Shown here piece by piece: positions 1 to 64,000 of a DNA stretch of 64,000 nt. The DNA lies in the sequence record PQ805429.1; one strand, given 5' to 3'. The notes under the pieces are model-generated. The model saw only the letters and a list, made by a program, of their open reading frames with translations, made no database searches and had not been told where the DNA came from. The translations under genes were made by a program, and so were the position numbers. How positions within the stretch are numbered: position 1 is the stretch's first letter; every line of letters begins with the position of its first letter. Source of the DNA: Escherichia phage EK5.

Positions 1-97
1 TGAAGTGTTGCAGCCTCAAACCCGTATAGTTCGGTTTGCCGATGAAGCGGGTCGTGGAATCTCTTTTGACATGGAAACAAATAACTAAGGAATAAGA

Positions 98-631
98 ATG
101 AGTTTACTAGGAAGTATTGAACTGCATGATGTAATTGACAATGGCTATCTGGATGCGGAGCATAAGTATGTTAACGCTGCTAGTGTGGATATCCGTATTG
201 GTGATACTATCCTTGTTGAAGAACAGGCTGATGGCATCGTTGATATTGATGCGAAAGAGAATCTTCAGTGGAAGGAAGTAAAGATTCCTGAAGAGGGTTT
301 GGTTATCACTCCGGGTCAGTTCTTCTTGGCTCACTCTATGGAGGAGTTTAATCTTCCAGATAACATCTCAAGTCTGTTTGTTCTGCGTTCGTCTATGGCT
401 CGTTGTGGTTTGAACCACCTTCACGCCGGTTGGGCAGATGCAGGATTTAATAGTAGTAAGCTGACATTTGAATTCCATAACGTAACCAAGCACCACAGCT
501 TACGAGTTCGTGCTGGTATGCGTGTTGGTCAGATGGTTATGTTTGAGCACTCTCATGCAGGGGAACATTCCTACGCAGTGAAGGGTCGTTATAATAACTC
601 TGAAGGTGTGGTTGCATCTAAAGGTGTGTAA
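98..631 (+). CDS. dcd: dCTP deaminase (dCTP deaminase/dUTPase superfamily)
   Basis: 177 aa; motifs RSSMARCGL, DAGFN, LEFHN, RAGMRVGQ and a C-terminal YxVKGRYNN stretch resemble E. coli Dcd; RBS AAGGAA upstream. Confidence 0.75.
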   Translation: MSLLGSIELHDVIDNGYLDAEHKYVNAASVDIRIGDTILVEEQADGIVDIDAKENLQWKEVKIPEEGLVITPGQFFLAHSMEEFNLPDNISSLFVLRSSMARCGLNHLHAGWADAGFNSSKLTFEFHNVTKHHSLRVRAGMRVGQMVMFEHSHAGEHSYAVKGRYNNSEGVVASKGV

Positions 632-829
632 ATGAAAAAGTGGATTGTTCGTGTACATGATAACACGACTGGAGAGTTAGTAGCTGTAGATTTTGTTAAG
701 ACTCGAGAACACGCACGTAGGGTCAAAAATCAATACAAGTCTACTTTTAGACTTAATAAGGTTACACTAGGAAAAGCTATCGTGAATAGTGAAGGTGCTT
801 TTTGTGTCAACAGTAAGGTTTATTACTAA
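632..829 (+). CDS. small protein, tandem paralog 1 of 3 (ends KVYY)
   Basis: 65 aa; start overlaps preceding stop; shares W..(R/K)EAR..KK...G..V.S...KV(Y/H)Y pattern with next two ORFs. Confidence 0.5.
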   Translation: MKKWIVRVHDNTTGELVAVDFVKTREHARRVKNQYKSTFRLNKVTLGKAIVNSEGAFCVNSKVYY

Positions 830-1038
830 TGAGACCAATCACTATGAGAAAATTCTGGTTAGCGAAGATTAAGTGGGCATCAGGTGGTATGACTATGACT
901 GCACTCCCTACTCGTCAACAAGCTCGAGATTTTAAAAAGACTATGCTTACTGGTGACGTGGTTAATAGTATCAGCATCCATAAGGCCAAGGAGTATTCTT
1001 CTGGTCGTGTTTATATCAGCGGAAAGGTACATTACTAA
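829..1038 (+). CDS. small protein, tandem paralog 2 of 3 (ends KVHY)
   Basis: 69 aa; TAATG stop/start overlap; paralog pattern as above. Confidence 0.5.
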   Translation: MRPITMRKFWLAKIKWASGGMTMTALPTRQQARDFKKTMLTGDVVNSISIHKAKEYSSGRVYISGKVHY

Positions 1039-1247
1039 TGAAAAAGATGTGGGCTATTCATGTTGTTTGGGATCTTGAGCAACACATGAGAAAAGATAAC
1101 ATCAAATTGTTTGATACTCGCAAAGAGGCTCGTATTGCTAAGAAACAGTTGAAGACTCTGGGCACAATAGTAAAAAGCGCTGACATACATCGCTGGTATG
1201 AAGACCCTAACACTGGTTCTTTTATGTCTAAAGTAATTTACTACTGA
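1038..1247 (+). CDS. small protein, tandem paralog 3 of 3 (ends KVIYY)
   Basis: 69 aa; TAATG overlap; paralog pattern as above. Confidence 0.5.
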   Translation: MKKMWAIHVVWDLEQHMRKDNIKLFDTRKEARIAKKQLKTLGTIVKSADIHRWYEDPNTGSFMSKVIYY

Positions 1248-1319
1248 TTGGTAGTAGATATGGTAACTCTCAAATGTATATAGAGTACAATAAGAATTTG
1301 TATTTTACAGGAGAGAGTT

Positions 1320-1649
1320 ATGTTAGATTTGAGTAAAGTGGCCCCGCCCACTGAAGAGATTACAAAATCCAAGGTGATGCAACAGTTTTATCATCGTGAT
1401 ATGCTTGGTCGCTTTATCAAGAATCGTGATGTTGTTGCTTGGTCTATTGGTAATCAGGGATATCTGTTGAAGGTTCTTCAGGTTACAGGTTCAACTGCTA
1501 AGCGAGTTAAGGTGTATGACCCTGAAATGGGGCGTTCTAAGTCAGTAGACCCACAGAACTGCATCGTAATTACCCAGCAGGTAATGGATAATATTGCACG
1601 TAACGTTGCTAACTCAGTTGAACTTGATGGAGAAAACCCAAATGCATAA
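1320..1649 (+). CDS. hypothetical protein
   Basis: 109 aa ORF with RBS GGAGAG; no recognisable motif. Confidence 0.45.
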   Translation: MLDLSKVAPPTEEITKSKVMQQFYHRDMLGRFIKNRDVVAWSIGNQGYLLKVLQVTGSTAKRVKVYDPEMGRSKSVDPQNCIVITQQVMDNIARNVANSVELDGENPNA

Positions 1650-2205
1650 GAATGTCTTTGATTTACCTGAGATTGGTCGTGACAGCTATAGTATGTTAGA
1701 CCGGTCCGACCTATCAATCTCTCGCCTTGAAACGATGCAAGGTATGATTAGTGGAAACAGCCTAGAACACATCCTGAGCTGCTTACAAGCTAACATGGAA
1801 CTCTTGCATATCAAAGCTAAAAACTACCACTGGAACGTCTCTGGTGCAGGATTTCAGGGTGTTCATGGTATGTTTGATGAGCTGGAAGATTACGCACGAC
1901 AGGTAGGAGATCGTATTGCTGAACGTATGCGTTACCACTGTGTTAAAGTGGATGCTACAGCAGCTAACTACCTCTCTCATTCTTGGTTCTCAGAGGGTAA
2001 TGCTGATCTAGACATGGACGGTATGCTCTCTGATATGTGCATGACCTTGATGTGTATTATTGAGAAGATGGATGAGTTTGATGGTGATTTAGCCACCTAC
2101 CCTGTCGATCAGAGTATGCTTCAAGAAATTAATGAAGGTCTTGGCAAGTATTGCTACTTCGTCAAGAGCAACATGTCCCATTCAAGTGGTGACGTGTCTT
2201 ACTAA
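1642..2205 (+). CDS. Dps-like ferritin-fold protein
   Basis: Start moved to ATG 1642 (overlaps upstream stop); KNYHWNVSGAGFQGVHGMFDELEDY...DRIAERM matches the Dps ferroxidase-site signature HWNV.G..F..LH..FeE...D..AER. Confidence 0.6.
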   Translation: MHKNVFDLPEIGRDSYSMLDRSDLSISRLETMQGMISGNSLEHILSCLQANMELLHIKAKNYHWNVSGAGFQGVHGMFDELEDYARQVGDRIAERMRYHCVKVDATAANYLSHSWFSEGNADLDMDGMLSDMCMTLMCIIEKMDEFDGDLATYPVDQSMLQEINEGLGKYCYFVKSNMSHSSGDVSY

Positions 2206-2266
2206 AAACCTCCGCCCTGTCTCCTAACCCGAGGTGGGGCGAACTTATTTATAAGGATATAGATAT

Positions 2267-2446
2267 ATGTTATCAGCAATCGTATGGGGTATTTGGGCTA
2301 TCTTTATTGGTGGTGGTATTTATTGGGCTTCTGGTAAGCTTATTGAAGAAACTCCTGATAAGAAAGGTGAGATTCAAACAGCATCAACCATCATGGTTAT
2401 CGTAGCTGTTGTTATCCCATTCCTGCTTCACCTCCTGACTGCATAA
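2267..2446 (+). CDS. small membrane protein (two predicted TM helices)
   Basis: 59 aa ORF below track cutoff; hydrophobic segments AIVWGIWAIFIGGGIYW and IMVIVAVVIPFLLHLL. Confidence 0.4.
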   Translation: MLSAIVWGIWAIFIGGGIYWASGKLIEETPDKKGEIQTASTIMVIVAVVIPFLLHLLTA

Positions 2447-2454
2447 GGATTTAC

Positions 2455-2730
2455 ATGTCTAAAGTAATTAAGTTTTATAGTGATCAGTGTGCTCCATGTA
2501 AAGCAATGGCTCCTACCTTTGAGAAGGTTGTTAAGGAGTTTGATGTAGAAGTGGAAGAGATTAACATCCTTGAAGGTGATGGTCGTGAACAAGCTGTTAA
2601 GTATGGTATACGAAGCATCCCTGCTTTTGTTGTGCCTGACCGTAACAGTGGTGCACACTACAGCCTCTCCGGTATGCAGACTGAAGCAAACCTGAAAGCA
2701 TTTTTGGACACAGCCCTGAGAAATAAGTAA
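2455..2730 (+). CDS. thioredoxin-fold protein (CxxC active site)
   Basis: 91 aa; FYSDQCAPCKAMAP active-site context typical of thioredoxin/glutaredoxin. Confidence 0.7.
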   Translation: MSKVIKFYSDQCAPCKAMAPTFEKVVKEFDVEVEEINILEGDGREQAVKYGIRSIPAFVVPDRNSGAHYSLSGMQTEANLKAFLDTALRNK

Positions 2731-2745
2731 TAAGGATATTCACGG

Positions 2746-3402
2746 ATGAATGAACAACTACAAGCAACATTAATCGAAGCTATGGGAAGTGATCGTAGCG
2801 TAGTAAACGCAGCTCGAGTTTCCTTTGGCGTAACCCGTGAAGGTGATTTAAATGAACGTGATGAACGTCTCATCAACTTCCTCGCAAGAGAGAAGCATGT
2901 TACCCCATTCCGACACCCGCAAGTCAGTTTCCGATGCAAAGCACCTATCGCAATTGCGAGACAGTTGGGCAAGCATCAGGTTGGATTCTCGTGGAACGAA
3001 ATGTCCCGGCGGTATAAAGATGGAGCAGTTGAAGTCTTCATCCCTAAAGAGATTTTTGCGAGACCTTCGGACCTCCATGCAGGTTCAGGGGTTCAACTCA
3101 TCGATGGAGAACGAGCTGAAGCATTAATGTTGATTAACGATGCATATGAAGCTTCTCTAGCAGCATATGACAAGTTGATTGAATTTATTGCACCAGAGCA
3201 AGCTCGATTTGTTCTTCCTCAGGGGATGATCACTGAGTGGGTGTGGACTGGTTCTTTGTATGGCTGGTTTGAGTTGTGCCGTCAGCGACTCTCCTCTCAC
3301 GCTCAATATGAAGTTCGAGTGTTTGCTAAATCTCTAGATGAAGAGATGGCTAAACTCTACCCAATCTCGTGGGCAGCTCTGAAGAAAACTTTGGAGAGTT
3401 AA
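2746..3402 (+). CDS. thyX: flavin-dependent thymidylate synthase ThyX-like
   Basis: 218 aa; RHPQVSF...KHQVGFSWNEMSRRY resembles the ThyX RHR...S.RY signature. Confidence 0.6.
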   Translation: MNEQLQATLIEAMGSDRSVVNAARVSFGVTREGDLNERDERLINFLAREKHVTPFRHPQVSFRCKAPIAIARQLGKHQVGFSWNEMSRRYKDGAVEVFIPKEIFARPSDLHAGSGVQLIDGERAEALMLINDAYEASLAAYDKLIEFIAPEQARFVLPQGMITEWVWTGSLYGWFELCRQRLSSHAQYEVRVFAKSLDEEMAKLYPISWAALKKTLES

Positions 3403-3403
3403 A

Positions 3404-3652
3404 ATGGCTAGTAAAAGTATTTGGATTCTGAGTCGTGTTGAAGAGACAGACAGAGGGGAGTACACAGAAGTGCTTTGCTCTTTCATTACATACCCCACAA
3501 AACAACAGCTTGAAGATGCTGGAGTAGAAATAAATCTTTCTCAATCTCTTTTTGATAAAAAGGTTTCCAAGTCAACAGCCCCATTCTTTGGTTATTACTA
3601 CACACTTGATAGTTTGGAGCTACTGATGAATGATTCTTGTTTGGAGAATTAA
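3404..3652 (+). CDS. hypothetical protein
   Basis: 82 aa ORF, RBS GGAGAG upstream. Confidence 0.45.
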   Translation: MASKSIWILSRVEETDRGEYTEVLCSFITYPTKQQLEDAGVEINLSQSLFDKKVSKSTAPFFGYYYTLDSLELLMNDSCLEN

Positions 3653-3786
3653 TGTTGGAAGAAGATGACGATGTGTTCTGCACCAAGTGTGGGATGACAG
3701 TTGATGATGCATATGACCCAAGTGTAGAAATTTGTCCATGTTGCGGAGTATGTGAATATTGCTGTTCCCACAACTCAGAGGATTAG
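3652..3786 (+). CDS. small Cys-rich protein (putative zinc ribbon)
   Basis: 44 aa, CTKCG...CPCCGVCEYCC; start overlaps previous stop (TAATG). Confidence 0.35.
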   Translation: MLEEDDDVFCTKCGMTVDDAYDPSVEICPCCGVCEYCCSHNSED

Positions 3787-3798
3787 CAGGAATTCCTT

Positions 3799-4032
3799 AT
3801 GAAGATAAAACATATTACAGATATTCAGGAGGCATTTAGAATGCTTCCTCGAAGAGAGAAAGATAAGATTAAGAAGCTTATTCAAGTCTATGGTCATACA
3901 TCTGAAGGTGATGTAGATTATATGCCTGCCACTTTTAGAGAATGCGGAATTGCTCGTAATTTCACATTTGATCGTAAAGTGTTTCAGCAATTCGTTGACC
4001 ACTGGAGAAAAGATGGAAAAGAAAGTCTGTAG
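3799..4032 (+). CDS. hypothetical protein
   Basis: 77 aa ORF. Confidence 0.4.
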   Translation: MKIKHITDIQEAFRMLPRREKDKIKKLIQVYGHTSEGDVDYMPATFRECGIARNFTFDRKVFQQFVDHWRKDGKESL

Positions 4033-4198
4033 CTTCTGTAATAAAGAGAAGACTGTCGCCAACTTTAAACCTAATCCTGTAACTGGTCTGACCCATGTCA
4101 TGTGCCACTCTTGCAGGATATATCTTGAAACAAAACACACTATCAATAGATTGCATTATTATCACCCAACAACATTCAAATTTAAGGTTGTGAAATGA
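4013..4198 (+). CDS. small Cys-rich protein (CxxC...CxxC)
   Basis: Start moved to ATG 4013; CSFCNKEK...CHSCRIY. Confidence 0.4.
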   Translation: MEKKVCSFCNKEKTVANFKPNPVTGLTHVMCHSCRIYLETKHTINRLHYYHPTTFKFKVVK

Positions 4199-4524
4199 TT
4201 GACAGTAATACATTTAGGACTTCAAATGGAAGTGAAATAAGTCCCGCTGAAGTAATCAATCGGCATAGAAGGCAATTGATCATCCATTCCTATTTGTATT
4301 ACTGGTTGGATGACCCTATCTGGTCTGATGATAAATGGCAACAAGTTGCTAATGATCTAGTGGAGCTGCAAGCTCTGTATCCAGAGCCTACCGGAGTCTT
4401 TGACAATGAGTTCAAAGATTGGGATGGTTCTACAGGAATGCATCTCCCACACAATGAGGCTGTTGCTTGTATGGCGACAGCTGTTTACAGGATTCATAAA
4501 GATATGAACCATGAAGTGCTCTAA
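4195..4524 (+). CDS. hypothetical protein with NAD-ligase domain-Ia-like motif
   Basis: 109 aa; HSYLYYWLDDPIWSDDKWQQVANDLVELQALYPEP resembles the LigA N-terminal Ia pattern [29 protein letters not shown]..HPE. Confidence 0.4.
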   Translation: MIDSNTFRTSNGSEISPAEVINRHRRQLIIHSYLYYWLDDPIWSDDKWQQVANDLVELQALYPEPTGVFDNEFKDWDGSTGMHLPHNEAVACMATAVYRIHKDMNHEVL

Positions 4525-4696
4525 ATGTGAAGGAACAAACCTTCATTTAAGTAACAAGATTATCAGAGAGCTTGCCAAAGGCTCTCCAACCAAAGGGAAG
4601 AACAAACGATTTACTAACGTCAGGGTTTATACAGCAATCTGTAAAGACTGTTTAACTACTGAGTGTCATTACGAAGAAATTGGAGAGCGTAAATGA
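4511..4696 (+). CDS. small Cys-rich protein
   Basis: 61 aa; CSKCEG...CKDCLTTEC. Confidence 0.4.
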   Translation: MKCSKCEGTNLHLSNKIIRELAKGSPTKGKNKRFTNVRVYTAICKDCLTTECHYEEIGERK

Positions 4697-5436
4697 GTCG
4701 TCGTCAATCACGGAAAGAATCACGGAAAGACCTTCGTCGGGAAGCACTTGTTACTCGTAAGGGTAAGCGAGAGTATGAAGAGGTGGTTTTAGCAAAGCCT
4801 GTAGTCCCTCAGAACCAGTTTCAGTCTGAGCTACTCAATGCTATTAAGACTAAACAAGTTGTGTTCACAGACGCTCCTGCGGGCTGTGGTAAGACCTTTG
4901 TAATCACTTCCACGGTTATCGATGCACTGAAAAGTGGTAAGATTCAGAAGATCATTCTGAGTCGACCTTCAGTTGGCATGGGCAACTCTCTTGGGTTACT
5001 TCCTGGAGGAATGCGTGAGAAGTTTGAACCTTACCTGATGCCCATCATTGATGTTATTACTCAGCGATATGGTAAGGGGTTCTATGAATGCCAGCTCGGT
5101 AACAGTAACATTGAGTTCGTACCTCTGGAATATCTCCGTGGTCGTTCTTTCAATGATGCTATTGTTATTGTTGATGAATTCCAGAACACCACTAAAGATG
5201 AAGCCTTCTCGATCATGACTCGATTGGGAGAAACCTCTCAGCTGTTCTGCATGGGTGATACTAACCAGCATGATATGCGTGGTCGTGAGAGTGGTCTTAC
5301 TTGGGCTACTAACTTTATTGATGAACATGATCTGTATGAGTTCGCTGAGATTGTAGACGGCGAATCGGATGACATTGTTCGTTCTGGTTTCTGTAAAGCT
5401 ATTGTTAAAGCTATGGAAAAGGAACAAGATAAATGA
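4693..5436 (+). CDS. phoH: PhoH-like ATPase
   Basis: Walker A APAGCGKTF, Walker B IVIVDEFQNTT, PhoH block LEYLRGRSFNDA...MGDTNQHD. Confidence 0.85.
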   Translation: MSRRQSRKESRKDLRREALVTRKGKREYEEVVLAKPVVPQNQFQSELLNAIKTKQVVFTDAPAGCGKTFVITSTVIDALKSGKIQKIILSRPSVGMGNSLGLLPGGMREKFEPYLMPIIDVITQRYGKGFYECQLGNSNIEFVPLEYLRGRSFNDAIVIVDEFQNTTKDEAFSIMTRLGETSQLFCMGDTNQHDMRGRESGLTWATNFIDEHDLYEFAEIVDGESDDIVRSGFCKAIVKAMEKEQDK

Positions 5437-5618
5437 AAGTCGCTTTAGTTATTCGAGATTGTGGTGATGGTTCATCAACCATCGACTTCTACAAAAATAT
5501 CGAACGAGCGTGTTTTGAGTGTGAAGAGTTCAATGAAGACACCTGCATGAATGATGGAGAACCTACTATCATTGACGTTCCTGATGAATTTGTACCACCG
5601 GGAGGGTGGAGTGAGTAA
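5433..5618 (+). CDS. hypothetical protein
   Basis: 61 aa ORF, ATGA overlap with phoH stop. Confidence 0.4.
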   Translation: MKVALVIRDCGDGSSTIDFYKNIERACFECEEFNEDTCMNDGEPTIIDVPDEFVPPGGWSE

Positions 5619-5799
5619 TACTCAAGAGTCAGTAATAGAAGAGATTAAAGCTCAGATAGTTGATAAACTCTCTATCAGAGTTGACTCTAAAGACACCAAA
5701 TGCTCTGGTATACTGAAAATAGAACTCCTCTACAACGGAGAGACTATTTCTTTTGACGAGGTATATGCCTCTGATATTAAATACTTAGCAGAGTTTTAA
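5611..5799 (+). CDS. hypothetical protein (start uncertain, GTG 5611 or ATG 5551)
   Basis: ORF 5551-5799 overlaps upstream gene; in-frame GTG at 5611 follows GGAGGG. Confidence 0.3.
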   Translation: MSNTQESVIEEIKAQIVDKLSIRVDSKDTKCSGILKIELLYNGETISFDEVYASDIKYLAEF

Positions 5800-5808
5800 C
5801 ATCATTCA

Positions 5809-5817
5809 TAATGTATA
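5809..5817 (+). promoter_or_regulatory. TAATGTATA(CT) motif, candidate phage-sigma promoter element
   Basis: Exact TAATGTATACT, 37 nt upstream of ATG 5854; same 11-mer at 12526. Confidence 0.5.
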
Positions 5818-5853
5818 CTCCTTAGTGTACACTGATATATTAAGGAGTTCTAA

Positions 5854-6171
5854 ATGGCAGACCATGTAGGAAAGAGAGATTATGCACAAGAAAGACGTAC
5901 CGCAATTGCCCGTGGTGAAACAGGCGTTGGGAGCAAGAGCGGAGATGCTCAGCGCCACCGTGCACGTCGCATCGTTGAAAAGCGCGATGGAAAAGCTGCT
6001 GTCAGAGGTAAAGATGTTGGACACAAACGAGCTGTCAAGTCTGGAGGCTCTAATGCGTCAAGCAACTTACGTGTTGAATCAGTCAGCTCAAACCGTTCAA
6101 ACGGCGGCAAAAGTGGTGATCGAGCTGGAAAAGCGGCTGGAGCACGCAAAGGAGCTTTAAGCTCATCGTAA
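5854..6171 (+). CDS. small basic Gly/Lys/Arg-rich protein
   Basis: 105 aa; strong RBS TAAGGAG; codon usage (cgt/ggt/gct) matches other likely high-expression genes; flanked by promoter motif and terminator. Confidence 0.5.
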   Translation: MADHVGKRDYAQERRTAIARGETGVGSKSGDAQRHRARRIVEKRDGKAAVRGKDVGHKRAVKSGGSNASSNLRVESVSSNRSNGGKSGDRAGKAAGARKGALSSS

Positions 6172-6175
6172 TATG

Positions 6176-6205
6176 AGGCTACCCAAATGGGTGGCCTTTT
6201 CTTTT
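6176..6205 (+). terminator. rho-independent terminator
   Basis: AGGCTACCC-AAAT-GGGTGGCCT stem-loop followed by TTTTCTTTTAT. Confidence 0.7.
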
Positions 6206-6239
6206 ATATAAACCAAAATAAACTTCTTAGGTAATAAAT

Positions 6240-6494
6240 ATGTCTATTGTAAAAATCGTAAATATTTTTGATGTAACCAGAGATGGCAAGATTGTTAAGT
6301 GGACTTTCACTAACCACCACAACAAATCAAACAAGATCATCGAACGGATGATTGAGATTAACCCAAAAACAGCTCGCACTAATGTAATCCTTCGTGGTGC
6401 TGATGGTAAATTCATTTCTTATAAGAATAAGAACGTAGAAAAATCTTTCCGTGTTGCAGTAGAAAATCTCATCCCATTCCCTAAAGGAGTTTAA
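6240..6494 (+). CDS. hypothetical protein, tandem paralog 1 of 2
   Basis: 84 aa; shares KTART.V.LR...GKFISY......A.E.L.PFP.G with next ORF. Confidence 0.5.
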   Translation: MSIVKIVNIFDVTRDGKIVKWTFTNHHNKSNKIIERMIEINPKTARTNVILRGADGKFISYKNKNVEKSFRVAVENLIPFPKGV

Positions 6495-6495
6495 T

Positions 6496-6780
6496 ATGAA
6501 TAAGTTAGCTATGGTACAGATTCGAGATACATACCCTAACCGCCCGGAGCAGAAACCGCGTACTTGGTCTTATCTGTTGGCTGAAAGTAAGACTATTGAC
6601 AAATACGCTGTAGGGATTGATGCTATTCCAACTAGTATCACATTGCTCCCTCACAAAACAGCCAGAACCCATGTGATGTTACGTGATAGTAAAGGTAAGT
6701 TTATCTCTTATCGTGATTCACGAATCAATAATGAAATTAAATCTGCTATGGAATTTTTGATGCCATTCCCAAGAGGTTGA
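6496..6780 (+). CDS. hypothetical protein, tandem paralog 2 of 2
   Basis: 94 aa; same conserved C-terminal block. Confidence 0.5.
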   Translation: MNKLAMVQIRDTYPNRPEQKPRTWSYLLAESKTIDKYAVGIDAIPTSITLLPHKTARTHVMLRDSKGKFISYRDSRINNEIKSAMEFLMPFPRG

Positions 6781-6783
6781 GTG

Positions 6784-6942
6784 ATGAAAGAATACATTTA
6801 CGTAGGACAGCGCTGGTTCGGCGATGAATGGGAAGGCGGATACAGCGTTGTGAAAGCTTTTAAGTCGGAAGAAGATGCCAAGTCATGGGTCTTAAAAGAC
6901 GACGTTGGCGAGAGAACTTACATTGAAGTAGAGGTGGAGTAG
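6784..6942 (+). CDS. small hypothetical protein
   Basis: 52 aa ORF below track cutoff, tightly packed between neighbours. Confidence 0.3.
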   Translation: MKEYIYVGQRWFGDEWEGGYSVVKAFKSEEDAKSWVLKDDVGERTYIEVEVE

Positions 6943-6943
6943 G

Positions 6944-7357
6944 ATGCCATTACCAGCTAGACACCAAAACCGTTTCTTAGTTCTAAAGTGGGATGATATC
7001 GAAATGAATCTCACTGAACATGAACTAGATTTGTTCCATGAATTATTATCAGAGATTCGCTCTGGTATTCCTGAACGTCAGTATGTGGTTATCAGCGATA
7101 AGCACCCTCAAGAATTTGAAGAAGCTTGGGGTATGAAACTGGCTTACATCCAAAGAGCTATTCGAGAAAGAGAAGAAGTTGCTAATCAAAGAGTTGTGGC
7201 TCATCTAGTCAGAGAACAGCCTCGTGAAGTTAGGTCTTCTTATTCTCCATCTACTTGGGCACAAACAAATGCAGCAATGAGAACATATGCTGTTGATTCC
7301 ACATCCTTGGATGTAGTAGAAGATAACCAAGCATTTACAGATTTACTTTACCAATAA
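6944..7357 (+). CDS. hypothetical protein
   Basis: 137 aa ORF immediately upstream of the polymerase gene. Confidence 0.45.
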   Translation: MPLPARHQNRFLVLKWDDIEMNLTEHELDLFHELLSEIRSGIPERQYVVISDKHPQEFEEAWGMKLAYIQRAIREREEVANQRVVAHLVREQPREVRSSYSPSTWAQTNAAMRTYAVDSTSLDVVEDNQAFTDLLYQ

Positions 7358-7373
7358 TTTAAAGGAGTATAAA

Positions 7374-9218
7374 GTGAGCAACCCGGACGCTCTTCCATTT
7401 TTGACAGAGATGACTGTCGCTGATATAATCTCTAAGCAAGCAAAGCACGGAGTGAGTTTCAACCGAAGAAATGCTCGGTGGTATGTTCACCTCCTTAAAG
7501 AGATTATTGTTAATATTGACAGAGAGTTGATTCCTCTCTTACCTAAGATGAGATTAGATGGCTCTACTTACATGAAGCCATTTAAGAAGTCTGGAGCTTT
7601 ACAGAAGTGGCCTCAAGCCTATTGTGATAGGGTTGGGCTGAAGAGAGAAGATATTGGTGGAGCTTTCACCTGTGTCGAATACGTAGACTTTGACCCATCG
7701 AAAGATGCACGAGTTAAAGAAGCTCTTATGGATGAGGGCTTTCTTCCTCCAGAGTTTAACGTATCTAAGAAGCCTTGGAATACTTTCGAAATTAAGAAAG
7801 ACATGCGAAAGTATGGAACATACCAAGCATGGTATACTGCTTGGATGCGAGGCAATGCTAAGCAGAAGCAGACAGCCGAGATGGTTGACGCTGATATTAA
7901 GAAGTTCTTAGAAAAGCATTTCAGGTTTAAAACTAAGAATTATATGAAGGCTTACGTATTTGGTTTGGGATTAAACCCTAATCGCCGTAATCCTGTAACG
8001 TTTGATGAGATTAAGAAAGCACTAGCCACATCAAACAAGTGGCCTACAGCTCCTACAAACCTCGAGGAGACTCTTGAAGAAGGGTTAGGGGGTGAGCTAG
8101 GGAGTGTCGGAAGTTTGCTTAAGAGACGCGTTGTAGCGGCTCACAGGCTAGGTCTTATCAGTGGACTCATAGCAAAGGAACGCGAAGATGGTAAACTTTC
8201 GGCAGAAGCTAACAGCTGCGCTACGCCGACTTTTCGATTCAAACATCGTATCGTGGTTAATATTCCCTCCCGTGGTCTGTTTGGTCACGAGTGTCGCAGT
8301 TTGTTTGAGTCTGACTATAACTCAGACAGTGATCACTCTCGTCCTTTCGTTATTACTAACGTTGTTCCTGATGGTTGTTATATACGAAAAGGTACTAACG
8401 TAATTTACGAGAAAGGTAAGCCGGGTAAGAAAGACAAACCTATAGGTGCTTACAAATATTACATACCCGCTGGTAAAGAAGTATTCTTAGGGTATGATGG
8501 TTCTGGACTTGAACTTCGTATGCTCGCTCACTACCTCATTAAAGAGTGTAGAGATATGCTTGCTGAGGCAATTGAAGAGAACAATCCAGCTAAGAAAGCT
8601 CTGGCAGAACGTGGTTTAGCTTCTGCTATTATGTATCGTGATATTCTCCTTGAAGGTGATATCCACTCCCACAACCAGAAACTTGCTGGTCTTCCTACTC
8701 GTGACAACGCTAAAACGTTTATCTATGCATTCAACTATGGTGCTGGCGACGCTAAGCTTGGTTCAATTGTAGGTGGTGGGGCTGACGAAGGTTCAGTGAT
8801 GCGAGCACGTTTCTTAGCAGAGAACCCATGTATTGCAATCCTCATTGATCGTATGACAGAAAAGGCTGCTCAAGGATACTTGATTGGTGTTGATGGTCGT
8901 AAGATTACAATGAGACGAGATGCCACTGGTAAAGTTATGGTTCATAAAGCACTTAACACTCTCCTGCAATGTGCTGGTGCTGTTGTTATGAAATACGCTA
9001 TGATGTTCCTTAACAAGTGGATTGAGAAAGATAAGGTTCGTTGTGCTAAGGTAATTGATATGCACGATGAAGGTCAGTTCTCAGTGAACCGTAATGATGT
9101 ACAGAAACTCAAAGAGCACACCGAGCTTTGTGTTAAGAAGGCTGGTGAGTATTTGAACATGGAATGCCCTCTGGCTTCTGATTGTCAGATTGGACTTAAC
9201 TGGATGCATACACACTAA
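7374..9218 (+). CDS. family A (T7-type) DNA polymerase, polymerase domain
   Basis: GTG start after AAAGGAG; motif A YDGSGLELRMLAHY, motif B RDNAKTFIYAFNYGAG, motif C VIDMHDEG, C-terminus GLNWMHTH (T7 gp5 ends GPNWAICH); no 3'-5' exonuclease motifs seen. Confidence 0.85.
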   Translation: MSNPDALPFLTEMTVADIISKQAKHGVSFNRRNARWYVHLLKEIIVNIDRELIPLLPKMRLDGSTYMKPFKKSGALQKWPQAYCDRVGLKREDIGGAFTCVEYVDFDPSKDARVKEALMDEGFLPPEFNVSKKPWNTFEIKKDMRKYGTYQAWYTAWMRGNAKQKQTAEMVDADIKKFLEKHFRFKTKNYMKAYVFGLGLNPNRRNPVTFDEIKKALATSNKWPTAPTNLEETLEEGLGGELGSVGSLLKRRVVAAHRLGLISGLIAKEREDGKLSAEANSCATPTFRFKHRIVVNIPSRGLFGHECRSLFESDYNSDSDHSRPFVITNVVPDGCYIRKGTNVIYEKGKPGKKDKPIGAYKYYIPAGKEVFLGYDGSGLELRMLAHYLIKECRDMLAEAIEENNPAKKALAERGLASAIMYRDILLEGDIHSHNQKLAGLPTRDNAKTFIYAFNYGAGDAKLGSIVGGGADEGSVMRARFLAENPCIAILIDRMTEKAAQGYLIGVDGRKITMRRDATGKVMVHKALNTLLQCAGAVVMKYAMMFLNKWIEKDKVRCAKVIDMHDEGQFSVNRNDVQKLKEHTELCVKKAGEYLNMECPLASDCQIGLNWMHTH

Positions 9219-9226
9219 GGTGAGTG

Positions 9227-9592
9227 ATGAAAGAAACCAATATCATCTACAGAACATTGAGATGTTTAGCTAAAGAGAGGGGGATGGAGGATTTCCTCCT
9301 CCAATATTATGAAATAACTAAGACTGGAATTTATCCAAAATGGTTTAGTGAAGATCACGGATTATGCTTCAACTTTCGCTGTTATAAGAGGTATTACTAT
9401 TTCACAAAGCATTTAGATATTGACGACATGAAGAATATGTTTAATCAAGAAAAGTTTTTGGACCCAACATACCCATTCGGATGTGATCAATATTTTAGAG
9501 ATAGGGAAAACGGGGCACATCATAAGAATCCAAAACGACGGGCTTGGATTAAAGATACACTGAAAACTCTATATAGTATTGAGGTTGAGTGA
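9227..9592 (+). CDS. hypothetical protein
   Basis: ORF, ATG 9227 after AAGGTGAG. Confidence 0.4.
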   Translation: MKETNIIYRTLRCLAKERGMEDFLLQYYEITKTGIYPKWFSEDHGLCFNFRCYKRYYYFTKHLDIDDMKNMFNQEKFLDPTYPFGCDQYFRDRENGAHHKNPKRRAWIKDTLKTLYSIEVE

Positions 9593-9783
9593 TGAGTGTT
9601 CGTGGTTATTATGAATCTTGGGCCGTCTTCAGCGGTGGCTCCACTCTCGTAGCATTAAATGGTCAACTGTGTATCTTTGAGACAGAGAACTTAGCAATAA
9701 CCAAAGCAGCAGAACTAGTTCGAAAGTTTCCAAACAAGACATTCACAGTTAAAAGGATAGAAGTACCTGCATTGGTAGAGTGA
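9592..9783 (+). CDS. hypothetical protein
   Basis: 63 aa, start overlaps previous stop. Confidence 0.4.
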   Translation: MSVRGYYESWAVFSGGSTLVALNGQLCIFETENLAITKAAELVRKFPNKTFTVKRIEVPALVE

Positions 9784-10326
9784 ATAAATAAGACGAATGA
9801 ACTATTCTTATTGATTGGTTCGTAACAAGGAGATTGAAGTGGAAGAGATGCCATCGGATTGGTGTTATCGTCAGAGCGCCATCTGTAATGAACAAGGTCG
9901 TCCTGATGAGGCTGAGTTCTATCTAGAGCTAGCCGAACTGTGGAAAGAACGAGAGGAGAAAGAGTGATGGAAGGTATTTACCGTAAACCGCCTCCAAAAT
10001 ATAACATCCTTTATATTGATGCAACAGGTGAGTTTAGAAGTGTGTTAGTTTACACGGATGAAGAACGAAACCAAATGGTTGCTGCTATTGAAGCCAATGG
10101 TGGTACAATCATGCGAATTTATAACATAACATAAGGAATATCAATGACTGCTTCTGAATTAAAAGAAACCCTATCCACTGAAGAAGGTAAAGCTTTCTTC
10201 TTATCTCAAGTACACTCTATGGGTAAAGATGCCCTTCGCCAAGCAGTCGTTGAGCTTACTGGTGTAGTGATTGACTTGAGTATTGAAAATGAAACACTTG
10301 AAGCTAAAGTGAACGGTTAAATAAGA

Positions 10327-10350
10327 AGCTGCCTTCGGGCGGCTTTTCTT
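10327..10350 (+). terminator. rho-independent terminator
   Basis: AGCTGCC-TTCG-GGCGGCT followed by TTTTCTT. Confidence 0.6.
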
Positions 10351-10366
10351 GTCTAAAGGATTTGAC

Positions 10367-10759
10367 ATGAATATTGGTTTAGATTATGATGACACTTACA
10401 CAGCAGACAGACGACTGTGGAGAGATGTGATAGGCTTGATGAAAGGGTATGGGCATGATGTAAGATTCGTGACTTTCCGTTTCTCAGAGCCTAACGGTTA
10501 TGATAACGTGGATATCCTCTATGATGCAGAGACCCTGCAAATCCCTGTCATCTTTTGTAATGGTGTACAGAAGGATGAGGTGTGTCGACAGTTAGGTTTC
10601 TTCGTCGATATCTGGATTGACGACTTCCCTGTTGGAATCCCCAAAAAGGACCACCTAGACGGTATGCTGAAGGGCGTAAGACTTAATGACCTTAGGGCAG
10701 CACCTCCTGTAGAAATAGCCGCTCCTGTGTACTCTGAAGAGCCTTTGGTGATTCGATGA
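10367..10759 (+). CDS. HAD-superfamily hydrolase, possible 5'-nucleotidase
   Basis: Start moved to ATG 10367; N-terminal MNIGLDYDDT (HAD motif I) and VDIWIDDFP (motif IV-like). Confidence 0.45.
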   Translation: MNIGLDYDDTYTADRRLWRDVIGLMKGYGHDVRFVTFRFSEPNGYDNVDILYDAETLQIPVIFCNGVQKDEVCRQLGFFVDIWIDDFPVGIPKKDHLDGMLKGVRLNDLRAAPPVEIAAPVYSEEPLVIR

Positions 10760-10932
10760 AAAAGATAATCCTTTGGGCTTTAGGTATAGCTCTTTTCCTG
10801 TATCTGATTGATCTCGGAGGAGATGCCAGTAGAGAAGACTGTGAAGTGAGATTGTCTCAGGAATTTAAGTCAGAGACAAAGTGGGTTAACGGTCGATGCT
10901 ATGTAAAAGATTGGGGAAGAACTTCTCGATGA
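10756..10932 (+). CDS. small protein with N-terminal signal/TM segment
   Basis: 58 aa; MKKIILWALGIALFLYLI hydrophobic N-terminus. Confidence 0.3.
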   Translation: MKKIILWALGIALFLYLIDLGGDASREDCEVRLSQEFKSETKWVNGRCYVKDWGRTSR

Positions 10933-11090
10933 AAAAGTATAGTGTATGGTTTAACGAAGTAGAAGAAGGTTTTGATGAAGTTGGAGGATGGGTAAATATC
11001 CTAAACACTGACGACATAGAAGAGGCCGAGAAGTGCGCCCTAAACTATAACTCTGGATATTATGAAAGAAATTGGGAATATGAGGAATAA
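10929..11090 (+). CDS. hypothetical protein
   Basis: ATGA overlap with upstream stop. Confidence 0.35.
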   Translation: MKKYSVWFNEVEEGFDEVGGWVNILNTDDIEEAEKCALNYNSGYYERNWEYEE

Positions 11091-11092
11091 GA

Positions 11093-11314
11093 ATGATTTG
11101 GGTTCACACTTATAGAATTGGGAAGAAAGGGCTTACTACTATTCACACATCTGAAGATAGTGCTAAAGCATCTCAGGCTGTACTGAAAGGAAAGATCACA
11201 CCTTATGTAGTCGCTGAAGAAAAGAAGAATCCTCCAGTTCTGGAATACTTAGGAACAGGTAAAGCTTATACAGCACTGGATGTTATTAACAACAAACAAG
11301 GAGATGTGGCATAA
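11093..11314 (+). CDS. hypothetical protein
   Basis: 73 aa ORF. Confidence 0.4.
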   Translation: MIWVHTYRIGKKGLTTIHTSEDSAKASQAVLKGKITPYVVAEEKKNPPVLEYLGTGKAYTALDVINNKQGDVA

Positions 11315-11316
11315 AA

Positions 11317-11532
11317 ATGGAATACATTGATAAATACTCAGGTGAAGATTCAACAGACGCTGAAGTTTTATTTATACTAAAAACAGACTGTCTTGAACAT
11401 GGTCAACTTATCAATTTCATTGAGTTGGCAAAACTTAAAGAAGAGATTGATCAACTGTATAGCGATGAGCAATCCAGATTACTTTCTCTATCACTTCTAG
11501 GCGATTTAACTTGCGATGGGTGTACTATCTAA
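11317..11532 (+). CDS. hypothetical protein
   Basis: 71 aa ORF. Confidence 0.4.
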   Translation: MEYIDKYSGEDSTDAEVLFILKTDCLEHGQLINFIELAKLKEEIDQLYSDEQSRLLSLSLLGDLTCDGCTI

Positions 11533-11541
11533 GAGGTCTTT

Positions 11542-12045
11542 ATGGCTGAAGTTTATTTTGCAGGGGATGGTCACTTAGGTCATCGCAACATCTGTAGTTT
11601 TCGTAAGCAATTTAAAACCATCGAAGAACATGACAAAGCAATTCTAGCTGCATTTGATCATGTAACTAAGCGAGATAAAATCTTCTTTACCGGTGATTGG
11701 GTGTTTGAAAAGTATGCCCTTGATATCATCGCTGAAGTAAAAGGAGAGAAGCATCTAGTCTTAGGAAACCATGACAGGTTAGAACTTCTCCCTGATATGA
11801 TGAAAGTCTTCCGTAGAATCTCTGGTGATTATAAATATAAAGAGTTTTGGGTAACTCATATCCCTATTCACACTGATGAGATGAGAGGAAAGTTTAACAT
11901 TTATGCTCATACACACAACCATGTAATTGATGATTGGAGATATTTCTGTACATCAATGGAGCAAATTGACTATAAAGCTGTTTCTCTGCAAGAGATTAGG
12001 AAGGTCTTTGATGAAAGAAGAAAAGAACAAGATCTCGTTATTTAA
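11542..12045 (+). CDS. calcineurin-like metallophosphoesterase
   Basis: GDGHLGH, FTGDWV, LGNHD, AHTHNH match phosphoesterase metal-binding motifs. Confidence 0.7.
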   Translation: MAEVYFAGDGHLGHRNICSFRKQFKTIEEHDKAILAAFDHVTKRDKIFFTGDWVFEKYALDIIAEVKGEKHLVLGNHDRLELLPDMMKVFRRISGDYKYKEFWVTHIPIHTDEMRGKFNIYAHTHNHVIDDWRYFCTSMEQIDYKAVSLQEIRKVFDERRKEQDLVI

Positions 12046-12525
12046 AGAACCTGTAGTACATAAAGACTCTATCAGAGATCAATATAATGAGATGTTAAAG
12101 AAACAAGCTGATTCTAATCTTCGTTATCAGAGGATAGTAGAAAAATCTAACTTTAAAGGTTTACTTGAATGGTAACTTATATCCTTTACTTTTTAGCTTT
12201 CTTAGGAATAATCTTTTTATCTATTCTTATTGAATTCGGTTTAAGTAAGTTAGTTAATTATTTAGGTAATAAGTAATTAATATTCTTTTAAATAGAGAAT
12301 CAAAGTCCCTAGGAGTCCCTACAACCTAAATCAAGGATTCCTTAATTCTCTATTTTTATCTCGCAGGTGGCTCCTGCCCTTCGGTACTTGCAAGGGATTC
12401 TGTGAATTGCCCAATATACAAGCCTGCAATAACTTTATCAGCTATACAATATATATACATTACTAGTGTGTTATATCTACTACCAAAGATACTTATATTA
12501 TATAGTACTCTTATCGGTATAAGCG

Positions 12526-12534
12526 TAATGTATA
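12526..12534 (+). promoter_or_regulatory. TAATGTATA(CT) motif, candidate phage-sigma promoter element
   Basis: Exact TAATGTATACT 60 nt upstream of ATG 12594 in a 410-bp AT-rich intergenic region; inverted copy (minus sense) at 12454-12462. Confidence 0.5.
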
Positions 12535-12593
12535 CTATACATAACCGCTCAAAGAGAGCAACAATCTTTCAAATTAAATAAGGAAATTAAAAT

Positions 12594-13340
12594 ATGTCTA
12601 TGATTCCAACTATCGCAACTGCTTCCCGTAAATCCAACTACGATGTAATCCCTGATGGTGAGTACGAAGCACGTATCGTTCGTGTAGTAGGTTTAGGTGT
12701 TCACAATCGTGACCCTTGGATTGACCCGAAGACCAAAGCAGTAACTCCTAAGAATCCGGCTTTCCGTATGGATTTGGCTTTCGAGCTGATTGGTGTTGAT
12801 GCTACTGGTAAAGATTCCGATGGTAAGGCATTAGAACCACGTCCAGCTTGCCAGTTCAAGAGCTATGATGTAAACCCACGAGCTAAGAACTCTGGTATTC
12901 TTGATCTTTGCAAGATGATTGACCCAAGTATTCAAGCACTGAAAGGTGATCTATCTTGGTTCAAGGATGTTCTGTTAGGTCAGCCTGTTAACATTCTGGT
13001 TAACTCTTATACTAACAAAGCTGGTGAAGTTAAAAACTCCATCAAGACCATTTCTCCAATCCCAACCAAATATCGTGCAGCAGTTGGTGAAGCTCGTAGT
13101 CCTCTGGTATTCTTCGAACCATATGCTGAAACCGACGAGAACGTAGCATCCTACCAACTGATGTTCCCGTTCCAGCGCAACCTGCTTACTCAAGCTAATG
13201 ACGCTAAGAACATGCCTCTGGCTGGTCGTGAAATTACTCGTGCTTCTGAAACAGAGCAGAAAGAAGCTACTCCTTCAATCCCTACGATTGATAAAGAGCC
13301 TGCTTCTACTTACGAAGACGACAACGATAGCCCATTCTAA
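12594..13340 (+). CDS. putative ssDNA-binding protein (acidic C-terminal tail)
   Basis: 248 aa; C-terminus YEDDNDSPF resembles the SSB tail DDDIPF; strong RBS AAGGAA, high-expression codon usage, promoter motif upstream and terminator downstream. Confidence 0.45.
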   Translation: MSMIPTIATASRKSNYDVIPDGEYEARIVRVVGLGVHNRDPWIDPKTKAVTPKNPAFRMDLAFELIGVDATGKDSDGKALEPRPACQFKSYDVNPRAKNSGILDLCKMIDPSIQALKGDLSWFKDVLLGQPVNILVNSYTNKAGEVKNSIKTISPIPTKYRAAVGEARSPLVFFEPYAETDENVASYQLMFPFQRNLLTQANDAKNMPLAGREITRASETEQKEATPSIPTIDKEPASTYEDDNDSPF

Positions 13341-13361
13341 TAACTCTCCTTGTTATAGCTT

Positions 13362-13385
13362 AGCCACCTCCGGGTGGCTTTTTTC
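13362..13385 (+). terminator. rho-independent terminator
   Basis: AGCCACC-TCCG-GGTGGCT followed by TTTTTT. Confidence 0.75.
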
Positions 13386-13397
13386 GTTGGAGACAAC

Positions 13398-13748
13398 ATG
13401 CAAAACACATTAAGTGATAACTTAGGGTTTATCGTTTTCTCAGCTCTTGTATTCTTTGGTGGTATGAAGTTTAACGAATATCAAACAGACAGCAGTAATC
13501 TGGACAAAGAGAAGCACCAGCAAGAGTTAGAGATTGAAAGAAGTAGAGCAGCTGATGAAGTTGCTCAGAGAGTTCTTACCGGTTTATCTAACTGGAAGAA
13601 GAACACGGAAACCGTTTATAAAGAGATGCATTATGAGAAAACTAAACCAGTTTTTTATAATGTCTGCGCTAGTGATGAGTATGTCAGCTTGTTCAACGAG
13701 CGACAACAGCAGGCAATCAATGCCCTTACCAACAAACCTAAAAGCTGA
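13398..13748 (+). CDS. putative i-spanin (Rz-like)
   Basis: N-terminal TM helix LGFIVFSALVFFGG followed by charged coiled-coil region; contains overlapping lipoprotein gene in +1 frame. Confidence 0.5.
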   Translation: MQNTLSDNLGFIVFSALVFFGGMKFNEYQTDSSNLDKEKHQQELEIERSRAADEVAQRVLTGLSNWKKNTETVYKEMHYEKTKPVFYNVCASDEYVSLFNERQQQAINALTNKPKS

Positions 13749-13892
13749 ATGTAGGGTTGACCTACCTCTTTTAGAAAGTGCTCAAGGAAAAGCACTAGCC
13801 ACTACGTTGGAGTGGTATCAGGACCAGTATACAGAATGTGCTGCTAATCACAATGGATTGTTAGAAGCTCTGAAAGAGCGTGGAATAGAATA

Positions 13893-13893
<1 letters not shown>
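13633..13893 (+). CDS. putative o-spanin (Rz1-like lipoprotein)
   Basis: ATG 13633 inside the i-spanin gene; signal peptide MRKLNQFFIMSALVMSMSAC with lipobox-like MSAC; short mature protein. Confidence 0.5.
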
Positions 13894-15385
<1,492 letters not shown>

Positions 15386-15389
<4 letters not shown>

Positions 15390-16279
15390 ATGAAGAGGTA
15401 AAAGCTTTAAAGAAAGCTCTTGCAATTAAAATCAAACATTTAAATTTCGTCAGAGATGAGTTGGAGGAGCTATCCAACTTATCAGGATATGAGTTACAGA
15501 ATGAGCTTGTAGAGTTTCAAATCAATATTGATGGCGGTAAATACGTAGAAACAACTAGAGCGATTTTACCTAAAGTTACTGGTAACAAAACTTCTCCAAT
15601 AGACTACTCACATGACCACACGGAGCAATTAGAAATGGAATCTCAAGGCAATCCAGCACTGACCAATATGGTGGGAGATTCCCATTATAAGCCTTTAGTA
15701 GTAATTCTTAATGGGCCTCCGGGTTGTGGTAAAGATACGATAGCCAATGCTTGGGTTAATGCCCATTCATACCATCACAATTATTCAACCAAATCCTTCA
15801 AGGAGCCAATGTACAAGGTAGCTGCTGCTGCACTAGGCATACCTCTAGAAAACTTTCTAGCACGCTATGAAGACCGTGAATGGAAAGAAAAACCTAGACC
15901 AGAATGGGGAGGGAAGTCTGTAAGAGATTTGATGATTTCTACAAGTGAAGACTTCTTAAAACCTATGTTTGGCAACAATCATATGGGGGATCTTGCTGTA
16001 AAAAGCATCAAACAAGAAGGGCTAGGTCAGGATGATATTGTCGTGTTTACTGACGGAGGTTTTGATGCAGAGGTACGAGAACTAGAAAAGAATTTCCATG
16101 TCCAAGTTGTCCAAGTTCTTAGAGATGGTTGCTCTTTTGATGGAGACTCTCGCTCATATATTGAAGGCGAACAGAGAAAAACATATCTACTGTTTAATGA
16201 CTCAACTATTGAATCAGCAGTATCAGATCTAGATTGGATTATTGCACAAGCTCAGGATGATATTTATGGAAGAAGTTAA
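15386..16279 (+). CDS. P-loop nucleotide kinase, dNMP-kinase-like
   Basis: Walker A NGPPGCGKDTIANAW similar to T4 gp1 SGKDTTADF; N-terminal ~100 aa extra coiled-coil region; ATGA overlap with upstream gene. Confidence 0.5.
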
Positions 16280-17084
16280 GCTCCCTGAAGTTGCTATAGT
16301 GGATGCTGACGTTCTTCGATATGAAGTGGGTGCTCTTACTCAGGAGCATCCCTTTCTTGACACAGGACGTGTTCCAGTTGATTACAATTTCATGATTGAA
16401 CGACTTCAGTACAAGATAGATACAATCATTGCTCGCTCAGGTTGCAGCAAGGTTGTGTTCTACTTCAGCGAAGGTGGTAACTTCCGTTTTGATGTTGCTA
16501 AGCAGCAAGACTATAAAGCAAATAGACCTCCCGGAGAGAGACCTTTTCACTGGCAAAATGTTGGTGATTATATTAAAGGTAAATATGAATACATAGATGT
16601 ATTTGGGAGAGAGGCTGATGATGCACTAGCTGAAAGGCAACGTAGGGATAAGAACACTATCATCTGTACTAGAGACAAGGATTTGTTGATAACTCCCGGA
16701 TGGCACTACCGTTGGGCTTGTGGAGAAAGACAGAAAGAAGTTCCTCCTCACTATGTATCTGATTTAGTTTCATGGCAAAACTTCTTCTATCAGATGTTGA
16801 TTGGAGATGGTACAGATAATATCCCCGGATGTGGGGAACGTAAAGAGGTTATGTGGGGTGGTAAACTTCAGCTTCGACGTCAAGGTATAGGGAAGAAGGC
16901 AGCAACTAAATTACTAGCTGATGTTACAGATAAGTGGACCATGTATCATATAGTACGAATGGAATATTATAAGAAGTTCGATACTGAAGATGAAGAGAAG
17001 ATGCTTGAGAATGCTAGGCTGCTCTTTGTTGGTCAGACTCCGGAAGATTTATTTGATTGGACATGGTTGGATAGAGAATGGTAA
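16266..17084 (+). CDS. 5'-3' exonuclease (FEN/Pol I 5'-nuclease family)
   Basis: YKANRPP, GREADDALA and TRDKDLL match Pol I 5'-nuclease motifs YKA.R, EADD, GDKD; start moved to ATG 16266. Confidence 0.7.
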   Translation: MEEVKLPEVAIVDADVLRYEVGALTQEHPFLDTGRVPVDYNFMIERLQYKIDTIIARSGCSKVVFYFSEGGNFRFDVAKQQDYKANRPPGERPFHWQNVGDYIKGKYEYIDVFGREADDALAERQRRDKNTIICTRDKDLLITPGWHYRWACGERQKEVPPHYVSDLVSWQNFFYQMLIGDGTDNIPGCGERKEVMWGGKLQLRRQGIGKKAATKLLADVTDKWTMYHIVRMEYYKKFDTEDEEKMLENARLLFVGQTPEDLFDWTWLDREW

Positions 17085-17590
17085 CAGATTATAGATCTAG
17101 TAATACCCCAGAAGACATTAGAGATTTATGGCAAACTCCTAAATGGCTGTTTGATTTCTTTAACACAAGGTTTGAATTCTCCTGTGATATAGCATCTAGT
17201 GACAAGAATCATCTACTAGAAAAATATATAACAGAGGAAATGAATTCTCTAACCTATGATTTCTCTGAGTTCAGAAACACTTACACTTGGTGTAATCCTC
17301 CATATTCAGATATAACTCCTTGGGTTGACTTGGCAATCAAAAACAAGAAACTTAAAGTTGGTACAGTTTTATTACTACCAGCTGATACTTCTGTTAAGTG
17401 GTTTACTAAGTGTATAAACCATGCTGATGAGATTGTTTTCATAACAGGTGGTCGTGTGAGTTTCACAAGAGCAGATACACAGCAAAGTGTTAGTGGTAAC
17501 ACTAAAGGAAGTGTAGTAGTCATCTTCTCCACTGAAGCAGAGAGACGTAAGCTCTCAACCTCCTATATAGAAAGAGACTGGATAAAATAA
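17078..17590 (+). CDS. DNA N6-adenine methyltransferase (phage Dam family)
   Basis: WQTPKWLFDFF and catalytic NPPY motif. Confidence 0.75.
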   Translation: MVTDYRSSNTPEDIRDLWQTPKWLFDFFNTRFEFSCDIASSDKNHLLEKYITEEMNSLTYDFSEFRNTYTWCNPPYSDITPWVDLAIKNKKLKVGTVLLLPADTSVKWFTKCINHADEIVFITGGRVSFTRADTQQSVSGNTKGSVVVIFSTEAERRKLSTSYIERDWIK

Positions 17591-17600
17591 GGATATTATA

Positions 17601-17780
17601 ATGGGTAAATTTGATTATCGTTCATATGATGAAAACTCATCCAATCGTGAATCTCGTAAAGATCAAAAGATTAAACATCAACTGTTTGATCAGCGAACCG
17701 GTCGTATTCCTCGTGAGGGCAAAGTGAGCCATCGTGTAAACAAACGAGTTTGGGAAGAAGCTGATTATGGCGAAGTCTGA
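17601..17780 (+). CDS. small hypothetical protein
   Basis: 59 aa ORF below track cutoff filling the gap between neighbours. Confidence 0.3.
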   Translation: MGKFDYRSYDENSSNRESRKDQKIKHQLFDQRTGRIPREGKVSHRVNKRVWEEADYGEV

Positions 17781-18168
17781 GAAGACTCGCTGTAGTGGAA
17801 TGTGGACTGAAGCTCGTTATAACTCTTTCATCAAGTCAGGGATTCGTTCTCTGACTAGAAAATGGAAGCCCATGTTCGATGCACTAGCAGACGCCAAGAC
17901 AGAGCAGAAGATTAATCCAAAGACAGGCAGACTGGCAATGCACTTTAAGTGTGCCATGTGTGGTTCTGACCACCCTGTAAAGGATATGGCTATTGACCAC
18001 ATAGAGCCTATAGTTCCTCTTGACCATGAAGCCACTTGGGATGAGATCATCTCTCGTGCTCTGTGTGAGAAAGAAGGTTTTCAGGTTCTGTGTAAAGACC
18101 CTTGTCATAAGATTAAAACAAAAGAAGAGAATGATGCAAGAAAACAATTCAAAAAAGGAAATGAGTGA
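17767..18168 (+). CDS. HNH endonuclease
   Basis: CAMCG...AIDHIEPIVP...CHKIK matches the HNH zinc-finger nuclease pattern. Confidence 0.65.
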   Translation: MAKSEKTRCSGMWTEARYNSFIKSGIRSLTRKWKPMFDALADAKTEQKINPKTGRLAMHFKCAMCGSDHPVKDMAIDHIEPIVPLDHEATWDEIISRALCEKEGFQVLCKDPCHKIKTKEENDARKQFKKGNE

Positions 18169-18388
18169 TGATCAAAAATCTACGCAACAAGTGCTTCGCT
18201 TTCGCTATCGCAATTGGAGAGGCGAGGTTGCTGACCGGTCCGTTATTCCACTCCGAACCTCCGTTGCTAGCTCCCGTTTTCATAACGGTGGCAAACCTTG
18301 TTGGATTATGACAGCGATAGATGTAGAGAAAGATGAGATTCGAGAGTTCAAACTCTCTGACATTATTCAGTATTACGATTTAATCTAG
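18161..18388 (+). CDS. hypothetical protein
   Basis: Start moved to ATG 18161 overlapping HNH stop. Confidence 0.4.
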   Translation: MSDDQKSTQQVLRFRYRNWRGEVADRSVIPLRTSVASSRFHNGGKPCWIMTAIDVEKDEIREFKLSDIIQYYDLI

Positions 18389-18713
18389 GAACTGACATGA
18401 TCACACAAGCAGATAAAAACAAGCTCTTCGACTTAATCCATGACCTACTAGAAGCTCAGAGCTTTATTGATAATGCCGATACTTGGGAGATGGAAGCAGC
18501 TGGAAAAGCTTTTGATGAAAGTGAAGAGAAACTTACTAATTTTATAAACACAATCTAGGAGGGTATATGAATGAAGAAGTTGTTATCCTTGGAAGTAAAT
18601 CGGATTGGTTCTATGGAGGCATCTCAGGATGCTTTGAAGATGAACATCCAGACTTCTGAAGAGAATTGGGATGTATGACGAATTTGATGGTTTTTAAAAC
18701 TTAGAAACAAATA

Positions 18714-18746
18714 AAGCCCCTTCCTTTCGGTTGGGGCTTTTCTTTT
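18714..18746. terminator. bidirectional rho-independent terminator between convergent blocks
   Basis: AAGCCCC-12 nt loop-GGGGCTT flanked by T-runs on both strands. Confidence 0.7.
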
Positions 18747-18747
18747 A

Positions 18748-21700
18748 TCACTCCTTAGGTCGAACTCTTACACGGAGTCTCGATTGACGCTTACTGCGTT
18801 CAAGCTTCTCTGACAATGAGCCACGTTTAATCTTAGGCTTCCCTTCGTCATTAAACTTCTCCAAGAACTGCAAGTACTCAGTACGATTTGTTGTCTTGTA
18901 AGAAGGAATCTTGATATCAGGATTCTCTTCAATCACACGTCTCATCTTCGCTACATCATCCCTACCAAGCAACTTACTCTTAGCCTGTTCAGCTGTAGAA
19001 CCAAAGATTTTCTCCAGTGCTCTAGATTTGTTACCACCTGCGGACGAAGCACCAAGTTTAGCAATGGCAGAGTAATCATCAGCACTAAACCAAGCTACTG
19101 GATTATCACCATACTTCTTCTTGTTTTCAGCAGCAGTCTGCAATGCACGTACAAAGCGACGGTTGTTACCAGCCTTATCTGCACCATGAACCCTGTCTAA
19201 AACTTCAGCCACACTAGCCAACTCATCCAAGCTCTTCCCACTCAAGAAAGCTTTCTCTACTTTATCAGCAAAGACCTCTTCCTGTTGTTTAATGCTTTCC
19301 AAGATATCAGAATTTGCTTGAGATTTTTCATCATCAGGCAGAGCAGAACGAATCTTCTCCATCTCCAATTCTTCCTCTTGCAGTTTCTTAATATCAGAGT
19401 CAACCTTCTGAGCCTCCTCAATAGCCTTCCTAGTATCCGCATCCAAGTTATCAAGCTTACCTTCAGTATCTCCAGTAACCTTAACAATCTCTTTCTCGAT
19501 AGGAGTCATTGATTCGTACTTCTTAGCAAACTTCTCAACATCAGCTTCGATACGAGAACGAGCATTCTGATGTTCAGTAGGAGTCATAGGTTTCTCAAGA
19601 AGTGCATAACGGTTGTCCATATAGGAACCAGCAAACGCTTCAGCATCCTCTCTAGATATGCCCTTATCTTCCATAGTACGCATCAGGCGGCGATGAATGT
19701 CATCACGTTGACGTTGTACTGCCATAAGATCATTCTCACGCTCTTGGGCCGCTTTAAGCTCTTCACTGCGCTTAACTCTCTTGTCCACATCAAACTTACG
19801 GTTCATCTCTTCCGCTTGCTCGTACATCTTGTTCCACTTGGCCTGACGAGCATCTTCCTCTGCATCAGTTAAACGACGCTGACGATCAAGGTAATCTGAC
19901 TCGGCGTTGTGGATACGTTCAATGTAACTACGGAACTTCTCTGGAGGAACTGGAGAGTTCTTGTCATGGTGAGCAGCCAACTGTTTCAATGTACGAGATT
20001 CCTGAGCCTCACGAACAGGTTTAGGTAAACCTTCCATCATCTTCTCAATCTCACTCTTCTGAGCTGCAATAGCCTCTAAAGTTTTACGTTCATTCTCAAC
20101 AGCAGCCTTAGCATCTGAACGAGCCTGAGCCTTTTTCCTGAGGGTAGCAAGACGTTCTTCACGAGCCTGTAAGTGCTTAGCAGCAGCTTCGTATTGAGAG
20201 TTCTTGTTAGCTTTGTTGAAGGCATTCACTTCTCTGTTGTAGGTGTTAATAAACCCATCCCAAATATCCTTCATCTGACCAACTTCCAAAGCCTCTTCCC
20301 TACCAGCCTTCTCTGAAGATTTAAACTTCCCATCTACAAAGTCATTCATCAGCTTACGCATAGCATCTTTCTGAGCAGGACGTAAAGGTTCTGAATCAAT
20401 CAAAGCATCAATCTCAGACTGAAGCTCTTTCTTCTGATCAACCAGTTTAGGAGCATCTTTCTTATCGAAAGCTTTGTTCTCTTCTAGAGCTTGTTGGTAC
20501 AGTCTATCAAACTCATCCTCACGCTGCTTCTGATACAACCTTTCAGCACGACGTTTCAGACTATCCAAGTTAGTTACGTTCCCACCTAAACCTTTCTCTT
20601 CAGCACGTAATGCCTTAGTAGCAATGTCTTCTGGCAGACCACGTTCTTTAACCCATTCAGCAAAATTAGTTCGTACAGTGTTGTTCTTAGCAGTAGCAAT
20701 ACCTTGCTGAGAGGCCAGCTGGTTACGAGCCATTTCTTCATGACGTTCAGTGTTGATAGCATTATCTTCCTGACGAATACGACGCATCAGTTCCTTAGGA
20801 TCGCCTTTATAAGCCAAGAAGTTTTCAGCAGTAGCTTTAGCTTTAGCAGCCTTAGAGTACAGAGAACGAGCAAAGCGTTCTGCACGATCTTTAGTAGCCT
20901 GACGAGCAGCACTAGACATAGCAGCTAAACGTTCTACACCACTTGCCGGTTTAACGTCCTGTACAGCTTCCTTAGGAGCTTTAGGAGCACGAGCAGGTAA
21001 TGGCTCAGCTTTGACTGTTGGTTCCTCTACGGTTGGTTCTGGAGCCTGTGCGGCCTCTTCTTGAGCACGTTGCTGTTCCATTGCACGACGCTCCTCTAGA
21101 GGGTTACGAGCAGGGAGAGGTTCAGCCCGTGGAGCTTGTTCGACCGGAGCTTCTTGAGCTGCTGCTGCCTCTTCTTCAGCGCGACGCTGTTCAGCCTGAC
21201 GGATAGCGCGTCTTTGCGCAACTAAATCACGAGCTGTGAGAGGGGTTTCTTGAGGAGTAGAAGAAGGAAGATTTTCTTCCGTCACAGTACTAGAAGAAGG
21301 CTCCCGAACCGGTTCGGTTTCCACGTCATTTTGCGTCTTAAATTTAATGTCATCAACAACTGGTTCTTCTTCCATCTTAGCACGAGCTTCATCAGCAGTA
21401 GATTTAGCACGAGCAACTTCCAAATCACCACGAGCCAGAGAGCGGATAGCTTCACTATTAGACTCTTGTTGCTTAACACGTTGAGAACGGGCACGCTGAG
21501 AAGAGAAGCGATTCAGAGCATATTTAGCAGCACCGAGAGTGTTCATCACCAGACTAGGAGAAGAAGCCTCACGGAATCCATCATCAGTCAAGGAAGTCCA
21601 ACCACGATCTTGGTTGCTCATGAATTTAGCTGTATTGTTCAGAGTGTAAGCATCTTGAATAGGATTAAAACCTTCAGGCATACCTTTCAGTTTCTTCAAC

Positions 21701-23169
21701 CCACCAATAGCTTTCTTCATCTCTGGAGAAACATTATCAGCCATCTTCTGTAGTTCAGCAGCTTTCTCTACAAAGTTATTAAAGTCTTCACCATCACGAG
21801 CTTTGAATCGATTTGCTTCATTGTAGAAAGTCTTGTAAGCATCAATGAAATCACGGTCAGCTTGTGTACGATTCTTAATATCAATCGGACTACCAGTAAA
21901 ATCACCAGAAGCTCGGAGAGAAGTTAATTCACGGTCTAGGTTATCTAGAACATCTGTAAGAGCTTTCGTATTGTCTTTGGTGTAATCAGCCATTGCATCC
22001 TTCATAGCAACAGCCTGCTTCTGGTTGTGCTCGTTGTCAGCGAATGCTTTACCACGAGTCTTAGCAGGAGAAGCTAAAGGGTTGAGGCCCGGAATGTTGG
22101 AATGTTCTTTCTGAACGGAAGCAGCTTTCTCAGCACGAGCTTGGTCAGTATTAAGAATACGCTGAGCAGCAGGAGAGTCTACAGCAACAGCATCTGTAAT
22201 ACGGAATCCATTCTCATCCAGAAGGTTCAGAGCAGAAGCAGCGTTAGCAGTTTCAGCTTTAGAGTAAGCTTCTTTCAGTTCATCAATATTCTTAGCACTA
22301 CGAATTAGTTCATCATCAGCAGCAATATCAGTCTTCGCATACTCTGGAGTGTTCTTGAAGACAGTAGAATCCGGACGGCTAATCAAACCATGAACCCCAC
22401 CAACTGCACCACCGAATGCAGCACCCATAGCCCCTTCTTCGATAACACCTTCCAATGTCTTAGCTAGATCGTTGTCGTCGCCATACTTGTTCTGAACTTC
22501 AGCAGCACCCACAAGAGCACCACCTTTAGCACCAGCCACTGCGTTACTAGCAACGTTCTGACCAATACGTCCAAGTGTGGACTCAGCTGTACCAACAGCA
22601 CCCGGAAGGATTCTCTGAGCCGCATAGTTAGCACCACCAACTAAGGCTGCATCTAGAATAGACTTATCCTCTCCCTCTTCAGGGGTTTGGTCTGCATATG
22701 CACGACCTGTCTCACGACCTGCGATGATAGCAGCAGCAGCCAATGGGTTAGCAACTGTCAAACCGATATCACCAGCAACGCCAGCATACTGACCGACAGT
22801 TTTACCAATCCCATCCTCAATCTTATCCATACGTTCTTTCAGAAGGTTCTGAGAGTTCTCTTGGATACGCTTACCATAACTAGTTTGTGCTCCAGCTAGA
22901 TTCTCACCAATCTCAACTAAACCACCAATACCTTTAGCAGCACTAGCTGCAATATTTGCACCACCAGATTGAAGAGCATTTGACACACCTTGAGCAAACT
23001 CACCTATAGCACCACGTTCTTCTTGTTGTGGTTGTGCTACTGGTTGTTCCTCAGGAATAGAGCCACCTGCTGCCTTATATTGTTCTCTCATTTGAGCTTG
23101 TTGCTCCGGAGAGGCATTCAGATACGCAGGAGCTTTGGAAGCTTCTTCCCACGGTTTAATGTTAGCCAT
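18748..23169 (-). CDS. large internal virion (ejection-type) protein
   Basis: ~1473 aa; start moved to ATG 23169 with RBS AAGGAG; Gly/Ala-rich hydrophobic N-terminal third, long Ala/Glu/Arg-rich coiled-coil middle; last gene of structural block. Confidence 0.45.
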   Translation of the reverse strand: MANIKPWEEASKAPAYLNASPEQQAQMREQYKAAGGSIPEEQPVAQPQQEERGAIGEFAQGVSNALQSGGANIAASAAKGIGGLVEIGENLAGAQTSYGKRIQENSQNLLKERMDKIEDGIGKTVGQYAGVAGDIGLTVANPLAAAAIIAGRETGRAYADQTPEEGEDKSILDAALVGGANYAAQRILPGAVGTAESTLGRIGQNVASNAVAGAKGGALVGAAEVQNKYGDDNDLAKTLEGVIEEGAMGAAFGGAVGGVHGLISRPDSTVFKNTPEYAKTDIAADDELIRSAKNIDELKEAYSKAETANAASALNLLDENGFRITDAVAVDSPAAQRILNTDQARAEKAASVQKEHSNIPGLNPLASPAKTRGKAFADNEHNQKQAVAMKDAMADYTKDNTKALTDVLDNLDRELTSLRASGDFTGSPIDIKNRTQADRDFIDAYKTFYNEANRFKARDGEDFNNFVEKAAELQKMADNVSPEMKKAIGGLKKLKGMPEGFNPIQDAYTLNNTAKFMSNQDRGWTSLTDDGFREASSPSLVMNTLGAAKYALNRFSSQRARSQRVKQQESNSEAIRSLARGDLEVARAKSTADEARAKMEEEPVVDDIKFKTQNDVETEPVREPSSSTVTEENLPSSTPQETPLTARDLVAQRRAIRQAEQRRAEEEAAAAQEAPVEQAPRAEPLPARNPLEERRAMEQQRAQEEAAQAPEPTVEEPTVKAEPLPARAPKAPKEAVQDVKPASGVERLAAMSSAARQATKDRAERFARSLYSKAAKAKATAENFLAYKGDPKELMRRIRQEDNAINTERHEEMARNQLASQQGIATAKNNTVRTNFAEWVKERGLPEDIATKALRAEEKGLGGNVTNLDSLKRRAERLYQKQREDEFDRLYQQALEENKAFDKKDAPKLVDQKKELQSEIDALIDSEPLRPAQKDAMRKLMNDFVDGKFKSSEKAGREEALEVGQMKDIWDGFINTYNREVNAFNKANKNSQYEAAAKHLQAREERLATLRKKAQARSDAKAAVENERKTLEAIAAQKSEIEKMMEGLPKPVREAQESRTLKQLAAHHDKNSPVPPEKFRSYIERIHNAESDYLDRQRRLTDAEEDARQAKWNKMYEQAEEMNRKFDVDKRVKRSEELKAAQERENDLMAVQRQRDDIHRRLMRTMEDKGISREDAEAFAGSYMDNRYALLEKPMTPTEHQNARSRIEADVEKFAKKYESMTPIEKEIVKVTGDTEGKLDNLDADTRKAIEEAQKVDSDIKKLQEEELEMEKIRSALPDDEKSQANSDILESIKQQEEVFADKVEKAFLSGKSLDELASVAEVLDRVHGADKAGNNRRFVRALQTAAENKKKYGDNPVAWFSADDYSAIAKLGASSAGGNKSRALEKIFGSTAEQAKSKLLGRDDVAKMRRVIEENPDIKIPSYKTTNRTEYLQFLEKFNDEGKPKIKRGSLSEKLERSKRQSRLRVRVRPKE

Positions 23170-23207
23170 AACGTCTCCTTTTATAAATAAAAATGTCCTA
23201 CCCCCTA

Positions 23208-23216
23208 TATACATTA
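23208..23216 (-). promoter_or_regulatory. TAATGTATA motif (minus sense)
   Basis: Reverse complement of TATACATTA, 39 nt upstream of ATG 23169. Confidence 0.45.
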
Positions 23217-23236
23217 TGGAAGGCAGGACTTAGGTC

Positions 23237-24892
23237 TTATTGAGTAAACCAGCTAGTGTCTTCGACAGCTGATAAAGCACCATTAAGCTTAGGATTGGTT
23301 GCTGCACCACCAACTGCTTCTTCTGCTTGTTCAGAGAAAACACCTAGAGGGTCATAGAAACCACCAGAAGGGATTGCACGGTTAACCAATGCAGTAGCTC
23401 TCTTCTTATCCATACCAGAACCGATGTAAGCTTCAATCGTAGCTCTCTTAGCATCAGCAACACCTTTCATTGCAGAGGTGTGACCAACGTTAGCTTGCTT
23501 ACGAGCATAAGCAAGAGCAGAATCAGTAGGACGCCATCCAGACTTCAGTGCAAACTTGTTGCCAACACGAACGAAGATTGATGGGTCTTCTGCAAAGTGC
23601 CCCAAGTCTTCTTCGGTAAGAGAACGAGTAGCACCGATTTCAGCCCTTGCGGAGTTCATGATAGCCTGCATGTAAGCAGAACGAGCTGTCTGATAGTCTT
23701 TATCCTTAACAGCCTTATCAGCCAAATCCAAGTCTTTATTAGACTGGTTAAACAGGCCACCTTTCTCTGCCCACTGCTTAGCAACCGTACCTTCAGCTGT
23801 ATTCTGAGCAAGACGAACTTCTTTCGGGTTAAAGTTAAAACTCTGAGCAGCTTGTTCAGCACGTTCAGCCTTAACCTTATCACGATAACCAATCAACTCT
23901 TTCTGACGTTCAAAGTTCATGTTAGCTCTTTCTTCAGCGGCACGACGAGTTTCATCAGCACGCTCACGCATAGTTTGCTCTTGAATCTGTTGACGTCTAT
24001 CCCATTCAGCATTTTGTCGTTCTTCACGAGCAGCATACAGCGCTTCTTTCTGAGCAGGGTCTACAGCTCTCATCTTCAGTAGAGACGGGTCTCCGTTAGC
24101 AATAGCAGCTGCGATTGAGTCTTGAGAGAAGCCTTGTTCAATCAGAGCATCACGGTTAGCTTCCAGTTGCTTCTTAGTCTCATCTTGATTAGCCATTCCC
24201 TGACCAATCTGGAAAGCTTCAATAGGAGACTTACCTGACATAATGGAAAGACCTACACCCATCAAACCTGTGTAGAAACTGGAGTTTTGGTAGAATGGTT
24301 CTTTCTGTAGTTTGTTCCAAGCTTCCGAAGGGTCTTTAGCTTTCGCAACTTGCAAGATATCATTGTTAACACGTTCCTGATCTTTAGCACGAGTAGCAGC
24401 AGTCATTCCATCACCAGTGTCTTGTCCTTGAGCAAGAGTGTTAATCACACCTTGTGCCTGTTCCACCTGAGAAGGAGTAAACTCCATAGGACCAGCTTCT
24501 AACGGTTTAGTAGGAGGTGTTACCGGAAGAGGGTCACTAGGCATAAGCCCAGCATCCTGTAAACCTTGATCAGTGGATAGGTTAGGGTTAGACGCTACAG
24601 GGGCCGGTGCTCCAATATCAATACCCTGAAGACTGGTAGGAGTTCCTTGATTCTGCTGTTCCATAAGACGTTGCTGGAACCCCGGATTAACCATAGCATC
24701 CTGATCTTCTTCTGCCTGAGAGACAAGACCCGCAAGAGATGAAGGTACAGCAGGACGTTGATACATAGAAATATCTGCTGTCTGAGTTGGTCTAGCCATA
24801 TAAGGAGAGGCCGAAGCCGCTCCCGGATTAACACCATAGAAAGTATTTCTCGGGTCACGACTTCTGACCTGAGCGTAAGTTGTCTGTTGCAT
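23237..24892 (-). CDS. virion structural protein
   Basis: 551 aa, RBS AGGAGA, coiled-coil central region, within structural operon. Confidence 0.4.
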   Translation of the reverse strand: MQQTTYAQVRSRDPRNTFYGVNPGAASASPYMARPTQTADISMYQRPAVPSSLAGLVSQAEEDQDAMVNPGFQQRLMEQQNQGTPTSLQGIDIGAPAPVASNPNLSTDQGLQDAGLMPSDPLPVTPPTKPLEAGPMEFTPSQVEQAQGVINTLAQGQDTGDGMTAATRAKDQERVNNDILQVAKAKDPSEAWNKLQKEPFYQNSSFYTGLMGVGLSIMSGKSPIEAFQIGQGMANQDETKKQLEANRDALIEQGFSQDSIAAAIANGDPSLLKMRAVDPAQKEALYAAREERQNAEWDRRQQIQEQTMRERADETRRAAEERANMNFERQKELIGYRDKVKAERAEQAAQSFNFNPKEVRLAQNTAEGTVAKQWAEKGGLFNQSNKDLDLADKAVKDKDYQTARSAYMQAIMNSARAEIGATRSLTEEDLGHFAEDPSIFVRVGNKFALKSGWRPTDSALAYARKQANVGHTSAMKGVADAKRATIEAYIGSGMDKKRATALVNRAIPSGGFYDPLGVFSEQAEEAVGGAATNPKLNGALSAVEDTSWFTQ

Positions 24893-24905
24893 ATATGTCT
24901 CCTAA

Positions 24906-25874
24906 TTAAGTACTAGCCAACCCACCGATTACACCCCCAGCTAATGCACCCCAAGGCCCAAAGGAAGAACCTGCTGCTGCACCACTCATAGCCCCACCTA
25001 AGAAGCCACCGCCACCACCAGATGTTTTAGTAGTTGTAGTTTGTCCGAGAGCGCCATTAAGTACACCTGCTGCACCGAGTTGGTTATTGATATCTTGCCA
25101 TCCCCAATTAGCTGCGTTCTGAGCATTCTGGTAGGCATTATCATATTCATTCTGTTGTTGCTGTTGTTGCTGCAACCCTGCATTCCATTGATTCATTATT
25201 TGCTGTTGAGACAAATTAGCACCCTGCTGACCTAGGTTAGAAAGGTTAGAACCAATATTAGAAAGACCAGAGAGAGCAGCTGCCTGATTCTGTCTATTAC
25301 CAGAGAGGATGCTTTCAGCTTGGCTAATAGCCGAGTTATAGGCACTATTGGTAATATCTGTTGCTTGGCCTTGCATCTGATTCAGAGCATCACCTTGGGC
25401 AAAAGACTTAGCCATACGAGCACCTGAACCTTGTTGACCAGCAAACTGTTGAGCTAACTGAGGAAGAGCATTACGTGCCAAGTTCTGTTGAACCTGTTCA
25501 TTATTAGCTGTAATGGCTGCCTGAACAGCATCGTCGTCATACAGTTGACCAGCAAGAGCACCAATCTGTTCTCCAGTAATCCCTCCTTGTCCAGAGAGGC
25601 TCTGATAGCCTTTATAGGCGTTATCGAGATACCCTAACCCTTGACCTGCTGCATCCATATATTGCTGTGAGAGAGTGCCTAAAGCTCCAGATTGTGCTAG
25701 GTTATTAAGTGCCTCTGTCTGATTATTATTAAACCCTACATTGTCACGATAAACATAATCCCCTGAACTAGTATTACCAATCTGTTGGTTAAGCTGGTCA
25801 ATATACTGTTGAATGTATTCAGGGCGAATCATTTGGGAAGTAGTTTTACTACCCCCGCCTCCGAAAAGTCCCAT
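24906..25874 (-). CDS. Gln/Asn/Gly-rich virion protein (paralog of 25887-26939)
   Basis: 322 aa; M.LFG...S.TT N-terminus, poly-Q stretch, Gly-rich hydrophobic C-terminus. Confidence 0.45.
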   Translation of the reverse strand: MGLFGGGGSKTTSQMIRPEYIQQYIDQLNQQIGNTSSGDYVYRDNVGFNNNQTEALNNLAQSGALGTLSQQYMDAAGQGLGYLDNAYKGYQSLSGQGGITGEQIGALAGQLYDDDAVQAAITANNEQVQQNLARNALPQLAQQFAGQQGSGARMAKSFAQGDALNQMQGQATDITNSAYNSAISQAESILSGNRQNQAAALSGLSNIGSNLSNLGQQGANLSQQQIMNQWNAGLQQQQQQQNEYDNAYQNAQNAANWGWQDINNQLGAAGVLNGALGQTTTTKTSGGGGGFLGGAMSGAAAGSSFGPWGALAGGVIGGLAST

Positions 25875-25886
25875 ATCAAATCTCCT

Positions 25887-26939
25887 TTAGTTTGCTCCAA
25901 ATGCCCCTAAGACACCACCTAAGATATTACTACCTGCTGTGGATAACCAGTTAGACTGACCTTTCTGTTGAGAAAGATTAGAACCACCAATCATAGGACC
26001 AGCCATTCCAGATTGCCCACCTGAGTTGTTATAGGAACTCCAAGCATTCTGAGTCTGTTGATTAGGAGAGAAAGCACCCATACGACCTGCAATACCTAAT
26101 CCAGTGATACCAGCACCTAGGAGCTGTTGTCCAGTATTAACCCCCGGAGCAGCATTCTTAATTGTATACCCAGCCATTGGGCTTACGCTATTTAATACAT
26201 TAAGTTGGTTGTTAAGCTGATTCCACCCATACTGCTGAGAGCCAATAGCGTTCTGCCAATTAATATCAGCTTGAGCTTGGGCTTGTTGTTGTTGTAGATT
26301 ACCAGCCATGAGTTGATTCTGGATAGCTTGTTGAGTTGCCTGAACACCTTGAGCACCAAGATTGAGATTCTGTCCAGCCAATCCTGACTGAGCGCCAAGT
26401 AAGCCTCTCTGGAAGTTTTGATCTTGTTGAAGAGCACTTACACCCATATTCTTACCACTGATAGTACGAGACAGGTTAGTGTTAGCACCATTCAAAGCAG
26501 CCCCTTGAGCCGCAGCCCTACGGAGAGAGCCAGAGTCAGAGCCATTGCCAAGAGAGACATTAGAAGCTGCTTTGCTAGTAGCTTGTGCAAGGGCTGAGTT
26601 ATTCAAACCTTTACTAAAGTTATTAACCCCTTCAGCCGTTACTCCACCACCATTAACAATATTCTGATACTGCTGGGCAAGAGCATTTAATTGGTCTAAC
26701 CCTTGCTGTGTACGAGGCGTGTACATATCAGCCAATTGCTTCTGAGTAGTAGAAGCTGCTAAGTTGTTCAGAGCACCTTGTTGGTTGCCATTAAACCCAG
26801 CCAGCTGTTGGGAGATGAATCCCGGATCGTTGTTCTGCATATTCTGAGCATTAGCAACAATCTGCTTCAGCAGGGCATCAACCTGAGAGGAAGGGGCCAC
26901 TGTGGTTTTGCTAGAAGCTGATTTTCCAAATAAAGACAT
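25887..26939 (-). CDS. Gln/Asn/Gly-rich virion protein
   Basis: 350 aa; same architecture as downstream paralog. Confidence 0.45.
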   Translation of the reverse strand: MSLFGKSASSKTTVAPSSQVDALLKQIVANAQNMQNNDPGFISQQLAGFNGNQQGALNNLAASTTQKQLADMYTPRTQQGLDQLNALAQQYQNIVNGGGVTAEGVNNFSKGLNNSALAQATSKAASNVSLGNGSDSGSLRRAAAQGAALNGANTNLSRTISGKNMGVSALQQDQNFQRGLLGAQSGLAGQNLNLGAQGVQATQQAIQNQLMAGNLQQQQAQAQADINWQNAIGSQQYGWNQLNNQLNVLNSVSPMAGYTIKNAAPGVNTGQQLLGAGITGLGIAGRMGAFSPNQQTQNAWSSYNNSGGQSGMAGPMIGGSNLSQQKGQSNWLSTAGSNILGGVLGAFGAN

Positions 26940-26958
26940 AAGTCCTCCTTAAAGATTA

Positions 26959-27741
26959 TTACTTTACACCAATGCTAGCCAAACGTCTGAGCACTGCTTG
27001 TGTTTGTGGACTGTACTGAGAACCTGCTGCATGTGGTGCACTTGCCCTCTGAACTGTTTGAGAAGTCGGAGGTTTACCAGCAAGCATAGCAGCTACACCT
27101 AATACTGCATTACCAAAGTTCTGTTGAGGCTTCTGATCTTCCCCTTCTTGTACTTCATCAGAGTAAAACTCTACCGGATTACCACCTAAAGCACCTGTCT
27201 TAGAAGCAGCAATCTCTGCCTGAGTGGGAGCTTGTGCAGCCTTCTCTCTGTCTAACAAGTCAGGGTTAAACTGATTGACTGGTTGAACAGCTTGCAAAGC
27301 TCCAATTGGGTTAGCAATCTGAGAAGCTGCATCACCGTAAAAAGGAAGAAAGTGTTTGTTGTTCATTGAGTCTAGAGCCTGAGGGGTAAACCCTTTCTTA
27401 CCAGCAAACATCTGCCTAGCACCCCCTGTCCCTTCAGAGTAACCAACCATTGCTTTCTTAACATCGCCATTAAAAGCTTTTAAGTTATCTCTGATATAAC
27501 GAGCACCCATGTCAATATTCTTTGCTGGGTCCAGTCTATCTTCTAGTTTGTATCCATAGTCTTTAGCCAATCCTTTACTGATCTGCATTAAACCTACAGG
27601 ACCAGTTCCAGAGGCTACTTTAGGACGTCCACTAGACTCTCTTTGGATTACAGCATGAATCAAAGCAGCAGGAATCCCATACTTCTTTGAAGCTTGCTGT
27701 ACCATTGGGTCTAGTTCTTCGATACCCATTCTAATTGCCAT
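26959..27741 (-). CDS. SLT-domain lytic transglycosylase (virion-associated)
   Basis: IPAALIHAVIQRESSGRP...GLMQI matches the SLT catalytic E-S and GLMQ motifs. Confidence 0.75.
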   Translation of the reverse strand: MAIRMGIEELDPMVQQASKKYGIPAALIHAVIQRESSGRPKVASGTGPVGLMQISKGLAKDYGYKLEDRLDPAKNIDMGARYIRDNLKAFNGDVKKAMVGYSEGTGGARQMFAGKKGFTPQALDSMNNKHFLPFYGDAASQIANPIGALQAVQPVNQFNPDLLDREKAAQAPTQAEIAASKTGALGGNPVEFYSDEVQEGEDQKPQQNFGNAVLGVAAMLAGKPPTSQTVQRASAPHAAGSQYSPQTQAVLRRLASIGVK

Positions 27742-27750
27742 AATATCTCC

Positions 27751-28785
27751 TTATTGTATACTCCTGAATATCTTTCTAGCATCTAATACTGGAATACTCA
27801 ACCCGAGGGCACCACCCCCTCCTAAATCATATTGACTACTCCAAGAGTAAATCATCCTTCCGAAACCTGTACCGAAAGAAGAGCCATTCATCATGTGAGA
27901 TCTTGTGTGTTGAAAATACCAACCACTAGCCTTGCCCCTTATTGCTCCTGCTCCGTAAGATAGTGGTATCATTGGATAGGCCAGAGATGTGTTACCGCCA
28001 CTCATAGGCATAAATCCCTCAACACTAAAAGGGGTTCTATATGTAGAAAATACACACTGAGACCCATTTGGAGAGAAGATATTTAAACCCCCATTGTGGG
28101 TTGGTACTCCAGAACCATCACAGAAGACGGCAATTCTAACACCACCAATGTATCCTGTTTGGTTTGTGTTACCATTATCATGAGATCTGTTCTGGTACAC
28201 ATAAACAACCCTATTGGATGGATTGTATAGCAGCCCTGCTCCACCGTTACTCCAATTCGCGTAGACAGTTGCTCGGCTCATATCAAAACCACCAATATCT
28301 GGTATTTGAAGAGAACCATTTATGTCACCCTCCCAAGCCCAAATACATTGACCAACAACCCCAGAATCGGATATTGAGAAATAGTCAGCAGAGTTGGAGA
28401 ATGTGATTCCATAATTCCTGTTAGCTCTAGGCCATATTTGATACACATTAAAAGCCATATCAAATACCCAACCGTTTACATTATAGTCCATAGTAACTCT
28501 GAAGGTTGAGTTATTAATAACAGATATATCCGTTATCCAATACACATCAGACGTTACGTTAGGAGGTATGTATCTCTCCCAAACAACAGACCCTGTTGGA
28601 ACTACAACTATCTGACCACTACCATCCCAACCACTTATAGGCAAGTCACAGGTATTTCCACTAAAAGAGAAATTCCCACTGACTCTATTTCTGAGTTGAG
28701 GGAATGTGCTACCACTATCGATGTAAATATCAGCAGGTGCCGCTGGACCCGGACCAACCGGGCGTGTCCATATTCCATATGCCAT
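27751..28785 (-). CDS. virion structural protein
   Basis: 344 aa in structural operon, RBS GGGAG. Confidence 0.4.
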   Translation of the reverse strand: MAYGIWTRPVGPGPAAPADIYIDSGSTFPQLRNRVSGNFSFSGNTCDLPISGWDGSGQIVVVPTGSVVWERYIPPNVTSDVYWITDISVINNSTFRVTMDYNVNGWVFDMAFNVYQIWPRANRNYGITFSNSADYFSISDSGVVGQCIWAWEGDINGSLQIPDIGGFDMSRATVYANWSNGGAGLLYNPSNRVVYVYQNRSHDNGNTNQTGYIGGVRIAVFCDGSGVPTHNGGLNIFSPNGSQCVFSTYRTPFSVEGFMPMSGGNTSLAYPMIPLSYGAGAIRGKASGWYFQHTRSHMMNGSSFGTGFGRMIYSWSSQYDLGGGGALGLSIPVLDARKIFRSIQ

Positions 28786-28786
28786 G

Positions 28787-29755
28787 TTACCAACTCCCTA
28801 TTCTTATGCGAAGAGTTCCACTCCCATCATAAAAATCTATTCTATTACCATTCATCCACAACTGAGAACCACCTGTACCACCCATAACAAAATCACCACC
28901 AACAGTAAGTCTCCAGTTAGAACCCCACATAGAACCAGCAGTGATTTTATCCGCTGATAAGTTCTGAATCTGAGCATTGGAGATAGATACGTTATCAATC
29001 TGTGCCCATTGGATCCTAGCGTTGGCAATCTGAGCAGTTGTGATGTTGACGTTCTTTATGTCAGCGAATTCCATCCTAGCTCGCCCACCCTCAAATACGA
29101 AGGGGGTATTCCCAGAGCTGCCATCACCAACAATAAATTTGTTAGCTGTTACTTGGAATTGACTGTTTGTTCCGTTGTTAGTTAACTTGACCCCAGCATA
29201 TCTTCCGTTGACTGTAGAGTTAACACCCCACGTAGCTTCATACTCAGAGAGTTTCATATACTGAGAAAGGCTTCCGTTGATATTTTGCAGTTCTGTCTGA
29301 ACAAGAGCAATCTCTTGACCTTGATCGTTAACAATACCTTCTACTGTCTGAATTTTAGTTGTGTTACCTTCGATGCTGGTCTTAAAACCAGATACAGTGC
29401 TTTCTAGCTTCACAGGGGGTTGAACAGAATTATCCCAAATGTCCTCAGTGGACAGGTTCCCCATCTGGGTTTGGATATCTGCAATAGCTGTTTCTATCTC
29501 TGTAGTAATTCTATTCTCAAGCTCATCAAATTGTAGATTCATTGCATTAAGAGCTTTAATACGAACATCAATCTCTTCGTGAATTTCATCTATAGCTTGG
29601 AACATTTGGTTAGTAGCTGTGCTAACTTTTTGTAATTCATCATACACGGCTACGTTATATGTTTCTGTGTCCTGTACATTATTGAGAAACCCAACGTTGT
29701 ACGGGAGTGTGGTGTTGTTGCGACCAGTATTCTTACGAAAACCACCTGCACCCAT
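28787..29755 (-). CDS. tail-associated structural protein
   Basis: Start moved to ATG 29755 (RBS GGAGG), removing overlap with upstream gene; N-terminal coiled coil. Confidence 0.4.
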   Translation of the reverse strand: MGAGGFRKNTGRNNTTLPYNVGFLNNVQDTETYNVAVYDELQKVSTATNQMFQAIDEIHEEIDVRIKALNAMNLQFDELENRITTEIETAIADIQTQMGNLSTEDIWDNSVQPPVKLESTVSGFKTSIEGNTTKIQTVEGIVNDQGQEIALVQTELQNINGSLSQYMKLSEYEATWGVNSTVNGRYAGVKLTNNGTNSQFQVTANKFIVGDGSSGNTPFVFEGGRARMEFADIKNVNITTAQIANARIQWAQIDNVSISNAQIQNLSADKITAGSMWGSNWRLTVGGDFVMGGTGGSQLWMNGNRIDFYDGSGTLRIRIGSW

Positions 29756-29798
29756 AAGTTCCTCCAAAACAATAAAAGGGGCACGAAGCCCCTTGTTG

Positions 29799-32700
29799 TT
29801 ATCTCCGCCCGCCAACAGCAAACTCTATCGTTAAACCATTGATAGCAGCATTACTATTAACATCATTATCTATAACATTATAGAAAAGGTATGGATGGTT
29901 CAGTCTCACCGAGACATGCCTGTCAACACCGATCGTATATGTCTTAGATGTGTGTGGGTGTCCATATTCATTTGAGAATTGACTACCACCAGCTTCAAAT
30001 ATGTAAGTACCTGAACCAGTTGTCTGAGGTCGGAACCTGTTAATATGCTTCTGATTCCACTCATTCGTCACATTATCAAAATCTATACCAGTCCTCTCCA
30101 ACCTCATTTCCAGAGGCTTCTCTATAACAACATCATTTAGCCTGTCATAGAAGTAATCAAGAGCACCCACATCCACTTGATAGAATCCCTTCAAGAATGA
30201 ACCTACTATCGTAACCCTCTGTCTAAAGTTTGTTGCATCCTTTCTCCAAACGAGTTCTTTAATAGATGGGTCATCCCAAGTGATTTCTTGGAAGTCGGAC
30301 CAGATTGGACCTCTTTCTAAAACAGGAGGATCAACCAGACCAATACACTGAGCATATGGGATAGTACGGAAGGACCAAGTATCAAACTCGTAGTTCCATA
30401 CAGCAGCTTTAGTACAAGCGAAGCTTTCTTTTGGCTCCCCCGGACCTACATACAGAACCCAAACCTCTTTCTTATCCTGATGCAAGTGTACTCGAGTTGC
30501 TAAAGGGTTAACCAGACACACCTCGTTAATCAGCATGTTCTTGACACGGTTAGATGCAATTGATTTCTTAGTTGCACCGTTGTGTAAGATTACATCGTTC
30601 TGAGTAACTACGAAGTGACTACCTTCTACTTCAACCACACACTCAGGAGCAAGGATACCAGAGTCGTTAAAAAGCTTCTTGAACATTAGAGGTTGGTACG
30701 TGTTATTAGTTGGAGAACCAATATACGTTTCAAACTCTGTATAAACAAACAAGTAGTCTTTAAGAGGTAGGATATCAATCAAGCTACCATTAGAGTCAGC
30801 TAGGTCAATGTAACCAGCATACCCATTCTCTAGAGCCTGAGTCTGCCCTACGATATTAGAAGCTAAGTCCGAAGACACAACTCGATCATAGGCAAAGTCA
30901 TCCCACAGTGTAGGAGCCTTGTTCTCATTGGCAAAGTTAGACCAACGAAGACGAAGCGGGTAGTTAGTGGTAACACCAGAAGCATTAGCCTCTCTCATAT
31001 TCAGAGCAAAAAGACGGTTGTTAAAAGATCTTACTCTCTCACATTTCCAGTTAAACTTCTTGACTGAAGGGTTTCCATCATTATCAACAACTGTTTGCTC
31101 ACCCCACCCCGGAAGGTCTACAAAGTATTCTGATTCGAATTCTTTTACCTGAGGAGTTTCATAGTGAGTTGTAGCAACTGCACAGTTAGAGATAACAGCG
31201 TGATACCAAGGATAGTCATCAAAAGCATCGTAATCTTTCTGAGTCATCTGACTAACAGTACAAGTTACATTAATCTCCCCTTTACGGAGAGCAACCAGTT
31301 TGATAGATTTACCAGTGACTGAAGTTGTAGAAACATAGCCAGTTTTATCAACAGACCATTGATAAGAATAATCACCTTCTGGAGAAGCCGTAGCTGTAAT
31401 GACAATCTCTTCACCAACATCAAGTGAGGCGCTGACAACATCTAAGGTTACAGATGACAAAGGGGTTGCCAGTAAAGAAGCTCTTGCAAAACCTTCAATG
31501 TCATTCACGTTAGAGTAGTCATAGAAGTTATTACCTTCGTACATCCCTGACGTATCAATACCGGATGTAGGCTCAGCAAAATAAACCGTCTCTTCACTTT
31601 CAGGAGGAGTTACTACTTCTTCCTCTTGAGTTTCTACTGGCTCTGACACAGGAGCAGCAAATGCCATAGCACTTGTCCTCATTGTCCTTCCAGCTAAATC
31701 CACACGTACAGTACAGACAGCAACTCTGTTACCTTCTTCAGTGGTAGCTGTAATCTCAGTAAAACCAGCAAGTAGAGCGTTGATCGTCCCTTGTGTGCTA
31801 GTCCCTGATACTGTTGCAATATTTGGATTAGAAGAGGTCCAAGTAATATTTTGATTAGGGGCGTTAGCAGGAGAAAGGGTAGCAGTTAAGATATACTGAG
31901 AACCTCTACTCACAGTAACATCTGACTGGCTTAAAGAGATACTATCAATCTGAGGGATGGAAACAACCTCACAAGAAGCAGTCTTAGTTCCGTTATCAGC
32001 AGTGATTGTTACATTACCTTCTCCATTCGCTGTAATGACAGCAGTTAAAGAGTTGGCGTTAGGGGTTACGGATACAATAGAAGCATTATTGCTGGACCAA
32101 GTTACAGGGGTCTTGCCAGTAACAGCCGTGAGAGTAGTAGTCCCTCCTTTACGAATTGTAACAGTATCTTGACTCAAGAAGATACCTGAATCACCATCGA
32201 TAATATTAACAGCAATCTGAGCCACTACGGATTCGTTGGCAGTAGAGATAGTTACTACAAGATTACCCTCTTTCTCAAAAGATGTTAGAGTAGCAAGTTT
32301 AGAGTCACCAGGGTCTACCGTAATACTTCCATAGGATGAGTTACTAACCTCCCAAATAAGATCAGTGTTGTTAGCATCAGCAGGGAGAAGAGAAACCTCT
32401 AGATTCTTGGTCTGATTGAAGTTCATTGAGATAGTTGATTCTTTAGGAACAATCTGAGAAACAACTGGATAAATCTTAATTGAGGCAGAAGCCTTCTTAG
32501 TGACTGTAGCAACCTTACGGCTAATATCAGTCAAGCTTTCATCTGTCAGTTTATATAACTTCTTATCCGTACCTACAACAAGAAAGCTATTACCTGCGCT
32601 ATAATAATCGAAAGGCATAGAAACGAAAGACAGAGGGGTTAAATCCTTATCTTCATCTACATAAGAAAGAGGGGCATTGCCCCCCGTCTTAAATACTCTC

Positions 32701-32816
32701 TGCTCAACAAATCGAGCATTTATAGCATTAGTGAAAGCATTAGGAGCTAAGTCTGTCGGAGCCTGATCAGCGATAACGCCTACAGCACCTAGTGACTTTA
32801 TTGGATACAGCGCCAT
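29799..32816 (-). CDS. large structural protein with tandem Ig-like (BIG2-type) domains
   Basis: 1005 aa; several ~80-aa repeats ending ...G.VTITA / GFTEITA. Confidence 0.5.
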   Translation of the reverse strand: MALYPIKSLGAVGVIADQAPTDLAPNAFTNAINARFVEQRVFKTGGNAPLSYVDEDKDLTPLSFVSMPFDYYSAGNSFLVVGTDKKLYKLTDESLTDISRKVATVTKKASASIKIYPVVSQIVPKESTISMNFNQTKNLEVSLLPADANNTDLIWEVSNSSYGSITVDPGDSKLATLTSFEKEGNLVVTISTANESVVAQIAVNIIDGDSGIFLSQDTVTIRKGGTTTLTAVTGKTPVTWSSNNASIVSVTPNANSLTAVITANGEGNVTITADNGTKTASCEVVSIPQIDSISLSQSDVTVSRGSQYILTATLSPANAPNQNITWTSSNPNIATVSGTSTQGTINALLAGFTEITATTEEGNRVAVCTVRVDLAGRTMRTSAMAFAAPVSEPVETQEEEVVTPPESEETVYFAEPTSGIDTSGMYEGNNFYDYSNVNDIEGFARASLLATPLSSVTLDVVSASLDVGEEIVITATASPEGDYSYQWSVDKTGYVSTTSVTGKSIKLVALRKGEINVTCTVSQMTQKDYDAFDDYPWYHAVISNCAVATTHYETPQVKEFESEYFVDLPGWGEQTVVDNDGNPSVKKFNWKCERVRSFNNRLFALNMREANASGVTTNYPLRLRWSNFANENKAPTLWDDFAYDRVVSSDLASNIVGQTQALENGYAGYIDLADSNGSLIDILPLKDYLFVYTEFETYIGSPTNNTYQPLMFKKLFNDSGILAPECVVEVEGSHFVVTQNDVILHNGATKKSIASNRVKNMLINEVCLVNPLATRVHLHQDKKEVWVLYVGPGEPKESFACTKAAVWNYEFDTWSFRTIPYAQCIGLVDPPVLERGPIWSDFQEITWDDPSIKELVWRKDATNFRQRVTIVGSFLKGFYQVDVGALDYFYDRLNDVVIEKPLEMRLERTGIDFDNVTNEWNQKHINRFRPQTTGSGTYIFEAGGSQFSNEYGHPHTSKTYTIGVDRHVSVRLNHPYLFYNVIDNDVNSNAAINGLTIEFAVGGRR

Positions 32817-32825
32817 AATTCCTCC

Positions 32826-33629
32826 TTAGCTAATACGTCTCCAAATGTGAGCTGCTCTGAATGGTGGCAAAGTGTTAATAGGTTGACGAGAGATATCATC
32901 ACGACCAAGACTTACACTACCAGAGATTGTATGAGTGTGAGTGTCGCTATCAGTTCTCTGACTGTAACCACCACCCGGACTATACCAGTTTGGTGAGCTG
33001 TTATGACCACTAGCATCTCCACGACCAAACACCATATTGTGACTGTGAGTGTTACTGGATAGAGAGAAGCTGGAGCCATTAACTGTCATCAGAGGTACGT
33101 TCTCAGTTCGAATGGTATTGAAGACACGACCACCAGTACCACCTGCTTGGAACTCAACTCTCTGAGCATTAGGGACAGAACCATCAGGGTTTACTACACC
33201 AGTACCCATAATGACACCAGTCACTTTAGCCCAAGAACCAAACCCTAAGGAGATAGAATCACCGGGGTTAATATCTTCTTCAGTGATGTAGTAAGAACCA
33301 ATTCGATAGAGCTTATTCTCCATCCAGTTCTTCATGAACGCTTCCATCTGACCTTTAGTAACAACATCCTTGTCACCAGTTCCCGGAGTAACGTTCTTGA
33401 TCATAAGACCACCAACATCCATTGCATCACCAGTAAACTTGAGCTTCTCTGACATAATCTTAAAGGTGTCAGAATCTATATCAACCGGTTCTGTAACATT
33501 GGGGAATGTGTTCTGTAACGTTTGTTTAATGAGGCGGATTTGAGCCGCCCCTTCGTAGATGTAATCCCTGTCTCTAGGATAGAGTGGGTTTAAGTCGGTA
33601 ATAACTACCGCATTAGTTTCGATAGCCAA
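32826..33629 (-). CDS. tail-associated protein (TTG start)
   Basis: 267 aa; TTG start preceded by GGAGG. Confidence 0.4.
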   Translation of the reverse strand: MAIETNAVVITDLNPLYPRDRDYIYEGAAQIRLIKQTLQNTFPNVTEPVDIDSDTFKIMSEKLKFTGDAMDVGGLMIKNVTPGTGDKDVVTKGQMEAFMKNWMENKLYRIGSYYITEEDINPGDSISLGFGSWAKVTGVIMGTGVVNPDGSVPNAQRVEFQAGGTGGRVFNTIRTENVPLMTVNGSSFSLSSNTHSHNMVFGRGDASGHNSSPNWYSPGGGYSQRTDSDTHTHTISGSVSLGRDDISRQPINTLPPFRAAHIWRRIS

Positions 33630-33641
33630 AAGGCACCTCCA

Positions 33642-34133
33642 TTAATATTTACCTTCGGTGTAAAGATTAGCTTCTGCAACTCTTCTATTATGAAGACCCT
33701 GACTTCTCTGCTTCTCTCCCTTGACCGTTATTTTATCCCAACGAAGAAATTCGGAATAAACATCCCCCTTAACATCTCCATTGATTACCTTCCTTAACTT
33801 AGATGTGCTCAAAGCCCCACTGCCAACATTGAAGTTGAAAGAAGTGAGTGCATCAAACTCATGAACTAGTAAAGGAACCTTTATGTTCTTCTGAGTAGCA
33901 CGAACAGAGTCTTGTGTGTCTCTATCTAGCAGAGCTAGACAATCCTCTATAGAATACGTTAATCCTTGTCTAACCGGATAACCATTCATATCGCGCGTAG
34001 CCCCTACACATATAGTCCAGATACCTGCGGAATCTTTATAAGCCTTTGTTCTCATACCCTCATGCTTCATGATGAATTCCATTCCAGCTGGGCTTAAGTT
34101 TAGTTGTACAGGTGGCAATGCGACGTTATCCAT
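33642..34133 (-). CDS. GH24 phage lysozyme (muramidase)
   Basis: MEFIMKHEGMRTKAYKDSAGIWTICVGAT matches T4/lambda lysozyme E...D...T catalytic region. Confidence 0.75.
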   Translation of the reverse strand: MDNVALPPVQLNLSPAGMEFIMKHEGMRTKAYKDSAGIWTICVGATRDMNGYPVRQGLTYSIEDCLALLDRDTQDSVRATQKNIKVPLLVHEFDALTSFNFNVGSGALSTSKLRKVINGDVKGDVYSEFLRWDKITVKGEKQRSQGLHNRRVAEANLYTEGKY

Positions 34134-34162
34134 TTCTAACCTCCTTTTGTAGTCCCTTTAAA

Positions 34163-34381
34163 TTAAGGTAGTATCTTTCTCAGAGCGTTAGATTCAGCAT
34201 CAGGGCAAATAACAACTAAGTTATTTTGAATTGTTCTCTGCTTGCATTGAGAGCTAAGCTTCTCTACTGGAGCAGGGACAGTTACTAATGGATGAACTGC
34301 GCCTACAGGAACTGCGGTGGATACCACAACACCTGCGCCTAAACATATTAAACCATATGCAGCTTGTTTCATCATTTTCAT
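34163..34381 (-). CDS. small exported protein
   Basis: 72 aa; N-terminal signal-like MKMMKQAAYGLICLGAGVVVSTAV. Confidence 0.45.
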   Translation of the reverse strand: MKMMKQAAYGLICLGAGVVVSTAVPVGAVHPLVTVPAPVEKLSSQCKQRTIQNNLVVICPDAESNALRKILP

Positions 34382-34473
34382 TTGAGTGTCTCCTATATAT
34401 TAACCTCTTGGGATATATTAGTTTCATTACTTACTAAGGGTACTCACTACTAAAGCCCCCGAAGGGGCTTATA

Positions 34474-36672
34474 TTACCTCTCTGCTAGTTTTGCTTCTAG
34501 AACTTCAATACGCTTCAGAAGGTCTTGAACAACCTGCATAGTATCAAGGAGCATAGGAGCTGAGTCTAGCTCTTTCTGTTCTTGCTCTACACCATCATTG
34601 TCGTGGAACCTACGAGTCTTAACATAAAGAGGTTCTACCTTTTCTGCTTGCTGTGCAATAACACCGCGACGAGTTCTTCCTTGTTCATCACTGTTGTACA
34701 CAAACGATTTGAAATCCAAACCTTTGATAGCCTTGATAGCTTTCTCAGGGGAAATATCTTGGATATTATGTTTTAACCTTTCATCTGACACAGGATTCAA
34801 GGCAAGGGTATATGTTCCAGTAGAGCTGGGTTGCCAAGTATAATAGAAAATCTCATTCCTGTTTGGTCGAAGGGTTAGGCGACAACCGTATTTGTTGTCT
34901 TCATCACCTGCAACGTGCCAGCAAGAATCGGCAAAAGTTCCGGCGTCATTGTGAATCATACCAACGTGAGTTGTAGTCTTGTACCCTCCATTGGATGCTT
35001 GTGATGCACTTAGTATAGAGTTGAATGAGTAGTTAGACCCTATCCCTTGGTTATCCATAGAGAATGTTCCTTTCCTAGCTCCTGTTTCACTCCAAGACAT
35101 CAAAGTGCCAAATCTAGAAACATACCTATCAGAATTCAGTGTACCAGAATCGTCGAAAGCTAACTGCTTGGTAACTCCTTTAGTTTTATTGTAGACGTCA
35201 ATGATTCCATAGTAAGCTCCGTTGATGTAGGCATCAGTTTTGAGAGTAGTAGAAGCTTCTACTTCTGAACCGATTTTATACTCAGAGACAACTGACCCAC
35301 TAGAAACTTTCGTTCCGTTGGAAGGTCGTGTGGTGTCACTATTAATAACAGACCAAGAAGTATTAGCAGCAACAAATCCACCGGTAGCACGAATAGTCCA
35401 CACACCAACAAAGTTTCTCGGTATAATGTTATCAGAGATACTATAACGACCATAAACTGGGTTGGACTGACTTGCGTCGAAGACTAGAGTATTATTACGT
35501 CCACCAACTGCACCGGACCCCGGAGGTATAGTGTCCCCCCCACCAGCCGGATACAAACTGTTGTCCGTATAGAATGAATCCTGCACAGACGTCCCGAATA
35601 TCCCTGCATAAGTCCCGGCTGATACACCAGCGACCTTACCCCTGATATTAGGTGCAGCAGAATCGTAGATAACACCATTGTTGGACGATATACCACCATC
35701 ACCGCGACCAAATAGCTCCTTAATAGAACCGACCTGAACCCCGTTGCGGTCTGGAACGCGGAAAGTAGTAGAACCGTCACCAGTAGAGTACTGTCCACGT
35801 TTTTGGGCATCACTAAGCCATTCAGAATCTGAGATAGGGGATAACAACTGTGCATAAGCCCAGAGATCTGGGTACTCTGAACGGTTAAGAAGCTGACCGT
35901 CTGATGTTACCTCAAAAGCTGGAATAAAAGCTCGACTATCACGTAAATGGAAATCACCAATACCGAAGTTAGAGATACCGCTCATCGTAGGACCACCAGA
36001 GCCACCACCACTGTTTCGAAGCTGTCTCAAAGTGACTGCATCATAATCACCAACTGCATCAGGAACAGTAACTGGTTGAGTGAAAGTTACCTTCTGGGTA
36101 AGTTGTTTGATATCAGAGTTAATCCCTGTACGAGTAACCCCAATAGTACGACCCTTGGAGTCTTTAACATAAGAACCAATTGCAGCAAAAGGCAAATCAT
36201 CAATCTCAGGACGGTAACGTTTAGAATAAACTGGATACTTAGTTTCTACCCCAGAGTCATTCTGGTCAACAACCTGAAGACGACCAGCAGAATGAATCTC
36301 TACACCTCGAACTGAAGAGGCATAACTACCAATCTTGATTGAGTTATCAGTAGTAACTTTCATCATATCAACTGATTCTACACCATTAGCTCCAGTAGAA
36401 CGGAATGGGGTATCATTAACAACCCAAGGGTCTTCTCGGAACAAAGCACCAGACATAATAGGTTGAATTGAATCCAGCACAAAATCTTTAGATGCACCTT
36501 CTACTTTAGTCTGGTATGTAGCAGCCGCATCGGTTTTCTGTAAATATTTTCCAGTAAGGTCAATAGCACCTGCTTGTCCATCTACAGTAGAAACGCCAAC
36601 AACAGCCGCATCTCTGGTTACAACTACATGAGGCATCATTATGCCAGATTTGGGCATTAATTCTCTAGACAT
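34474..36672 (-). CDS. tail fibre/tailspike with C-terminal intramolecular chaperone (Peptidase S74-like)
   Basis: 732 aa; C-terminal NPVSDERLKHNI resembles the S-D-x-R-x-K auto-cleavage site of endosialidase-type chaperone domains. Confidence 0.65.
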   Translation of the reverse strand: MSRELMPKSGIMMPHVVVTRDAAVVGVSTVDGQAGAIDLTGKYLQKTDAAATYQTKVEGASKDFVLDSIQPIMSGALFREDPWVVNDTPFRSTGANGVESVDMMKVTTDNSIKIGSYASSVRGVEIHSAGRLQVVDQNDSGVETKYPVYSKRYRPEIDDLPFAAIGSYVKDSKGRTIGVTRTGINSDIKQLTQKVTFTQPVTVPDAVGDYDAVTLRQLRNSGGGSGGPTMSGISNFGIGDFHLRDSRAFIPAFEVTSDGQLLNRSEYPDLWAYAQLLSPISDSEWLSDAQKRGQYSTGDGSTTFRVPDRNGVQVGSIKELFGRGDGGISSNNGVIYDSAAPNIRGKVAGVSAGTYAGIFGTSVQDSFYTDNSLYPAGGGDTIPPGSGAVGGRNNTLVFDASQSNPVYGRYSISDNIIPRNFVGVWTIRATGGFVAANTSWSVINSDTTRPSNGTKVSSGSVVSEYKIGSEVEASTTLKTDAYINGAYYGIIDVYNKTKGVTKQLAFDDSGTLNSDRYVSRFGTLMSWSETGARKGTFSMDNQGIGSNYSFNSILSASQASNGGYKTTTHVGMIHNDAGTFADSCWHVAGDEDNKYGCRLTLRPNRNEIFYYTWQPSSTGTYTLALNPVSDERLKHNIQDISPEKAIKAIKGLDFKSFVYNSDEQGRTRRGVIAQQAEKVEPLYVKTRRFHDNDGVEQEQKELDSAPMLLDTMQVVQDLLKRIEVLEAKLAER

Positions 36673-36712
36673 TTAAATCTCCTTAAAGCTCCCCGAAGGG
36701 AGCATTATTGTT

Positions 36713-39493
36713 TCATTTAGAAGGCATCTCAACACGAAGGTCAATCCATCTTCCAGAAGGGATATCAATTGGTTCACCATCCACCACACCATCTATTACA
36801 TTACTTGCAAAAGAAGGAACTCCCTCATGGGTTCGATGGTAAGTTTTCAGAGTAATATCACCTTCTTCATCAACTTCATAATCAACCCAAAGAAGAGGTA
36901 ATCCGTTAGAGTTCTGAGGAATAGAAAAACCACCGTCATTACCACCCCAAGAGGCATCAGAGTTAAACCCTAAGACTCCTGAGATTTTATAGACACCAAC
37001 ATCTAATCTTTCGGTTGTTGCTCCTTGGGCTTGGTCATTAACTTCAGAAGACCCGTCAGATTTTAGTTTGACTATAGGCGATGCAATCTTAACAAAACCA
37101 TTAACATCTACGGTAGTGTTCAAATCCCTTACTAAGAAGTCACGCCAGTTTGTGATTAAAGAGGGGTCACTAGTCCTTTGTCTATAGCGAGGGGCTTCAT
37201 ATGTGATAGTAGAGAACCCTATTTGGGACCAGTTACCTCCACGACCACCTTCAGCAATAGTCATTATCTCCGCATATGTGAAGGGTGCACCATTACCTCC
37301 CGGAAAAGGTGACGAGTCCCCGCTGTAGAATCCAATACCAGTTGGTAAATCATCACCACCGTAGTAGACTGAGGAACCGTACTGACAATGCATTGCCCCT
37401 AGTTTTTCAGAACCTTCGGCTGGAGTCTTCCCTCCTGTACCACCACTTATTACCGGCAAAGCTATTCGAGAAGAGTCGGAGTTATTGAAATACCCCCAAT
37501 CTGCATCTGTAATAAAGAAGGTATGTTCTCCAGAACCATCTAAGAGCTTAGTGTCAGTTGAACTCTGGATAAGTTTATCAACTTTCAGATTGACACGAGC
37601 AGCAGCTTCAGATATAGCTCCCGTACCACCTGACCCTATAGGGATTGGAGCTGTATTACCCTCTGTTGTTTGGTAGACAAAAGTGCCCTCATTACCAAGC
37701 ATTAGCCGGTAATTTTTATTGGGGGATTGTATTGCAGTATATCCGCTTATAGTTGAAATAGCACCAACACCAAGATTCTCCCTAGCTTCAGAAGCTGAAG
37801 TAGCTCCTGTACCACCCGATTCTATAGCAAAAGGTATAGTGTTTGAATCTGACTGGTTTATCAACTTAAAACTACCACTGTTTGCGAGCCGTATTTGTTT
37901 ACTCCCATCTGGAGTACTCATAGAGCTGTAAAGATTATCACCTTCCCCATTTATGGCATGAAATGTTTGTAAGTTTAAAGAAATTCTAGCATTACCTACA
38001 TCACTGGCGCCTGTACCACCTTGGGCAACAGATAGAGGAGTAGTTAATCCGTTAAGAGAGGTGATATCTGAGTTTGCCCCGGATGCCGCTGCACCAACAT
38101 TAGCAGCTGTGAGGACTACGTTACCATTAGCATCATCAGGAGCTTTTCCATTTACTGTTACAATGTAAGGAATCTGAGATTGAACACGCCCTTTGTAATT
38201 GGAATCCTTATCTGAGTCAGGAGAGCGGATAGCCTCACCACCAGTCCAGTCGGGAAGTCGAATGCTAATAAAATTAGTAGAATCTGCATCAGTTATACCA
38301 TCAGCCAGCTTACCCCAAGAGAAATATTGTCTAGCACCACCCTGCCACTCTGTCTCTGAGACAACAGGAAGCTGTCCACTAATAAGAGATGGGCCTAAAT
38401 CTAGAGCAGACTCTTTTGATACCAAACGACCATCGGCAGGAAGAACTCCTGGGTAGGAGATATTCTTAGTTGGGTCATAAGGGAACATCACCATCTCACC
38501 AAGATACAGAGATGGGTTTCCTGTTGGAATGGTAATATCAATGTTACCACTTGAGTCTGGAGAGCGAGAGTTAACAGTAAGGATTCTACCTTCAGTCTTA
38601 ACAGGAGTTAATGTTTTGTTAGAAGCAACAGTATAAAATTCATACTTAGTAGCTTCCCAAACTAAGACCTTCTCACCAACTTGGCGATATTGAGCGTCAG
38701 CATCAGCTTCTGCTTTAGATTGATATGTCTTGGTGGTTTTATCAAACTTGTCATTAATCTCTTGACGACTGTACTGAGCAACGTTCAGAACATTTCCTAA
38801 ACCTACCGTCTCTTTGTTAAGTGTTAGAGCAACCTCTCCATCAAGAGCTGGACCGCCGTTAATAGAGACAGAACGAACAGATGGGATTAAGTTAGCAATG
38901 TTATCTAGAGTAGTTTTGTGGACGGTATTGTCATCTTTGTCAACATAGAAACCTAAATCACCTAGCTCTGGAACACCTGTAGGTGCTGTATCCAAATCCT
39001 TAACAGAACCATCTTTTCCGGGATCACCTTCTGGAATACCTAAAGAGATTACACCAGTGTTAGGATTAAAAGAGCCAGTAGCCGGAGTTCCCGGAGGGAG
39101 AGTTGTTACATCAACAGACATTCCTAACAGAACATCAAGCTGATTCTGGACTTCAATGAGTTTCTGGTTAATCAGGGCGACTGCGTTATTTGCATCAGAT
39201 ACTGCTGCATTAGTCTGAGCAATCAAGCTCATCAGACGAGCATCTTGATCTTTAAAGTCCTGCTTAAGATCTTCAATATCTTGCTTCATCAGAACACCCT
39301 GTTGATACAGACGTTCTACTTCAGCGATCAAGTCATCAATTGTACCAAACTTAGATTCTGCTAACAGTGCCCAATATTTGGAGTCAGCTGCATATTCTGC
39401 TGCTTGCTTGTAAGCTCCGATAGAGCCTTCAGTAGCACCAAACTGCCCAACGTTATTCACTGCATCAGGTGCTTGGTTATTATAAACGATCAT
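36713..39493 (-). CDS. tail fibre protein with phage fibre repeats
   Basis: 926 aa; N-terminal coiled coil; four repeats of GGTGA(S/T)...AR.NLG. Confidence 0.65.
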   Translation of the reverse strand: MIVYNNQAPDAVNNVGQFGATEGSIGAYKQAAEYAADSKYWALLAESKFGTIDDLIAEVERLYQQGVLMKQDIEDLKQDFKDQDARLMSLIAQTNAAVSDANNAVALINQKLIEVQNQLDVLLGMSVDVTTLPPGTPATGSFNPNTGVISLGIPEGDPGKDGSVKDLDTAPTGVPELGDLGFYVDKDDNTVHKTTLDNIANLIPSVRSVSINGGPALDGEVALTLNKETVGLGNVLNVAQYSRQEINDKFDKTTKTYQSKAEADADAQYRQVGEKVLVWEATKYEFYTVASNKTLTPVKTEGRILTVNSRSPDSSGNIDITIPTGNPSLYLGEMVMFPYDPTKNISYPGVLPADGRLVSKESALDLGPSLISGQLPVVSETEWQGGARQYFSWGKLADGITDADSTNFISIRLPDWTGGEAIRSPDSDKDSNYKGRVQSQIPYIVTVNGKAPDDANGNVVLTAANVGAAASGANSDITSLNGLTTPLSVAQGGTGASDVGNARISLNLQTFHAINGEGDNLYSSMSTPDGSKQIRLANSGSFKLINQSDSNTIPFAIESGGTGATSASEARENLGVGAISTISGYTAIQSPNKNYRLMLGNEGTFVYQTTEGNTAPIPIGSGGTGAISEAAARVNLKVDKLIQSSTDTKLLDGSGEHTFFITDADWGYFNNSDSSRIALPVISGGTGGKTPAEGSEKLGAMHCQYGSSVYYGGDDLPTGIGFYSGDSSPFPGGNGAPFTYAEIMTIAEGGRGGNWSQIGFSTITYEAPRYRQRTSDPSLITNWRDFLVRDLNTTVDVNGFVKIASPIVKLKSDGSSEVNDQAQGATTERLDVGVYKISGVLGFNSDASWGGNDGGFSIPQNSNGLPLLWVDYEVDEEGDITLKTYHRTHEGVPSFASNVIDGVVDGEPIDIPSGRWIDLRVEMPSK

Positions 39494-39502
39494 ATTATCT
39501 CC

Positions 39503-40255
39503 TTATACACGAGAAGTACGAATACCATAAATATCAGGCAAGCTGCTCTGAAGTCGAGTCATGTTATTCGGAATTGCGATAGGTGAACCTGAGTACTCTT
39601 GTTTCTTATTCTGTTCTACCATTTCATCAAGGATAGCTTTTCCTAATGCTGACCATTTCTGAACACCATTATCATCTTGAACAAAGAGACAAGCATGACG
39701 TAGGGTGAAGTACAGAAGAAGTTCTGGTGCTATAGTAAGAATAGTACTAGTATCTGTATCTTCATGGAATTCCGGTGGGTCTGCATAATAGCTAAGAATC
39801 ACTGAGTTTTCTGCTGGAATCAAAGGGCTTCCATCATCAGGGTAGTACGGAGTATCTGCTTCGATGCTAGGGTAGAAAATGAAACGACTACCGAAACGAG
39901 CAAAGTTGACAGGTTGGTTATTCCAGTGAGATGGGTTAATTGTTCCATGCTGTCTACGATAGCTAATCTCTTCAGGAGAGGTTACTTGGAAGATTGTGCC
40001 ATCTTTGGCTCTCATCATCCATTGAGCTTCTAAGTAATCAGGAGGAATGTAAGCTACTCCATCTTTAATATCTAAATACACTTCTTTTTCCAGAGGAGGA
40101 ATACGTAAGTTACGATAAATCTCTTTCTCTGCAAAGTTAATAAAGTTTGGAATTTGATTAACAAATTCGTCATCGTCCCTATCTGCCCAGAGGGCCACGG
40201 CCTTCTTTAGCCACCCATAGGTATTGATGGGGTATTGAACATCTGGCATTGCCAT
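39503..40255 (-). CDS. virion structural protein
   Basis: 250 aa, RBS AAGGAGG, first gene after promoter motif and terminator. Confidence 0.4.
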   Translation of the reverse strand: MAMPDVQYPINTYGWLKKAVALWADRDDDEFVNQIPNFINFAEKEIYRNLRIPPLEKEVYLDIKDGVAYIPPDYLEAQWMMRAKDGTIFQVTSPEEISYRRQHGTINPSHWNNQPVNFARFGSRFIFYPSIEADTPYYPDDGSPLIPAENSVILSYYADPPEFHEDTDTSTILTIAPELLLYFTLRHACLFVQDDNGVQKWSALGKAILDEMVEQNKKQEYSGSPIAIPNNMTRLQSSLPDIYGIRTSRV

Positions 40256-40288
40256 AGGTTGTCCTCCTTGTTATATGTAGACAAAGAA

Positions 40289-40297
40289 TATACATTA
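40289..40297 (-). promoter_or_regulatory. TAATGTATA motif (minus sense)
   Basis: 34 nt upstream of ATG 40255, just downstream of the capsid terminator. Confidence 0.45.
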
Positions 40298-40319
40298 CAC
40301 ACTGGCTTGTATAGGTCTT

Positions 40320-40350
40320 AAAACGAAAAAACCCCGCCCGAAGGCAGGGT
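40320..40350 (-). terminator. rho-independent terminator after capsid genes
   Basis: Minus strand CCCTGCC-TTCG-GGCGGGG followed by TTTTTTCGTTTT. Confidence 0.75.
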
Positions 40351-40356
40351 CTAGTT

Positions 40357-40869
40357 TTAAGCAGGTGTTACACCAGTAAAAGTGCATGTTGCATTGATGG
40401 ATGGGTCAGCTGTCAAACTTGCTTGAACAGTAACTTCGCCACTTGCAGCAGCATCTAAGGTTAACGCACCAGCGGCGCTTACTGTACCGGCTTCTGTAGG
40501 AGTTACAACAAACGTGTAATCCGCAGCAGCAGAGTTAGTTACAGTAAACATGGTAGTGAAATTAGTGGAGGAACCACCAGTTTTACCCGTAATTGGACCC
40601 TTAGCTACAATAGTAGGAGCAGGAGCAACAATTTCAGAAATGGTTGCTGTACCAGAAACACCTTCTAAAGTTGCAGTAATGGATACATCAGTGGATTGAG
40701 ACGCACTCGGAGCAGTATACAAACCCGACTGAGTGATAGAACCACCTCCTGTCACTGACCAAGTAAAGCCAGTTGTTTCGGTAGAACCATCACTTTTCTC
40801 CGCGCTTGCAGTGAACTGCCGAGTAGCCCCTGTCTCTAGACTTGCTAAAGACGCAGGGCTAACAGTCAC
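40357..40869 (-). CDS. Ig-like (BIG2) domain, likely C-terminal extension of capsid protein by -1 frameshift
   Basis: Annotated ORF begins with GTG and has no RBS; frame is open upstream and is the -1 frame of the capsid gene. Confidence 0.5.
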   Translation of the reverse strand: MTVSPASLASLETGATRQFTASAEKSDGSTETTGFTWSVTGGGSITQSGLYTAPSASQSTDVSITATLEGVSGTATISEIVAPAPTIVAKGPITGKTGGSSTNFTTMFTVTNSAAADYTFVVTPTEAGTVSAAGALTLDAAASGEVTVQASLTADPSINATCTFTGVTPA

Positions 40870-40880
40870 ACTGTCTACTG

Positions 40881-41939
40881 TTACGCCGCCACCTTTCCCG
40901 CAGCAGTGAACAGAACGCCAGAAGCATACGGGTTGCGGTGACGCAGACCAACTTCCATTTCAATCATCCACTTCTCGTAAGAACCATCTTTAGCCAGTTC
41001 AGTACGTTTCGGAGCACGCAGAACCATCTGAGTCCAGTCAGCGCTACGGAAGAAGTAAACTGCATCGGTAGGCATCCAACGGTTAACGATGATTTTGTAG
41101 CTCTGGCCCAGCGGGTCAGTGATGCTGTTAACTTCGTAGATGAACTGCTTGGTGTTCTCAAAGATACGCTTACGTGAACCCTGAGTATTTTCTTGCAGAC
41201 CAGCAAAGATCTTAGCATGAGCCGGGTTAATCATGATGATATCTGCTTCAGAACCAGCGGTATACAGTTGCAGAGTCATATCAAAGATATCAGCTTCGTC
41301 GAAACCAATGTTAGTGGTCGGGTTAGAAGCATTCTGTGCAACTTTAACAGTTACTGCACCAGTGTCCGGGTCAGCAGGACCATTCTTGGTCTTGTCAACA
41401 ACGCCACCAGCCAGACCACCGTGAGCACACAGGAACTGGAATGCACCAGTCTTACGAGCTGCATGGGTGTCATTCAGACCAACAACAGCAGGATCAGTTG
41501 CAGAGTTAGTCAGATACTGGTCAGCCAGAACGTCGGTACGAGCCTGACCGGACAGAAGGATTTTCTCGAGGTCACGCTTGATCTCTTTACCTTTCTTCTC
41601 CAGCTGATACATCAGTTCACGACCACGACCGTAGTTAGCGGTGGTGTTAGCAGTATCAGAAACACGAACAACCTTACGCAGAATCTGAGTAACGTTAGAT
41701 TTGATAACAGTCGGTTTCATTTCACCGTCTTCAGCACGAGAGCCTTCGACGTGTGCGTTATTACCGTCAACGCTTGCCAGTGCATCGGTCTGCCAGCTAA
41801 AGATAGTCTGGTTGATAGACTCTTTACCGGTCATAGATACGAACGGGGTATCCTGAGGGGACAGAACAGAAATCCAGTTAGCAAAAGAAAGTTTTTTACC
41901 ATTCTGGTCATACGATACAAATAAAGTTGGATTAGCCAT
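40881..41939 (-). CDS. major capsid protein
   Basis: 352 aa; follows scaffold gene; strong RBS; strong terminator downstream. Confidence 0.65.
   Translation of the reverse strand: MANPTLFVSYDQNGKKLSFANWISVLSPQDTPFVSMTGKESINQTIFSWQTDALASVDGNNAHVEGSRAEDGEMKPTVIKSNVTQILRKVVRVSDTANTTANYGRGRELMYQLEKKGKEIKRDLEKILLSGQARTDVLADQYLTNSATDPAVVGLNDTHAARKTGAFQFLCAHGGLAGGVVDKTKNGPADPDTGAVTVKVAQNASNPTTNIGFDEADIFDMTLQLYTAGSEADIIMINPAHAKIFAGLQENTQGSRKRIFENTKQFIYEVNSITDPLGQSYKIIVNRWMPTDAVYFFRSADWTQMVLRAPKRTELAKDGSYEKWMIEMEVGLRHRNPYASGVLFTAAGKVAA
40893..40899 (-). other. candidate -1 ribosomal slippery heptamer G GGA AAG
   Basis: In capsid zero frame as G|GGA|AAG, five codons before stop; -1 frame continues KGGGVTVDSV into the Ig-like ORF. 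Confidence 0.5.
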
Positions 41940-41979
41940 GTTATGTTAGCTCCTATACTATTAATAATTAATTTGTCGA

Positions 41980-43056
41980 TTAATCTACGAGGAATTTGAA
42001 TGCGTCTTCGTGACTAACGCGACCCTCTGCGAATGCCTTGGCAACCTTAGCGTTGTCGGGCTTATTGGAAGTGCGAGACTTTGCAGCATCAGACTTCACA
42101 ACCTTGCGTGGAGCACCGGGACGTTTAATCTTAGCCATCACCTGTTGCTTACCTTTATCAAATTGGTATGCTTTGTGGAGAGCTAGGAAAATAGACGGAC
42201 GGTTTTCCTTCAATACTTCTTCTTCAGTAGCACCTAAGTCAATTGCGTATTGCATTAAGTTTTGATATAAGTTTTCATCCCAATTTGGAATCTCACGTTT
42301 CAGAATATTAACACATTCAATACTCTTGGCTTGGAAAGCTTCCTGCTCTTTAGCTGCTGCTTCCTGCTTAATACGGACCTGAGCCTGTTCAAGCTGTTGA
42401 CGGCGAGCTGTGTACTTCTCTAGGAAACGTTTGTTTTCAACATATGCTTGAGGATCTTCTACTGCAAGCTTGTCCCAATCAAAACCGTTATAATCTTCAA
42501 TTACTCGGTCTGCTTCTAAAGACGCTAGTTCTAATACATCCTTCAAACCTACTACACGTTCCTCGAATGCTTCCATATGACGCTGAAGAGTTGATTCTCG
42601 TTCTGTCATATCAGCACCAGTAAGATAGCCATTAGAAAGTTCTTCAATAGTCATCTCACGTCCATCAGGAAGGGTGATAACGGTTTCGTAGTCTACATCA
42701 AAGACTTCACCTTCACCGTCAGCAGAATCATCTTCATACTCTGCATCGCTTGAATCTTCTTCCTCTTGTTCTTCTGCTTCAGAGGATTCGTCTTCATCTT
42801 CTTCGACTTCGCCTTCCTCTTCACGATCTTCCCAACCATCTTCATCTTCGAACTTAAGCTCATCGCTTTCACCGAGAAGGTCGGTATCAAAGTCGAAATC
42901 GTCACCGTCTTTTTCCGGGAACTCATCGTCAATGTCCACTTCTGGTTCTTGTTCAGATTCTAATCGACCGAGTTCTTCTTTGAAAGAACCTTTCAGGTCA
43001 TCCAGTTGGAGGAAAGATTTAAAATCGTTCGGGTCAATATAATTATCTTGTGGCAT
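41980..43056 (-). CDS. scaffolding protein
   Basis: 358 aa; very acidic (EEDEDESSEAEEQEEED), coiled-coil; between portal and capsid genes. Confidence 0.6.
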   Translation of the reverse strand: MPQDNYIDPNDFKSFLQLDDLKGSFKEELGRLESEQEPEVDIDDEFPEKDGDDFDFDTDLLGESDELKFEDEDGWEDREEEGEVEEDEDESSEAEEQEEEDSSDAEYEDDSADGEGEVFDVDYETVITLPDGREMTIEELSNGYLTGADMTERESTLQRHMEAFEERVVGLKDVLELASLEADRVIEDYNGFDWDKLAVEDPQAYVENKRFLEKYTARRQQLEQAQVRIKQEAAAKEQEAFQAKSIECVNILKREIPNWDENLYQNLMQYAIDLGATEEEVLKENRPSIFLALHKAYQFDKGKQQVMAKIKRPGAPRKVVKSDAAKSRTSNKPDNAKVAKAFAEGRVSHEDAFKFLVD

Positions 43057-43292
43057 TATGAAACATCTCCTGCACTATTGATAGCAGCTTTTATGACCTC
43101 TTTTAAGCTACCCACCATTTTATACTTTTGATAACAATCTTCGCGTTTCTTATTCTCATGAGGTTCAGTTTGAACTATCTCTGTCATGAGTCTTTCTTTC
43201 AATGCCTCTAATGCTGCGTCAAGACTGCCGTTAAGATTGAGAGCCGCCAAAGCGGCGGCGTGCTCTTTATTGAATTGATGCCTAATGTTCAT
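43056..43292 (-). CDS. hypothetical protein
   Basis: 78 aa between portal and scaffold genes. Confidence 0.4.
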   Translation of the reverse strand: MNIRHQFNKEHAAALAALNLNGSLDAALEALKERLMTEIVQTEPHENKKREDCYQKYKMVGSLKEVIKAAINSAGDVS

Positions 43293-43301
43293 TCGACGTC
43301 C

Positions 43302-45545
43302 TTACTTTTTACTTCCAAGACGTTTGCCTGGAATCCGTGAATCTTTGAGAGAAGCTTGTTGCTCTTTCTTAGTTACATTAGCTTCTTTCTTTTGGAGTTC
43401 CAAAGTTTTGTCCTGAACACGAGCTTGCTGAACAATCTTCTCTTGGTCTACCTGATGAGACATAACCATCTGCAATTCTTTCAGTACAGATTCATACTGA
43501 CGGACCTGCTGTTGCATAAGAGCTAACTTGTGCTTAGCTTGTTCCAGAGTTGCATTGTTATCCTCTTTACGGTTTTCCAGAGTCATAGCATCTGCTGCAT
43601 TTTCTTGCTTGAACTGCAACTCTTCCTGACGCAGACTTAACTCATCCGCAGCTTTCTGCTGTTCGAATGTAGTACGTTCACGTTGGTCGAATGCATCAGC
43701 AATCATCTTCTGAGAGGAAGCCTGTACGTTCTCAACCTGAGCTTTAGTCATCTCGAGCTGGAGGATTTCCATCGGAGAAGGTTCTGGAGGCTGATACTGT
43801 TCCAGAGGCAGAAGGTATTTATGAGTATCTTTAATACCCATCAACTCAAAGATTTGTGCAGTCATGTAACGGTCTTGCTCCAAACCAAAGAGAGGCGCTA
43901 ACTGTGCATCTGCTGCAATCAGCTGTTTCAAGCTAATCAGTTTCTGTGCACGTTCTGCTTTCTCGTTAGGAGAGATAGCTACAACAACTTGGAGGTTGTG
44001 ACGAGCTGGTAATTGTTTTGGATTTACCTGAATCATACCACGAGGGGTTTGTACCTCGATAGGAACTTCACCATTTTCTCTGATAAGGTTGTAAATACCA
44101 CGCATCAATTCAACCATACCATTGTGAGCAATGTTACGACATACCATACGGAGACGGTTCTGTGCAGCATTCATCATCAAGCCTACGGTTGCATAAGCGT
44201 TATCATTCTTAAACACATCAGGGTTGATACCCATGCCTAGTTTGGTTACACCGGTACGTGTCTCTTTAAGCTCCTCAGACATGCCTAGAAGGCCGTCAAT
44301 ACCTTGAGGTAGGTTATGGTATGGGAACAGGTCAATAGCGTCCTGACGTTCCATTTCAACCACTCCACCGGGACGGTTATCAAGCAGAGAGCGACGGTCG
44401 TATGCACCAACAAGAGCTTTGTATCGACCATAGTTAGCATTGTTGACGTTATCAATATAACCACGAACTAACGCGGTACGTAAATCTTGAATATCTTTCG
44501 TAATGTCATAGACCGATTGACCATAGAAGGAACCCGGAATCGGATACGGACAGAAGGTTACAAACGGAATGTGAGTTACTTCTTCAGTGTGAAGGATATG
44601 CTCACCAGCTTGGATAACCTGATAGAGTTTAGACTCTTTATTCTTATCTAGAACACCAGTACGAATGTAGTGCTCGTAAACCCAAACCATAGAAGCGATA
44701 TCTTCGGTATCTGTACCAATATCAGCATCAATGTCCTGACGCCAGTCAGTACGAGACCAAGCAACTGTAGATTGAGTGGTGTCCATCGTATCTGTCCAGT
44801 CGTTGAATGCTTCAATCTCATCTTTAGGGAAGCCCATAGCAACCAGATCTTCTTTAGAACGACGTACACGATGACAGAAGTATTGTGCATCTGCAAAAGA
44901 GGTAGCATGTTCGTCAACAAAGATTTGCTCTGAAGGAACATATTCAACTTTCACACGTTTAACAGTTTGTTCATAAGTAACTTTAACATCTACTGTACCA
45001 TCTTCATTTTCTTCAGTGAAGATTTCCAGATTCTTGAGTCCACCAGCTTCTAATCCCTGAACATATGCAGCCAATGCTTCCGGTGGTACACCTTCAGCTT
45101 CTTCAGTTTGAGTAGAAGTTTGTTCATCCCAATAATACTTGATAAAAGAGTTACGAGTAACCAGACATTCTTGTGCAGCAGAAGAGATAATATTGTATCC
45201 CGGATTGTCACGCAGAAGAATTTGGTTAACCAATTTAGTTGCTACATCAGCAGCATCAGAATCCTGTTGGTTGTCAGCTACGAAAGTAACTGCTTCATCA
45301 CCAGAACAGAATACGTTAATAATATCTTGCAATGTACCGTTAACAGATTCCCAAACAGTACGATCTACCCAACTAGAGCTGCCAGCAGTTACTGGTGCAG
45401 GTAAGTTACCATAGAAATATTCCCAAGCTTCACGAGCATAACCCTTAACAGCCATGTCCACGTAGCCTTGAGCGTAATTAAAACGACGTTGAAGGTCAAC
45501 ACGTAACTCGTCCAACACCTCTTCACTATATTTTTGCTTAGCCAT
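43302..45545 (-). CDS. portal protein
   Basis: 747 aa directly downstream of terminase large subunit; size and position typical. Confidence 0.6.
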   Translation of the reverse strand: MAKQKYSEEVLDELRVDLQRRFNYAQGYVDMAVKGYAREAWEYFYGNLPAPVTAGSSSWVDRTVWESVNGTLQDIINVFCSGDEAVTFVADNQQDSDAADVATKLVNQILLRDNPGYNIISSAAQECLVTRNSFIKYYWDEQTSTQTEEAEGVPPEALAAYVQGLEAGGLKNLEIFTEENEDGTVDVKVTYEQTVKRVKVEYVPSEQIFVDEHATSFADAQYFCHRVRRSKEDLVAMGFPKDEIEAFNDWTDTMDTTQSTVAWSRTDWRQDIDADIGTDTEDIASMVWVYEHYIRTGVLDKNKESKLYQVIQAGEHILHTEEVTHIPFVTFCPYPIPGSFYGQSVYDITKDIQDLRTALVRGYIDNVNNANYGRYKALVGAYDRRSLLDNRPGGVVEMERQDAIDLFPYHNLPQGIDGLLGMSEELKETRTGVTKLGMGINPDVFKNDNAYATVGLMMNAAQNRLRMVCRNIAHNGMVELMRGIYNLIRENGEVPIEVQTPRGMIQVNPKQLPARHNLQVVVAISPNEKAERAQKLISLKQLIAADAQLAPLFGLEQDRYMTAQIFELMGIKDTHKYLLPLEQYQPPEPSPMEILQLEMTKAQVENVQASSQKMIADAFDQRERTTFEQQKAADELSLRQEELQFKQENAADAMTLENRKEDNNATLEQAKHKLALMQQQVRQYESVLKELQMVMSHQVDQEKIVQQARVQDKTLELQKKEANVTKKEQQASLKDSRIPGKRLGSKK

Positions 45546-45570
45546 CTATTCTCTCCCTCGGTTGATAGCT

Positions 45571-45600
45571 TAAATAAAAGAAGGGAGGACAAACCTCCCC
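45571..45600 (-). terminator. stem-loop with T-run (partial terminator) after terminase
   Basis: Minus strand GGGAGG-TTTGT-CCTCCC then TTCTTTTATTTA. Confidence 0.55.
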
Positions 45601-45606
45601 CTTACT

Positions 45607-47148
45607 TTAGTAGCTCTGATTCCATCTGCTTACGTTTGCCTCATACAGAGAAGCACTTCCGTAGCTAACGTCATGCTTAGAGCGACCACGATGTGTAACA
45701 GAGCACGCTGAATAGCGCATTGCATCCATTAAGTCATCATGTTCTTTAATAATCTTACCAACCTTACGGTGATATCTAGCTTTCTCTTCGAATAGCTTAG
45801 CGTTAGCGGCTGTGTTAAAGACTTTAAAGCGTCCACTCATCATTCTTTCTCGGATATCTGTGATTCCCGGTTCTACAAAGAAGTTCTTTTTACCATCCAT
45901 TCCAATTTTGTTGTAGAAGGTCTCACTCTGTACGTTAACTCCTGCATTCTTATAGAATTGAGCAACAGATGAACCACTACCTTTCTCAATATTGTCCGCA
46001 TCGTGCGGTAGGATGACAGGAATCCACTGACCACGACCATTAATAGCTGGAGCATGATACACTGGAGTAAAGCCACCTTCTTTATATGAGTCGTAAACAT
46101 AGATAGTATCCGTGTTTGCGTCGTAAGCTGTCCAAACAGCAGCAGTTGGGTGATCAATACCAATATCAATTGCACAGACACGTTTCCACGTATCAGGAAT
46201 TTCGAATGGTTCACATTTAATTGTGTCATCCGATACATCATATATCAAACCACTTCCTAACAATGGCATACCTTTCGAACGCATCTCTAACTGCCACGCT
46301 GGAATACCTTCAGTCATATCTTTTATATCTTGGTCAGTGATATGTCCACCTAGGTCTGCATGAGCATCCCACCAAGAAGCATTCTGGAAATATAGAGAAC
46401 CTGTGTTCTCATCCCCTTCACCTTTCATAAATTTATCTACCAGTTCAGTTAAACCGTTCTCTGGTGTAGCTGTAATTGTAACTAGACCTTTAGTTGTGAG
46501 TGTACGTGTGACGCACTGTGCGAATATAGCCATAGACTCGTATGGATCTTCTTCGTCTAACCAAATGTAGTCAACTGTTGCACCCATCAATGTGTGTTCA
46601 CCCTGTTGGGTTGAACGGAATTCTAATGTACTTAAACCGTCAAACTCTCCTCTTTCATTTTGATGTTTGATTTGTACGATTTGAAGTTTGTTACCATCTC
46701 GTTCTATCGTGTCAATGACGATAGCATCACGAGGAATGACACCTGTCCCCAATAAATTTGTATCCTTTCCGATAGGTGTACCAAACAATTCCTTTTGCAA
46801 TACTTTCCTTGTGGAATCCCCTGTAATACCAACTGCCCATGCTAAGATAGGTCTTTTAAATTTATATCCTGTCCACCAAGTTGGGTAGCGACCTGTGACA
46901 TGACAAGCAAACTCGTATGCCTCGCTATAAGATTTACCAACACGGTTCGCTGCACACAAGAATCTAAAGCGATGCTTCAATCCTGCTGCATAAAATTTCT
47001 TTTGGAAGTCATACGCCTTGAAAGACAAAATCTTATTATACTTCCTCCATTGGTCGCGCTCTTTCAACATATTCAATAGTGCTTTCTTTTCCTCTACACT
47101 AAGATTGTTACCAGTTAGAGCTTCATAAATTTGTTTATCTAATGACAT
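45607..47148 (-). CDS. terminase large subunit
   Basis: 513 aa; Walker A CAANRVGKSYS, Walker B IWLDEED, C-terminal nuclease-like CAIDIGIDHPTAAV. Confidence 0.85.
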   Translation of the reverse strand: MSLDKQIYEALTGNNLSVEEKKALLNMLKERDQWRKYNKILSFKAYDFQKKFYAAGLKHRFRFLCAANRVGKSYSEAYEFACHVTGRYPTWWTGYKFKRPILAWAVGITGDSTRKVLQKELFGTPIGKDTNLLGTGVIPRDAIVIDTIERDGNKLQIVQIKHQNERGEFDGLSTLEFRSTQQGEHTLMGATVDYIWLDEEDPYESMAIFAQCVTRTLTTKGLVTITATPENGLTELVDKFMKGEGDENTGSLYFQNASWWDAHADLGGHITDQDIKDMTEGIPAWQLEMRSKGMPLLGSGLIYDVSDDTIKCEPFEIPDTWKRVCAIDIGIDHPTAAVWTAYDANTDTIYVYDSYKEGGFTPVYHAPAINGRGQWIPVILPHDADNIEKGSGSSVAQFYKNAGVNVQSETFYNKIGMDGKKNFFVEPGITDIRERMMSGRFKVFNTAANAKLFEEKARYHRKVGKIIKEHDDLMDAMRYSACSVTHRGRSKHDVSYGSASLYEANVSRWNQSY

Positions 47149-47217
47149 ACTTCCTCCAGTTTAAAAATAGAAAAGGGAAAGTCCCTTCGTCAAAGAACCT
47201 CCCCTTCTTTCCTTTAC

Positions 47218-47691
47218 TTAACTCTCGTCCGCTTCCTCCCCCTTTTCAGCGTCCTCAGAGTTGTCTTCTTCTGGAGGCATAACGTCGATACCAAGTGCTC
47301 CAGTCAAGAAGTCCTTGATTTGTGCATTCAATGATTCTTCGTTGATTACATTCTCTTCCTCAATCTTAACTTCAACAGAGGCCGCCTTAGGATATACCAG
47401 ATCTGCAACTTTTGATGCAGCCTTGAATCTAAGATCAGGTGGAATATTAGGATCTTCGTAAATTTGAATTAACACTTCATCAGGAGACAAATGACTTGCA
47501 GCAACACGGTCCAACATTAATTGTGTCAGTTTACCTCTACTACCTCTGGGTCGTCCGAATTTATTTCCCTTTTGAAACTTCCCATTGCTTGGGTTCATAC
47601 CACGGCTTTCGAGTTCTTCCGTTACTCCGGGTAATCTTCCTGTAATCTCAGCTACCTGTGCAGGCGTGAGTTCTCCGTTTTCTCCAAACAT
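47218..47691 (-). CDS. putative terminase small subunit
   Basis: 157 aa upstream of terminase large subunit; basic GRPRGSRGK block and acidic C-terminus. Confidence 0.4.
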   Translation of the reverse strand: MFGENGELTPAQVAEITGRLPGVTEELESRGMNPSNGKFQKGNKFGRPRGSRGKLTQLMLDRVAASHLSPDEVLIQIYEDPNIPPDLRFKAASKVADLVYPKAASVEVKIEEENVINEESLNAQIKDFLTGALGIDVMPPEEDNSEDAEKGEEADES

Positions 47692-47715
47692 TTTATACTC
47701 CTTCTACATTATCAA

Positions 47716-47742
47716 CAACACAAAAAGCCTCCCAACGGAGGC
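47716..47742 (-). terminator. rho-independent terminator
   Basis: Minus strand GCCTCC-GTTG-GGAGGC followed by TTTTTGTGTT. Confidence 0.6.
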
Positions 47743-47747
47743 AAATA

Positions 47748-48380
47748 TTACTTACAATCACCAACGGACAGGTTAAACATCTTACCAAGAGCGATCGTCT
47801 CACCTTCCCACGGAAGTTCTACGCCCTTCTCTTCCTCTAAAAGAATAGAGCCGTCGACCAAAAATTTTTCGTAGTCTCGCAGTGCGTCGTCTACTAGCTC
47901 ACTCTTGTGAATCCACGTAATTGTTTCTGTACCATCCTCTTCGATTCGAACATCACGATGCCATTCATCTTTGGAGGTAATGTAATCATGGAGCATTTCA
48001 TATTCAGCTTCTTCAATCATCTCAATCATTGCGCGAGCATAATCAGGGAGGTGATCATGTTTAGTAGATTCATATTCAACTACTTCCAGAGTAGAAGGCT
48101 TAGCCCGTGCAACTTCTTCAAGTACTTTTGAGCGATCTTTGTAGTAGTTCTCATATTTATCACCAATAGTACCGACTTGAAGTCCACGGTATTGTTCTAC
48201 TAAACTCATCATATCTTTCTTCTCCGTAATAGTTGGTTTAAGAATACTTCCACTATATAAATCTTGTACAGCTAGTCCTGAAATATTTCCCATAGTTTCT
48301 AAATGCTGTAAGCTACAACCGGAGCGGCACAGCTGTGAATTGTACTCGTTAAGGTCCATCGCTTTGATTAAATTATTCAT
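47748..48380 (-). CDS. hypothetical protein
   Basis: 210 aa, first part of minus-strand block. Confidence 0.45.
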   Translation of the reverse strand: MNNLIKAMDLNEYNSQLCRSGCSLQHLETMGNISGLAVQDLYSGSILKPTITEKKDMMSLVEQYRGLQVGTIGDKYENYYKDRSKVLEEVARAKPSTLEVVEYESTKHDHLPDYARAMIEMIEEAEYEMLHDYITSKDEWHRDVRIEEDGTETITWIHKSELVDDALRDYEKFLVDGSILLEEEKGVELPWEGETIALGKMFNLSVGDCK

Positions 48381-48627
48381 CCATCTCTCCCTTGCTATAA
48401 TCTTTGTATGTTTCTACTTTGTAAGTGCGGAATGCTCTGAAGAAGAGCCAACCTAAGCTACTCACATCAATAGTAATATCGAAATCTGTTTCATCATCTA
48501 AGTCAACAAGTCGACCTAAACATGTAGCTTCCATCCCTTCTTCAGAGTCACTGTTGATTACGAAAGCGTATGTCTCTGTTCTGAACCGAGGCACCATCTC
48601 TGATAAAAAGTCTAATACTAAATTCAT
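48373..48627 (-). CDS. hypothetical protein
   Basis: 84 aa, first gene of minus-strand block. Confidence 0.4.
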   Translation of the reverse strand: MNLVLDFLSEMVPRFRTETYAFVINSDSEEGMEATCLGRLVDLDDETDFDITIDVSSLGWLFFRAFRTYKVETYKDYSKGEMDE

Positions 48628-49732
48628 AATTCTTCTCCTCTGAATAAGAGTATAAAGGGCACATCATAAGACCTACCCGTAAAGGCCACCTCACATTAAC
48701 ACCCGTGAGAATACCTGTATTCATTTTCGTAGTCTTCTTCAGAGAAGCTACCGTATTCATCTTCTGTCATACATCCCTCTGATAAAGTTAAGACATAAAG
48801 GGGACGTCATCTTTGATGACTACTTCACATTAAGGCACCCCCATAAAGGCCATGTCACGTTAAGGCCTATCCATCCATGTGCTGTGTTTAAGCTTACCAC
48901 ATTTACTACATCTCCAAGTGGACTTATAAAAGGTGTGAACTCTTTCATCCCCGTAAGCTTTGCGTATCCGATAGTACTCATGATCACATTTGAATTGCTT
49001 AATGATTAACTTAATTTTCCACATAAGTTCTCTTTCAACCTTATATATAAGAGTTTAAAATTCTGATTTGACCGAGTGGGGCTAGCCGCTTCCCGCGCGT
49101 TTCCTAAAAAGGGGGAGTCCTCATTTAAAAAAGGGTTATTGGCAATGCCTTTACCTTCCCTTTCAACGTTCCACCTCTCCCCGTGCCTACTCCCCGTAAT
49201 TATTCCCCCGTGTATACTACCCAATACATTAGCTACCCGTTTATTTAGTACCCCTTTAAAGAGTGAGAGAAAGGCTAGCACTGTATAAACTAGTACAGGC
49301 ACAATCATAACAGGTCTAATAATACCCATAAGTAATAGTCGCAGCTCCCCATAGTTTGAGTGTAAATAGTTTCAATAGTAATGATTATGAGTGCAATAAT
49401 GATGTATGTATTAATTAAGTGGAAAGATTATGTTTCTTTTAATTGTTTCTTTTATTCTTTCCTTTTTCAGCGTACATGAGCGTAGCGAATGGTCTTTGAT
49501 GTTTGAGTTAACTAATTATTTAAGTGGTATATTATTACCGCACTATCTTGCATGTTTCCCCGTGGTCTGTCCTGCGGTTGTTGTATCCCCGTTTGTCCTG
49601 GTCTGTTGGTCTGTTACCCGTAGTGTTATAAAGTAACAATAAGAAGTAAGCTGATTCTCTGAGTATGGAAAGTTTAGCAAATTAAATTCCTTTAGTTTTC
49701 AGTGAGTTATAGGAAAGTTAGAAAATAAATGG

Positions 49733-49760
49733 TTGACAGCCTTTTCCTTTATTATATAGT
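49733..49760 (+). promoter_or_regulatory. sigma70-like promoter
   Basis: TTGACA-16 nt-TATAGT, about 45 nt upstream of ATG 49805. Confidence 0.5.
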
Positions 49761-49804
49761 TGCGATTGTAGTTTGTAGTTTTCATCAACCATAAGGAATA
49801 TCAA

Positions 49805-50677
49805 ATGTCTAAAGTAGCAATTAACCACTTGAACAAAGCAAACGAAAGCCTTTCCTCTTTAGGCTTAACCGTTGGTAGTCCTGATGCGTGGATGGAAAAC
49901 GAAAGTGCACGTAAAGGATTCAAAAACTCAATCATGTTGGCTTGCTTGATCATCAATTCTACTGCGAACGCTTTACAGTGTGAAGATGAAAGCACGTTCA
50001 AAGAGAACGGTTTTACCGATATGCAGGACGCTATTAATTGCTACATTCAGGCTAATTTAGATAGCTGGAATCAGAAAGATTGGCCTGAGTCGTGCCGTGA
50101 TGTGAAAGCTGAATTATCCCGCTTGTCTGTCATGGTTGAAGCATGGAACAAGAAAAACAAGAAACAGCCAATCAAGCCTACTGTTGCAAGTAAGATTATG
50201 AAGTCTGTTAATCTGGCAAGTTATGCACTGGTTGCAGCTATTGGTGTTAGTGCACTGGTCACATCTCTTTCTGATAAGGCTATCGCTAGTCCTACTCCTG
50301 CAACTGATGCCGCTGATGTTTTCGCTAGTTCCATCAATAAGGGTTGGATGATTTGCAACGGTGCGGATAGTGATGGAAGTACTATTGTATTAAAAATGAA
50401 GTTTAGCAACGTAACTAATGATGGCGTTCTCTTTCAGTCTAAGACACTAGACAATCAGCCTAACAATGATCTAGTTCTCAAGCGCACCGATAGTGACTCG
50501 GATATGGTTACATTTGGCACTGTACAACGTTACGAAGACGTTAAAGCTGTAACCAATCTAGTGAGTTATGGTCCGGTTAATGAGTCGATGATCGCCACTA
50601 CCGTTTATAATAACGCTGATAACGCTGTTTATACCGTTCACGTTAATTTAGCCAACTGCATTAAGGCTAGTAAGTAA
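49805..50677 (+). CDS. hypothetical protein with internal TM segment
   Basis: 290 aa; hydrophobic LASYALVAAIGVSALVTSL. Confidence 0.5.
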   Translation: MSKVAINHLNKANESLSSLGLTVGSPDAWMENESARKGFKNSIMLACLIINSTANALQCEDESTFKENGFTDMQDAINCYIQANLDSWNQKDWPESCRDVKAELSRLSVMVEAWNKKNKKQPIKPTVASKIMKSVNLASYALVAAIGVSALVTSLSDKAIASPTPATDAADVFASSINKGWMICNGADSDGSTIVLKMKFSNVTNDGVLFQSKTLDNQPNNDLVLKRTDSDSDMVTFGTVQRYEDVKAVTNLVSYGPVNESMIATTVYNNADNAVYTVHVNLANCIKASK

Positions 50678-50701
50678 ATAACCTATTTTGGGAGTGTAAA
50701 A

Positions 50702-50953
50702 ATGGCTATCAAAGAAATTAAGTTATCTAATGGCTTTTCTTGTTTTGTTGGTGGAAGCTCTATCCTGTTTAATACACTTGATGGTCAGATAATCTTGCCT
50801 GTTATCACTTTTTGCAGGATGGAATATCAGCCTCTTAAAGATTGGCTAGCCTTTGCTGATTTCGAAATTACCCGCGATGATTTCAGATCAATCTATATTG
50901 ACGGTGATTTGTCGCTGGCTAACCTGCTTAATCATGGTCTGATTGGGGGATGA
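50702..50953 (+). CDS. hypothetical protein
   Basis: 83 aa, RBS GGGAG. Confidence 0.4.
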   Translation: MAIKEIKLSNGFSCFVGGSSILFNTLDGQIILPVITFCRMEYQPLKDWLAFADFEITRDDFRSIYIDGDLSLANLLNHGLIGG

Positions 50954-51159
50954 TACCAATGGGAAATGAAACTATCGCGCTAATTGATACGCATAATTAC
51001 GGTGGCGTTACGTTATCCTTTGATGAATCAGCCGACGTTGGCTATTTGTCTTTTCTTTCCAAAGGTGAGATACAAAATATACGCTTTCCTATTGTCTGTT
51101 TAGTGCAAGATTATATAACCGTTGGGAAGTATTTAGCCCAACGCGGGATTCTCCTGTAG
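50950..51159 (+). CDS. hypothetical protein
   Basis: 69 aa, ATGA overlap. Confidence 0.4.
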   Translation: MIPMGNETIALIDTHNYGGVTLSFDESADVGYLSFLSKGEIQNIRFPIVCLVQDYITVGKYLAQRGILL

Positions 51160-51315
51160 CTGGAAGAAGTGGAACAGATTAGCGTAGCATTTTTTGGTGA
51201 GGATAGCAACCAATGATTCATGATTATTTTTGGCGTTGCTTGTTCGTTGTTACAGTGGCGTTATTCGTCGCTGATATGCTTTATTCTTACATTCTCTAAC
51301 TAAAGGTTTATTATC

Positions 51316-51681
51316 ATGGGTGTTATCAAGTTTGTAGTGAAAGTATTTGTAGGCTTCTTTCTGGTTGTTCTCCTGTTAGGTGTCCTGCTGTCATCTATGG
51401 GTAGCGTTAAGGCTGCAACATTTTCCCCTGATACGGTTGACGGTTTACAGTGCACCTATTTGATAGAAAACTATGAAACTGGTAAAAAGTCACCTAAAGT
51501 TATTATTTTACATGTGAATGATTTCGAACATGTACAATCATACGATAAAACTATTCAACTGGTAAATGAAACTACCGGTAAACAAATTACGGTGGATCAC
51601 TTGATGCGCTCATCGTTGACGCTCTTTGATGAGTCCATGAATGAAATGGCATCCGGTAACGGTCAATGTGTAAATCCATAG
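51316..51681 (+). CDS. exported protein (signal peptide)
   Basis: 121 aa; N-terminal FVGFFLVVLLLGVLLSSMGSVKA. Confidence 0.45.
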   Translation: MGVIKFVVKVFVGFFLVVLLLGVLLSSMGSVKAATFSPDTVDGLQCTYLIENYETGKKSPKVIILHVNDFEHVQSYDKTIQLVNETTGKQITVDHLMRSSLTLFDESMNEMASGNGQCVNP

Positions 51682-51757
51682 GCTTAATCTTTCTCCTGTA
51701 TTGTGCCGTAGTCATGCCTATGGTCATAATTTATCTGATTCTCTAATCCTTCCTGTA

Positions 51758-51784
51758 AGCCTCCTAGTGAGGCTTTTCTCTTTT
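51758..51784 (+). terminator. rho-independent terminator
   Basis: AGCCTC-CTAGT-GAGGCT followed by TTTCTCTTTT. Confidence 0.65.
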
Positions 51785-52589
51785 ATGAGGTGATTGTATG
51801 CCTTACTCCCTTTTAGCTCGTTGTGATGCGTTTTAGGCCGCTAAATATCGCTTTACAAGCCGTTTTCTATGATGTATCGCGTGCGCCTGCTCTTTTACCT
51901 TCCTATAGTGAAAAAGTTTAAAATAATTTGCTTTACCCTATTGCAACCTCATCTGATTAGCGTATACTTCATTTCATCGGGTACGATGTAAAACATACAA
52001 GGCAAGAAATTGCCCCGCTCTTTAAAAATATGATTTGTCTTACGGGTGGCGGCGACGTCATTACTATAAGGCGCTCAGTTAATCGGTAGAATTGATTCCT
52101 GATTCATACGTGACGCAGGCGGACAATAAGCAATATCAATAAGCCTTATTTGTTCGATACTTTCAAAAGATTAATGCTTGAAAGCGCACTAGATTCCCTG
52201 AAAGACAAATCAGACTTATCATCTTGCCCTTTCGCATAGATTCACGCGAGATAAGGGAAAGGAATTAAAAGAAGATGATAAAAAGAGTTGCAAACGTGGT
52301 TAAAGTAGTCCATACTAACCACAAGTTAGCAAAACATCGCTAACTAGTTCCCAAATCAACGTATCGCGGGAAAGGTGGCACATAGTGCAGCGATTAGTTC
52401 AGGTGTAGGCGGCCTGTTAATGAATCAGTAAGCCTTCAATGTGACAGTGATTAGCAGACACTTTAAAAGGCTAAACGCTCTTTAACAATATGAGTCATAA
52501 GTTAAGCCTCACCGCTTAATCTTCAATCAAATAAAGCTGATTGATATATCCTCCCAATAGCGGGAACGACGAAAAAGATTAAAAAGCGG

Positions 52590-52618
52590 TTGACAGCGAA
52601 AACAACATGATTCATAAT
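52590..52618 (+). promoter_or_regulatory. near-consensus sigma70 promoter inside ORF-free region
   Basis: TTGACA-17 nt-CATAAT. Confidence 0.5.
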
Positions 52619-53541
52619 GAGCACTCACTAAGCAAATCATCGCTTCAGTGAAAAGCGTAACAACGGCTAACAGTTGCATAGTGTGAGAAAGCACACTGAT
52701 AGATTTACCGCTCTTTAATAATTTAAACATTCTCCTATATCGGTTGAATATGCTTGATGATAATAACCATCGGAAAGCATACCAGATAAAACGGCGTAAA
52801 ACTCCCTAAATTATCAGGGTAAACAGTTTTACATTCCCTTACTGGAAACGTCACCATTGATAAACGGATTCATTGAGTACACGCAAAGACTTGAGCTAAT
52901 CGCCCACGGTTAAGGGTAGCGGCGGTCATTGCTAACACGGTGCTACAGTGAAAGAAGTTAATCAGGGTAGGCAATCCCGACGAATTAACGCTCAATTGAG
53001 AGCGGCGGGGAGTGGTTAAAAAGTGGCAAATTGCTATTTAACAATAAGGTTTAGTGTGAACGTTTACAATGTGAACGGCTTGAGATTCATCTTATGATGA
53101 AAGTACATAGTCGGTTTATGTAGTAAACTTGCCGAAAGATATAAAACGTCGGAACATTAGACGGTCAATGACTCTTTCGCAATAGTATCCCGTAGTGGGC
53201 GATGACTAGCGATTGAGAGTTGATATAAAAGGATAGGCGAGAGCGAAAGCAAAGTAAACGATATTGCCGACGGTTACAATAACGTAACTAATTAGAGTCG
53301 GACGCACTGCCTTATTGTGATGATTGATCATCGCTATCAGGTCGGCTTCGTTTATAGCGACTAATTAAAGATACCAGATGAAACATCACGGATAAGGGGG
53401 CGGCAAGGTTAACTCCTGATAAGACCGCCCCGCTTACCTATAACTACTTAACAACGAGTGGTTATAGTTAAGTTAATAGTGACTTAAACAAGCTCATAGA
53501 GAGCGGGGCAATAGCGCCCTTACAATTGAAAGGTGAATATT

Positions 53542-54441
53542 ATGGCTAAAATCTTTACTCTGGTTAACGAATCCGGTTTTAATGCTCTGGCTAACAACAT
53601 TCGCAGTAATAACGCGGCGATCAAACAAGATGTTTCTAACTTCCTGTTAGGTCATTTGCAGCACTTTCGTAGCAACGGTAAGAAGTTAGATGTATTGCAG
53701 GCGGCGGTTGACTTCCTGTTAACCGAACGTTTCCGCGATATGGATGTTATTGCCACCGCGATTACTTTCTTAACTCCTATCAAGTTTAACACCGATGCGG
53801 CAAATGGTCGTAAAAAGTGGATTAATCTGGAAGGTGAGGCGAAAGCTAAAGAAGATGCGAAAGAAGCGCAAATTAAGGCCAAAATGGAACAAAACCGCGC
53901 TCGCTGGTCAAACGCTTTCGAAAACTTTGCATTAGGTCGTGCAATTGAAGTGGATAATCCTAACTTCTACAAAGGTTGCAATGACAACGTGGCGGCACAC
54001 CTGCAAATTCCGGCGAAAAACAAGGAAGATTTTAATCAGGATATTTACGCTTTGGTTGAACGCTTGAATGCAATCCGTATTGAAGCCAAATTACTGGCTG
54101 ATGAGCGCAACGGCGCAACCAGCGATAACACTATCGCCCTGAGTGAAGAAGTTGGGAAGGTTAAAAAGTCCTTTGATTCACTCATCAAGAAAATCACGGC
54201 CTCGACGGTAGCGATCTCGGATGATTATCTGATGAACGCATCAAGCAAGGAATTAGAATCACTCGATTCATACGCTGATGAAATGGAAAAGACTGTTGCA
54301 GCTATGCAGGAGAAGTTAGAAAGTCTGCGCGGTCGTATCTCTTCAACGGTTGCTACCCGTAGCGAACAAGCGGCGAAAGCAGAAGAGGAAGAAGTATTGC
54401 GTAAAGCGGCTGAAATTATGGCGGCACGTCAAGCGGCATAA
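53542..54441 (+). CDS. hypothetical protein (coiled-coil C-terminus)
   Basis: Start moved to ATG 53542 after AAAGGTG. Confidence 0.5.
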   Translation: MAKIFTLVNESGFNALANNIRSNNAAIKQDVSNFLLGHLQHFRSNGKKLDVLQAAVDFLLTERFRDMDVIATAITFLTPIKFNTDAANGRKKWINLEGEAKAKEDAKEAQIKAKMEQNRARWSNAFENFALGRAIEVDNPNFYKGCNDNVAAHLQIPAKNKEDFNQDIYALVERLNAIRIEAKLLADERNGATSDNTIALSEEVGKVKKSFDSLIKKITASTVAISDDYLMNASSKELESLDSYADEMEKTVAAMQEKLESLRGRISSTVATRSEQAAKAEEEEVLRKAAEIMAARQAA

Positions 54442-54464
54442 GTAAGACAATTTAAATAAACATA

Positions 54465-54499
54465 AGGCGCTATCTTAACGGGTAGCGCCTTTTCTTTTA
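54465..54499 (+). terminator. rho-independent terminator
   Basis: AGGCGCTA-loop-TAGCGCCT followed by TTTCTTTTAT. Confidence 0.65.
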
Positions 54500-54552
54500 T
54501 CAGTGCATTGATTCAGTGCATTAATCAAAGAATCTAATTAAAGGTGACGATC

Positions 54553-54771
54553 ATGTTAATTACACATACCACGATCTATAGGAATCTTGTCAACGGTCAA
54601 CATTACCGACTATCTAAAAAGTATGGCGTTGAATGTAAATGTGTTATTACCGGTGAATGGTATCCGTCGCCAATGAAGATTGAAACGTTGGAACGTGAAG
54701 CGATCAGCTATATTATCACGCAAGAAACAACGTTAGGTCGTATCTTAAGAAAGTTGGGATTGAGAAAATGA
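54553..54771 (+). CDS. hypothetical protein
   Basis: Start moved to ATG 54553. Confidence 0.4.
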   Translation: MLITHTTIYRNLVNGQHYRLSKKYGVECKCVITGEWYPSPMKIETLEREAISYIITQETTLGRILRKLGLRK

Positions 54772-54992
54772 TATTCAGTAGCAATTTTGGCAAGTGTCCT
54801 ATTTGTGAGAAACATCGCAGCACGGGAAACCATCGCAAATGTAGTAAGATATTACAGCGCCAACGTGATAACAAACATTGGGATACTGTACACACTAACC
54901 AGCGTAAAGAAGAAGTTAGGAAAATGGCTGTTAAAGCGTCATTTGCTCAATCCACCCGTATTGAACACATTCAAAGGTATCAAGCATTATGA
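54768..54992 (+). CDS. small basic Cys/His protein
   Basis: 74 aa; CPICEKHRSTGNHRKC. Confidence 0.4.
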   Translation: MIFSSNFGKCPICEKHRSTGNHRKCSKILQRQRDNKHWDTVHTNQRKEEVRKMAVKASFAQSTRIEHIQRYQAL

Positions 54993-55198
54993 TCACTAAC
55001 ATTTCAGAATTTAAGAAAGCACCTTCCCGCTTGTTAGGCCGTCGTGTTGTATATCTTTACAGCAATAAAGGTAAATGTACAACTGGACGAATTACAACGG
55101 TGAGTAGTGCTAACAAGAAACTGTTAAAGTTATGCGTAGCTATGGATGACGGTACAATCCTGCTACGCAGTTGGAAATCGTTTAGTTTACTAGATTAA
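54989..55198 (+). CDS. hypothetical protein
   Basis: 69 aa, ATGA overlap. Confidence 0.4.
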   Translation: MITNISEFKKAPSRLLGRRVVYLYSNKGKCTTGRITTVSSANKKLLKLCVAMDDGTILLRSWKSFSLLD

Positions 55199-55267
55199 GT
55201 TATTTGTTCAAGCCTATCGCCTTGATGGGCTTGCCCGATATAACTTATCACTGAAAGGAATAAGATT

Positions 55268-55711
55268 GTGGCTAAATCTAAAATCAGCATGAAGGGCGGG
55301 CGTTGTTTTGCTATCTCTGAACTAGAGAAAGAGAAACCGAAGGCAACTAATCACGTTAGTAAGCGTAGTTTAAAACGTCGTGCTGCAAAGGCTGAGGCTG
55401 AATCCCATGTTCCTTCCAGTGTGGCAAAGCGTGTAGGCCATCGTGTCCATCGGGCTGATGCGTTGTTGTTGGCTGATCATAAACGTTCTTTGTTAAAGAG
55501 CGGGGGAGCTAAAACAGAAGAGGAGAAGAAGTTAGAAATCTTCTGTAATGGTCGCACCCGTGGTAAACAGAAGTTTAAAGGTAGCACGAAAGACCCGCAG
55601 GCTTTCCCTAAGACAAGCCAGTGTGCACCTGATGTTTTCTACGCAGATAGTAAACACAAGTGGGGCGTTGAAAAATACATTGACCCCATCAAAGAGGCAA
55701 GGGTTAAGTAG
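55268..55711 (+). CDS. basic hypothetical protein
   Basis: 147 aa, GTG start after AAGGAA. Confidence 0.4.
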   Translation: MAKSKISMKGGRCFAISELEKEKPKATNHVSKRSLKRRAAKAEAESHVPSSVAKRVGHRVHRADALLLADHKRSLLKSGGAKTEEEKKLEIFCNGRTRGKQKFKGSTKDPQAFPKTSQCAPDVFYADSKHKWGVEKYIDPIKEARVK

Positions 55712-55791
55712 TAGGAATATAGCCCCCTCTTTTAGTACTATGACGCTCTTTCTGTAGCGTCGTGCCCTCTCCCCATTTGAAGCTTCCGCAT

Positions 55792-55814
55792 AGCCGCCTT
55801 TGAGCGGCTTTTTG
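55792..55814 (+). terminator. rho-independent terminator (first of tandem pair)
   Basis: AGCCGC-CTTTGA-GCGGCT followed by TTTTTG. Confidence 0.55.
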
Positions 55815-55875
55815 CGTTGCTGTAAGTGCATTTGCGAGTGTATTTATAGCAACGGTCATGTGTTGCTTTCAGGTT

Positions 55876-55901
55876 TGCCCCGGCTACGGCTGGGGCTTTT
55901 T
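55876..55901 (+). terminator. rho-independent terminator (second of tandem pair)
   Basis: GCCCCGGC-TACG-GCTGGGGC followed by TTTTTT. Confidence 0.65.
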
Positions 55902-55928
55902 TATGTCTACTGTATAGGAATCTATGAA

Positions 55929-56609
55929 ATGAAAGCAATTGTATTATCCTCAATCCTAGCTCTGTCCATAATGGCATCGCCTGTTTTTGCTAAAAGTGGA
56001 AACAATGGCAATGGCAATGGAGGTTGTGGTGTAGGTCAATCTACCAATGGTTGCGGTATCGGAGATTGGTTTAAAGGTGAAAAAGGTGATCAGGGAGAGA
56101 AAGGCGACACTGGCGCTAATGGCATTGATGGTAAAGATGGCATTGATGGAGAACAAGGCGCTCAAGGTGAAAAAGGTGATTCTGGTGCAGATGGTAAGAA
56201 AGGCGAAACTGGCCTAACTGGTGCAGCAGGTTTGAATGGCGTTGACGGATTAAATGGCAAAAACGGTAAAGATGCAGATATGTCTGCCGTTAATGCTAAC
56301 GCCAAATCCATCAAAGCTCTGGAACAATCCACCAATAAACGTTTTGCTTCTTTGCAAAAACAAGTAGACCGTAACCGTGATCATGCCTCTGCTGGTATTT
56401 CTGGCGTGGCTGCAATGGCTAACATCCCGCAAGTAAGTCAAGGATCTGCTTTCTCTGTTGGTGCTGGGGTAGGTGCTTACGATGGTGAATCTGCTCTTGC
56501 TATTGGTGTTAGTGCTCGTTTCAATGAAAACTTAGTAACTAAAGCATCAGTGGCAATGACTTCAGAGAGTGACGCTGTTCTGGGCGCTGGTGTAAGTTAC
56601 GAGTGGTAA
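55929..56609 (+). CDS. collagen-repeat protein with YadA-type C-terminal anchor (trimeric autotransporter-like)
   Basis: Start moved to ATG 55929; signal peptide MKAIVLSSILALSIMASPVFA; ~22 uninterrupted G-X-Y triplets; coiled-coil neck; C-terminus ...ALAIGVSARFNENLVTKASVAMTSESDAVLGAGVSYEW matches the YadA anchor ending. Confidence 0.7.
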   Translation: MKAIVLSSILALSIMASPVFAKSGNNGNGNGGCGVGQSTNGCGIGDWFKGEKGDQGEKGDTGANGIDGKDGIDGEQGAQGEKGDSGADGKKGETGLTGAAGLNGVDGLNGKNGKDADMSAVNANAKSIKALEQSTNKRFASLQKQVDRNRDHASAGISGVAAMANIPQVSQGSAFSVGAGVGAYDGESALAIGVSARFNENLVTKASVAMTSESDAVLGAGVSYEW

Positions 56610-56616
56610 GATAGTG

Positions 56617-56645
56617 CCTCTCCCGAAAGGGAGGGGTGTTTCTAT
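56617..56645 (+). terminator. rho-independent terminator
   Basis: CCTCTCCC-GAAA-GGGAGGGG followed by TGTTTCT. Confidence 0.6.
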
Positions 56646-56719
56646 AAGCATCTTTTCGAGGGTGTTTATTGAAACAACAAAACAGGAGGTAGCAAGTTCT
56701 GATAACAACGGCACAGCTA

Positions 56720-57109
56720 ATGTTGACATTGACTATTTATTATGAGGCAGGGAATCAGCCAACCGCATGTAAGGCTTTAGTTGCGGATACCGTGATAAAT
56801 AGAATGGCCCAACGAAAACTGACCGCTGAACAGGTGATAAGACAGAAGAACCAGTTTGAGTGGATTCCGGTACTATTAAAACAGGAGAAACCTTATAAAC
56901 GTTATGTAAAGCTGATTCGTGATAAAAATCCGATGACTAAGCAAGCCATTGGAGAAAGCGAGCGACTTGCTAAACGTGCCCTTAAGAAGAATTATGTTCC
57001 GCTGTACAGTGGGACTTACTTTCAGAGTAAGAGCGAAGGGGTGCCAAAATGGTATGCCAATCCTATGTATTGTGGTGATTTAGTGTTCGATAATAGCTCT
57101 AGGGAATAA
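56720..57109 (+). CDS. cell-wall hydrolase, SleB/CwlJ-like (Hydrolase_2)
   Basis: IYYEAGNQPTACKALVADTVINRMAQ resembles the Hydrolase_2 N-terminal motif GEA..E...G..AVA.VI.NR. Confidence 0.55.
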   Translation: MLTLTIYYEAGNQPTACKALVADTVINRMAQRKLTAEQVIRQKNQFEWIPVLLKQEKPYKRYVKLIRDKNPMTKQAIGESERLAKRALKKNYVPLYSGTYFQSKSEGVPKWYANPMYCGDLVFDNSSRE

Positions 57110-57308
57110 TCACTAGTGCCAGATTTGACAAACTAAATTCCTTTATAAACCAACCACTTAGTAAATTTATCGAAAAAGATGGTAGTATTCTGGGACTATG
57201 GGTAATGCTCTGTATATAGACCCTTTGAAAATTTCTTAGAAAATAAGTTTACTAAATATAACTTACTTAAATAATATTACTTTTAATCTCTGATAAAGGG
57301 TAAATAAT

Positions 57309-57605
57309 ATGACTTTAGAAGTATATAAATTCCTTTTTGTAAGCTGTTTAACTATCAGCGTTCTAGGATTTATTGTTCTCAGAAACAAAGCAGCAAGCTG
57401 GGAAAGAATGTATAAATCCCTAGTTCGAGTGGATGAGATGTATAACGAGAAGGTTAAAGTAACACTCAACGATCTTATTATGCAAGTTGAAGACAGAAAC
57501 AAACGTCTTCAGAACCTCAATCATGAAGTGTTGCGACTTGCTCGTGCTAATGAAGACTTACGAGTGGCTATTGCTAAGCAGCAGGAGATTAACAGTGAAA
57601 GTTAA
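57309..57605 (+). CDS. membrane-anchored coiled-coil protein (possible holin or spanin-like lysis accessory)
   Basis: 98 aa; TM helix FLFVSCLTISVLGFIVL then charged helical region; next to hydrolase gene. Confidence 0.35.
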   Translation: MTLEVYKFLFVSCLTISVLGFIVLRNKAASWERMYKSLVRVDEMYNEKVKVTLNDLIMQVEDRNKRLQNLNHEVLRLARANEDLRVAIAKQQEINSES

Positions 57606-57831
57606 TATTAAATCTGATTATACAATGCTTCGATTAAATAACATGAAGCCGGGCGTTCTGTTTGAGCGTAAAGAATCCCTTTACATTAGAACCGACACAT
57701 TGTACGCAGACAATTATGTCAACTGTGTTGATGTGGTAACTGGAAAGCTCATGCCTTTTAAACGGGATGAAGTCTGCCAAGTACGTAGTGATCTCCACAT
57801 AACTAACATAGGGGCTAAGGATGAAGATTAA
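57595..57831 (+). CDS. small protein, paralog family member
   Basis: GTG start after AGGAG; shares family pattern with 57821, 58079, 60721, 62146, 62394, 62642. Confidence 0.4.
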   Translation: MKVNIKSDYTMLRLNNMKPGVLFERKESLYIRTDTLYADNYVNCVDVVTGKLMPFKRDEVCQVRSDLHITNIGAKDED

Positions 57832-58078
57832 TCTTGAAGTAAATGAACCGTCTTTGTGTGTTGGTGATCTCAAACTTGGAGATGTATTCCAAATCAGGGA
57901 AACACGAGCAGATTTCTACATGGTTGTTCAGCTATTTACCTCACAGATTGAAGAGACCAAGCCTTCTGATGGTGGTTGTGTCGTCCTTAGTCTAACAAAT
58001 AAGCAAGTCCTTAAGCTCAGCTCGAAAAGCAAGGTTGTTCTTCTTCATGATGTTGTTATTACTAACAAGGGTAAGTGA
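57821..58078 (+). CDS. small protein, paralog family member
   Basis: 85 aa; MKI..., L..GDVF motif. Confidence 0.45.
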   Translation: MKINLEVNEPSLCVGDLKLGDVFQIRETRADFYMVVQLFTSQIEETKPSDGGCVVLSLTNKQVLKLSSKSKVVLLHDVVITNKGK

Positions 58079-58297
58079 ATGGAAATTAAAGTAGTTGATT
58101 ATCCTAAATATGCAAATGCAGAAGACGTTAAAAGTGGTGATGTTTTCTCTTACGATAGACGTTTCTGGCTGATGTTAGAAGATAAAACTCCTGATGGTTT
58201 GTGTAAGGCCGCCGATCTGAACAGTGGTTCTGTTGAAGTCTTCGGTTTATCAACCACTGTTATGCCCCGTCCTGATCTGTGTTTATCCCAAAAGTAA
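58079..58297 (+). CDS. small protein, paralog family member
   Basis: 72 aa; V.SGDVF motif, LNSGSVE. Confidence 0.45.
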   Translation: MEIKVVDYPKYANAEDVKSGDVFSYDRRFWLMLEDKTPDGLCKAADLNSGSVEVFGLSTTVMPRPDLCLSQK

Positions 58298-58305
58298 CAT
58301 CGACT

Positions 58306-58408
58306 TATAGCCCTTGTGTTTATCAGAGGGCTATGTGAGGGTGTTCCTCATTAACTTATTAATTCAGGCATATGCCACACCGCTAGGGAGAGCTTGCTCG
58401 AACATCCG
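58306..58408 (+). repeat. conserved intergenic element, copy A
   Basis: Hairpin TATAGCCCT...AGGGCTATGTGAG plus GCTAGGGAGAG...CTCGAACATCCG; second copy at 63584-63693. Confidence 0.5.
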
Positions 58409-58785
58409 GTGTTAGACTAAAACCTGTCAATTTTCGAAAGACTTTCTGATATGTAGGGGTACATATTGGTTTGGGATTCAGGAGACTTCCTAGGGGTAGG
58501 GAGTCTTCACCAGTTGGAATAAGAGATAGCTCTAGAACCTGAACTCTTAGGCAGAGAGGGTCGGCAATGAGTACGCGGTCAGAATTAGTCTACTGACTAG
58601 AGCTATCCCTTATATTAACTGGCAATAATGCCTCCACTAACAAAGAGAGATAGGTATGAAAGTATCAACCAAACGTATGAACCGCCCTGAACGTATGGAT
58701 GTAGTAGCTAATGGTGCTCTGAAACTGGAAGGCTTTTGGATTCATGCAATGTCAGCCATCCGTAACAAACAAGGCAATTGGACCT

Positions 58786-58995
58786 ATGCCGGTTAAGACA
58801 ACCCATGTGATAGGTATGCGAGAGATCATTCGCATTGCCTTGATGGAACACACAGAACGCAACATTCAACTAACGCAAATCTCTAAGTGTCTTAATTGCT
58901 CAAGAGATGTGGCTAAGGAGTTGATGTTTGCATTCCTGTATAATGCAGAAGACGAAATGCTACAGAATCATCTGATTCGTTGTGTTAGTCAATAA
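58786..58995 (+). CDS. hypothetical protein (possible HTH)
   Basis: Start moved to ATG 58786; terminator follows. Confidence 0.4.
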   Translation: MPVKTTHVIGMREIIRIALMEHTERNIQLTQISKCLNCSRDVAKELMFAFLYNAEDEMLQNHLIRCVSQ

Positions 58996-58999
58996 AGAG

Positions 59000-59029
59000 A
59001 GGCTGCCTTCGGGCGGCCTTTGTTGTTTT
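59000..59029 (+). terminator. rho-independent terminator
   Basis: AGGCTGCC-TTCG-GGCGGCCT followed by TTGTTGTTTT. Confidence 0.7.
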
Positions 59030-59073
59030 AATTAAGGGTCAGCTCTTACTTAAACTAACAAGAGGAAGCTAAA

Positions 59074-59250
59074 ATGTCTAAGCAAACAATCAAACATACG
59101 CAAGCTGGTTACTCTTATGTCAACTCCCCTTGCTGTGGTGCTCGTGTCAATCTGGTTAAGGAAGAGGTTCGTATCGTTCAGCGTGGCGCTACTGTTGTTC
59201 GCTCATGCTGTGTCTGTGGTAATGACATTTTTATCAAAGGTAAAGTATGA
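59074..59250 (+). CDS. small zinc-ribbon-like protein
   Basis: 58 aa; SPCCG...SCCVCG. Confidence 0.35.
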   Translation: MSKQTIKHTQAGYSYVNSPCCGARVNLVKEEVRIVQRGATVVRSCCVCGNDIFIKGKV

Positions 59251-59498
59251 AAAACTTTCAAGCTGCACCGATAACTAAAGTGATCGAAGTTGATGATGTG
59301 ATGATGACTGTTCCTCTGAACACTCGTTACATTGCAATTGACAGGATGGGTTATGTATGGGCTTGGAAGATTAAGCCTAGCTATAACGCACTGTTCGACG
59401 AGTTTGTTTGTACTGGTATTTACAGTCCTACATTCTTGGGTTTATTTGGAGAGTTCGAAGGTCAGTATAAAATCATCACTCTCCCTGCTTGTGCTTGA
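59247..59498 (+). CDS. hypothetical protein
   Basis: 83 aa, ATGA overlap. Confidence 0.4.
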   Translation: MKNFQAAPITKVIEVDDVMMTVPLNTRYIAIDRMGYVWAWKIKPSYNALFDEFVCTGIYSPTFLGLFGEFEGQYKIITLPACA

Positions 59499-59505
59499 GG
59501 TTAAT

Positions 59506-59667
59506 ATGTTCAAGTGGCTAAAGCGTGTCTTTCATTGTCATGATTGGAAGATTATTAATACTCGCCCTCTGGTCTATACAGATTCGGATGGGAACAATGA
59601 CAAGGGCACACGTTACGTTATTCAGTGTAAGGTGTGTGGTGATGTTAGTCATCGTGATGTAATCTAA
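59506..59667 (+). CDS. small Cys/His protein, paralog 1 of 3
   Basis: 53 aa; MFKWLKRVFHCHDW...CKVCG. Confidence 0.4.
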   Translation: MFKWLKRVFHCHDWKIINTRPLVYTDSDGNNDKGTRYVIQCKVCGDVSHRDVI

Positions 59668-59676
59668 GGAATCATT

Positions 59677-59841
59677 ATGATCAAATGGTTCAAACGCTTC
59701 TTTCATTTCCATGAGTGGGAAGATCTTCATACTTATGAACTGACGATCACAAATAAACTTACTGACAGAGAGCGACAAGGGTTGCGTATCTACTCTCGCT
59801 GTAAAGTGTGTGGTCTGCACAAGAAAACAGATCTGATCTAA
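59677..59841 (+). CDS. small Cys/His protein, paralog 2 of 3
   Basis: 54 aa; MIKWFKRFFHFHEW...CKVCG. Confidence 0.4.
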   Translation: MIKWFKRFFHFHEWEDLHTYELTITNKLTDRERQGLRIYSRCKVCGLHKKTDLI

Positions 59842-59849
59842 GGGGTGTT

Positions 59850-60059
59850 ATGTTCTTTCGTAAGAAAAAGCCCGAAGATTCTGGATGTAAACATGAGTGG
59901 GTGATCACTGAGAACCTACATATCACCCACGCTAAAGACACTCCGGTCGAGAGAAAAGAATCTCGTGTATCTCGTATCTGTAAACACTGTTTGAAAATAG
60001 AACAGCATAAAGTTCCCGGTCATATCGGTCACGATGTAGCCATTCGTATCTTTAGTTAA
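59850..60059 (+). CDS. small Cys/His protein, paralog 3 of 3
   Basis: Start moved to ATG 59850; CKHEW...CKHC. Confidence 0.4.
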   Translation: MFFRKKKPEDSGCKHEWVITENLHITHAKDTPVERKESRVSRICKHCLKIEQHKVPGHIGHDVAIRIFS

Positions 60060-60068
60060 ACAAATCTA

Positions 60069-60144
60069 GCACCCTTAGCTCAATGGACAGAGCAGCGACC
60101 TTCTAAGTCGTTGGTTACAGGTTCGAGTCCTGTAGGGTGCACCA
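60069..60144 (+). tRNA. tRNA-Arg (anticodon UCU)
   Basis: 7-bp acceptor stem GCACCCT/AGGGTGC, D-arm GCTC/GAGC, anticodon loop CTTCTAA, T-arm ACAGG-TTCGAGT-CCTGT, discriminator A and encoded CCA. Confidence 0.9.
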
Positions 60145-60163
60145 ATCAACGTAGGAGGTAGTT

Positions 60164-60463
60164 ATGAGTTGGGGTGGTGTAATATCCTTAATCTGTATCT
60201 TCCTTGTCTGTGTGGCCCTTACAGGCTGCGTACAGAGCCGTCCTGATGGATGGTGTGCAGTAGCAGTGGATGGTATTTGTGTATCTCGCTGGCATAAAGG
60301 TGAGAAGGTTCCTTCTGGTGAGATTGATATGCGCTGGAACGGAGCAACCTGCTCTAATGCTAACCCTTCTATCAACGAAGAGAAGTCTACGCCAGACAGT
60401 GTTGTGATTGATACAGCGTTGTGGTGTGGTGGCTCTACAGTTACCACTGGTAAGGAGTGGTAA
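60164..60463 (+). CDS. Cys-rich lipoprotein
   Basis: Signal peptide with lipobox LTGC; strong RBS AGGAGG; four additional Cys in mature part. Confidence 0.55.
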   Translation: MSWGGVISLICIFLVCVALTGCVQSRPDGWCAVAVDGICVSRWHKGEKVPSGEIDMRWNGATCSNANPSINEEKSTPDSVVIDTALWCGGSTVTTGKEW

Positions 60464-60464
60464 C

Positions 60465-60713
60465 ATGACAGCTCATTATTGGAATACAAAGAAGCTCCTT
60501 GAAGAGATGGCTGGAGTTAGTAGAGTACAGCTAATCTCTATGCTTCGAATGGATGCTCGCTCCTTACGCTTCCAAGTAAAGATTGGTAACTTCAGTGATG
60601 GCCTTTATTACACGCTGAAGGAAAGGATTAAGAAGACACACTTCATTATATATGGACTCAAACCGAGAACATATGTTAACTACATGTATTGGGATACATG
60701 CTACGATAATTGA
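60465..60713 (+). CDS. hypothetical protein
   Basis: Start moved to ATG 60465 after AAGGAG. Confidence 0.4.
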   Translation: MTAHYWNTKKLLEEMAGVSRVQLISMLRMDARSLRFQVKIGNFSDGLYYTLKERIKKTHFIIYGLKPRTYVNYMYWDTCYDN

Positions 60714-60720
60714 GGTTATT

Positions 60721-60942
60721 ATGAAACTAGACTCTAAGCAGTCACTTAAAACCGTTGAGCTGTCCAGCCTTCCAAACGGAAGTGTTTTTGGTCATGATAA
60801 ACACTTCTGGATTAAAACAGACATCATAAACGATGGATATATCACCTGTGTCAATCTTTGGAACGGCTCAGTGGATGGTTATCGCCCTAGCGCAAAGGTA
60901 GTCCCTCAACCTGATGCAAAGGCTGTAGGTTTAGTTTATTAG
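60721..60942 (+). CDS. small protein, paralog family member
   Basis: Start moved to ATG 60721; LPNGSVF, NLWNGSVD. Confidence 0.45.
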   Translation: MKLDSKQSLKTVELSSLPNGSVFGHDKHFWIKTDIINDGYITCVNLWNGSVDGYRPSAKVVPQPDAKAVGLVY

Positions 60943-60951
60943 GGAGTATGT

Positions 60952-61125
60952 ATGAGTTGTTTTGGTGGCGGTGAAGTAGATGACGATGATGACATGGAAT
61001 CCAACGGTACATGTCCTGATTGTGGATGTGAGACGTTTGATGGGGTGTCTGTTTATCCTGCCTGTAGTTACTCACCAGTGATCTGTAAAACATGTGGTGA
61101 TCAGCCGTGTGACCAATCTTGTTAA
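60952..61125 (+). CDS. small Cys-rich acidic protein
   Basis: 57 aa; CPDCGC...CKTCGDQPC. Confidence 0.35.
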   Translation: MSCFGGGEVDDDDDMESNGTCPDCGCETFDGVSVYPACSYSPVICKTCGDQPCDQSC

Positions 61126-61277
61126 GAGAATCTTATGACTGAAGAATTTTTAGAGTGGTTTGGGAACACCTTCAAAGATTATCTATTCTCTCCAGAAGAC
61201 TTTGAAGAACTGAAAACCTACACTTGGTTGGCTTGGAGAGATAGCCGACGAAAGTTGAACAAGTAAGAGATGATTAA

Positions 61278-61535
61278 ATGGGTTTACTTGATATTTTTAT
61301 CTCAGTTTACTTTATTGGAGTATTCCTTTCTGTCTTAGTGATGAAACTGCTATACAAGAAAGGTCTACTAAAAGGGGTCATTACAACAGGGTCTACCAGC
61401 TCTGAACCTGATGAGATGATGGTTGTTCTCTTAATTGTGTTGTGGCCTATCTCAATACTGTCAGGAGTTTTTTATCCAATAGGTTGGCTTCTGTTTAAAG
61501 CATATGATGCAGTTATGCATTTTATCTTTAAGTAA
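61278..61535 (+). CDS. small membrane protein (two TM helices)
   Basis: 85 aa; two hydrophobic segments. Confidence 0.45.
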   Translation: MGLLDIFISVYFIGVFLSVLVMKLLYKKGLLKGVITTGSTSSEPDEMMVVLLIVLWPISILSGVFYPIGWLLFKAYDAVMHFIFK

Positions 61536-61825
61536 TATCGTGAAGGATTCTTACGAGAGTCCTTTGAGATAGGACTTCAGATCTCCTATCAAACTAACAT
61601 TCATGTAACTAGCCCATAAGGGCGTTACCCTTTAATAACCCAGCCCACTAAGGGGGCGGGAGTTTAGTGCTGGATTAGCATAACGCTTATTCCTACAAAG
61701 GCAACCGATTGTTAGATCTTACATGCAATATTAACTAATAGGATAAGGGAGGATTCGTCCCCTCCCCCTATTTTATTGAATCTTTATCTAAGCAAGTCTT
61801 ATATAAACGTTTAATTGGAGGATGT

Positions 61826-62137
61826 ATGAAAGCACGAAGAACTATATGGACTCCGATGCAGATTGAAAATCTTCGGAGACTGATCAAAGAGTACTCGGTT
61901 CAAGAAGTTGCTCAGATTATGAATGTAACGGAGAATGCTGTTAACACAGCTTGCACTAAATTCGGAATATCAAGAGCTTCAATCCGAGTCAAGTGGTCTA
62001 AAGAAGAAGATCAGTTCCTTATCCGTAATGCCGGGTTTATGTCTATTCAGAGAATGGCTGACATGCTTGGTAGAAGTTATGCTGCTGTACAGAACAGGGC
62101 ATGTATGCACCTTAATATTAGCCTCAAACTTAAATAG
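61826..62137 (+). CDS. DNA-binding protein with two HTH-like repeats
   Basis: 103 aa; internal duplication W(T/S)..(Q/E)...L.......S..(E/R)(V/M)A..(M/L)...........(F/M)..IS. Confidence 0.45.
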   Translation: MKARRTIWTPMQIENLRRLIKEYSVQEVAQIMNVTENAVNTACTKFGISRASIRVKWSKEEDQFLIRNAGFMSIQRMADMLGRSYAAVQNRACMHLNISLKLK

Positions 62138-62145
62138 GAATCAAT

Positions 62146-62394
62146 ATGAAGATTACTCACAAGAAAGAAGAAGTGTCCACGGTTGATATCAACTCTCTTC
62201 CTAGTGGAGCAGTATTTAAATTCCCTGAGAGTTCTACTCTCTATGTCAAAGGGTCTGTGTCTGAAAGTCCTAATGTAACCGTTAACTCCGATCGAGCAAT
62301 CACTCTTCGTCTATCTGATGGTAACGTAACAGCCCCTTCTATCTGGTGCCGAGTTGTCCCTGTATCGGCAGAACTTTTGGTGGATAATACATAA
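62146..62394 (+). CDS. small protein, paralog family member
   Basis: 82 aa; LPSGAVF. Confidence 0.45.
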   Translation: MKITHKKEEVSTVDINSLPSGAVFKFPESSTLYVKGSVSESPNVTVNSDRAITLRLSDGNVTAPSIWCRVVPVSAELLVDNT

Positions 62395-62639
62395 TGAAAA
62401 TCATCCCAAAGAAAAAGGATAATACGGTTCGATTGGAAACAATCATTCCCGGAAACCCCTTCGTAGTTCAGCACGGAAGTGCCTCTCCTCAGTATTATAT
62501 GAGGGTTGAAAATGCTTCTGGTAACATCCGTATAGCCAGTGGCTGGGTTCCTGTAGTAAATCTATCCACAGGTGTACTGTCTGTTAAAGGTCTTGATGAT
62601 CAGGTAGAAATGATTCGTATGTCTGTGGTTCAGGAGTGA
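62394..62639 (+). CDS. small protein, paralog family member
   Basis: 81 aa; NLSTGVL. Confidence 0.45.
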   Translation: MKIIPKKKDNTVRLETIIPGNPFVVQHGSASPQYYMRVENASGNIRIASGWVPVVNLSTGVLSVKGLDDQVEMIRMSVVQE

Positions 62640-62641
62640 GA

Positions 62642-62887
62642 ATGAGCACGATACATATTAAGGTTCACAACAAAGAAAAAAAGAAACTCTTTGTTAAAGA
62701 TCTATCAACCGCTGACATCTTTACTTTAAAAGATGATGACAGTCAGGTCATTTATTTGATGATGCCTCTATCTGGTGGATATCGCAGAGCAGTTAATTTA
62801 GGTACAGGCGAACCTCGTCCTGTTTCTGACACTCTTGAAGTTGGCGAGAAGTTTGCCAAAGCAGAGATCATCTTAACTCCGATGTAA
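62642..62887 (+). CDS. small protein, paralog family member
   Basis: Start moved to ATG 62642; NLGTGEP. Confidence 0.45.
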   Translation: MSTIHIKVHNKEKKKLFVKDLSTADIFTLKDDDSQVIYLMMPLSGGYRRAVNLGTGEPRPVSDTLEVGEKFAKAEIILTPM

Positions 62888-63120
62888 GGGTAAGTAAGTG
62901 AAAACAAAAGCATATTCTTATGATGATATGATCAACCAGAAAGGCTTCGGTCAACGCCAGCCTGACGGTTCAATTATCTGGTTTGTAAACGGACAGAAAA
63001 AGGTAGCTAAATAAGCCCTCTTCTCTCCTCCTTTTAGTACTATGACGCCTCTCTGTGGGCGGCCCAATTTGCGTAGGGAATTCCCTCTACGCAGCCATGA
63101 CTTTTTAAGGAATTTCCCCT

Positions 63121-63354
63121 ATGTCTAAAGTAAGTGCAATTGATGCAATCCGTCAACCGTTCCAGTTCCAATCCAAATCAACCCAAACCTTCAGCGAACC
63201 TAAGCAAATTCGCTTGGGTGGCACAGAGAAAACTGTGTTCGATCTGGCTAAAAACAAGAGCGTTACCGTAGTTGATGGTGGCACTCTGGTTAACGTTTCT
63301 CATCGCATCCGCACTGGCAAAACTGCCAAAGATCGTGCTAAGAAAGGCGAGTAA
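63121..63354 (+). CDS. hypothetical protein
   Basis: 77 aa. Confidence 0.4.
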   Translation: MSKVSAIDAIRQPFQFQSKSTQTFSEPKQIRLGGTEKTVFDLAKNKSVTVVDGGTLVNVSHRIRTGKTAKDRAKKGE

Positions 63355-63569
63355 TGATAACACTTGTGTCGATCGTTTACAGAATACACTACCGTCTAGA
63401 CAAAGGTAAGACCTATAAGTGCAAGAGTAAGACAGGCAATAGATGCTCTGTAGAAAACAACTCTGGTCAATGGGTGGATGTACCTTGTTGTTGGTTCAGG
63501 AAAGACTTGACTAACAAAGAAATTGACGAAATCCTTAGTGATGATTTTGTAAAATCAAGTGATTTTTAG
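63354..63569 (+). CDS. hypothetical Cys-containing protein
   Basis: 71 aa, ATGA overlap. Confidence 0.4.
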   Translation: MITLVSIVYRIHYRLDKGKTYKCKSKTGNRCSVENNSGQWVDVPCCWFRKDLTNKEIDEILSDDFVKSSDF

Positions 63570-63583
63570 TTGTAGTAACGCCT

Positions 63584-63693
63584 ATAGCCTTCTTCGGAGG
63601 GCTATGTGAGTTATTCTGACTCAACTAACCTAATCTTAATATATTTCCCGTATGGGGCCGATGCTAGGGAGAGGAACATTCCTCGAACATCCG
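63584..63693 (+). repeat. conserved intergenic element, copy B
   Basis: TATAGCC...AGGGCTATGTGAG and GCTAGGGAGAG...CTCGAACATCCG, same order as copy A. Confidence 0.5.
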
Positions 63694-63760
63694 TCGGATA
63701 GATATTTTAAGAGCAGGTTATCCACAGATATTGGGTAATATCTTTTTGTATTTAAAGCTT

Positions 63761-63786
63761 GACTCTTTTCGGAGAGTCCTTTTTTA
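63761..63786 (+). terminator. rho-independent terminator
   Basis: GACTCT-TTTCGG-AGAGTC followed by CTTTTTT. Confidence 0.65.
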
Positions 63787-64000
63787 AATTCAACGAGAGG
63801 AAATATGTCTAAATTAGATTTAAAACTGCTAGCAGCAGCGGTAGTGATTTGTGCACTAGCACTGGTAACGCAGAGAACATCTGGATTTATTCAGTGTTTC
63901 TTTTCTGGGCAATCCACTTATCAGTGGGTTATTGACGAGTGTAAACAACAGGAGTAAGTATGAATACACGTCCCATCAAGGGCAACGTTAATATTGAAAC

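Follow-up and report, generated by a model that had tools for sequence, protein, structure and literature searches.

Three small basic proteins encoded behind the dCTP deaminase gene of a phiEco32-like phage: probable members of an old, tandem-expanded family in apparently coupled early genes

Immediately behind the dCTP deaminase gene of Escherichia phage EK5 (PQ805429.1; the window, that is, the whole stretch of 64,000 nucleotides analysed here) lie three short open reading frames (ORFs) with overlapping stop and start codons. A first-pass annotation, made from the sequence alone, read them as translationally coupled paralogs born of a recent tandem triplication. Are these ORFs related genes, how old is their multiplication, and what might such an array contribute to the phage?

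Over positions 1-2400, the window shares 98.9% identity with Shigella phage ShigP1 and 96.5% with Escherichia phage phiEco32; by sequence, the source is a phiEco32-like podophage of the genus Kuravirus, subfamily Gordonclarkvirinae. The DNA of the trio is 93.5% identical to that of its phiEco32 counterparts phi32_71, phi32_70 and phi32_69 (hereafter gp71, gp70 and gp69), each of which is annotated as "hypothetical protein". These are thus known genes, recorded as hypothetical proteins in ~100 sequenced phages and grouped as one PHROG. The basic layout had been described correctly: three ORFs of 65-69 aa, all on the plus strand, follow one another straight after the dCTP deaminase gene (Table 1). 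Downstream, the trio is followed by the orthologue of gp68 (1320-1649) and then by a Dps/ferritin-like gene. The order dCTP deaminase gene (dcd) - trio slot - gp68/Dps-like is common to phiEco32, SU10, NJ01, KBNP1711, EP335, EK010, SU7, IME267, ES17 and LAMP and to the metagenomic contigs L021, L023 and L024.

Table 1. Features of the dCTP deaminase-gp69 region; positions are those of the window.
Feature	Position	Strand	Evidence
dCTP deaminase gene (orthologue of phiEco32 gp72, phi32_72)	98..631	+	Pfam PF22769 DCD, E 3.6e-34; phrog_1663
Family member 1, gp71 orthologue	632..829	+	65 aa, pI 10.1; phrog_4939, E 1.2e-27; dN/dS 0.11-0.30
Putative coupling junction 1	816..831	+	SD-like AAGGT in gp71 Lys-Val codons, 8 nt, then TAATG
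Family member 2, gp70 orthologue	829..1038	+	69 aa, pI 10.6; phrog_4939, E 3.6e-28; dN/dS 0.03-0.42
Putative coupling junction 2, GGAAAGGTACATTACTAATG	1022..1040	+	Synonymous sites near-invariant in every genus with downstream gp69
Family member 3, gp69 orthologue	1038..1247	+	69 aa, pI 9.8; phrog_4939, E 1.7e-28; dN/dS 0.11-0.46
Spacer after gp69	1248..1319	+	Candidate gp36-type promoter core AATGTATA at 1273-1280, upstream of the gp68 orthologue

Several features of the downstream genes deserve mention in their own right. The Dps/ferritin-like gene (1642-2205; Pfam Ferritin, E 2.6e-7) has orthologues labelled 'integrase' in several GenBank/RefSeq records (ES17, IME267, DE5, KM01 and others), which looks like a propagated annotation error. 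Its ATG, at 1642, falls within the last codons of gp68 (stop codon at 1647-1649), giving an 8-nt overlap, and gp68 and the Dps-like gene are probably another coupled pair. Directly 3' of the latter, a GC-rich hairpin of 11 pairs with a T-rich tail (2213-2241) forms, by its sequence, a terminator-like site within the middle gene block.

Pairwise alignment was used to assess the kinship of the three proteins. BLASTP detects significant similarity between gp71 and gp70 (25% identity, E 2e-5) and between gp70 and gp69 (28% identity, E 9e-6), whereas gp71 and gp69 taken alone reach only E 0.09. The same pattern is seen in Smith-Waterman scores compared with those of 5000 shuffled sequences: z is 8.8 for gp71/gp70 and 9.1 for gp70/gp69, with 0/5000 shuffles reaching the observed score in either case, and 1.9 for gp71/gp69, with 261/5000. 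Kinship of the latter two proteins nevertheless follows from gp70 as an intermediate, from shared membership in phrog_4939, and from a common predicted fold. The phrog_4939 matches of the trio cover 64-69 residues of the 67-position profile, and an HMM built here from 95 family members recognizes the three proteins with E-values of 5e-33 to 4e-28; in a six-frame scan of the 64-kb window, this HMM picked out exactly the trio, with no other match below E 0.8.

Might the resemblance be due to chance or composition, the ORFs being unrelated small genes or not genes at all? They are short, and the gp71/gp69 pair is non-significant by itself, but such a reading is contradicted by the shuffle tests of the other two pairs, by the matches of all three proteins to one PHROG at ~1e-28, by the topology predicted alike for gp69 and gp71 (pLDDT 86 and 93, respectively), and by purifying selection on all three genes (dN/dS 0.03-0.46, with dS up to >1). 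With the PHROG matches, shuffle tests and dN/dS ruling it out, its probability is negligible. By these sequence criteria, gp71, gp70 and gp69 are real genes, and their proposed status as tandem paralogs is upheld.

The motif by which the paralogs had originally been linked is roughly right: its 'REAR' element is exact in gp69 only (gp71 has REHAR and gp70 RQQAR), and the V(Y/H)Y terminus does not extend to gp69, which ends in IYY. The invariant core is better written as W...T-R-x-x-A-R-x-x-K followed by a C-terminal Y; among 41-47 diverse members, W and the two R residues are invariant and T, A, K and Y near-invariant. The W falls on strand 1 and T-R-x-x-A-R-x-x-K at the start of the helix of a beta-beta-alpha-beta-beta arrangement, which AlphaFold2 predicts for both gp69 and gp71. 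According to these models, four antiparallel strands form a sheet against which a single helix packs. The proteins are small (~7.5-8.3 kDa) and strongly basic (K+R 13-14 versus D+E 3-8).

The confidently predicted fold comes without an informative match. Foldseek against BFVD retrieved uncharacterised family members only (gp70-/gp71-type orthologues, TM 0.6-0.88), Pfam matched neither the trio nor 41 diverse members, and a PDB sequence profile search returned nothing but a bZIP basic region at E 1.1. No sequence or fold match to characterised DNA- or RNA-binding families was obtained. The trio belongs in phrog_4939, a family without assigned function, Pfam model or solved structure. A possible relative was DUF2188 (PF09954), small bacterial proteins of similar size labelled 'YdaT' by some, which share with the family a W-x-V first strand and, in the same register, a T-x-x-E-A helix start; hhalign superposes the two. 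For this comparison, a consensus sequence was confirmed as PF09954 (E 7e-32) and 117 real members were then profiled. Neither the R...R...KK basic stripe nor the C-terminal KV(Y/H)Y of the family is present in DUF2188, and membership was rejected at an hhalign probability of 3% and E 0.015 (a single comparison of sequence profiles only, over 30 columns); hmmscan of the 41-sequence set gave no PF09954 match at E up to 5.

The claim that the triplication is recent did not survive. A young origin, the copies having arisen by unequal crossing-over within this phage or among its near relatives, would be in keeping with tandem genes of near-equal size, with copy numbers that differ among relatives and with the sole DNA repeat of the array, a 39-nt 3'-end/junction segment (794-832 versus 1003-1041) that is 74% identical at a spacing of 209 nt. 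Outside this segment the copies have little in common as DNA: blastn finds no similarity between them, Tandem Repeats Finder reports no repeat, codon-aligned nucleotide identity is 44-61%, and identity at third codon positions is 36-43%. The proteins, as noted above, share 25-28% of their residues within one genome, versus 45-60% for orthologues from different genera. In a neighbour-joining tree of family members from 16 phages, sequences of Kuravirus, Nieuwekanaalvirus and Suseptimavirus fall in both the gp70 and the gp69 clade, and those of Kuravirus and Nieuwekanaalvirus in the gp71 clade; since each copy's clade spans genera, the duplications are older than the split of these genera. The copy-number differences, too, look like loss or replacement of old copies. 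A recent triplication in this window is hence ruled out by the third-position and blastn data together with the tree, and we give it hardly any weight; the triplication is ancient. Tandem copying would have expanded the family in the ancestor shared by the phiEco32-like phages (Gordonclarkvirinae).

Translational coupling, by contrast with the supposed youth of the array, is supported by the architecture of the junctions, which combine stop/start overlaps with SD-like AAGG elements. The TAA of the dCTP deaminase gene (629-631) abuts the first ATG (TAA-ATG at 629-634), with an SD-like AAAGGTG in the last codons of that gene, and one-base TAATG overlaps connect gp71 to gp70 (827-831) and gp70 to gp69 (1036-1040). 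Eight nucleotides upstream of each overlapping ATG, AAGGT is embedded in the conserved Lys-Val codons (AAG GTn). Junction 1 is conserved in phiEco32, SU10, NJ01, KBNP1711 and EP335. At the second junction, GGA AAG GTA/G CAT TAC TAATG is kept in all 10 of 10 loci with a downstream gp69, despite dS >1, and two loci in which gp70 comes last encode the same residues as GGA AAA GTT CAC TAC. This synonymous loss of AAGG where no gene follows gp70 lends indirect but specific support to coupling. The window's gp69, itself the last of the array, ends without an SD-like motif (AAA GTA ATT TAC TAC TGA). Some terminal gp69 genes of Suseptimaviruses keep AAGGT though no overlapping gene follows, so that its conservation must be partly a protein-level matter.

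Coupling of the trio is thus supported at the level of sequence. A ribosome finishing the upstream gene would restart on the next one by means of AAGG(T) and a TAA that overlaps or abuts the ATG. The arrangement resembles that of coupled overlapping genes in many phage and bacterial operons (ATGA/TAATG termination-reinitiation), with which the trio shares TAATG and an upstream SD-like element at normal spacing; it differs from ordinary termination-reinitiation pairs in that the family's own conserved C-terminal codons contain the putative signal. Each duplicated unit would consequently carry the restart signal of the next gene. In gp70, the start conserved throughout the family (MRKFW) corresponds to the second ATG, at 844, where the HMM match begins, and the phrog_4939 match spans residues 6-69; codons 829-843 encode MRPIT, a short N-terminal extension back to the overlapping start, which looks like a putative adaptor. 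In Suseptimaviruses, where no family gene precedes gp70, that gene begins directly with the conserved Met codon and is served by a GGAG of its own.

The array also appears to occupy a boundary of the transcription programme. In phiEco32, gp36-dependent promoters lie upstream of genes 6, 13, 26, 40, 58 and 68 (consensus tAATGTAtA), and that of gene 68 was located experimentally (PMC8948821). For SU10, homology to phiEco32 puts CDS 69-125 in the early class and CDS 25-68 in the middle class (PMC4281155). By motif match, AATGTATA in the spacer behind gp69 corresponds to the core of the consensus recognized by the phage sigma factor gp36; it occurs 7 times in the window versus 3.0 expected, consistent with the six published promoters. 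A scan for promoters and terminators found none inside the three-gene array, and an Rfam search of positions 1-2600 found no RNA family. The gp36-type core just downstream, taken with the early class of the SU10 genes, places the trio at the 3' end of an early unit, with gp69 as the predicted last gene of both the array and the early transcription unit. Overall, we consider it probable that the trio represents an old, lineage-specific family of basic proteins that was expanded in tandem, is encoded by the last early genes and is coupled by the design of its own sequences.

How constant is the array among relatives? Comparison of copy numbers, proposed together with the original description, gave 1 to 4 members per genome. 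A gp70-type gene was detected by tblastn in 98/98 related GenBank records and a gp71-type gene in 64 of the 98; a gp69-type gene is present in roughly at least 90 of 98, an estimate obtained from 112 matched records minus spurious low-scoring matches in unrelated phages. Hence, gp70 is the universal copy and gp71 an accessory one. Suseptimaviruses possess gp70 and gp69 only, and gp70 is the sole copy in LAMP and in one IMG/VR phage. In LAMP, the single copy (2002-2211 of locus L003) has a gp70 body and an end, TAC TGA followed by TTGGTAGTAGAT, as found in gp69 elsewhere. The sequence suggests deletion of gp69 by recombination between the conserved 3' ends of gp70 and gp69. In ES17, unrelated small ORFs and an HNH endonuclease occupy the place where gp71 normally sits; the HNH homing endonuclease gene (296-1343 of locus L016) directly follows, and overlaps, the end of the dCTP deaminase gene. 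The dcd-gp70 slot is an insertion hotspot. In SU10, KBNP1711, IME267 and ES17, the additional small ORFs that separate dcd from the array are not family members, nor is an acidic ORF in locus L011 (bit scores <0).

Members also occur outside the trio slot. NJ01, KBNP1711, ECBP2, EK010 and others have an extra, more distant member just after the thioredoxin gene, and members next to that gene lie around 3940-4510 in loci L007, L010, L009 and L005. The window has no such member: its thioredoxin gene (2455-2730) is directly followed by ThyX at 2746. The 71-kb metagenomic Logan contig L024 encodes four members in three slots (1877-2304, 3514-3714 and 4001-4225), including slots before and after the thioredoxin gene, with a very divergent allele in the gp69 slot, and metagenomic relatives of 82-90 kb have a single copy right after the deaminase gene. 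Salmonella phage 7-11 (NC_015938) encodes one member, an unannotated 73-aa ORF at 40945-41166 on the minus strand (HMM E 5e-5). This ORF shares 55 nt with the 3' end of the annotated gp055, where the RefSeq annotation may be wrong. An exhaustive profile search of 1.84 billion representative proteins returned 21 clusters only, all of 65-79 aa, and the distant clusters that could be placed (L021, L023 and L024) occupy the same syntenic slots on phiEco32-like contigs. The family is small and, among placed members, confined to this phage group. It reaches 7-11-, GAP52- and Aeromonas-type phages, and its core motif is invariant over the wide group that includes them.

The individual copies are exchanged independently between genera. 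In KBNP1711, for example, gp69 is 98.6% identical to that of the window, beside a gp70 at pN 0.29 from the window's, and the breakpoint of DNA similarity lies inside the conserved 3' end of gp70. In the genomes compared, gp71 and gp69 are dispensable or exchangeable. Such plasticity bears on whether the three proteins are subunits of one hetero-oligomer, the overlaps of their genes ensuring a fixed stoichiometry. In favour of a complex, translational coupling is a typical feature of subunit genes, and small domains made of a sheet and a helix, with one sheet face left open, often associate with a partner; nearly all Gordonclarkvirinae have, besides, conserved both the gp70-gp69 pair and its junction. 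On the other hand, one-copy and two-copy genomes exist, more than a third of the phages lack a gp71-type gene, copies are exchanged separately, as in KBNP1711, the allele in the gp69 slot of L024 is very divergent, and lone members stand beside the thioredoxin gene and in phage 7-11. An obligate complex is accordingly rather improbable, and independent action of the copies is favoured because one- and two-copy genomes exist and copies are exchanged separately.

What each copy might do is a more tentative matter. No paper on the function of gp69-71 was found, and a preprint on svsR and Kuravirus proved unrelated to these genes. We consider it possible, if somewhat short of an even chance, that each copy acts alone rather than in an obligate hetero-complex and binds a polyanion, most likely nucleic acid, early in infection. 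Polyanion binding is favoured by the strongly basic character of the proteins and by the placement of basic residues on one side of the helix and on strand 1. In gp69, helical periodicity puts R28, R32, K35 and K39 on one helix side, next to the packing face formed by A31, A34 and L38; R28, R32 and K35 are the conserved basic residues of the family core. K, R and H residues also line the outer face of strand 1. Such a basic face is deduced from sequences and predicted secondary structure rather than from a computed surface. The invariant T-R-x-x-A-R-x-x-K(K) helix start would form a basic binding ridge, and specificity for the target would come from the loops and the variable beta3-beta4 hairpin.

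The proteins could instead be diversified inhibitors for host takeover or anti-defence, a different host protein being targeted by each copy and an arms race having expanded and shuffled the family. Such a role would suit the early expression, the variable slot and the mosaic C-termini, as well as the strong resistance of Gordonclarkvirinae to restriction-modification, which, like their resistance to other defences, is unexplained, with no known mechanism (PMC11990801). Nevertheless, dN/dS is well below 1, the universal gp70 and a core invariant over a wide phage group fit a conserved housekeeping target better, and the fold matches to T4 Dmd, the phi29-type UDG inhibitor p56 and AcrIIC3 are at noise level, without sequence similarity to the trio. 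Moreover, known restriction and UDG inhibitors of such size are acidic DNA mimics, p56 among them, whereas the trio has a pI of ~10; membership in this class (Ugi/p56/Ocr type) was rejected on that ground. Ung inhibitors accompanying dU-containing DNA were rejected as well, the proteins being basic and the phage also encoding ThyX. Diversified inhibitors thus strike us as unlikely, and polyanion binding by independently acting copies as the better of these proposals.

The immediate value of these observations is modest: they describe an ordinary orphan family, specific to its lineage, whose expression architecture is neat. Added here are the old age of the triplication; the distinction between a universal gp70 and dispensable or exchangeable gp71 and gp69; an argument for coupling drawn from a natural experiment, with the candidate restart signal inside the conserved C-terminus; the extension of the family to more distant phage types and thioredoxin-adjacent slots; and a confident, if purely predicted, fold. 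E. coli K-12 in which O-antigen expression has been restored is a host of the Kuravirus isolates Bas89-91 of the BASEL collection, whose early genes are essentially uncharacterised. A bolder reading, which we put forward as a long shot, is that the array is a cassette aiding the defence resistance of Gordonclarkvirinae through early protectors or inhibitors that bind polyanions, with gp70 as its core, gp71, gp69 and the thioredoxin-adjacent copies as diversified variants, and C-terminal codons that double as restart signal. If this were true, new copies would be expressed as soon as they were duplicated or swapped in.

Follow-up and report, generated by a model that had tools for sequence, protein, structure and literature searches.

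Positions 5809-6205 of the 64,000-nucleotide stretch of Escherichia phage EK5 analysed here (PQ805429.1; the whole stretch is referred to as the window) carry a monocistronic middle-gene cassette of a phiEco32-like phage. Its single product, the gene 58 protein (gp58), is very probably a divergent, cysteine-free HNH nuclease domain, judging from the sequence patterns of its family and a predicted structure. By its distribution and divergence among phage genomes, the gp58 family belongs to the core of the replication module, is inherited vertically and is not a selfish element. Members of this family are found in genomes that carry a short, strand-asymmetric motif at which nicks have been mapped in LUZ24-like phages, and gp58 might act on phage DNA at this motif.

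Gene 58 and its expression signals

Around 5809-6205, a stretch of 2.4 kb shares 99.8% identity with Escherichia phage ev_rybdy3 and 93% with phiEco32, and the window belongs to a phiEco32-like Kuravirus (Gordonclarkvirinae). The ORF at 5854-6171, flanked by a PhoH-like gene and a DNA polymerase gene, is the counterpart of phi32_58 of phiEco32, where it is annotated as a hypothetical protein. Gene 58 and its promoter were both already catalogued before the present analysis. The locus contains the following features:

5809..5819, + strand: core of a middle promoter dependent on the phage sigma factor gp36, TAATGTATAct, by match to the published motif
5842..5847, + strand: AAGGAG, the Shine-Dalgarno sequence, 6 nt upstream of the start codon at 5854 (ATG) and unchanged among 10 aligned relatives
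5854..6171, + strand: gene 58 homologue, encoding a 105-aa basic, cysteine-free, HNH-like protein (stop codon 6169-6171)
5882..6160, + strand: 92-aa ORF that overlaps gene 58 in the +1 frame and is no gene according to codon, substitution, randomisation and homology tests
6175..6206, + strand: intrinsic terminator, with stem 6175-6184 / 6189-6198 and loop AAAT, followed by the T-run TTTTCTTTT

A first-pass annotation of this DNA had described a promoter motif, a strong ribosome-binding site, a gene and a strong terminator that together form a self-contained unit, and all four elements are present at the places it gave. The sequence TAATGTATA at 5809-5817 (+) occurs in 5 copies in the window compared with 0.85 expected, and at least 5 copies were reached in none of 100 shuffles. 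It matches the consensus of the gp36-dependent middle and late promoters, tAATGTATAtA (PMC4281155), in which AATGTA is centred at -11.5 (PMC12276001). In Table S2 for phage SU10, the entry for a middle promoter 'between CDS56 and CDS57' has exactly the sequence that runs here from the promoter to the ribosome site; SU10 CDS56 is the gp58 homologue. In Kuravirus and Nieuwekanaalvirus the block from the promoter to the Shine-Dalgarno sequence does not vary, regardless of differences in the upstream flank or gene, and it is still recognisable in the 88-90-kb relatives. Host RNA polymerase carrying gp36 would be expected to initiate a few bases downstream of TAATGTATA, translation of gene 58 would be driven by the near-consensus ribosome site, and the transcript of ~380 nt would end at the intrinsic terminator.

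The terminator stem consists of 10 bp with 6 GC pairs and has a folding energy of -18.1 kcal/mol (z = -3.7), a value equalled by 1 of 200 shuffles; with the T-run that follows it, it merits the description as strong. Among Kuravirus terminators the stem is conserved and the loop is variable. A terminator-like hairpin, unrelated in sequence, lies directly 3' of the gene in 17 of 44 loci from several phage families, and a GC hairpin follows the gene in LUZ24-like phages. Rfam searches of the gene 58 region found neither a group I intron nor any other RNA family, the sole match in the window being a tRNA at 60069-60141. From the strength of the promoter, ribosome site and terminator, we infer that the unit is strongly expressed. 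It has its promoter element and, by homology, its temporal class in common with the gp36-dependent middle and late units of phiEco32, but is unusually short in comparison, with a single gene between promoter and terminator within a longer middle operon. That 5809-6205 represents a real gene with its own expression unit is close to certain.

The first-pass annotation had also drawn attention to a second ORF (5882-6160) that overlaps the basic frame and uses G-ending codons. The codon bias is indeed there, with G at 48% of third positions compared with 18% in the long genes of the window, and it is the basic frame that codes. With 26 long ORFs of the window as the training set for a codon model, the log-likelihood is +26 bits for the basic frame and -15 bits for ORF 5882-6160, whose synonymous codon-choice score of -0.33 per codon lies far beyond the range of real genes. 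In eight Kuravirus-group loci, the variable sites fall on codon positions 1/2/3 of the basic frame in the proportion 20/9/43, and the ratio of synonymous to nonsynonymous codon differences is 434:177 in this frame, as against 47:554 in the alternative one. The basic frame of gene 58 is under strong purifying selection.

With T at position 2 in just 13 of the 106 codons of the basic frame, few stops arise in the +1 frame, and an equally long open +1 run appears in 10-13% of codon permutations or synonymous resamplings. In AT-richer relatives the +1 frame is interrupted by 4-9 stops, and no family match for the product of ORF 5882-6160 was found in Pfam/NCBIfam or PHROG searches. Taken together, the codon model, the substitutions, the randomisations and the stops in relatives identify this ORF as a by-product of composition. 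The alternative that its 92-aa helical translation is the true product, or that both frames are translated, could appeal to a frame that is open for 96 codons and to the resemblance of the translation to an amphipathic helical protein. However, the ORF has atypical codons, a ratio of 47:554, interruptions in relatives, no homologues and a length expected in 10-13% of randomisations, which leaves this alternative practically no chance. The spurious overlapping ORF is thereby removed from the annotation. The GC content of gene 58 (52%, compared with 42% for the window) is due to its Gly, Ala and Arg codons; a foreign origin was considered on this basis and ruled out, since the third-position GC (33%) matches that of the genome.

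A predicted HNH domain and its active site

As had been noted from the translation, the 105-aa product is very basic, with a pI of 11.46 and 25 Lys+Arg residues. Its composition (G16 A15 R15 S14 K10) includes no Cys and one aromatic residue. It had also been called a low-complexity protein, a label that does not hold: the composition is biased, yet 25 positions are invariant across 37 relatives and an ordered fold is predicted. The window protein is 100% identical to phiEco32 gp58 (phi32_58, ABY52859.1) and 61% identical to LUZ24 gp26, and matches PHROG 4590 (unknown function) at 8e-41, with faint matches to HNH PHROGs. A large protein collection yielded 201 relatives at E <= 0.01; among the 120 relatives listed, nearly all have 90-125 residues, and the source databases call a few of them HNH or McrA. 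When 1.84 billion representatives were searched with a profile, only 387 clusters reached E <= 0.001, almost all of them small stand-alone proteins. Existing annotations describe LUZ24 gp26 as 'contains transmembrane domain' and the SeKF_80 homologue as 'cytidyltransferase', the others being hypothetical, and no mention of gp58 together with phiEco32 was found in the literature searched.

Neither the single protein nor the family profile gave a significant match in sequence searches of Pfam, NCBIfam and the PDB, and the window protein itself has no Pfam HNH match at E <= 1. When family members were scanned singly against Pfam, 27 of 37 matched HNH (PF01844; best E = 5e-4) and 14 matched HNH_3. 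A distant relative, P0209, is detected by the family profile at 6e-8 and lies above the Pfam HNH gathering threshold (24.1 vs 21.4 bits). The long domain-bearing proteins P0220, P0221, P0247 and P0254 contain no recognisable partner domains.

Examination of 113 aligned family sequences, the window protein included, revealed that H57, N71 and N80 are invariant in all of them. Residue 56, directly before the histidine, is D in 97 sequences, G in 7, H in 5 and E in 4, and is G56 in the window protein. The D-H dyad is familiar from Cas9 (D839-H840) and endo VII (D40-H41). The N-terminal motif ERxTAIxRGETGVGSKSGDAxRHRARR is better conserved even than the D-H...N...N pattern. Zinc-binding CxxC pairs are typical of many HNH subfamilies but are not universal; Cys is absent from 110 of the 113 sequences, and such pairs are not a feature of the window protein.

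The AlphaFold model of the window protein (pLDDT 77) contains two N-terminal helices, strands 54-57 and 72-75, a helix at 77-86 that includes N80, and a basic C-terminal helix. The predicted beta-hairpin followed by an alpha-helix has the arrangement of a beta-beta-alpha-metal core, in which H57 corresponds to the general-base His at the end of strand 1, N71 to the structural Asn of strand 2 and N80 to the metal-binding Asn/His position of the helix. A Foldseek search against the PDB gave no significant match, and 18 of the 19 PDB matches listed were HNH domains. The HNH assignment is thus based on many consistent weak signals and an invariant catalytic pattern, without any single strong score. 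The product would be a 105-residue, very basic HNH (beta-beta-alpha-metal) domain with a conserved N-terminal motif and a basic C-terminal helix. The earlier suggestion of a DNA-binding factor is plausible for a nuclease-fold protein of pI 11.5, whereas the picture of a generic basic protein is superseded by the probable HNH domain. The suggestion that it targets the nucleoid finds no support, since the indications lead to the replication module of the phage itself and to a conserved motif in phage DNA, and not to the host nucleoid.

With G56, the window protein lacks the acidic ligand that directly precedes the catalytic His in the D-H pattern. In the phiEco32 clade, D56G and R75E are the sole clade-specific changes at conserved positions. 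The two residues covary: Asp56 is paired with Arg75 in 79 sequences, and a residue other than Asp is found with Arg in 1 of 16 (Fisher p = 8e-9, not corrected for phylogeny). The G56/E75 pair is also present, independently, in P0125, an unrelated family member. In sequence terms, D56G/R75E looks like the relocation of a carboxylate rather than decay. Metal sites with a single Asn are enough in related His-Me nucleases such as I-PpoI and Serratia nuclease, and by analogy with these enzymes nuclease activity of the window protein is possible. The active site of the phiEco32 clade may thus have been remodelled (Asp56 -> Gly coupled to Arg75 -> Glu), in a protein that might cut DNA or only bind it.

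The loss of the metal-ligand Asp in the phiEco32 clade can also be read in favour of an abundant, non-catalytic DNA-binding protein that uses the HNH fold as a scaffold and coats, bends or marks phage or host DNA stoichiometrically. This reading comes close to the idea in the first-pass annotation. It fits the pI of 11.5 and the 25 Lys+Arg in 105 residues, as well as the strong promoter, ribosome site and terminator, which suggest abundance; the recurrence of a terminator or hairpin after the gene in several families is likewise expected of a highly expressed unit. However, His57 and Asn71/Asn80 are invariant even in the phiEco32 clade, the coupling of D56G to R75E and the independent pair in P0125 suggest a relocated carboxylate instead of decay, and the single-Asn metal sites of I-PpoI and Serratia nuclease suffice for catalysis. 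We consider a non-catalytic role of this kind unlikely.

Distribution and genomic context of the gp58 family

Using tblastn, the family was found in 253 phage records, of which 105 are from Pseudomonas phages and 94 from Escherichia phages, the remainder being from phages of Aeromonas, Proteus, Salmonella, Cronobacter, Vibrio and others. At >=80% identity, gp58 is present in 98 phage records, and the DNA polymerase of the window is also present in 98. A full-length homologue of this exonuclease-less polymerase was found in 242 records, compared with 253 for the family. About two dozen loci, from Kuravirus, Grimontviridae, Lahexavirus and LUZ24-like phages, had enough flanking sequence for comparison, and in these the gene precedes an exonuclease-less family-A DNA polymerase by 0.7-3 kb. 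At these loci the gp58 family is 55-76% identical and the polymerase 34-56%, and the intervening small genes are not conserved. A published SU10 comparison agrees that the gene is better conserved than the polymerase. Conservation above that of the polymerase would follow if gp58 were a sequence-specific enzyme locked to many genomic sites.

In other genomes, LUZ24 gp26 is located directly after the polymerase exonuclease subunit, the Vp_R1 homologue follows PhoH, and the SeKF_80 and LAh_8 homologues lie among thymidylate synthase and ribonucleotide reductase genes. The family would appear to be a core component of the replication module, common to phiEco32-like phages, Grimontviridae, Lahexavirus and LUZ24-like phages. 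LUZ24 gp26 is distinct from the intron endonuclease, which is gp35, encoded between polymerase parts II and III.

An HNH fold in a small gene with its own promoter and terminator raises the possibility of a free-standing, selfish homing endonuclease. The promoter and terminator are conserved as a block while the flanks vary, insertions have occurred near the gene (WFI101126/SU10 have an additional ORF there, and EcoN5 has an HNH homing endonuclease), and the GC content of the gene is 52%, compared with 42% for the window. However, instead of the sporadic presence expected of such an element, the gene is found in essentially every genome of the subfamily (98 vs 98 records), occupies the same syntenic place across phage families and diverges in step with the polymerase. 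Its third-position GC of 33% is genome-like, so that it is not foreign, and gp58 lacks an extra DNA-binding domain. A homing endonuclease is very unlikely on these grounds.

A nick-associated motif and the possible roles of gp58

That phage genomes can carry nicks at specific sites has been recognised for about 50 years, from T5 and later from phiKMV-like and tf/LUZ24-like phages, and the nick motifs of T5 and phiKMV are unrelated to the tf-type motif. In phage tf, fourteen nicks were mapped at 5'-TACT/RTGMC-3', all on one strand (PMC3517423). In Rembedalsseter, thirteen nicks were mapped at WACTRTGAC, and this motif is enriched among 61 related phages of Pseudomonas (PMC11780129). Neither of these studies (PMC3517423, PMC11780129) identified the nickase or the purpose of the nicks. 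Both of the experimentally nicked LUZ24-like groups encode the gp58 family.

Whole genomes were oriented with the HNH gene on the plus strand and scanned for over-represented, strand-asymmetric words, with LUZ24 as a positive control. The counts (same:opposite strand) were as follows:

LUZ24 (control): TACTATGAC 7:0, the top 9-mer; TACTRTGMC 9:0
Photobacterium phage PhCF1.2: TACTRTGMC 6:0
Salmonella phage SeKF_80 (Moazamivirus): TACTRTGMC 12:1; ACTACTGTGA the top 10-mer, p ~1e-23
Cronobacter phage A24 (Crifsvirus): TACGGTGAC 8:1
Aeromonas phage LAh_8 (Lahexavirus): ACTACGGTG 9:2, the top 9-mer
Cronobacter phage vB_CsaP_009 (Privateervirus): ACTACTGTGA 7:0, plus three TACGGTGAC, none on the opposite strand

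TACKRTGAC-type motifs were the top or near-top strand-asymmetric words on the HNH-coding strand of these six genomes, so that strand-specific enrichment was found in 6 of the 6 whole genomes tested that have a canonical family member. Genomes simulated under a first-order Markov model have about one copy on each strand, and T7, which has endonuclease I and no member of the gp58 family, is at chance level (1:0). In 8-kb loci around the gene from IMG/VR contigs, the motif occurs 35 times on the same strand and 4 times on the opposite one. The extended consensus is acTAC(T/G)RTGACg, and the sites are concentrated in the early region. The pattern shares with the nick system of tf and Rembedalsseter the same 9-10-nt motif, its confinement to one strand and its location in the early half, and is found here in five further genera. 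A predicted covariation of HNH residue 30 (G/K) with motif position 4 (T/G) held in five genomes but broke down in vB_CsaP_009, which counts against a nickase.

The phiEco32 clade shows no enrichment of the motif, and its count of 2:1 in each of the window, phiEco32 and KBNP1711 is at chance level. Instead of the many copies on one strand that characterize the tf type, the window has two on the + strand and one on the - strand:

55736..55745, + strand: motif copy 1, TACTATGACg, candidate target site, intergenic in the early region; flanks 84% identical to KBNP1711
63038..63047, + strand: motif copy 2, TACTATGACg, candidate target site, intergenic in the early region; flanks 82% identical to KBNP1711
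21280..21289, - strand: motif copy 3, TACTGTGACg, candidate target site, within the large late ORF 18748-23214; flanks 73% identical to KBNP1711

The three copies occupy homologous positions in the window, phiEco32 and KBNP1711, with changes only between A and G at the degenerate R, and all are TACTRTGACg with a pyrimidine-rich 5' flank. The chance of 27 fixed bases surviving at these divergences, as calculated from the flank identities, is ~0.002, which indicates that the copies are not random leftovers. No sigma-70 promoter was found at the two intergenic sites. An exact-pattern scan of IMG/VR for TTTAGTACTRTGACGC returned 14 stretches, 6 of them from three Kuravirus genomes. Candidates for a replacement motif in the phiEco32 clade were rejected: AGCATTCTG, TTCTGAGC and ACCACCAG are confined to the late minus-strand block, so that their asymmetry reflects codon usage, and AAGCTGATT (9:0) spans both blocks and is not conserved in KBNP1711.

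Since the gp58 family travels with the motif at which other phages carry nicks, it is a candidate for the missing nicking enzyme. On the sequence evidence, our preferred hypothesis is that gp58 is a motif-directed enzyme that nicks or binds phage DNA; we give it a nearly even chance, and a similar one to TACKRTGAC being the motif at which it acts; both the nicking and the link between protein and motif are what we infer from the genomes compared. gp58 would bind the phage's own DNA at the asymmetric motif TAC(T/G)RTGAC(g), at least the relatives with a canonical active site would nick one strand there, and genomes of the phiEco32 clade would keep only three positionally conserved copies. A broader hypothesis is that the gp58/LUZ24-gp26 family is the nickase behind the single-strand interruptions of LUZ24-like phages, that the same system, with the motif acTAC(T/G)RTGACg on one strand, operates in Grimontviridae, Lahexavirus and a Photobacterium phage, and that the phiEco32 clade has a remodelled form (carboxylate moved from 56 to 75) with three sites. 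We put this forward somewhat more tentatively.

Several observations run counter to a nickase. The association between protein and motif is confounded by the shared ancestry of the whole replication module, and one of the three Kuravirus sites is on the opposite strand, unlike the one-strand rule elsewhere. Strong expression is unusual for a catalytic nuclease, and the strong expression signals suit a stoichiometric binder better than an enzyme. The purifying selection on gene 58 in a clade with three sites implies that part of the function of gp58 may not depend on the motif.

All six motif-rich genomes also carry a gene resembling that of T7 endonuclease I (Pfam PF05367), and no endonuclease-I homologue was detectable in the phiEco32 clade. 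Endonuclease I is therefore a partial confounder, as its presence fits the motif-rich vs motif-poor pattern equally well as the active-site change does. gp58 could then be an accessory nuclease of replication or recombination, structure-specific or non-specific and unrelated to TACKRTGAC, with the motif served by another protein; its task might be to trim intermediates of replication, to break down host DNA or to take the place of endonuclease I. The synteny of the gene with DNA polymerase and nucleotide-metabolism genes in every lineage is in line with such a role, as are the purifying selection in the phiEco32 clade despite a motif that is not enriched, the equally good correlation of endonuclease I with motif richness across nine genomes, and the little sequence specificity of the small HNH proteins HK97 gp74 and Gme HNH. 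However, it leaves unexplained why a 100-aa protein is better conserved than the polymerase, and why three motif copies are fixed in a clade without endonuclease I. We regard it as a less probable alternative, though not a negligible one.

T7 has endonuclease I without motif enrichment, and endonuclease I (T7 gp3) is a junction-resolving enzyme without known sequence specificity. The three conserved copies in the phiEco32 clade show the motif and the HNH protein persisting together where endonuclease I is absent. Given the chance-level count in T7, these conserved copies and the lack of a sequence preference, we favour the HNH protein over endonuclease I.

The gp58 family thus offers a concrete, small and easily purified candidate for the enzyme of tf-type nicks. 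It comes with predicted nicked genomes in new phage families and a natural active-site variant with fewer sites. If the hypothesis is true, a 100-residue cysteine-free nickase with an asymmetric target of ~10 nt could serve as a practical nicking enzyme. A fold and a probable substrate are also suggested for a 'hypothetical' gene that ranks among the best conserved in the phiEco32-like candidates for phage therapy.

phiEco32 gp58, SU10 CDS56, PHROG 4590 and LUZ24 gp26 all belong to the same family, and all are annotated as hypothetical or of unknown function. New here are the assignment of this family to a cysteine-free HNH fold and its recognition as a core gene linked to the polymerase. Also new are the occurrence of the nick-associated motif in five more genera and, in phiEco32-like phages, the coupled change of two active-site residues that accompanies a reduced, conserved set of sites. 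No sequence similarity of the family to any PDB chain is detectable. The small stand-alone HNH nicking enzymes Gme HNH of Geobacter (PDB 4H9D), GVE2 HNH of phage GVE2 (5H0O) and HK97 gp74 have zinc-binding Cys/His ligands, adjoin terminase genes and assist packaging (PMC7672466). In comparison, the gp58 family lacks Cys, has a distinct N-terminal motif and belongs to the replication module. The HNH nicking homing endonucleases I-HmuI and I-BasI of Bacillus phages are intron-encoded and sporadic, have ~174 aa with extra DNA-binding modules, and recognize a target of ~24 bp, whereas gp58 is a core gene product of 105 aa with a motif of ~10 bp.

Neighbourhood of the gene-58 cassette

Gene 58, which encodes a basic, cysteine-free HNH-like protein of 105 aa, and its promoter and intrinsic terminator have variable neighbours on both sides:

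5433-5618, plus strand: small ORF 5' of the gene-58 promoter
5551-5799, plus strand: second small ORF, overlapping the first by 68 nt
6240-6494, plus strand: first gene 3' of the gene-58 terminator
6496-6780, plus strand: second gene, a tandem paralogue of the first

The upstream pair is annotated as one 333-nt gene in phiEco32 and as two genes in Paul and WFI101126. Both ORFs are missing from NJ01, ECBP2 and genome piece L008, and the promoter of the cassette is therefore kept whatever its upstream neighbour. The downstream paralogues both match PHROG 6814 (~1e-36), and their conservation among relatives (35-99%) is far below that of gene 58. In some relatives an additional ORF of ~97 aa lies between gene 58 and the terminator (WFI101126, L003 1680-1973; SU10 CDS55). 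The DNA polymerase gene of KBNP1711 is interrupted by an inserted ORF (L052 39285-41910), and EcoN5 carries an HNH homing endonuclease within the gene-58 region. The gene-58 neighbourhood is an insertion hot spot.

A promoter that matches the sigma-70 consensus perfectly (TTGACA and TATAAT separated by 17 nt, plus an upstream TG) is located at 7401-7429 on the plus strand, a short way into the DNA polymerase ORF (7374-9218) at its 5' end. Public records give wrong names to the gene-58 family members of SeKF_80 (L006 2977-3318) and LUZ24 (gp26, L004 3514-3783), which are named 'cytidyltransferase' and 'contains transmembrane domain', respectively. In some Kuravirus records a gene of the matched 2.4-kb stretch, which may or may not be gene 58, is labelled 'Cas8 protein' or 'autotransporter adhesin'.

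Genome layout and a one-strand 9-mer

The genes at 18748-49329 form a minus-strand block, and those at 49805-64000 a plus-strand block. Compared with the phiEco32 record, the window shows a circular permutation. Its late structural block abuts the early region, and the physical genome ends or terminal repeat would therefore be expected at about 49.3-49.8 kb. The early region contains a single tRNA gene (60069-60141, plus strand; Rfam, 71.9 bits), probably the tRNA-Arg annotated in phiEco32.

The most over-represented 9-mer in the window, AAGCTGATT, occurs at 12105, 15081, 17758, 26214, 26915, 39137, 49648, 52534 and 56909, always on the plus strand (9:0, versus 0.36 expected). Its presence in both gene-orientation blocks excludes a simple codon effect. 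The strand counts are 7:0 in phiEco32 and 3:1 in KBNP1711, the latter retaining only one of the sites.

The nick-associated motif in the window and in other phage families

The motif associated with nicks in phages tf and Rembedalsseter has three copies in the window in the form TACTRTGACg, each with a pyrimidine-rich 5' flank and each kept in position in phiEco32 and KBNP1711. Both intergenic copies are followed within ~50 nt by a hairpin:

21280-21289, minus strand: motif copy
55736-55745, plus strand: intergenic motif copy
55792-55809: terminator-like hairpin after the preceding copy
63038-63047, plus strand: intergenic motif copy
63070-63092: hairpin after the preceding copy

We know of no report of nicking in the families of SeKF_80, A24, LAh_8, vB_CsaP_009 or PhCF1.2. 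In the genome pieces scanned (L057 and L058, L060 and L061, L062 and L063, L064 and L065, and L056, respectively), the extended form acTAC(T/G)RTGACg is present in 6-12 copies on one strand. The main variant in A24 and LAh_8 is TACGGTGAC, and vB_CsaP_009 uses both variants. From these one-strand copies we predict, on sequence grounds, that the virion DNA of Grimontviridae and Lahexavirus would carry localized nicks.

Follow-up and report, generated by a model that had tools for sequence, protein, structure and literature searches.

The DNA polymerase of Escherichia coli phage phiEco32 is reportedly split, as described by Savalia et al. in 2008. In the RefSeq record of this phage, gp53 is qualified as 'DNA polymerase; lacks 5'-3' and 3'-5' exonuclease domains' and gp74 as 'DNA polymerase exonuclease subunit'. 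The separation of exonuclease and polymerase in phiEco32-type enzymes is thus already known, having been annotated since 2008 and treated in at least three papers. The polymerase of the LUZ24 group is likewise split, and phiEco32 is cited in that work (PMC3517423). Neither phiEco32 nor LUZ24 is mentioned in PMC10201439, where the AlphaFold2 complex of another split T7-like polymerase was found to superpose on an unsplit relative. A 69-kDa polymerase and a thioredoxin were both detected by proteomics in phage SU10 (PMC4281155), and the hypothesis of a phage thioredoxin acting as processivity factor was published in 2021 with phage Privateer (PMC7881722). The two points raised by a sequence-only reading of the present locus, namely a T7-type polymerase devoid of exonuclease domain and a phage thioredoxin as its possible processivity factor, were therefore both on record, the first in the RefSeq notes of phiEco32 and the second in the Privateer paper, and the discovery value of observing the split is small.

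The window analysed here, i.e. the whole 64,000-nucleotide stretch from Escherichia phage EK5 (PQ805429.1), was 94-99 % identical at the nucleotide level to 98 Kuravirus-type records, and its source is a phiEco32-like E. coli podophage (Kuravirus). Positions 1-2500 were 98.9 % identical to phage ShigP1. The left edge of the window cuts a gp73-like nucleotidyltransferase gene, whose 3' end occupies positions 1-88 (+ strand); its translation, EVLQPQTRIVRFADEAGRGISFDMETNN followed by a stop, matches the C-terminus of the KM01 gp73-like protein. In relatives, the gp73-like gene follows the exonuclease gene, and their gene order places the exonuclease-subunit gene further out, beyond this edge.

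The ORF at 7374-9218 (+ strand), a homologue of phiEco32 gp53, encodes 614 aa from a GTG start, and a Shine-Dalgarno sequence AAGGAG (7362-7367, + strand) could be read six nucleotides 5' of it. Two in-frame stop codons were located 15 to 16 codons 5' of the start, so that no upstream exonuclease could be joined to the ORF in frame. Pfam DNA_pol_A matched residues 361-611 (E=2.5e-23), while the PHROG 17 profile 'DNA polymerase' covered residues 8-613 at profile positions 836-1233 (E=7e-79). Among solved structures, T7 gp5 matched best by sequence (E=1e-32). The fold comparison likewise ranked it first: from the AlphaFold2 model (pLDDT 91.9), Foldseek retrieved it at E=7e-26 and probability 1.0, T7 gp5 chains filling ranks 1-27. 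According to hhalign, residue 1 corresponds approximately to T7 F206, within the exonuclease/polymerase linker, and the alignment extends to the C-terminal histidine.

All three catalytic motifs could be recognised. Motif A displayed D375 and E380 within DGSGLELR (T7 D475 and E480), both invariant in 103 homologues. Motif B comprised R443, K447, Y451 and Y455, its segment RDNAKTFIYAFNYG pairing with RDNAKTFIYGFLYG of T7; R443, K447 and Y451 are the counterparts of T7 R518, K522 and Y526, and the tyrosine at position B3 is a marker of the T7 clade (PMC10201439). Motif C (H564-D565-E566) reproduced the HDE of T7, and the terminal H614 its H704. Residues of motifs A, B and C as well as H614 were invariant or nearly so among the 103 homologues. 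The polypeptide displayed no 3'-5' exonuclease domain (DxE) and no PF01612 match. Profiles, fold and motifs agreed, and the sequence and predicted model confirmed the ORF as a real and catalytically complete T7-type family A polymerase without exonuclease domain, as the sequence-only reading had proposed.

That reading had also seen no Exo motifs in the adjoining ORFs and had left the exonuclease either outside the window or absent. ORFs 6944-7357 and 9224-9592 indeed gave no exonuclease signal with Pfam, PHROGs or NCBIfam, and a six-frame tblastn search of the whole window with the T7 exonuclease domain and the KM01 exonuclease subunit as queries returned no match (best E=3.5). Only the first of the two possibilities was retained, the relatives' gene being situated to the left of the window edge. 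In ShigP1, a separate exonuclease gene occupies what would be window coordinates of about -1785 to -1228, directly 3' of the primase/helicase gene, and the order is the same in KM01 and phiEco32. The closest genomes carry this gene, of 185 aa and with Exo I, II and III intact, beside the primase/helicase gene. Judging from genomes 96-99 % identical, the exonuclease gene of EK5 itself should be located some 1.2-1.8 kb to the left of base 1.

The KM01 exonuclease subunit matched PF01612 at E=4.5e-8, over the Pfam cut-off, displayed Exo I (FDIE), Exo II (HNIIDFD) and Exo III (YCEQD), and was 33 % identical to residues 5-196 of T7 gp5 (E=3e-17). It stops around T7 residue 200 while the polymerase begins around residue 206; likewise, the subunit occupies positions 667-826 of PHROG 17, consecutive with the 836-1233 of the polymerase. 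Among phage records, the exonuclease subunit was found in 97 (at least 60 % identity) and the polymerase in 98 (at least 80 %). About 20 genes separate the two over a distance of 8.0-8.6 kb (8-9 kb in round figures), and coupled expression is therefore not evident. The order helicase, exonuclease, intervening genes, polymerase and 5'-3' exonuclease was recovered, in whole or in part, in phages TL and 7-11 and in seven metagenomic relatives. A gene for a small basic HNH-like protein (5854-6171, + strand; phiEco32 gp58 homologue) always lies between the exonuclease and polymerase genes in the split clade.

In all probability, the replicative polymerase is of T7 type and encoded by two genes, ORF 7374-9218 supplying the polymerase subunit and a separate gene the exonuclease. 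An ancestor resembling T7 gene 5 would have been broken at the exonuclease/polymerase linker. The exonuclease half (185 aa, motifs intact) would have remained beside the primase/helicase gene, and the polymerase half would have come to lie about 8.6 kb downstream of it, behind a block of nucleotide-metabolism genes. By analogy, the two proteins would most likely form a proofreading polymerase through non-covalent association, and this enzyme would act together with a T7 gp4-like primase/helicase, a probable single-strand binding protein (SSB) with a gp2.5-style acidic tail and a gp6-like 5'-3' exonuclease. The phage thioredoxin would most likely be a redox protein of the nucleotide-supply module.

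The distance of 8-9 kb between the two genes would also suit a polymerase that works alone as a non-proofreading enzyme and an exonuclease that acts separately, e.g. in recombination or host DNA degradation. This is very unlikely, however, as the exonuclease keeps Exo I-III and is the nearest relative of the proofreading domain in T7 gp5, the halves divide one profile without gap or overlap, both are found together in essentially every genome, and family A polymerases reportedly need an exonuclease domain for stability (PMC10201439). An artefactual loss of the domain through frameshift, misassembly or truncation into a pseudogene was refuted by conservation, a protein of 610-618 aa recurring in dozens of independent genomes and in metagenomes, as well as by the strong Shine-Dalgarno sequence before the start, the in-frame stops upstream and the detection of the polymerase by mass spectrometry in SU10 (PMC4281155).

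The polymerase displayed four insertions. The thumb insert (7542-7700, + strand; residues 57-109, 53 aa) is situated before helix H1, where T7 carries its thioredoxin-binding domain, for which the sequence-only reading had called for an alignment against T7 gp5. In this alignment the insert was placed by hhalign opposite T7 G262-S337 (76 aa), with gaps at three T7 loop segments (about 271-277, 284-291 and 315-321). It partly resembles the C-terminal half of the T7 domain (GGAFTCVEYVDFDPS versus GAPYTPVEHVVFNPS), and pairwise BLAST aligned residues 72-134 with T7 293-362 at E=6e-5. As a criterion for a thioredoxin-binding domain, about 76 aa are found in T7 while PMC10201439 counts inserts of at least 50 aa. 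The insert measured 47-52 aa across all 103 clade members, and in the AlphaFold2 model it formed an ordered beta-alpha-beta element with pLDDT of about 90.

A helical insertion, ins2 (7779-8057, + strand; residues 136-228), follows thumb helix H1 and has no equivalent in T7 gp5. It measured 49-93 aa in 96 out of 96 homologues lacking the exonuclease domain, in contrast to 3-6 aa in seven fused exonuclease-polymerase relatives. The beta-strand insertion ins3 (8325-8477, + strand; residues 318-368), directly before motif A, is again missing from T7 gp5 and ranged from 0 to 55 aa among exonuclease-less homologues. Finally, the helical ins4 (8535-8633, + strand; residues 388-420), after motif A, reached 33 aa in the Kuravirus-like branch only, and 5 aa elsewhere.

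The phage thioredoxin gene (2455-2730, + strand; phiEco32 gp65 homologue, 91 aa) was correctly identified in the sequence-only reading: PF00085 was matched at E=2.7e-13 (50.3 bits versus a cut-off of 23.5), and both the CAPC active site and the cis-proline, in IP(A/T), were present. The redox site (CxPC) is thus kept, and together with the cis-proline it was invariant down to 33 % identity. The protein was 32 % identical to E. coli TrxA, of which it lacks the first ~20 residues, and fell under the NCBIfam equivalog cut-offs (49.5 versus 96.8). The residue at the position of E. coli Gly92 was invariant, while that of Gly74 is a serine here. The gene was said to lie next to the polymerase, but only loosely so: it is upstream, separated by 4.6 kb and roughly 15 genes.

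Its neighbours encode a dCTP deaminase, a Dps/ferritin-like protein and ThyX. In related loci L010 and L012 the thioredoxin block includes the anaerobic reductase NrdD/NrdG; in L014 it includes an ATP-cone ORF, and the small subunit of a class I ribonucleotide reductase is encoded upstream of the helicase; and in L015 a glutaredoxin gene is located directly upstream of a class I ribonucleotide reductase. The thioredoxin is common to the Kuravirus, 7-11, GAP52 and Privateer groups. No ribonucleotide reductase was annotated in phiEco32 and none was found near the thioredoxin gene in other Kuraviruses, in 7-11 or in L011; the thioredoxin is thus kept without an annotated or nearby reductase, and a purely reductase-linked role fails to explain its retention.

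Several readings of how the polymerase might achieve processivity were weighed. Tentatively, it may need no thioredoxin at all, the ordered thumb insert and ins2 (136-228) gripping DNA and conferring intrinsic processivity. Both elements were modelled at pLDDT 84-97, ins2 was present in each of the 96 exonuclease-less homologues, and it follows helix H1, the site of a thumb insertion of ~100 aa proposed to aid processivity in phiKMV-like phages (PMC10201439). However, ins2 might just as well serve the detached exonuclease subunit as a docking surface, and one evolutionary event may account for its correlation with the split.

It is rather unlikely that host TrxA would be recruited through the thumb insert as in T7, the phage thioredoxin serving for redox only. 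E. coli is the host of T7 too, the insert is homologous to the T7 domain by position and partly by sequence, and every clade member could draw on TrxA, in keeping with a universal insert; on the other hand, the insert lacks roughly one third of the T7 domain. A literature search found no published host-factor data for Kuraviruses, nor experimental data on thioredoxin binding or processivity gain.

The proposal that the phage thioredoxin would itself be the processivity subunit, bound to the shortened insert 57-109 as E. coli thioredoxin is to T7 polymerase, is unlikely. It can draw on the insert being exactly at the position of the T7 domain and similar to its C-terminal half, on the conservation of the thioredoxin over the Kuravirus, 7-11, GAP52 and Privateer groups, on its retention where ribonucleotide reductase is neither annotated nor nearby, on the invariant Gly92-equivalent residue and on the presence of both proteins in SU10 proteomics (PMC4281155). 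The distribution of the insert argues against it, as all 103 clade members displayed one, including TL, L009 and L013, for which no thioredoxin gene was found in the stretches searched (in TL, positions 1-30000 out of 45.7 kb, where the early and replication genes lie; in L009 and L013, up to 10 kb from the polymerase). No difference in insert sequence was observed between thioredoxin-encoding and non-encoding genomes, the T7 domain exceeds the insert by 23 aa, the insert is modelled as an ordered mini-domain, and the thioredoxin gene travels with the nucleotide-metabolism module rather than with the polymerase. The serine at the Gly74 position also speaks against it; a G74D thioredoxin mutant is said to block growth of T7. 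T7 Thr327, which would lie beside Cys32 of thioredoxin, would align with T99 here, although a search of the literature found no support for this proximity; C100, which follows T99, was not conserved in the clade. Elsewhere, Syn5's own thioredoxin was judged an unlikely processivity factor (bioRxiv 10.1101/2025.10.05.680603), and for a different split T7-like polymerase, whose domain is also shortened, AlphaFold2 did not yield a complex with thioredoxin (PMC10201439).

Quite unlikely is a three-part replicase uniting the polymerase, the detached proofreading subunit and the phage thioredoxin on the thumb insert, with ins2 as docking platform for the exonuclease. If true, this platform would replace the lost covalent link to the exonuclease.

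A T7 gp6-like 5'-3' exonuclease, overlooked in the sequence-only reading, is encoded at 16266-17084 (+ strand; phiEco32 gp33 homologue) and matched PHROG 107 'exonuclease' at E=1.4e-64. As called mechanically, its ORF opens at TTG 16242, and ATG 16266 fits the length of phiEco32 gp33. Matches to PF02739 and PF01367 were weak and under the Pfam cut-offs, and a PDB sequence search gave no useful match. The ORF at 12594-13340 (+ strand; phiEco32 gp40 homologue) encodes a probable T7 gp2.5-type SSB with an acidic tail (...YEDDNDSPF). No similarity to T7 gp2.5 or TL gp35 was found, so that this assignment relies on tail motif and gene position: ORFs at the same place in seven related loci end in DDxxPF, and in T7, gp2.5 ends in DEDGDF and gp4 in NDTDF. 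ORF 6944-7357 (gp54) was considered as a degenerate exonuclease or accessory protein and rejected, having no family matches and being unconserved outside Kuravirus. The LUZ24/tf nick-site motif TACTRTGMC was not enriched (three in the window versus 1.7 expected).

Phages of this kind offer a convenient E. coli system, both for a family A polymerase whose proofreading domain is a separate protein and for weighing a phage-encoded thioredoxin as polymerase clamp against one as reductant.

Compared with phiEco32 (NC_010324), which carries the same gene as gp53 and a separate gp74, no difference of substance was observed. The DNA was about 95 % identical, both polymerases count 614 aa, and the surroundings agreed as well, both in the neighbouring genes and in gene order with respect to thioredoxin, PhoH and 5'-3' exonuclease; the window ends short of the gp74 homologue. 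In the replicase of T7 gp5 with E. coli thioredoxin (PDB 1T7P, 2AJQ), gp5 was the best match by sequence and fold. Shared features were motifs A, B and C, the tyrosine at the Y526 position, the C-terminal histidine and the thumb insert at the site of the thioredoxin-binding domain, together with acidic tails and an aromatic C-terminus on the helicase and probable SSB. Unlike in T7, exonuclease and polymerase are two proteins, the thumb insert counts 53 instead of 76 aa, ins2, ins3 and ins4 are extra, and EK5 encodes its own N-terminally shortened thioredoxin.

The 'DNA polymerase part I / part II' of LUZ24-like phages (Bruynoghevirus) displayed the same split and synteny, with an HNH-like gene between the halves, and a polymerase 39-41 % identical to the product of ORF 7374-9218. 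There, however, the halves are only about 2 kb apart, a thioredoxin gene is lacking, ins2 is reduced to 63 aa, ins4 is absent, and in some members the polymerase gene contains an intron or endonuclease. S-SBP1-like phages (Czernecki et al., NAR 2023, PMC10201439) likewise possess T7-like, separate exonuclease and polymerase genes and a shortened thioredoxin-binding domain; their genes are adjacent and were made by a 1-nt frameshift, whereas about 20 genes separate them here and the polymerase displays extra insertions.

By megablast, regions 5500-11500 and 1-2500 of the window matched 98 phage records at 94-99% identity and with conserved gene order. Each record is from a phiEco32-type phage of Escherichia or Shigella (Kuravirus, Gordonclarkvirinae). 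The window is antiparallel to the phiEco32 reference, in which gp53 and gp65 are the homologues of ORFs 7374-9218 and 2455-2730, respectively. The former ORF comprised 614 codons from a GTG start at 7374, with a Shine-Dalgarno-like AAGGAG located 6 nt ahead. Its designation as a T7-type polymerase in the sequence-only reading was borne out by sequence, fold and catalytic residues. Pfam DNA_pol_A covered residues 361-611 (E=2.5e-23), and among solved structures T7 gp5 gave the best sequence match (residues 421-614 versus T7 496-704, E=1e-32). It was also the best by fold, since Foldseek with an AlphaFold2 model (pLDDT 91.9, input alignment of 103 homologues) placed T7 gp5 chains at ranks 1-27 (top E=7e-26). 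The catalytic residues were all present, in motifs A (D375, E380), B (R443, K447, Y451, Y455) and C (H564-D565-E566) and at the C-terminal H614, and showed little or no variation across the family.

The polymerase had also been described as devoid of an N-terminal exonuclease domain, with none in adjacent ORFs, and both statements held. Residue 1 corresponded approximately to T7 F206, where the polymerase domain begins (profile alignment), the PHROG 17 match (residues 8-613) was confined to profile positions 836-1233 of 1445, and flanking ORFs lacked an exonuclease signal. Two stop codons were encountered in frame 15-16 codons upstream of the GTG, so that the domain is not recoverable via read-through or simple sequence correction; no in-frame upstream exonuclease was found. 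When the 64 kb were searched in six frames with the T7 exonuclease domain and the related exonuclease subunit, no 3'-5' exonuclease was detected in the window (best E=3.5). ORF 16266-17084, homologous to phiEco32 gp33 (PHROG 107, E=1.4e-64; weak 5'-3' exonuclease Pfam matches), is a T7 gp6-type 5'-3' exonuclease and not a proofreader.

Of the two fates first proposed for the proofreading exonuclease, a location outside the window stood and absence did not. In phiEco32, gp74 is annotated 'DNA polymerase exonuclease subunit; contains 3'-5' exonuclease domain' and is flanked by gp75 (primase/helicase) and gp73 (nucleotidyltransferase). Window bases 1-88 encode the final 28 residues of the gp73 homologue, and ShigP1, 98.9% identical to window 1-2500, carries the exonuclease gene at window coordinates of about -1785 to -1228. 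The KM01 subunit (185 aa) exceeded the Pfam cut-off for PF01612, displayed Exo I FDIE, Exo II HNIIDFD and Exo III YCEQD, and was 33% identical to T7 gp5 residues 5-196 (E=3e-17). The exonuclease protein ends around T7 residue 200 and the polymerase starts around 206, their PHROG 17 ranges are consecutive (667-826 and 836-1233), and they were found in 97 records (at least 60% identity) and 98 records (at least 80%), respectively. The exonuclease has not been lost; rather, the gene has split cleanly at the linker between the two domains. The KM01 primase/helicase and exonuclease-subunit genes share 7 nt (L005 2564-2570, beyond the window), with the GTG within ...CCGTGGTAA, an overlap which suggests translational coupling of helicase and proofreading subunit.

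The exo-less architecture (490-618 aa) persisted to about 35% identity among the best 120 homologues, including LUZ24-like Pseudomonas phages ('DNA polymerase part II'), Vibrio phage Vp_R1 and Aeromonas phage BUCT695. Fused relatives appeared only at the bottom of this list (E about 1e-85, ~43% identity across two-thirds of the query). The split has been described as common to the whole group (PMC9965538) and is also known from the LUZ24 group (PMC3517423); the polymerase finding is real, ordinary and previously described.

Compared with T7 gp5, a thumb insert (residues 57-109, 53 aa) falls between thumb helices H and H1, where hhalign placed the 76-aa thioredoxin-binding domain of T7 (G262-S337). 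In that alignment the shortfall lies in three T7 loop segments; the C-terminal part retained recognisable T7 similarity (pairwise HSP E=6e-5). It was modelled as an ordered beta-alpha-beta unit (pLDDT about 90) and measured 47-52 aa in 103/103 aligned homologues, split and fused alike. Three further insertions are lacking in T7 gp5: ins2 (residues 136-228), a helical subdomain following helix H1; ins3 (318-368), beta-rich and variable in length; and ins4 (388-420), restricted to the Kuravirus-like branch. Ins2 was 49-93 aa long in 96/96 exo-less sequences and 3-6 aa in 7/7 fused ones; it may serve in docking of the detached exonuclease or in DNA grip.

The 91-aa product of 2455-2730 had been named a thioredoxin, and rightly so by its sequence: it displayed a CAPC motif, a cis-Pro and 32% identity to E. 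coli TrxA, of which it lacks the first ~20 residues. C12, P14, C15, P56 and G73 were invariant among homologues as low as 33% identity, which points to a redox site under selection. That it acts as processivity factor is a published hypothesis for exactly these phages and not a new one (PMC7881722). A partnership with the phage thioredoxin appears rather unlikely, and the comparative evidence gathered here leans mildly against a dedicated pair. Alternatively, host TrxA may be the partner, or processivity may be intrinsic to the polymerase. Thioredoxin was found in Kuravirus, 7-11, GAP52, Privateer and the metagenomic loci L010, L011 (a 70-aa CGPC form), L012 and L014; it was not detected in bases 1-30000 of TL (genome 45.7 kb), nor in L009 and L013 at distances of up to 10 kb from the polymerase, and the thumb insert was the same in both sets. 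C100 (window 7671-7673), found in the closest Kuravirus polymerases, follows a Thr aligned with T7 Thr327, which presumably adjoins thioredoxin Cys32; this Cys is not conserved across the wider clade, which displays A, V or P. The neighbours of the thioredoxin gene in its block are dCTP deaminase, a Dps/ferritin-like protein and ThyX, joined in L010 and L012 by anaerobic ribonucleotide reductase NrdD/NrdG and in L014 by an ATP-cone ORF. L014 also encodes a class I small subunit upstream of its helicase gene, and in L015 a glutaredoxin immediately precedes a class I reductase. A comparable thioredoxin of Syn5 was judged more likely to serve the reductase (bioRxiv 10.1101/2025.10.05.680603). Retention in Kuravirus, 7-11 and L011 without annotated or nearby reductase counts against a purely reductase-linked role.

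The polymerase gene, uninterrupted in the window, is a mobile-element target in relatives. In phage TL (L007 10034-12340), two polymerase pieces flank an endonuclease VII gene, the match of Kuravirus LAMP was in pieces, the searched region of Kuraviruses EcoN5 and YW01 included an HNH homing-endonuclease gene, and database matches P0014-P0017 (449-457 aa) reached only about 73% query coverage. The gp58 homologue (5854-6171, plus strand; PHROG 4590 'unknown'), a very basic Gly/Ser/Lys/Arg-rich protein of 105 aa, lay between exonuclease and polymerase genes in 10/10 split-clade loci examined, window included, and went undetected in two relatives with a fused polymerase. It was better conserved (56-71% identity) than the polymerase (39-50%) across the split clade. 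A Cys-less minimal HNH is suggested by the motif DVxHK..GGSN...NL.......N and by an AlphaFold2 model of modest quality (pLDDT 71), for which the best PDB matches, none of them significant, were all HNH beta-beta-alpha-metal nucleases. The protein could be what remains, after domestication, of the element that split the polymerase gene, or it could belong to the replisome. Tandem small paralogues follow on the plus strand (6240-6494 and 6496-6780; PHROG 6814, a function-unknown family, both E about 1e-36). ORF 4195-4524 (plus strand, 109 aa; PF22745, E=2e-35), labelled 'DNA ligase' in relatives, is no complete ligase, as it consists only of the stand-alone N-terminal Ia (NAD+-binding) domain of NAD-dependent ligase and lacks adenylation and OB domains.

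Likeness to T7 extended to protein tails. Acidic, aromatic-ended tails of the T7 style (gp2.5, DEDGDF; gp4, NDTDF) dock on the polymerase. The 'hypothetical' gp40 homologue (12594-13340, plus strand, 248 aa) ends in ...YEDDNDSPF and, by analogy of this tail, is probably an SSB, without sequence similarity to gp2.5; ORFs at its position in seven related loci end in DDxxPF. The KM01 helicase ends in GASPW, and TL displays DAPI (SSB) and DTPI (helicase). The order helicase, exonuclease, inserted genes, polymerase and 5'-3' exonuclease recurred in part in phages TL and 7-11 and on seven contigs from metagenomes. This order resembles T7 genes 4, 5 and 6, and we infer a cassette inserted into gene 5. 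A different split is reported for S-SBP1-like cyanophages, whose two genes are adjacent and whose halves were modelled as a normal complex in a 2023 revision of family A polymerase classification that leaves phiEco32 and LUZ24 unmentioned (PMC10201439).

Follow-up and report, generated by a model that had tools for sequence, protein, structure and literature searches.

The DNA analysed here, the window, is a stretch of 64,000 nucleotides of Escherichia phage EK5 (PQ805429.1). It comes from a phiEco32-like Kuravirus with 96-99% identity to phiEco32, SU10 and YW01. Over positions 11000-16000, identity amounts to 99.0% with Escherichia phage YW01 and to 97% with SU10, and positions 12150-12650 are 98% identical to phiEco32 (genus Kuravirus). 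At the locus under study, a 317-bp gap separates the phi32_41 homologue (gene 41, 12169-12276) from the phi32_40 homologue (gene 40, 12594-13340). Two exact copies of the 9-mer TAATGTATA lie within this gap, one on the plus strand (12526-12534) and one on the minus strand (12454-12462). We refer to the minus-strand copy and its surroundings as the orphan.

Positions 14353-15000 (+) encode the phage sigma factor. The product matched chain F of PDB entry 9m7y over residues 2-215 (E = 1.1e-145) and Pfam Sigma70_r2 weakly, and its homologues in related phages are annotated as RNA polymerase sigma factor. It is the homologue of gp36 and the sigma factor that reads the TAATGTATA promoters. A tblastn search of the window for the activator gp79 gave zero matches. 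Since the gp79 homologue of the near-identical phage Bas90 (PDB 9m7y_G) maps to the ~13.5 kb of genome that lie outside the window, gp79 is missing from the window, though presumably not from the phage.

The gp36 promoters of the window

Six middle and late promoters with the element tAATGTAtA have been described in phiEco32, upstream of genes 6, 13, 26, 40, 58 and 68 (PMC8948821, PMC4331800, PMC4281155). They were identified experimentally and serve E. coli RNA polymerase when it carries gp36 (PMC8948821, PMC4331800), with transcription starting 6-8 nt 3' of the element at all six sites (PMC8948821). P68, the promoter upstream of gene 68, is the one present in the cryo-EM structure of the gp36-RNAP-gp79 open complex (PDB 9m7y; Xu et al. 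2025, PMC12276001). In this structure, AATGTA occupies positions -14 to -9, and the N-terminal domain of gp36 makes base-specific contacts to -14A, -13A, -12T and -11G (PMC12276001). The C-terminal domain contacts -37G and -34A of P68, and mutating these two bases abolishes transcription, as substitution of -11G also does at P68; the -37G and -34A contacts run counter to the earlier 'single-element' view of gp36 promoters (PMC12276001). For SU10, the sequences flanking the six sites are given in Table S2 of PMC4281155.

All six published sites map one-to-one onto the window, with flanks that match the SU10 Table S2 entries and with the same downstream gene order as in phiEco32 and Bas90. P68 (1248-1280, +) consists of the -35 box TTGGTAGTAGATA at 1248-1260 and of AAATGTATA at 1272-1280 and lies upstream of gene 68 (1320-1649). 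P58 carries an exact copy of TAATGTATA at 5809-5817 (+). Another exact copy, at 12526-12534 (+), forms the -10-like element of P40, the promoter of gene 40. Here AATGTA (12527-12532) takes positions -14 to -9, which predicts a transcription start at A12541. P40 is identical to the SU10 entry 'aagcgtaatgtatactatacataaccgctc, between CDS37 and 38' (PMC4281155), is listed in Table S3 of PMC8948821 and was kept in all aligned relatives. The late promoters P26 (23208-23216, -) and P13 (40289-40297, -) also contain exact copies, each with a conserved TAAGACCTA at -38 to -30 (23231-23239 and 40312-40320, respectively). The third late promoter, P6 (47703-47711, -), reads TAATGTAGA and lies directly 3' of a terminator-like hairpin. 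This published site was missing from the first-pass annotation of the window. The two one-mismatch sites, at 1272 (aAATGTATA) and 47703 (TAATGTAgA), deviate at the same variable positions as the published promoters.

In total, the window holds five exact copies of TAATGTATA, at 5809-5817 (+), 12526-12534 (+), 12454-12462 (-), 23208-23216 (-) and 40289-40297 (-), exactly where the first-pass annotation had placed them. Dinucleotide-preserving shuffles gave an expectation of 0.85 copies, and none of the 100 shuffles reached five. The claimed excess over chance was confirmed. All five exact copies lie outside genes annotated in close relatives, in agreement with the description of the motif as intergenic. 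With a non-coding share of the window of 11.4% (ORF map corrected against annotated relatives), such placement has a chance probability of ~2e-5. The degenerate form WAATGTAKA matched the window exactly seven times, and each of these matches was likewise non-coding. When one mismatch to TAATGTATA was allowed, 22 matches were found in the window versus 21.7 expected. This set is not enriched, and the signal therefore consists of the exact copies and two particular variants.

Four exact copies had been described as lying shortly upstream of a start codon with a strong ribosome-binding site. The 9-mer proved to end 36 nt (5809), 59 nt (12526), 38 nt (23208) and 33 nt (40289) before the ATG, with an AAGGAG-type ribosome-binding site at each of the four downstream genes. 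Two copies had also been said to follow terminators directly. This holds for P13 at 40289, the sole exact copy located directly 3' of a clear terminator; the second case is the one-mismatch site P6, not an exact copy. Aligned on AATGTA, the six published sites and the orphan all have a purine at -37 and an A at -34.

Two further candidates were rejected. A near-match (TAATGTATT) reported at about 49237 lies at 49223-49231. This site is non-coding, falls into a region that corresponds by coordinate mapping to the SU10 genome terminus, and is absent from the published promoter lists compared. It has a T at -34, where the other sites have an A, and a T at the last motif position; the next start codon is 199 nt away, which we also counted against a promoter role. 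GAATGTATA at 57406 lies inside a 98-aa ORF annotated in Bas90.

By sequence, the six sites at 1272 (+), 5809 (+), 12526 (+), 23208 (-), 40289 (-) and 47703 (-) are direct homologues of the published promoters, and the motif itself is known biology, an already published promoter class. The first-pass annotation had proposed a phage-sigma promoter with the same element as in phiEco32. Four of its five exact copies, together with the near-match it had noted at about 1271 (AAATGTATA at 1272-1280, P68), are indeed published promoters. Given the one-to-one mapping, its reading was correct but already known. Taken alone, the motif thus recovers, in a close relative of phiEco32, promoters of a class that is already in the literature.

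The motif could also be read as the plain -10 region of a host sigma-70 promoter (TATACT or TATATA after TG), for which no phage sigma factor would be needed. TGTATACT does include TATACT, a 5/6 match to TATAAT, and the authors of the SU10 study suggested that middle promoters might be read by sigma-70 as well (PMC4281155). Yet published in vitro work assigns the sites to the gp36 holoenzyme (PMC12276001, PMC8948821), and gp79 shuts off sigma-70 transcription at the time when these genes are expressed (PMC12276001). Furthermore, our consensus scan of positions 11900-12700 for sigma-70 promoters and terminators revealed nothing above chance. We consider a plain sigma-70 reading hardly credible.

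The leftward element between genes 41 and 40

Positions 12446-12534 are, judged by their sequence, a back-to-back pair of gp36 promoter elements, with P40 directed rightward and the orphan leftward. The -10-like element of the orphan (12454-12462, -) is an exact TAATGTATA, extended to AATGTATATA as in P68 and P26. Its -35-region box, TTGGTAGTAGATA, spans 12474-12486 (-) and begins 25 nt upstream of AATGTA, which places G12484 at -37 and A12481 at -34. All 13 nucleotides agree with the P68 box. This 13-mer occurs twice in the window, in the -35 regions of the orphan and of P68, with identical spacing. The composite pattern GGTAGTAG-N15-AATGTATA was found exactly twice in the window (P68 and orphan), in none of the shuffles, and twice per Kuravirus genome in IMG/VR. 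The predicted transcription start of the orphan is ~G12447 (-) according to the cryo-EM numbering and falls within 12446-12448 according to the 6-8 nt rule.

The orphan has the tAATGTAtA element, the -35 contact bases (-37G, -34A) and the conservation of gp36 promoters. It does not lie upstream of a middle or late gene, as no conserved ORF follows on the minus strand. It faces leftward into the 317-bp gap, against all neighbouring genes, and what it meets is the 3' end of either genes 41 and 42 or the phosphoesterase gene. The first-pass annotation was thus right that this copy points away from annotated genes. Relative to the promoter lists compared, the orphan is the only new element: 12454 (-) is absent from the six-promoter lists of PMC8948821, PMC4331800 and PMC4281155, while Pavlova 2012, which lies outside this comparison, may mention the site or have dismissed it.

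We compared the orphan among nine genomes, comprising the genera Kuravirus (window, phiEco32, MN05, TH43), Suseptimavirus (SU7, ECBP2) and Nieuwekanaalvirus (KBNP1711) and the unclassified phages Bas86 and Bas88. Across these three genera, one of the 13 columns of the -35 box and none of the 10 columns of the -10 box varied, versus nine of the 12 spacer columns and six of the seven columns immediately upstream. Boxes that are kept while spacer and flank drift are the pattern expected of a working two-element promoter. Both boxes were retained in all ~16 relatives examined from the three genera. Carriers are phiEco32, NJ01, KBNP1711, MN05, SU7, Bas86, Bas88, TH43 and ECBP2, and furthermore ES17, Paul, EcoN5 and three metagenomic contigs. 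No genome checked lacked the orphan, whereas ES17 and Bas86, in which a homing-endonuclease gene sits right next to gene 58, lack the validated promoter P58. Both boxes of P68 were invariant in SU7, Bas89, 172-1, E20-1 and Bas87. Scans of IMG/VR for the two boxes and for the block downstream of the orphan hit Kuravirus genomes only, with zero more distant homologues, and the scan of a single metagenome yielded two further orphan copies that added little diversity.

In ES17-type phages and in a 76.6-kb metagenomic contig, a ~144-bp insertion with a 47-aa ORF separates the orphan from P40. Both promoters survive this insertion, and the orphan keeps ATGGTAGTATATC-N12-AATGTATATA there. Since the orphan box is kept despite the insertion, it is not an upstream element of P40. 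This bears on the view that the 12454 copy does not work as a promoter at all, being a relic of a P68 duplication, a decoy for the gp36 holoenzyme or an upstream element of P40. Such a view fits the position of the orphan outside the six experimentally identified promoters and its lack of a downstream gene. It conflicts with the conservation of both boxes amid drifting spacer and flanks in three genera, with the variable distance between the orphan and P40 (for the upstream-element variant), and with a structured, conserved block that begins at the predicted start site. We therefore regard a non-working copy as very unlikely. Instead, the orphan is probably an active, seventh gp36 promoter of the P68 (middle) subclass.

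The near-invariant block and a candidate RNA

Downstream of the orphan, positions ~12290-12400 form a block whose plus-strand sequence is near-invariant among the relatives, even where the flanking genes differ or are missing. Among all 165-nt windows within 1-18558, the region of plus-strand genes, the stretch from 12285 to 12447 has the most negative plus-strand GC skew. Its minus strand is G-rich, like sense strands elsewhere in the genome. The block showed zero similarity to complete E. coli genomes.

From its sequence, a candidate non-coding transcript of the orphan of ~160 nt would span 12285-12447 on the minus strand. Structure prediction for the minus strand with RNAalifold (nine genomes) yielded four hairpins, a 5' one at 12429-12445, a variable one in the centre, one with a GCAGG/CCUGC stem at 12363-12377 and a long 3' one at 12290-12355. 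The 5' hairpin lies within 0-3 nt of the predicted start. At its pair 7-17, six of the nine sequences have CG, two UA and one AU; at pair 4-20, eight have UA and one GC, and at pair 6-18, seven have GC and two GU. These three covarying pairs are all located in the 5' hairpin, of which just five distinct variants exist. Most helices are invariant and thus provide no covariation for or against the structure. In MN05 and ECBP2 the central hairpin is swapped for a different one, and no significant structure was found for the central domain (z -0.3 to -0.5). The sole variable base of the GCAGG/CCUGC hairpin is located in its loop.

Several helices contain invariant G·U pairs, which would turn into A·C mismatches in a plus-strand RNA. 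Since these pairs form in minus-strand RNA only, the minus strand is favoured as the transcribed one. The predicted fold energy was -45.8 kcal/mol (z -2.25) for the minus strand versus -35.3 kcal/mol (z -1.37) for the plus strand.

The 3' hairpin coincides with a long hairpin formed by AAATAGAGAAT and ATTCTCTATTT (12290-12357), which has a TTTTT run on the plus strand and a stem that is invariant in the nine genomes. A and U tracts flank it on both sides. The simple terminator scan missed this hairpin because its stem is AT-rich and its loop is large. On sequence grounds, this hairpin could serve as a two-way terminator, stopping both the upstream plus-strand operon and the transcript of the orphan. 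On the minus strand no clear U-tract follows the long hairpin, leaving the 3' end of the candidate RNA uncertain.

We found no conserved ORF within the candidate RNA, as a 1-nt indel and the replaced central segment break any frame. Of two minus-strand ORFs, 32 and 34 aa long, neither was retained: one begins upstream of the predicted transcription start, and in the other short ORF indels in relatives break the frame while the nucleotide sequence stays invariant. The same applies to a plus-strand ORF of 59 aa (12402-12581), whose frame is broken by indels in relatives. When both strands of 12150-12620 were searched against Rfam 15 at gathering and permissive thresholds, only chance-level matches (E >= 1, 15-16 bits) were obtained. 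Among them, a 15-bit 'DUF2815 RNA' match upstream of gene 40 was rejected, as the AT-rich ribosome-binding region accounts for it. Phage mRNAs were also screened as possible targets of the candidate RNA, by duplex energies with their start regions and by exact 11-mers, and none stood out. Taken together, the product of the orphan is quite possibly a discrete non-coding RNA of ~160 nt that would be stabilised by a 5'-terminal hairpin and end at the long hairpin.

An active orphan might alternatively exert its effect on the converging upstream operon, either by antisense RNA or by polymerase collision. It could in this way insulate gene 40 and the sigma factor gene from read-through, or repress the peptide encoded by gene 41 in a type I toxin-antitoxin-like manner. 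The orphan meets genes 41 and 42 head-on across a shared hairpin, and gene 41 (12169-12276) encodes a hydrophobic peptide of 35 aa. Convergent type I toxin-antitoxin loci share a two-way terminator, a layout similar to that of the orphan and gene 41. However, genes 41 and 42 are missing from Bas86, Bas88, TH43, ECBP2 and Paul, all of which still keep the orphan and the invariant block, and this weakens the antisense and collision reading. Neither mechanism would need ~110 nt of near-invariant sequence. We think an action on the converging operon quite unlikely.

A DNA-level effect, in which the transcript or an R-loop would prime or activate a replication origin within the invariant block, was considered as well. 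The phage-specific promoter would fire into a gene-free, near-invariant block inside a cluster of replication genes, and its RNA would be G-rich on a C-rich template. The locus also has 7-nt direct repeats (GTCCCTA, 10 nt apart), both of which become GTCCT in Bas88, TH43 and ECBP2, and an AT-rich spacer (30% GC) between P40 and the orphan. On the other hand, this spacer is broken by the 144-bp, ORF-bearing insertion in ES17-type phages, and the phage has its own primase/helicase, which makes priming by a transcript unnecessary. The 5' hairpin, with its compensatory changes and G·U pairs, indicates selection for RNA structure, and no origin has been mapped in this phage group in the literature compared. 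An origin at this locus thus appears unlikely, and we favour a non-coding RNA as the product of the orphan.

A proposed seventh promoter and its comparison with known systems

The explanation that we consider likely combines the known gp36 promoter class with a leftward seventh promoter that makes a non-coding RNA. Host E. coli RNA polymerase, once loaded with phage gp36, reads TAATGTATA as a -10-like element at middle and late promoters. The N-terminal domain of gp36 recognizes AATGTA at -14 to -9, with DNA melting from -11 and transcription beginning 6-8 nt 3' of the 9-mer. P40 drives transcription rightward into gene 40 and further genes beyond. The orphan box TTGGTAGTAGATA offers -37G and -34A to the C-terminal domain of gp36, and in our model the orphan would fire leftward at middle times from ~12447. 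The resulting RNA of ~160 nt would start with a 5'-terminal hairpin and end at or just past the long hairpin at 12290-12355.

Upstream boxes may divide gp36 promoters into subclasses, with TTGGTAGTAGATA in P68 and the orphan and TAAGACCTA in the late promoters P26 and P13; these boxes could affect middle versus late timing. More tentatively, we propose that the orphan and the near-invariant block (12290-12447) may together constitute an undescribed, gp36-expressed gene that would be Gordonclarkvirinae-wide, its product of ~160 nt being a regulatory RNA with a defined structure or else one that serves to prime or activate the replication origin, and that such upstream-box subclasses exist.

phiEco32 serves as a model of how phages redirect the host RNA polymerase, here through a sigma factor encoded by the phage together with gp79, a dual regulator; since 2012, six gp36 promoters have been on its transcription map. 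A seventh promoter, if true, would add a non-coding product or an origin to this map, which is of modest importance. Furthermore, the shared upstream boxes bear on the question opened by the 2025 structure of whether gp36 promoters really are 'single-element'.

The candidate RNA resembles stand-alone small-RNA genes of bacteria and phages in having its own promoter, no ORF, a length of ~160 nt, hairpins at the 5' and 3' ends and conservation across genera. It differs from them in that it has no Rfam match, no clear U-tail and no target found in the phage. The T7 primary origin and the T4 middle-promoter origins oriF and oriG are transcription-activated phage origins. There, as at the orphan, a phage-specific promoter is directed into a non-coding region within or near replication genes. 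The predicted orphan RNA, however, shows signs of selected secondary structure.

The closest known system is formed by the gp36 promoters of phiEco32 and SU10 (Lavysh et al. 2022, PMC8948821; PMC4281155), which agree with those of the window in element, genomic location, cognate sigma factor and genus. The six listed sites show no difference, whereas 12454 (-) comes as an extra, seventh copy. Among these promoters, P68 is experimentally validated and precedes a protein-coding gene, while the orphan is predicted, runs opposite to all its neighbours and has no ORF. In their architecture, the two are the same: P68 (PDB 9m7y, PMC12276001) and the orphan agree in TTGGTAGTAGATA, the 12-nt spacer and AATGTATATA, and share -37G and -34A, which are contacted by R187 and Y186, as well as -14A, -13A, -12T and -11G.

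Upstream boxes of gp36 promoters

In the window, six copies of the nonamer TAAGACCTA were found against 0.63 expected, a count that none of 100 shuffles reached. Two of these copies (23231-23239 and 40312-40320, both on the minus strand) occupy exactly positions -38 to -30 of P26 and P13, two late promoters recognised by the phage sigma factor gp36. Both copies are kept in SU7, IME267 and ECBP2, while the flanking sequence differs. A third copy (14272-14280, plus strand) adjoins TAATGTTTA shortly upstream of the sigma gene, and the remaining three are located at 63407 and 48667 on the plus strand and at 8149 on the minus strand. A different box, TTGGTAGTAGATA, is common to P68 and to the orphan, an unlisted putative gp36 promoter that diverges from P40. 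Together, TAAGACCTA at P26 and P13 and TTGGTAGTAGATA at P68 and the orphan suggest that the upstream boxes of gp36 promoters are class-specific.

The region around the orphan and P40

In ES17-type phages, an insertion of about 144 bp lies exactly between the two divergent promoters, the orphan and P40 (560-703 in L085, the ES17 locus; also in locus L088). It contains an annotated 47-aa ORF, the ATG of which overlaps the -35 box of the orphan. On the other side of the promoter, between the -10 box and the 5' hairpin, the window carries an extra TA (12450-12451). These 2 nt are specific to the window when compared to phiEco32 and all other aligned genomes, and they place the predicted orphan start 2 nt farther from the hairpin.

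We also observed a near-invariant non-coding block at 12290-12400, the conservation of which exceeds that of the flanking genes and which is retained also in genomes that lack genes 41 and 42 upstream of it. It holds two GTCCCTA repeats at a spacing of 10 nt, both reduced to GTCCT in Bas88, TH43 and ECBP2.

Gene 40 has a 5' untranslated region (12541-12593, plus strand) that is likewise near-invariant, in this case across genera. This leader opens with a small hairpin (GCUC-AAAGA-GAGC, 12547-12559); the single observed change, in KBNP1711, affects its loop. A match of the leader to the Rfam family 'DUF2815 RNA' was sub-threshold (15 bits; E = 1.1 in one scan and 5.8 in another) and is probably spurious.

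P6, the terminus-like region and a tRNA gene

At P6 (47691-47711, minus strand), an AGGAG ribosome-binding sequence comes after the promoter element but before the predicted start, so that the P6 mRNA is predicted to have a leader of only ~5 nt without a ribosome-binding site.

The near-match TAATGTATT is found directly upstream of three tandem repeats with ~13 nt spacing (49179-49231, minus strand), each of which includes ACGGGG (CCCCGT on the plus strand). This stretch is part of a long non-coding region corresponding to the SU10 genome terminus and, rather than serving transcription, may be linked to packaging or to the genome ends.

The early region encodes a tRNA-Arg with anticodon TCT (60069-60144, plus strand), as has also been reported for SU10 and SU7.

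P58 and the gene 58 ribosome-binding site

RNA reading through from upstream could form a 13-bp hairpin at 5817-5848 (plus strand; predicted -19.7 kcal/mol, z -2.75), which would bury the gene 58 ribosome-binding site. Since the predicted P58 start (5824) falls within the 5' arm, this site should be free in P58-initiated RNA. E20-1 and EP335 share this hairpin without change. Upstream of the gene-58 homologues of ES17 (L090) and Bas86 (L091), the validated promoter P58 is missing, and neither phage has an AATGTA within 90 nt of the gene start; in Bas86, a homing (HNH) endonuclease gene extends to the gene-58 start. Translation of some T4 late genes depends on the promoter used, and the predicted gene 58 arrangement would resemble these cases.
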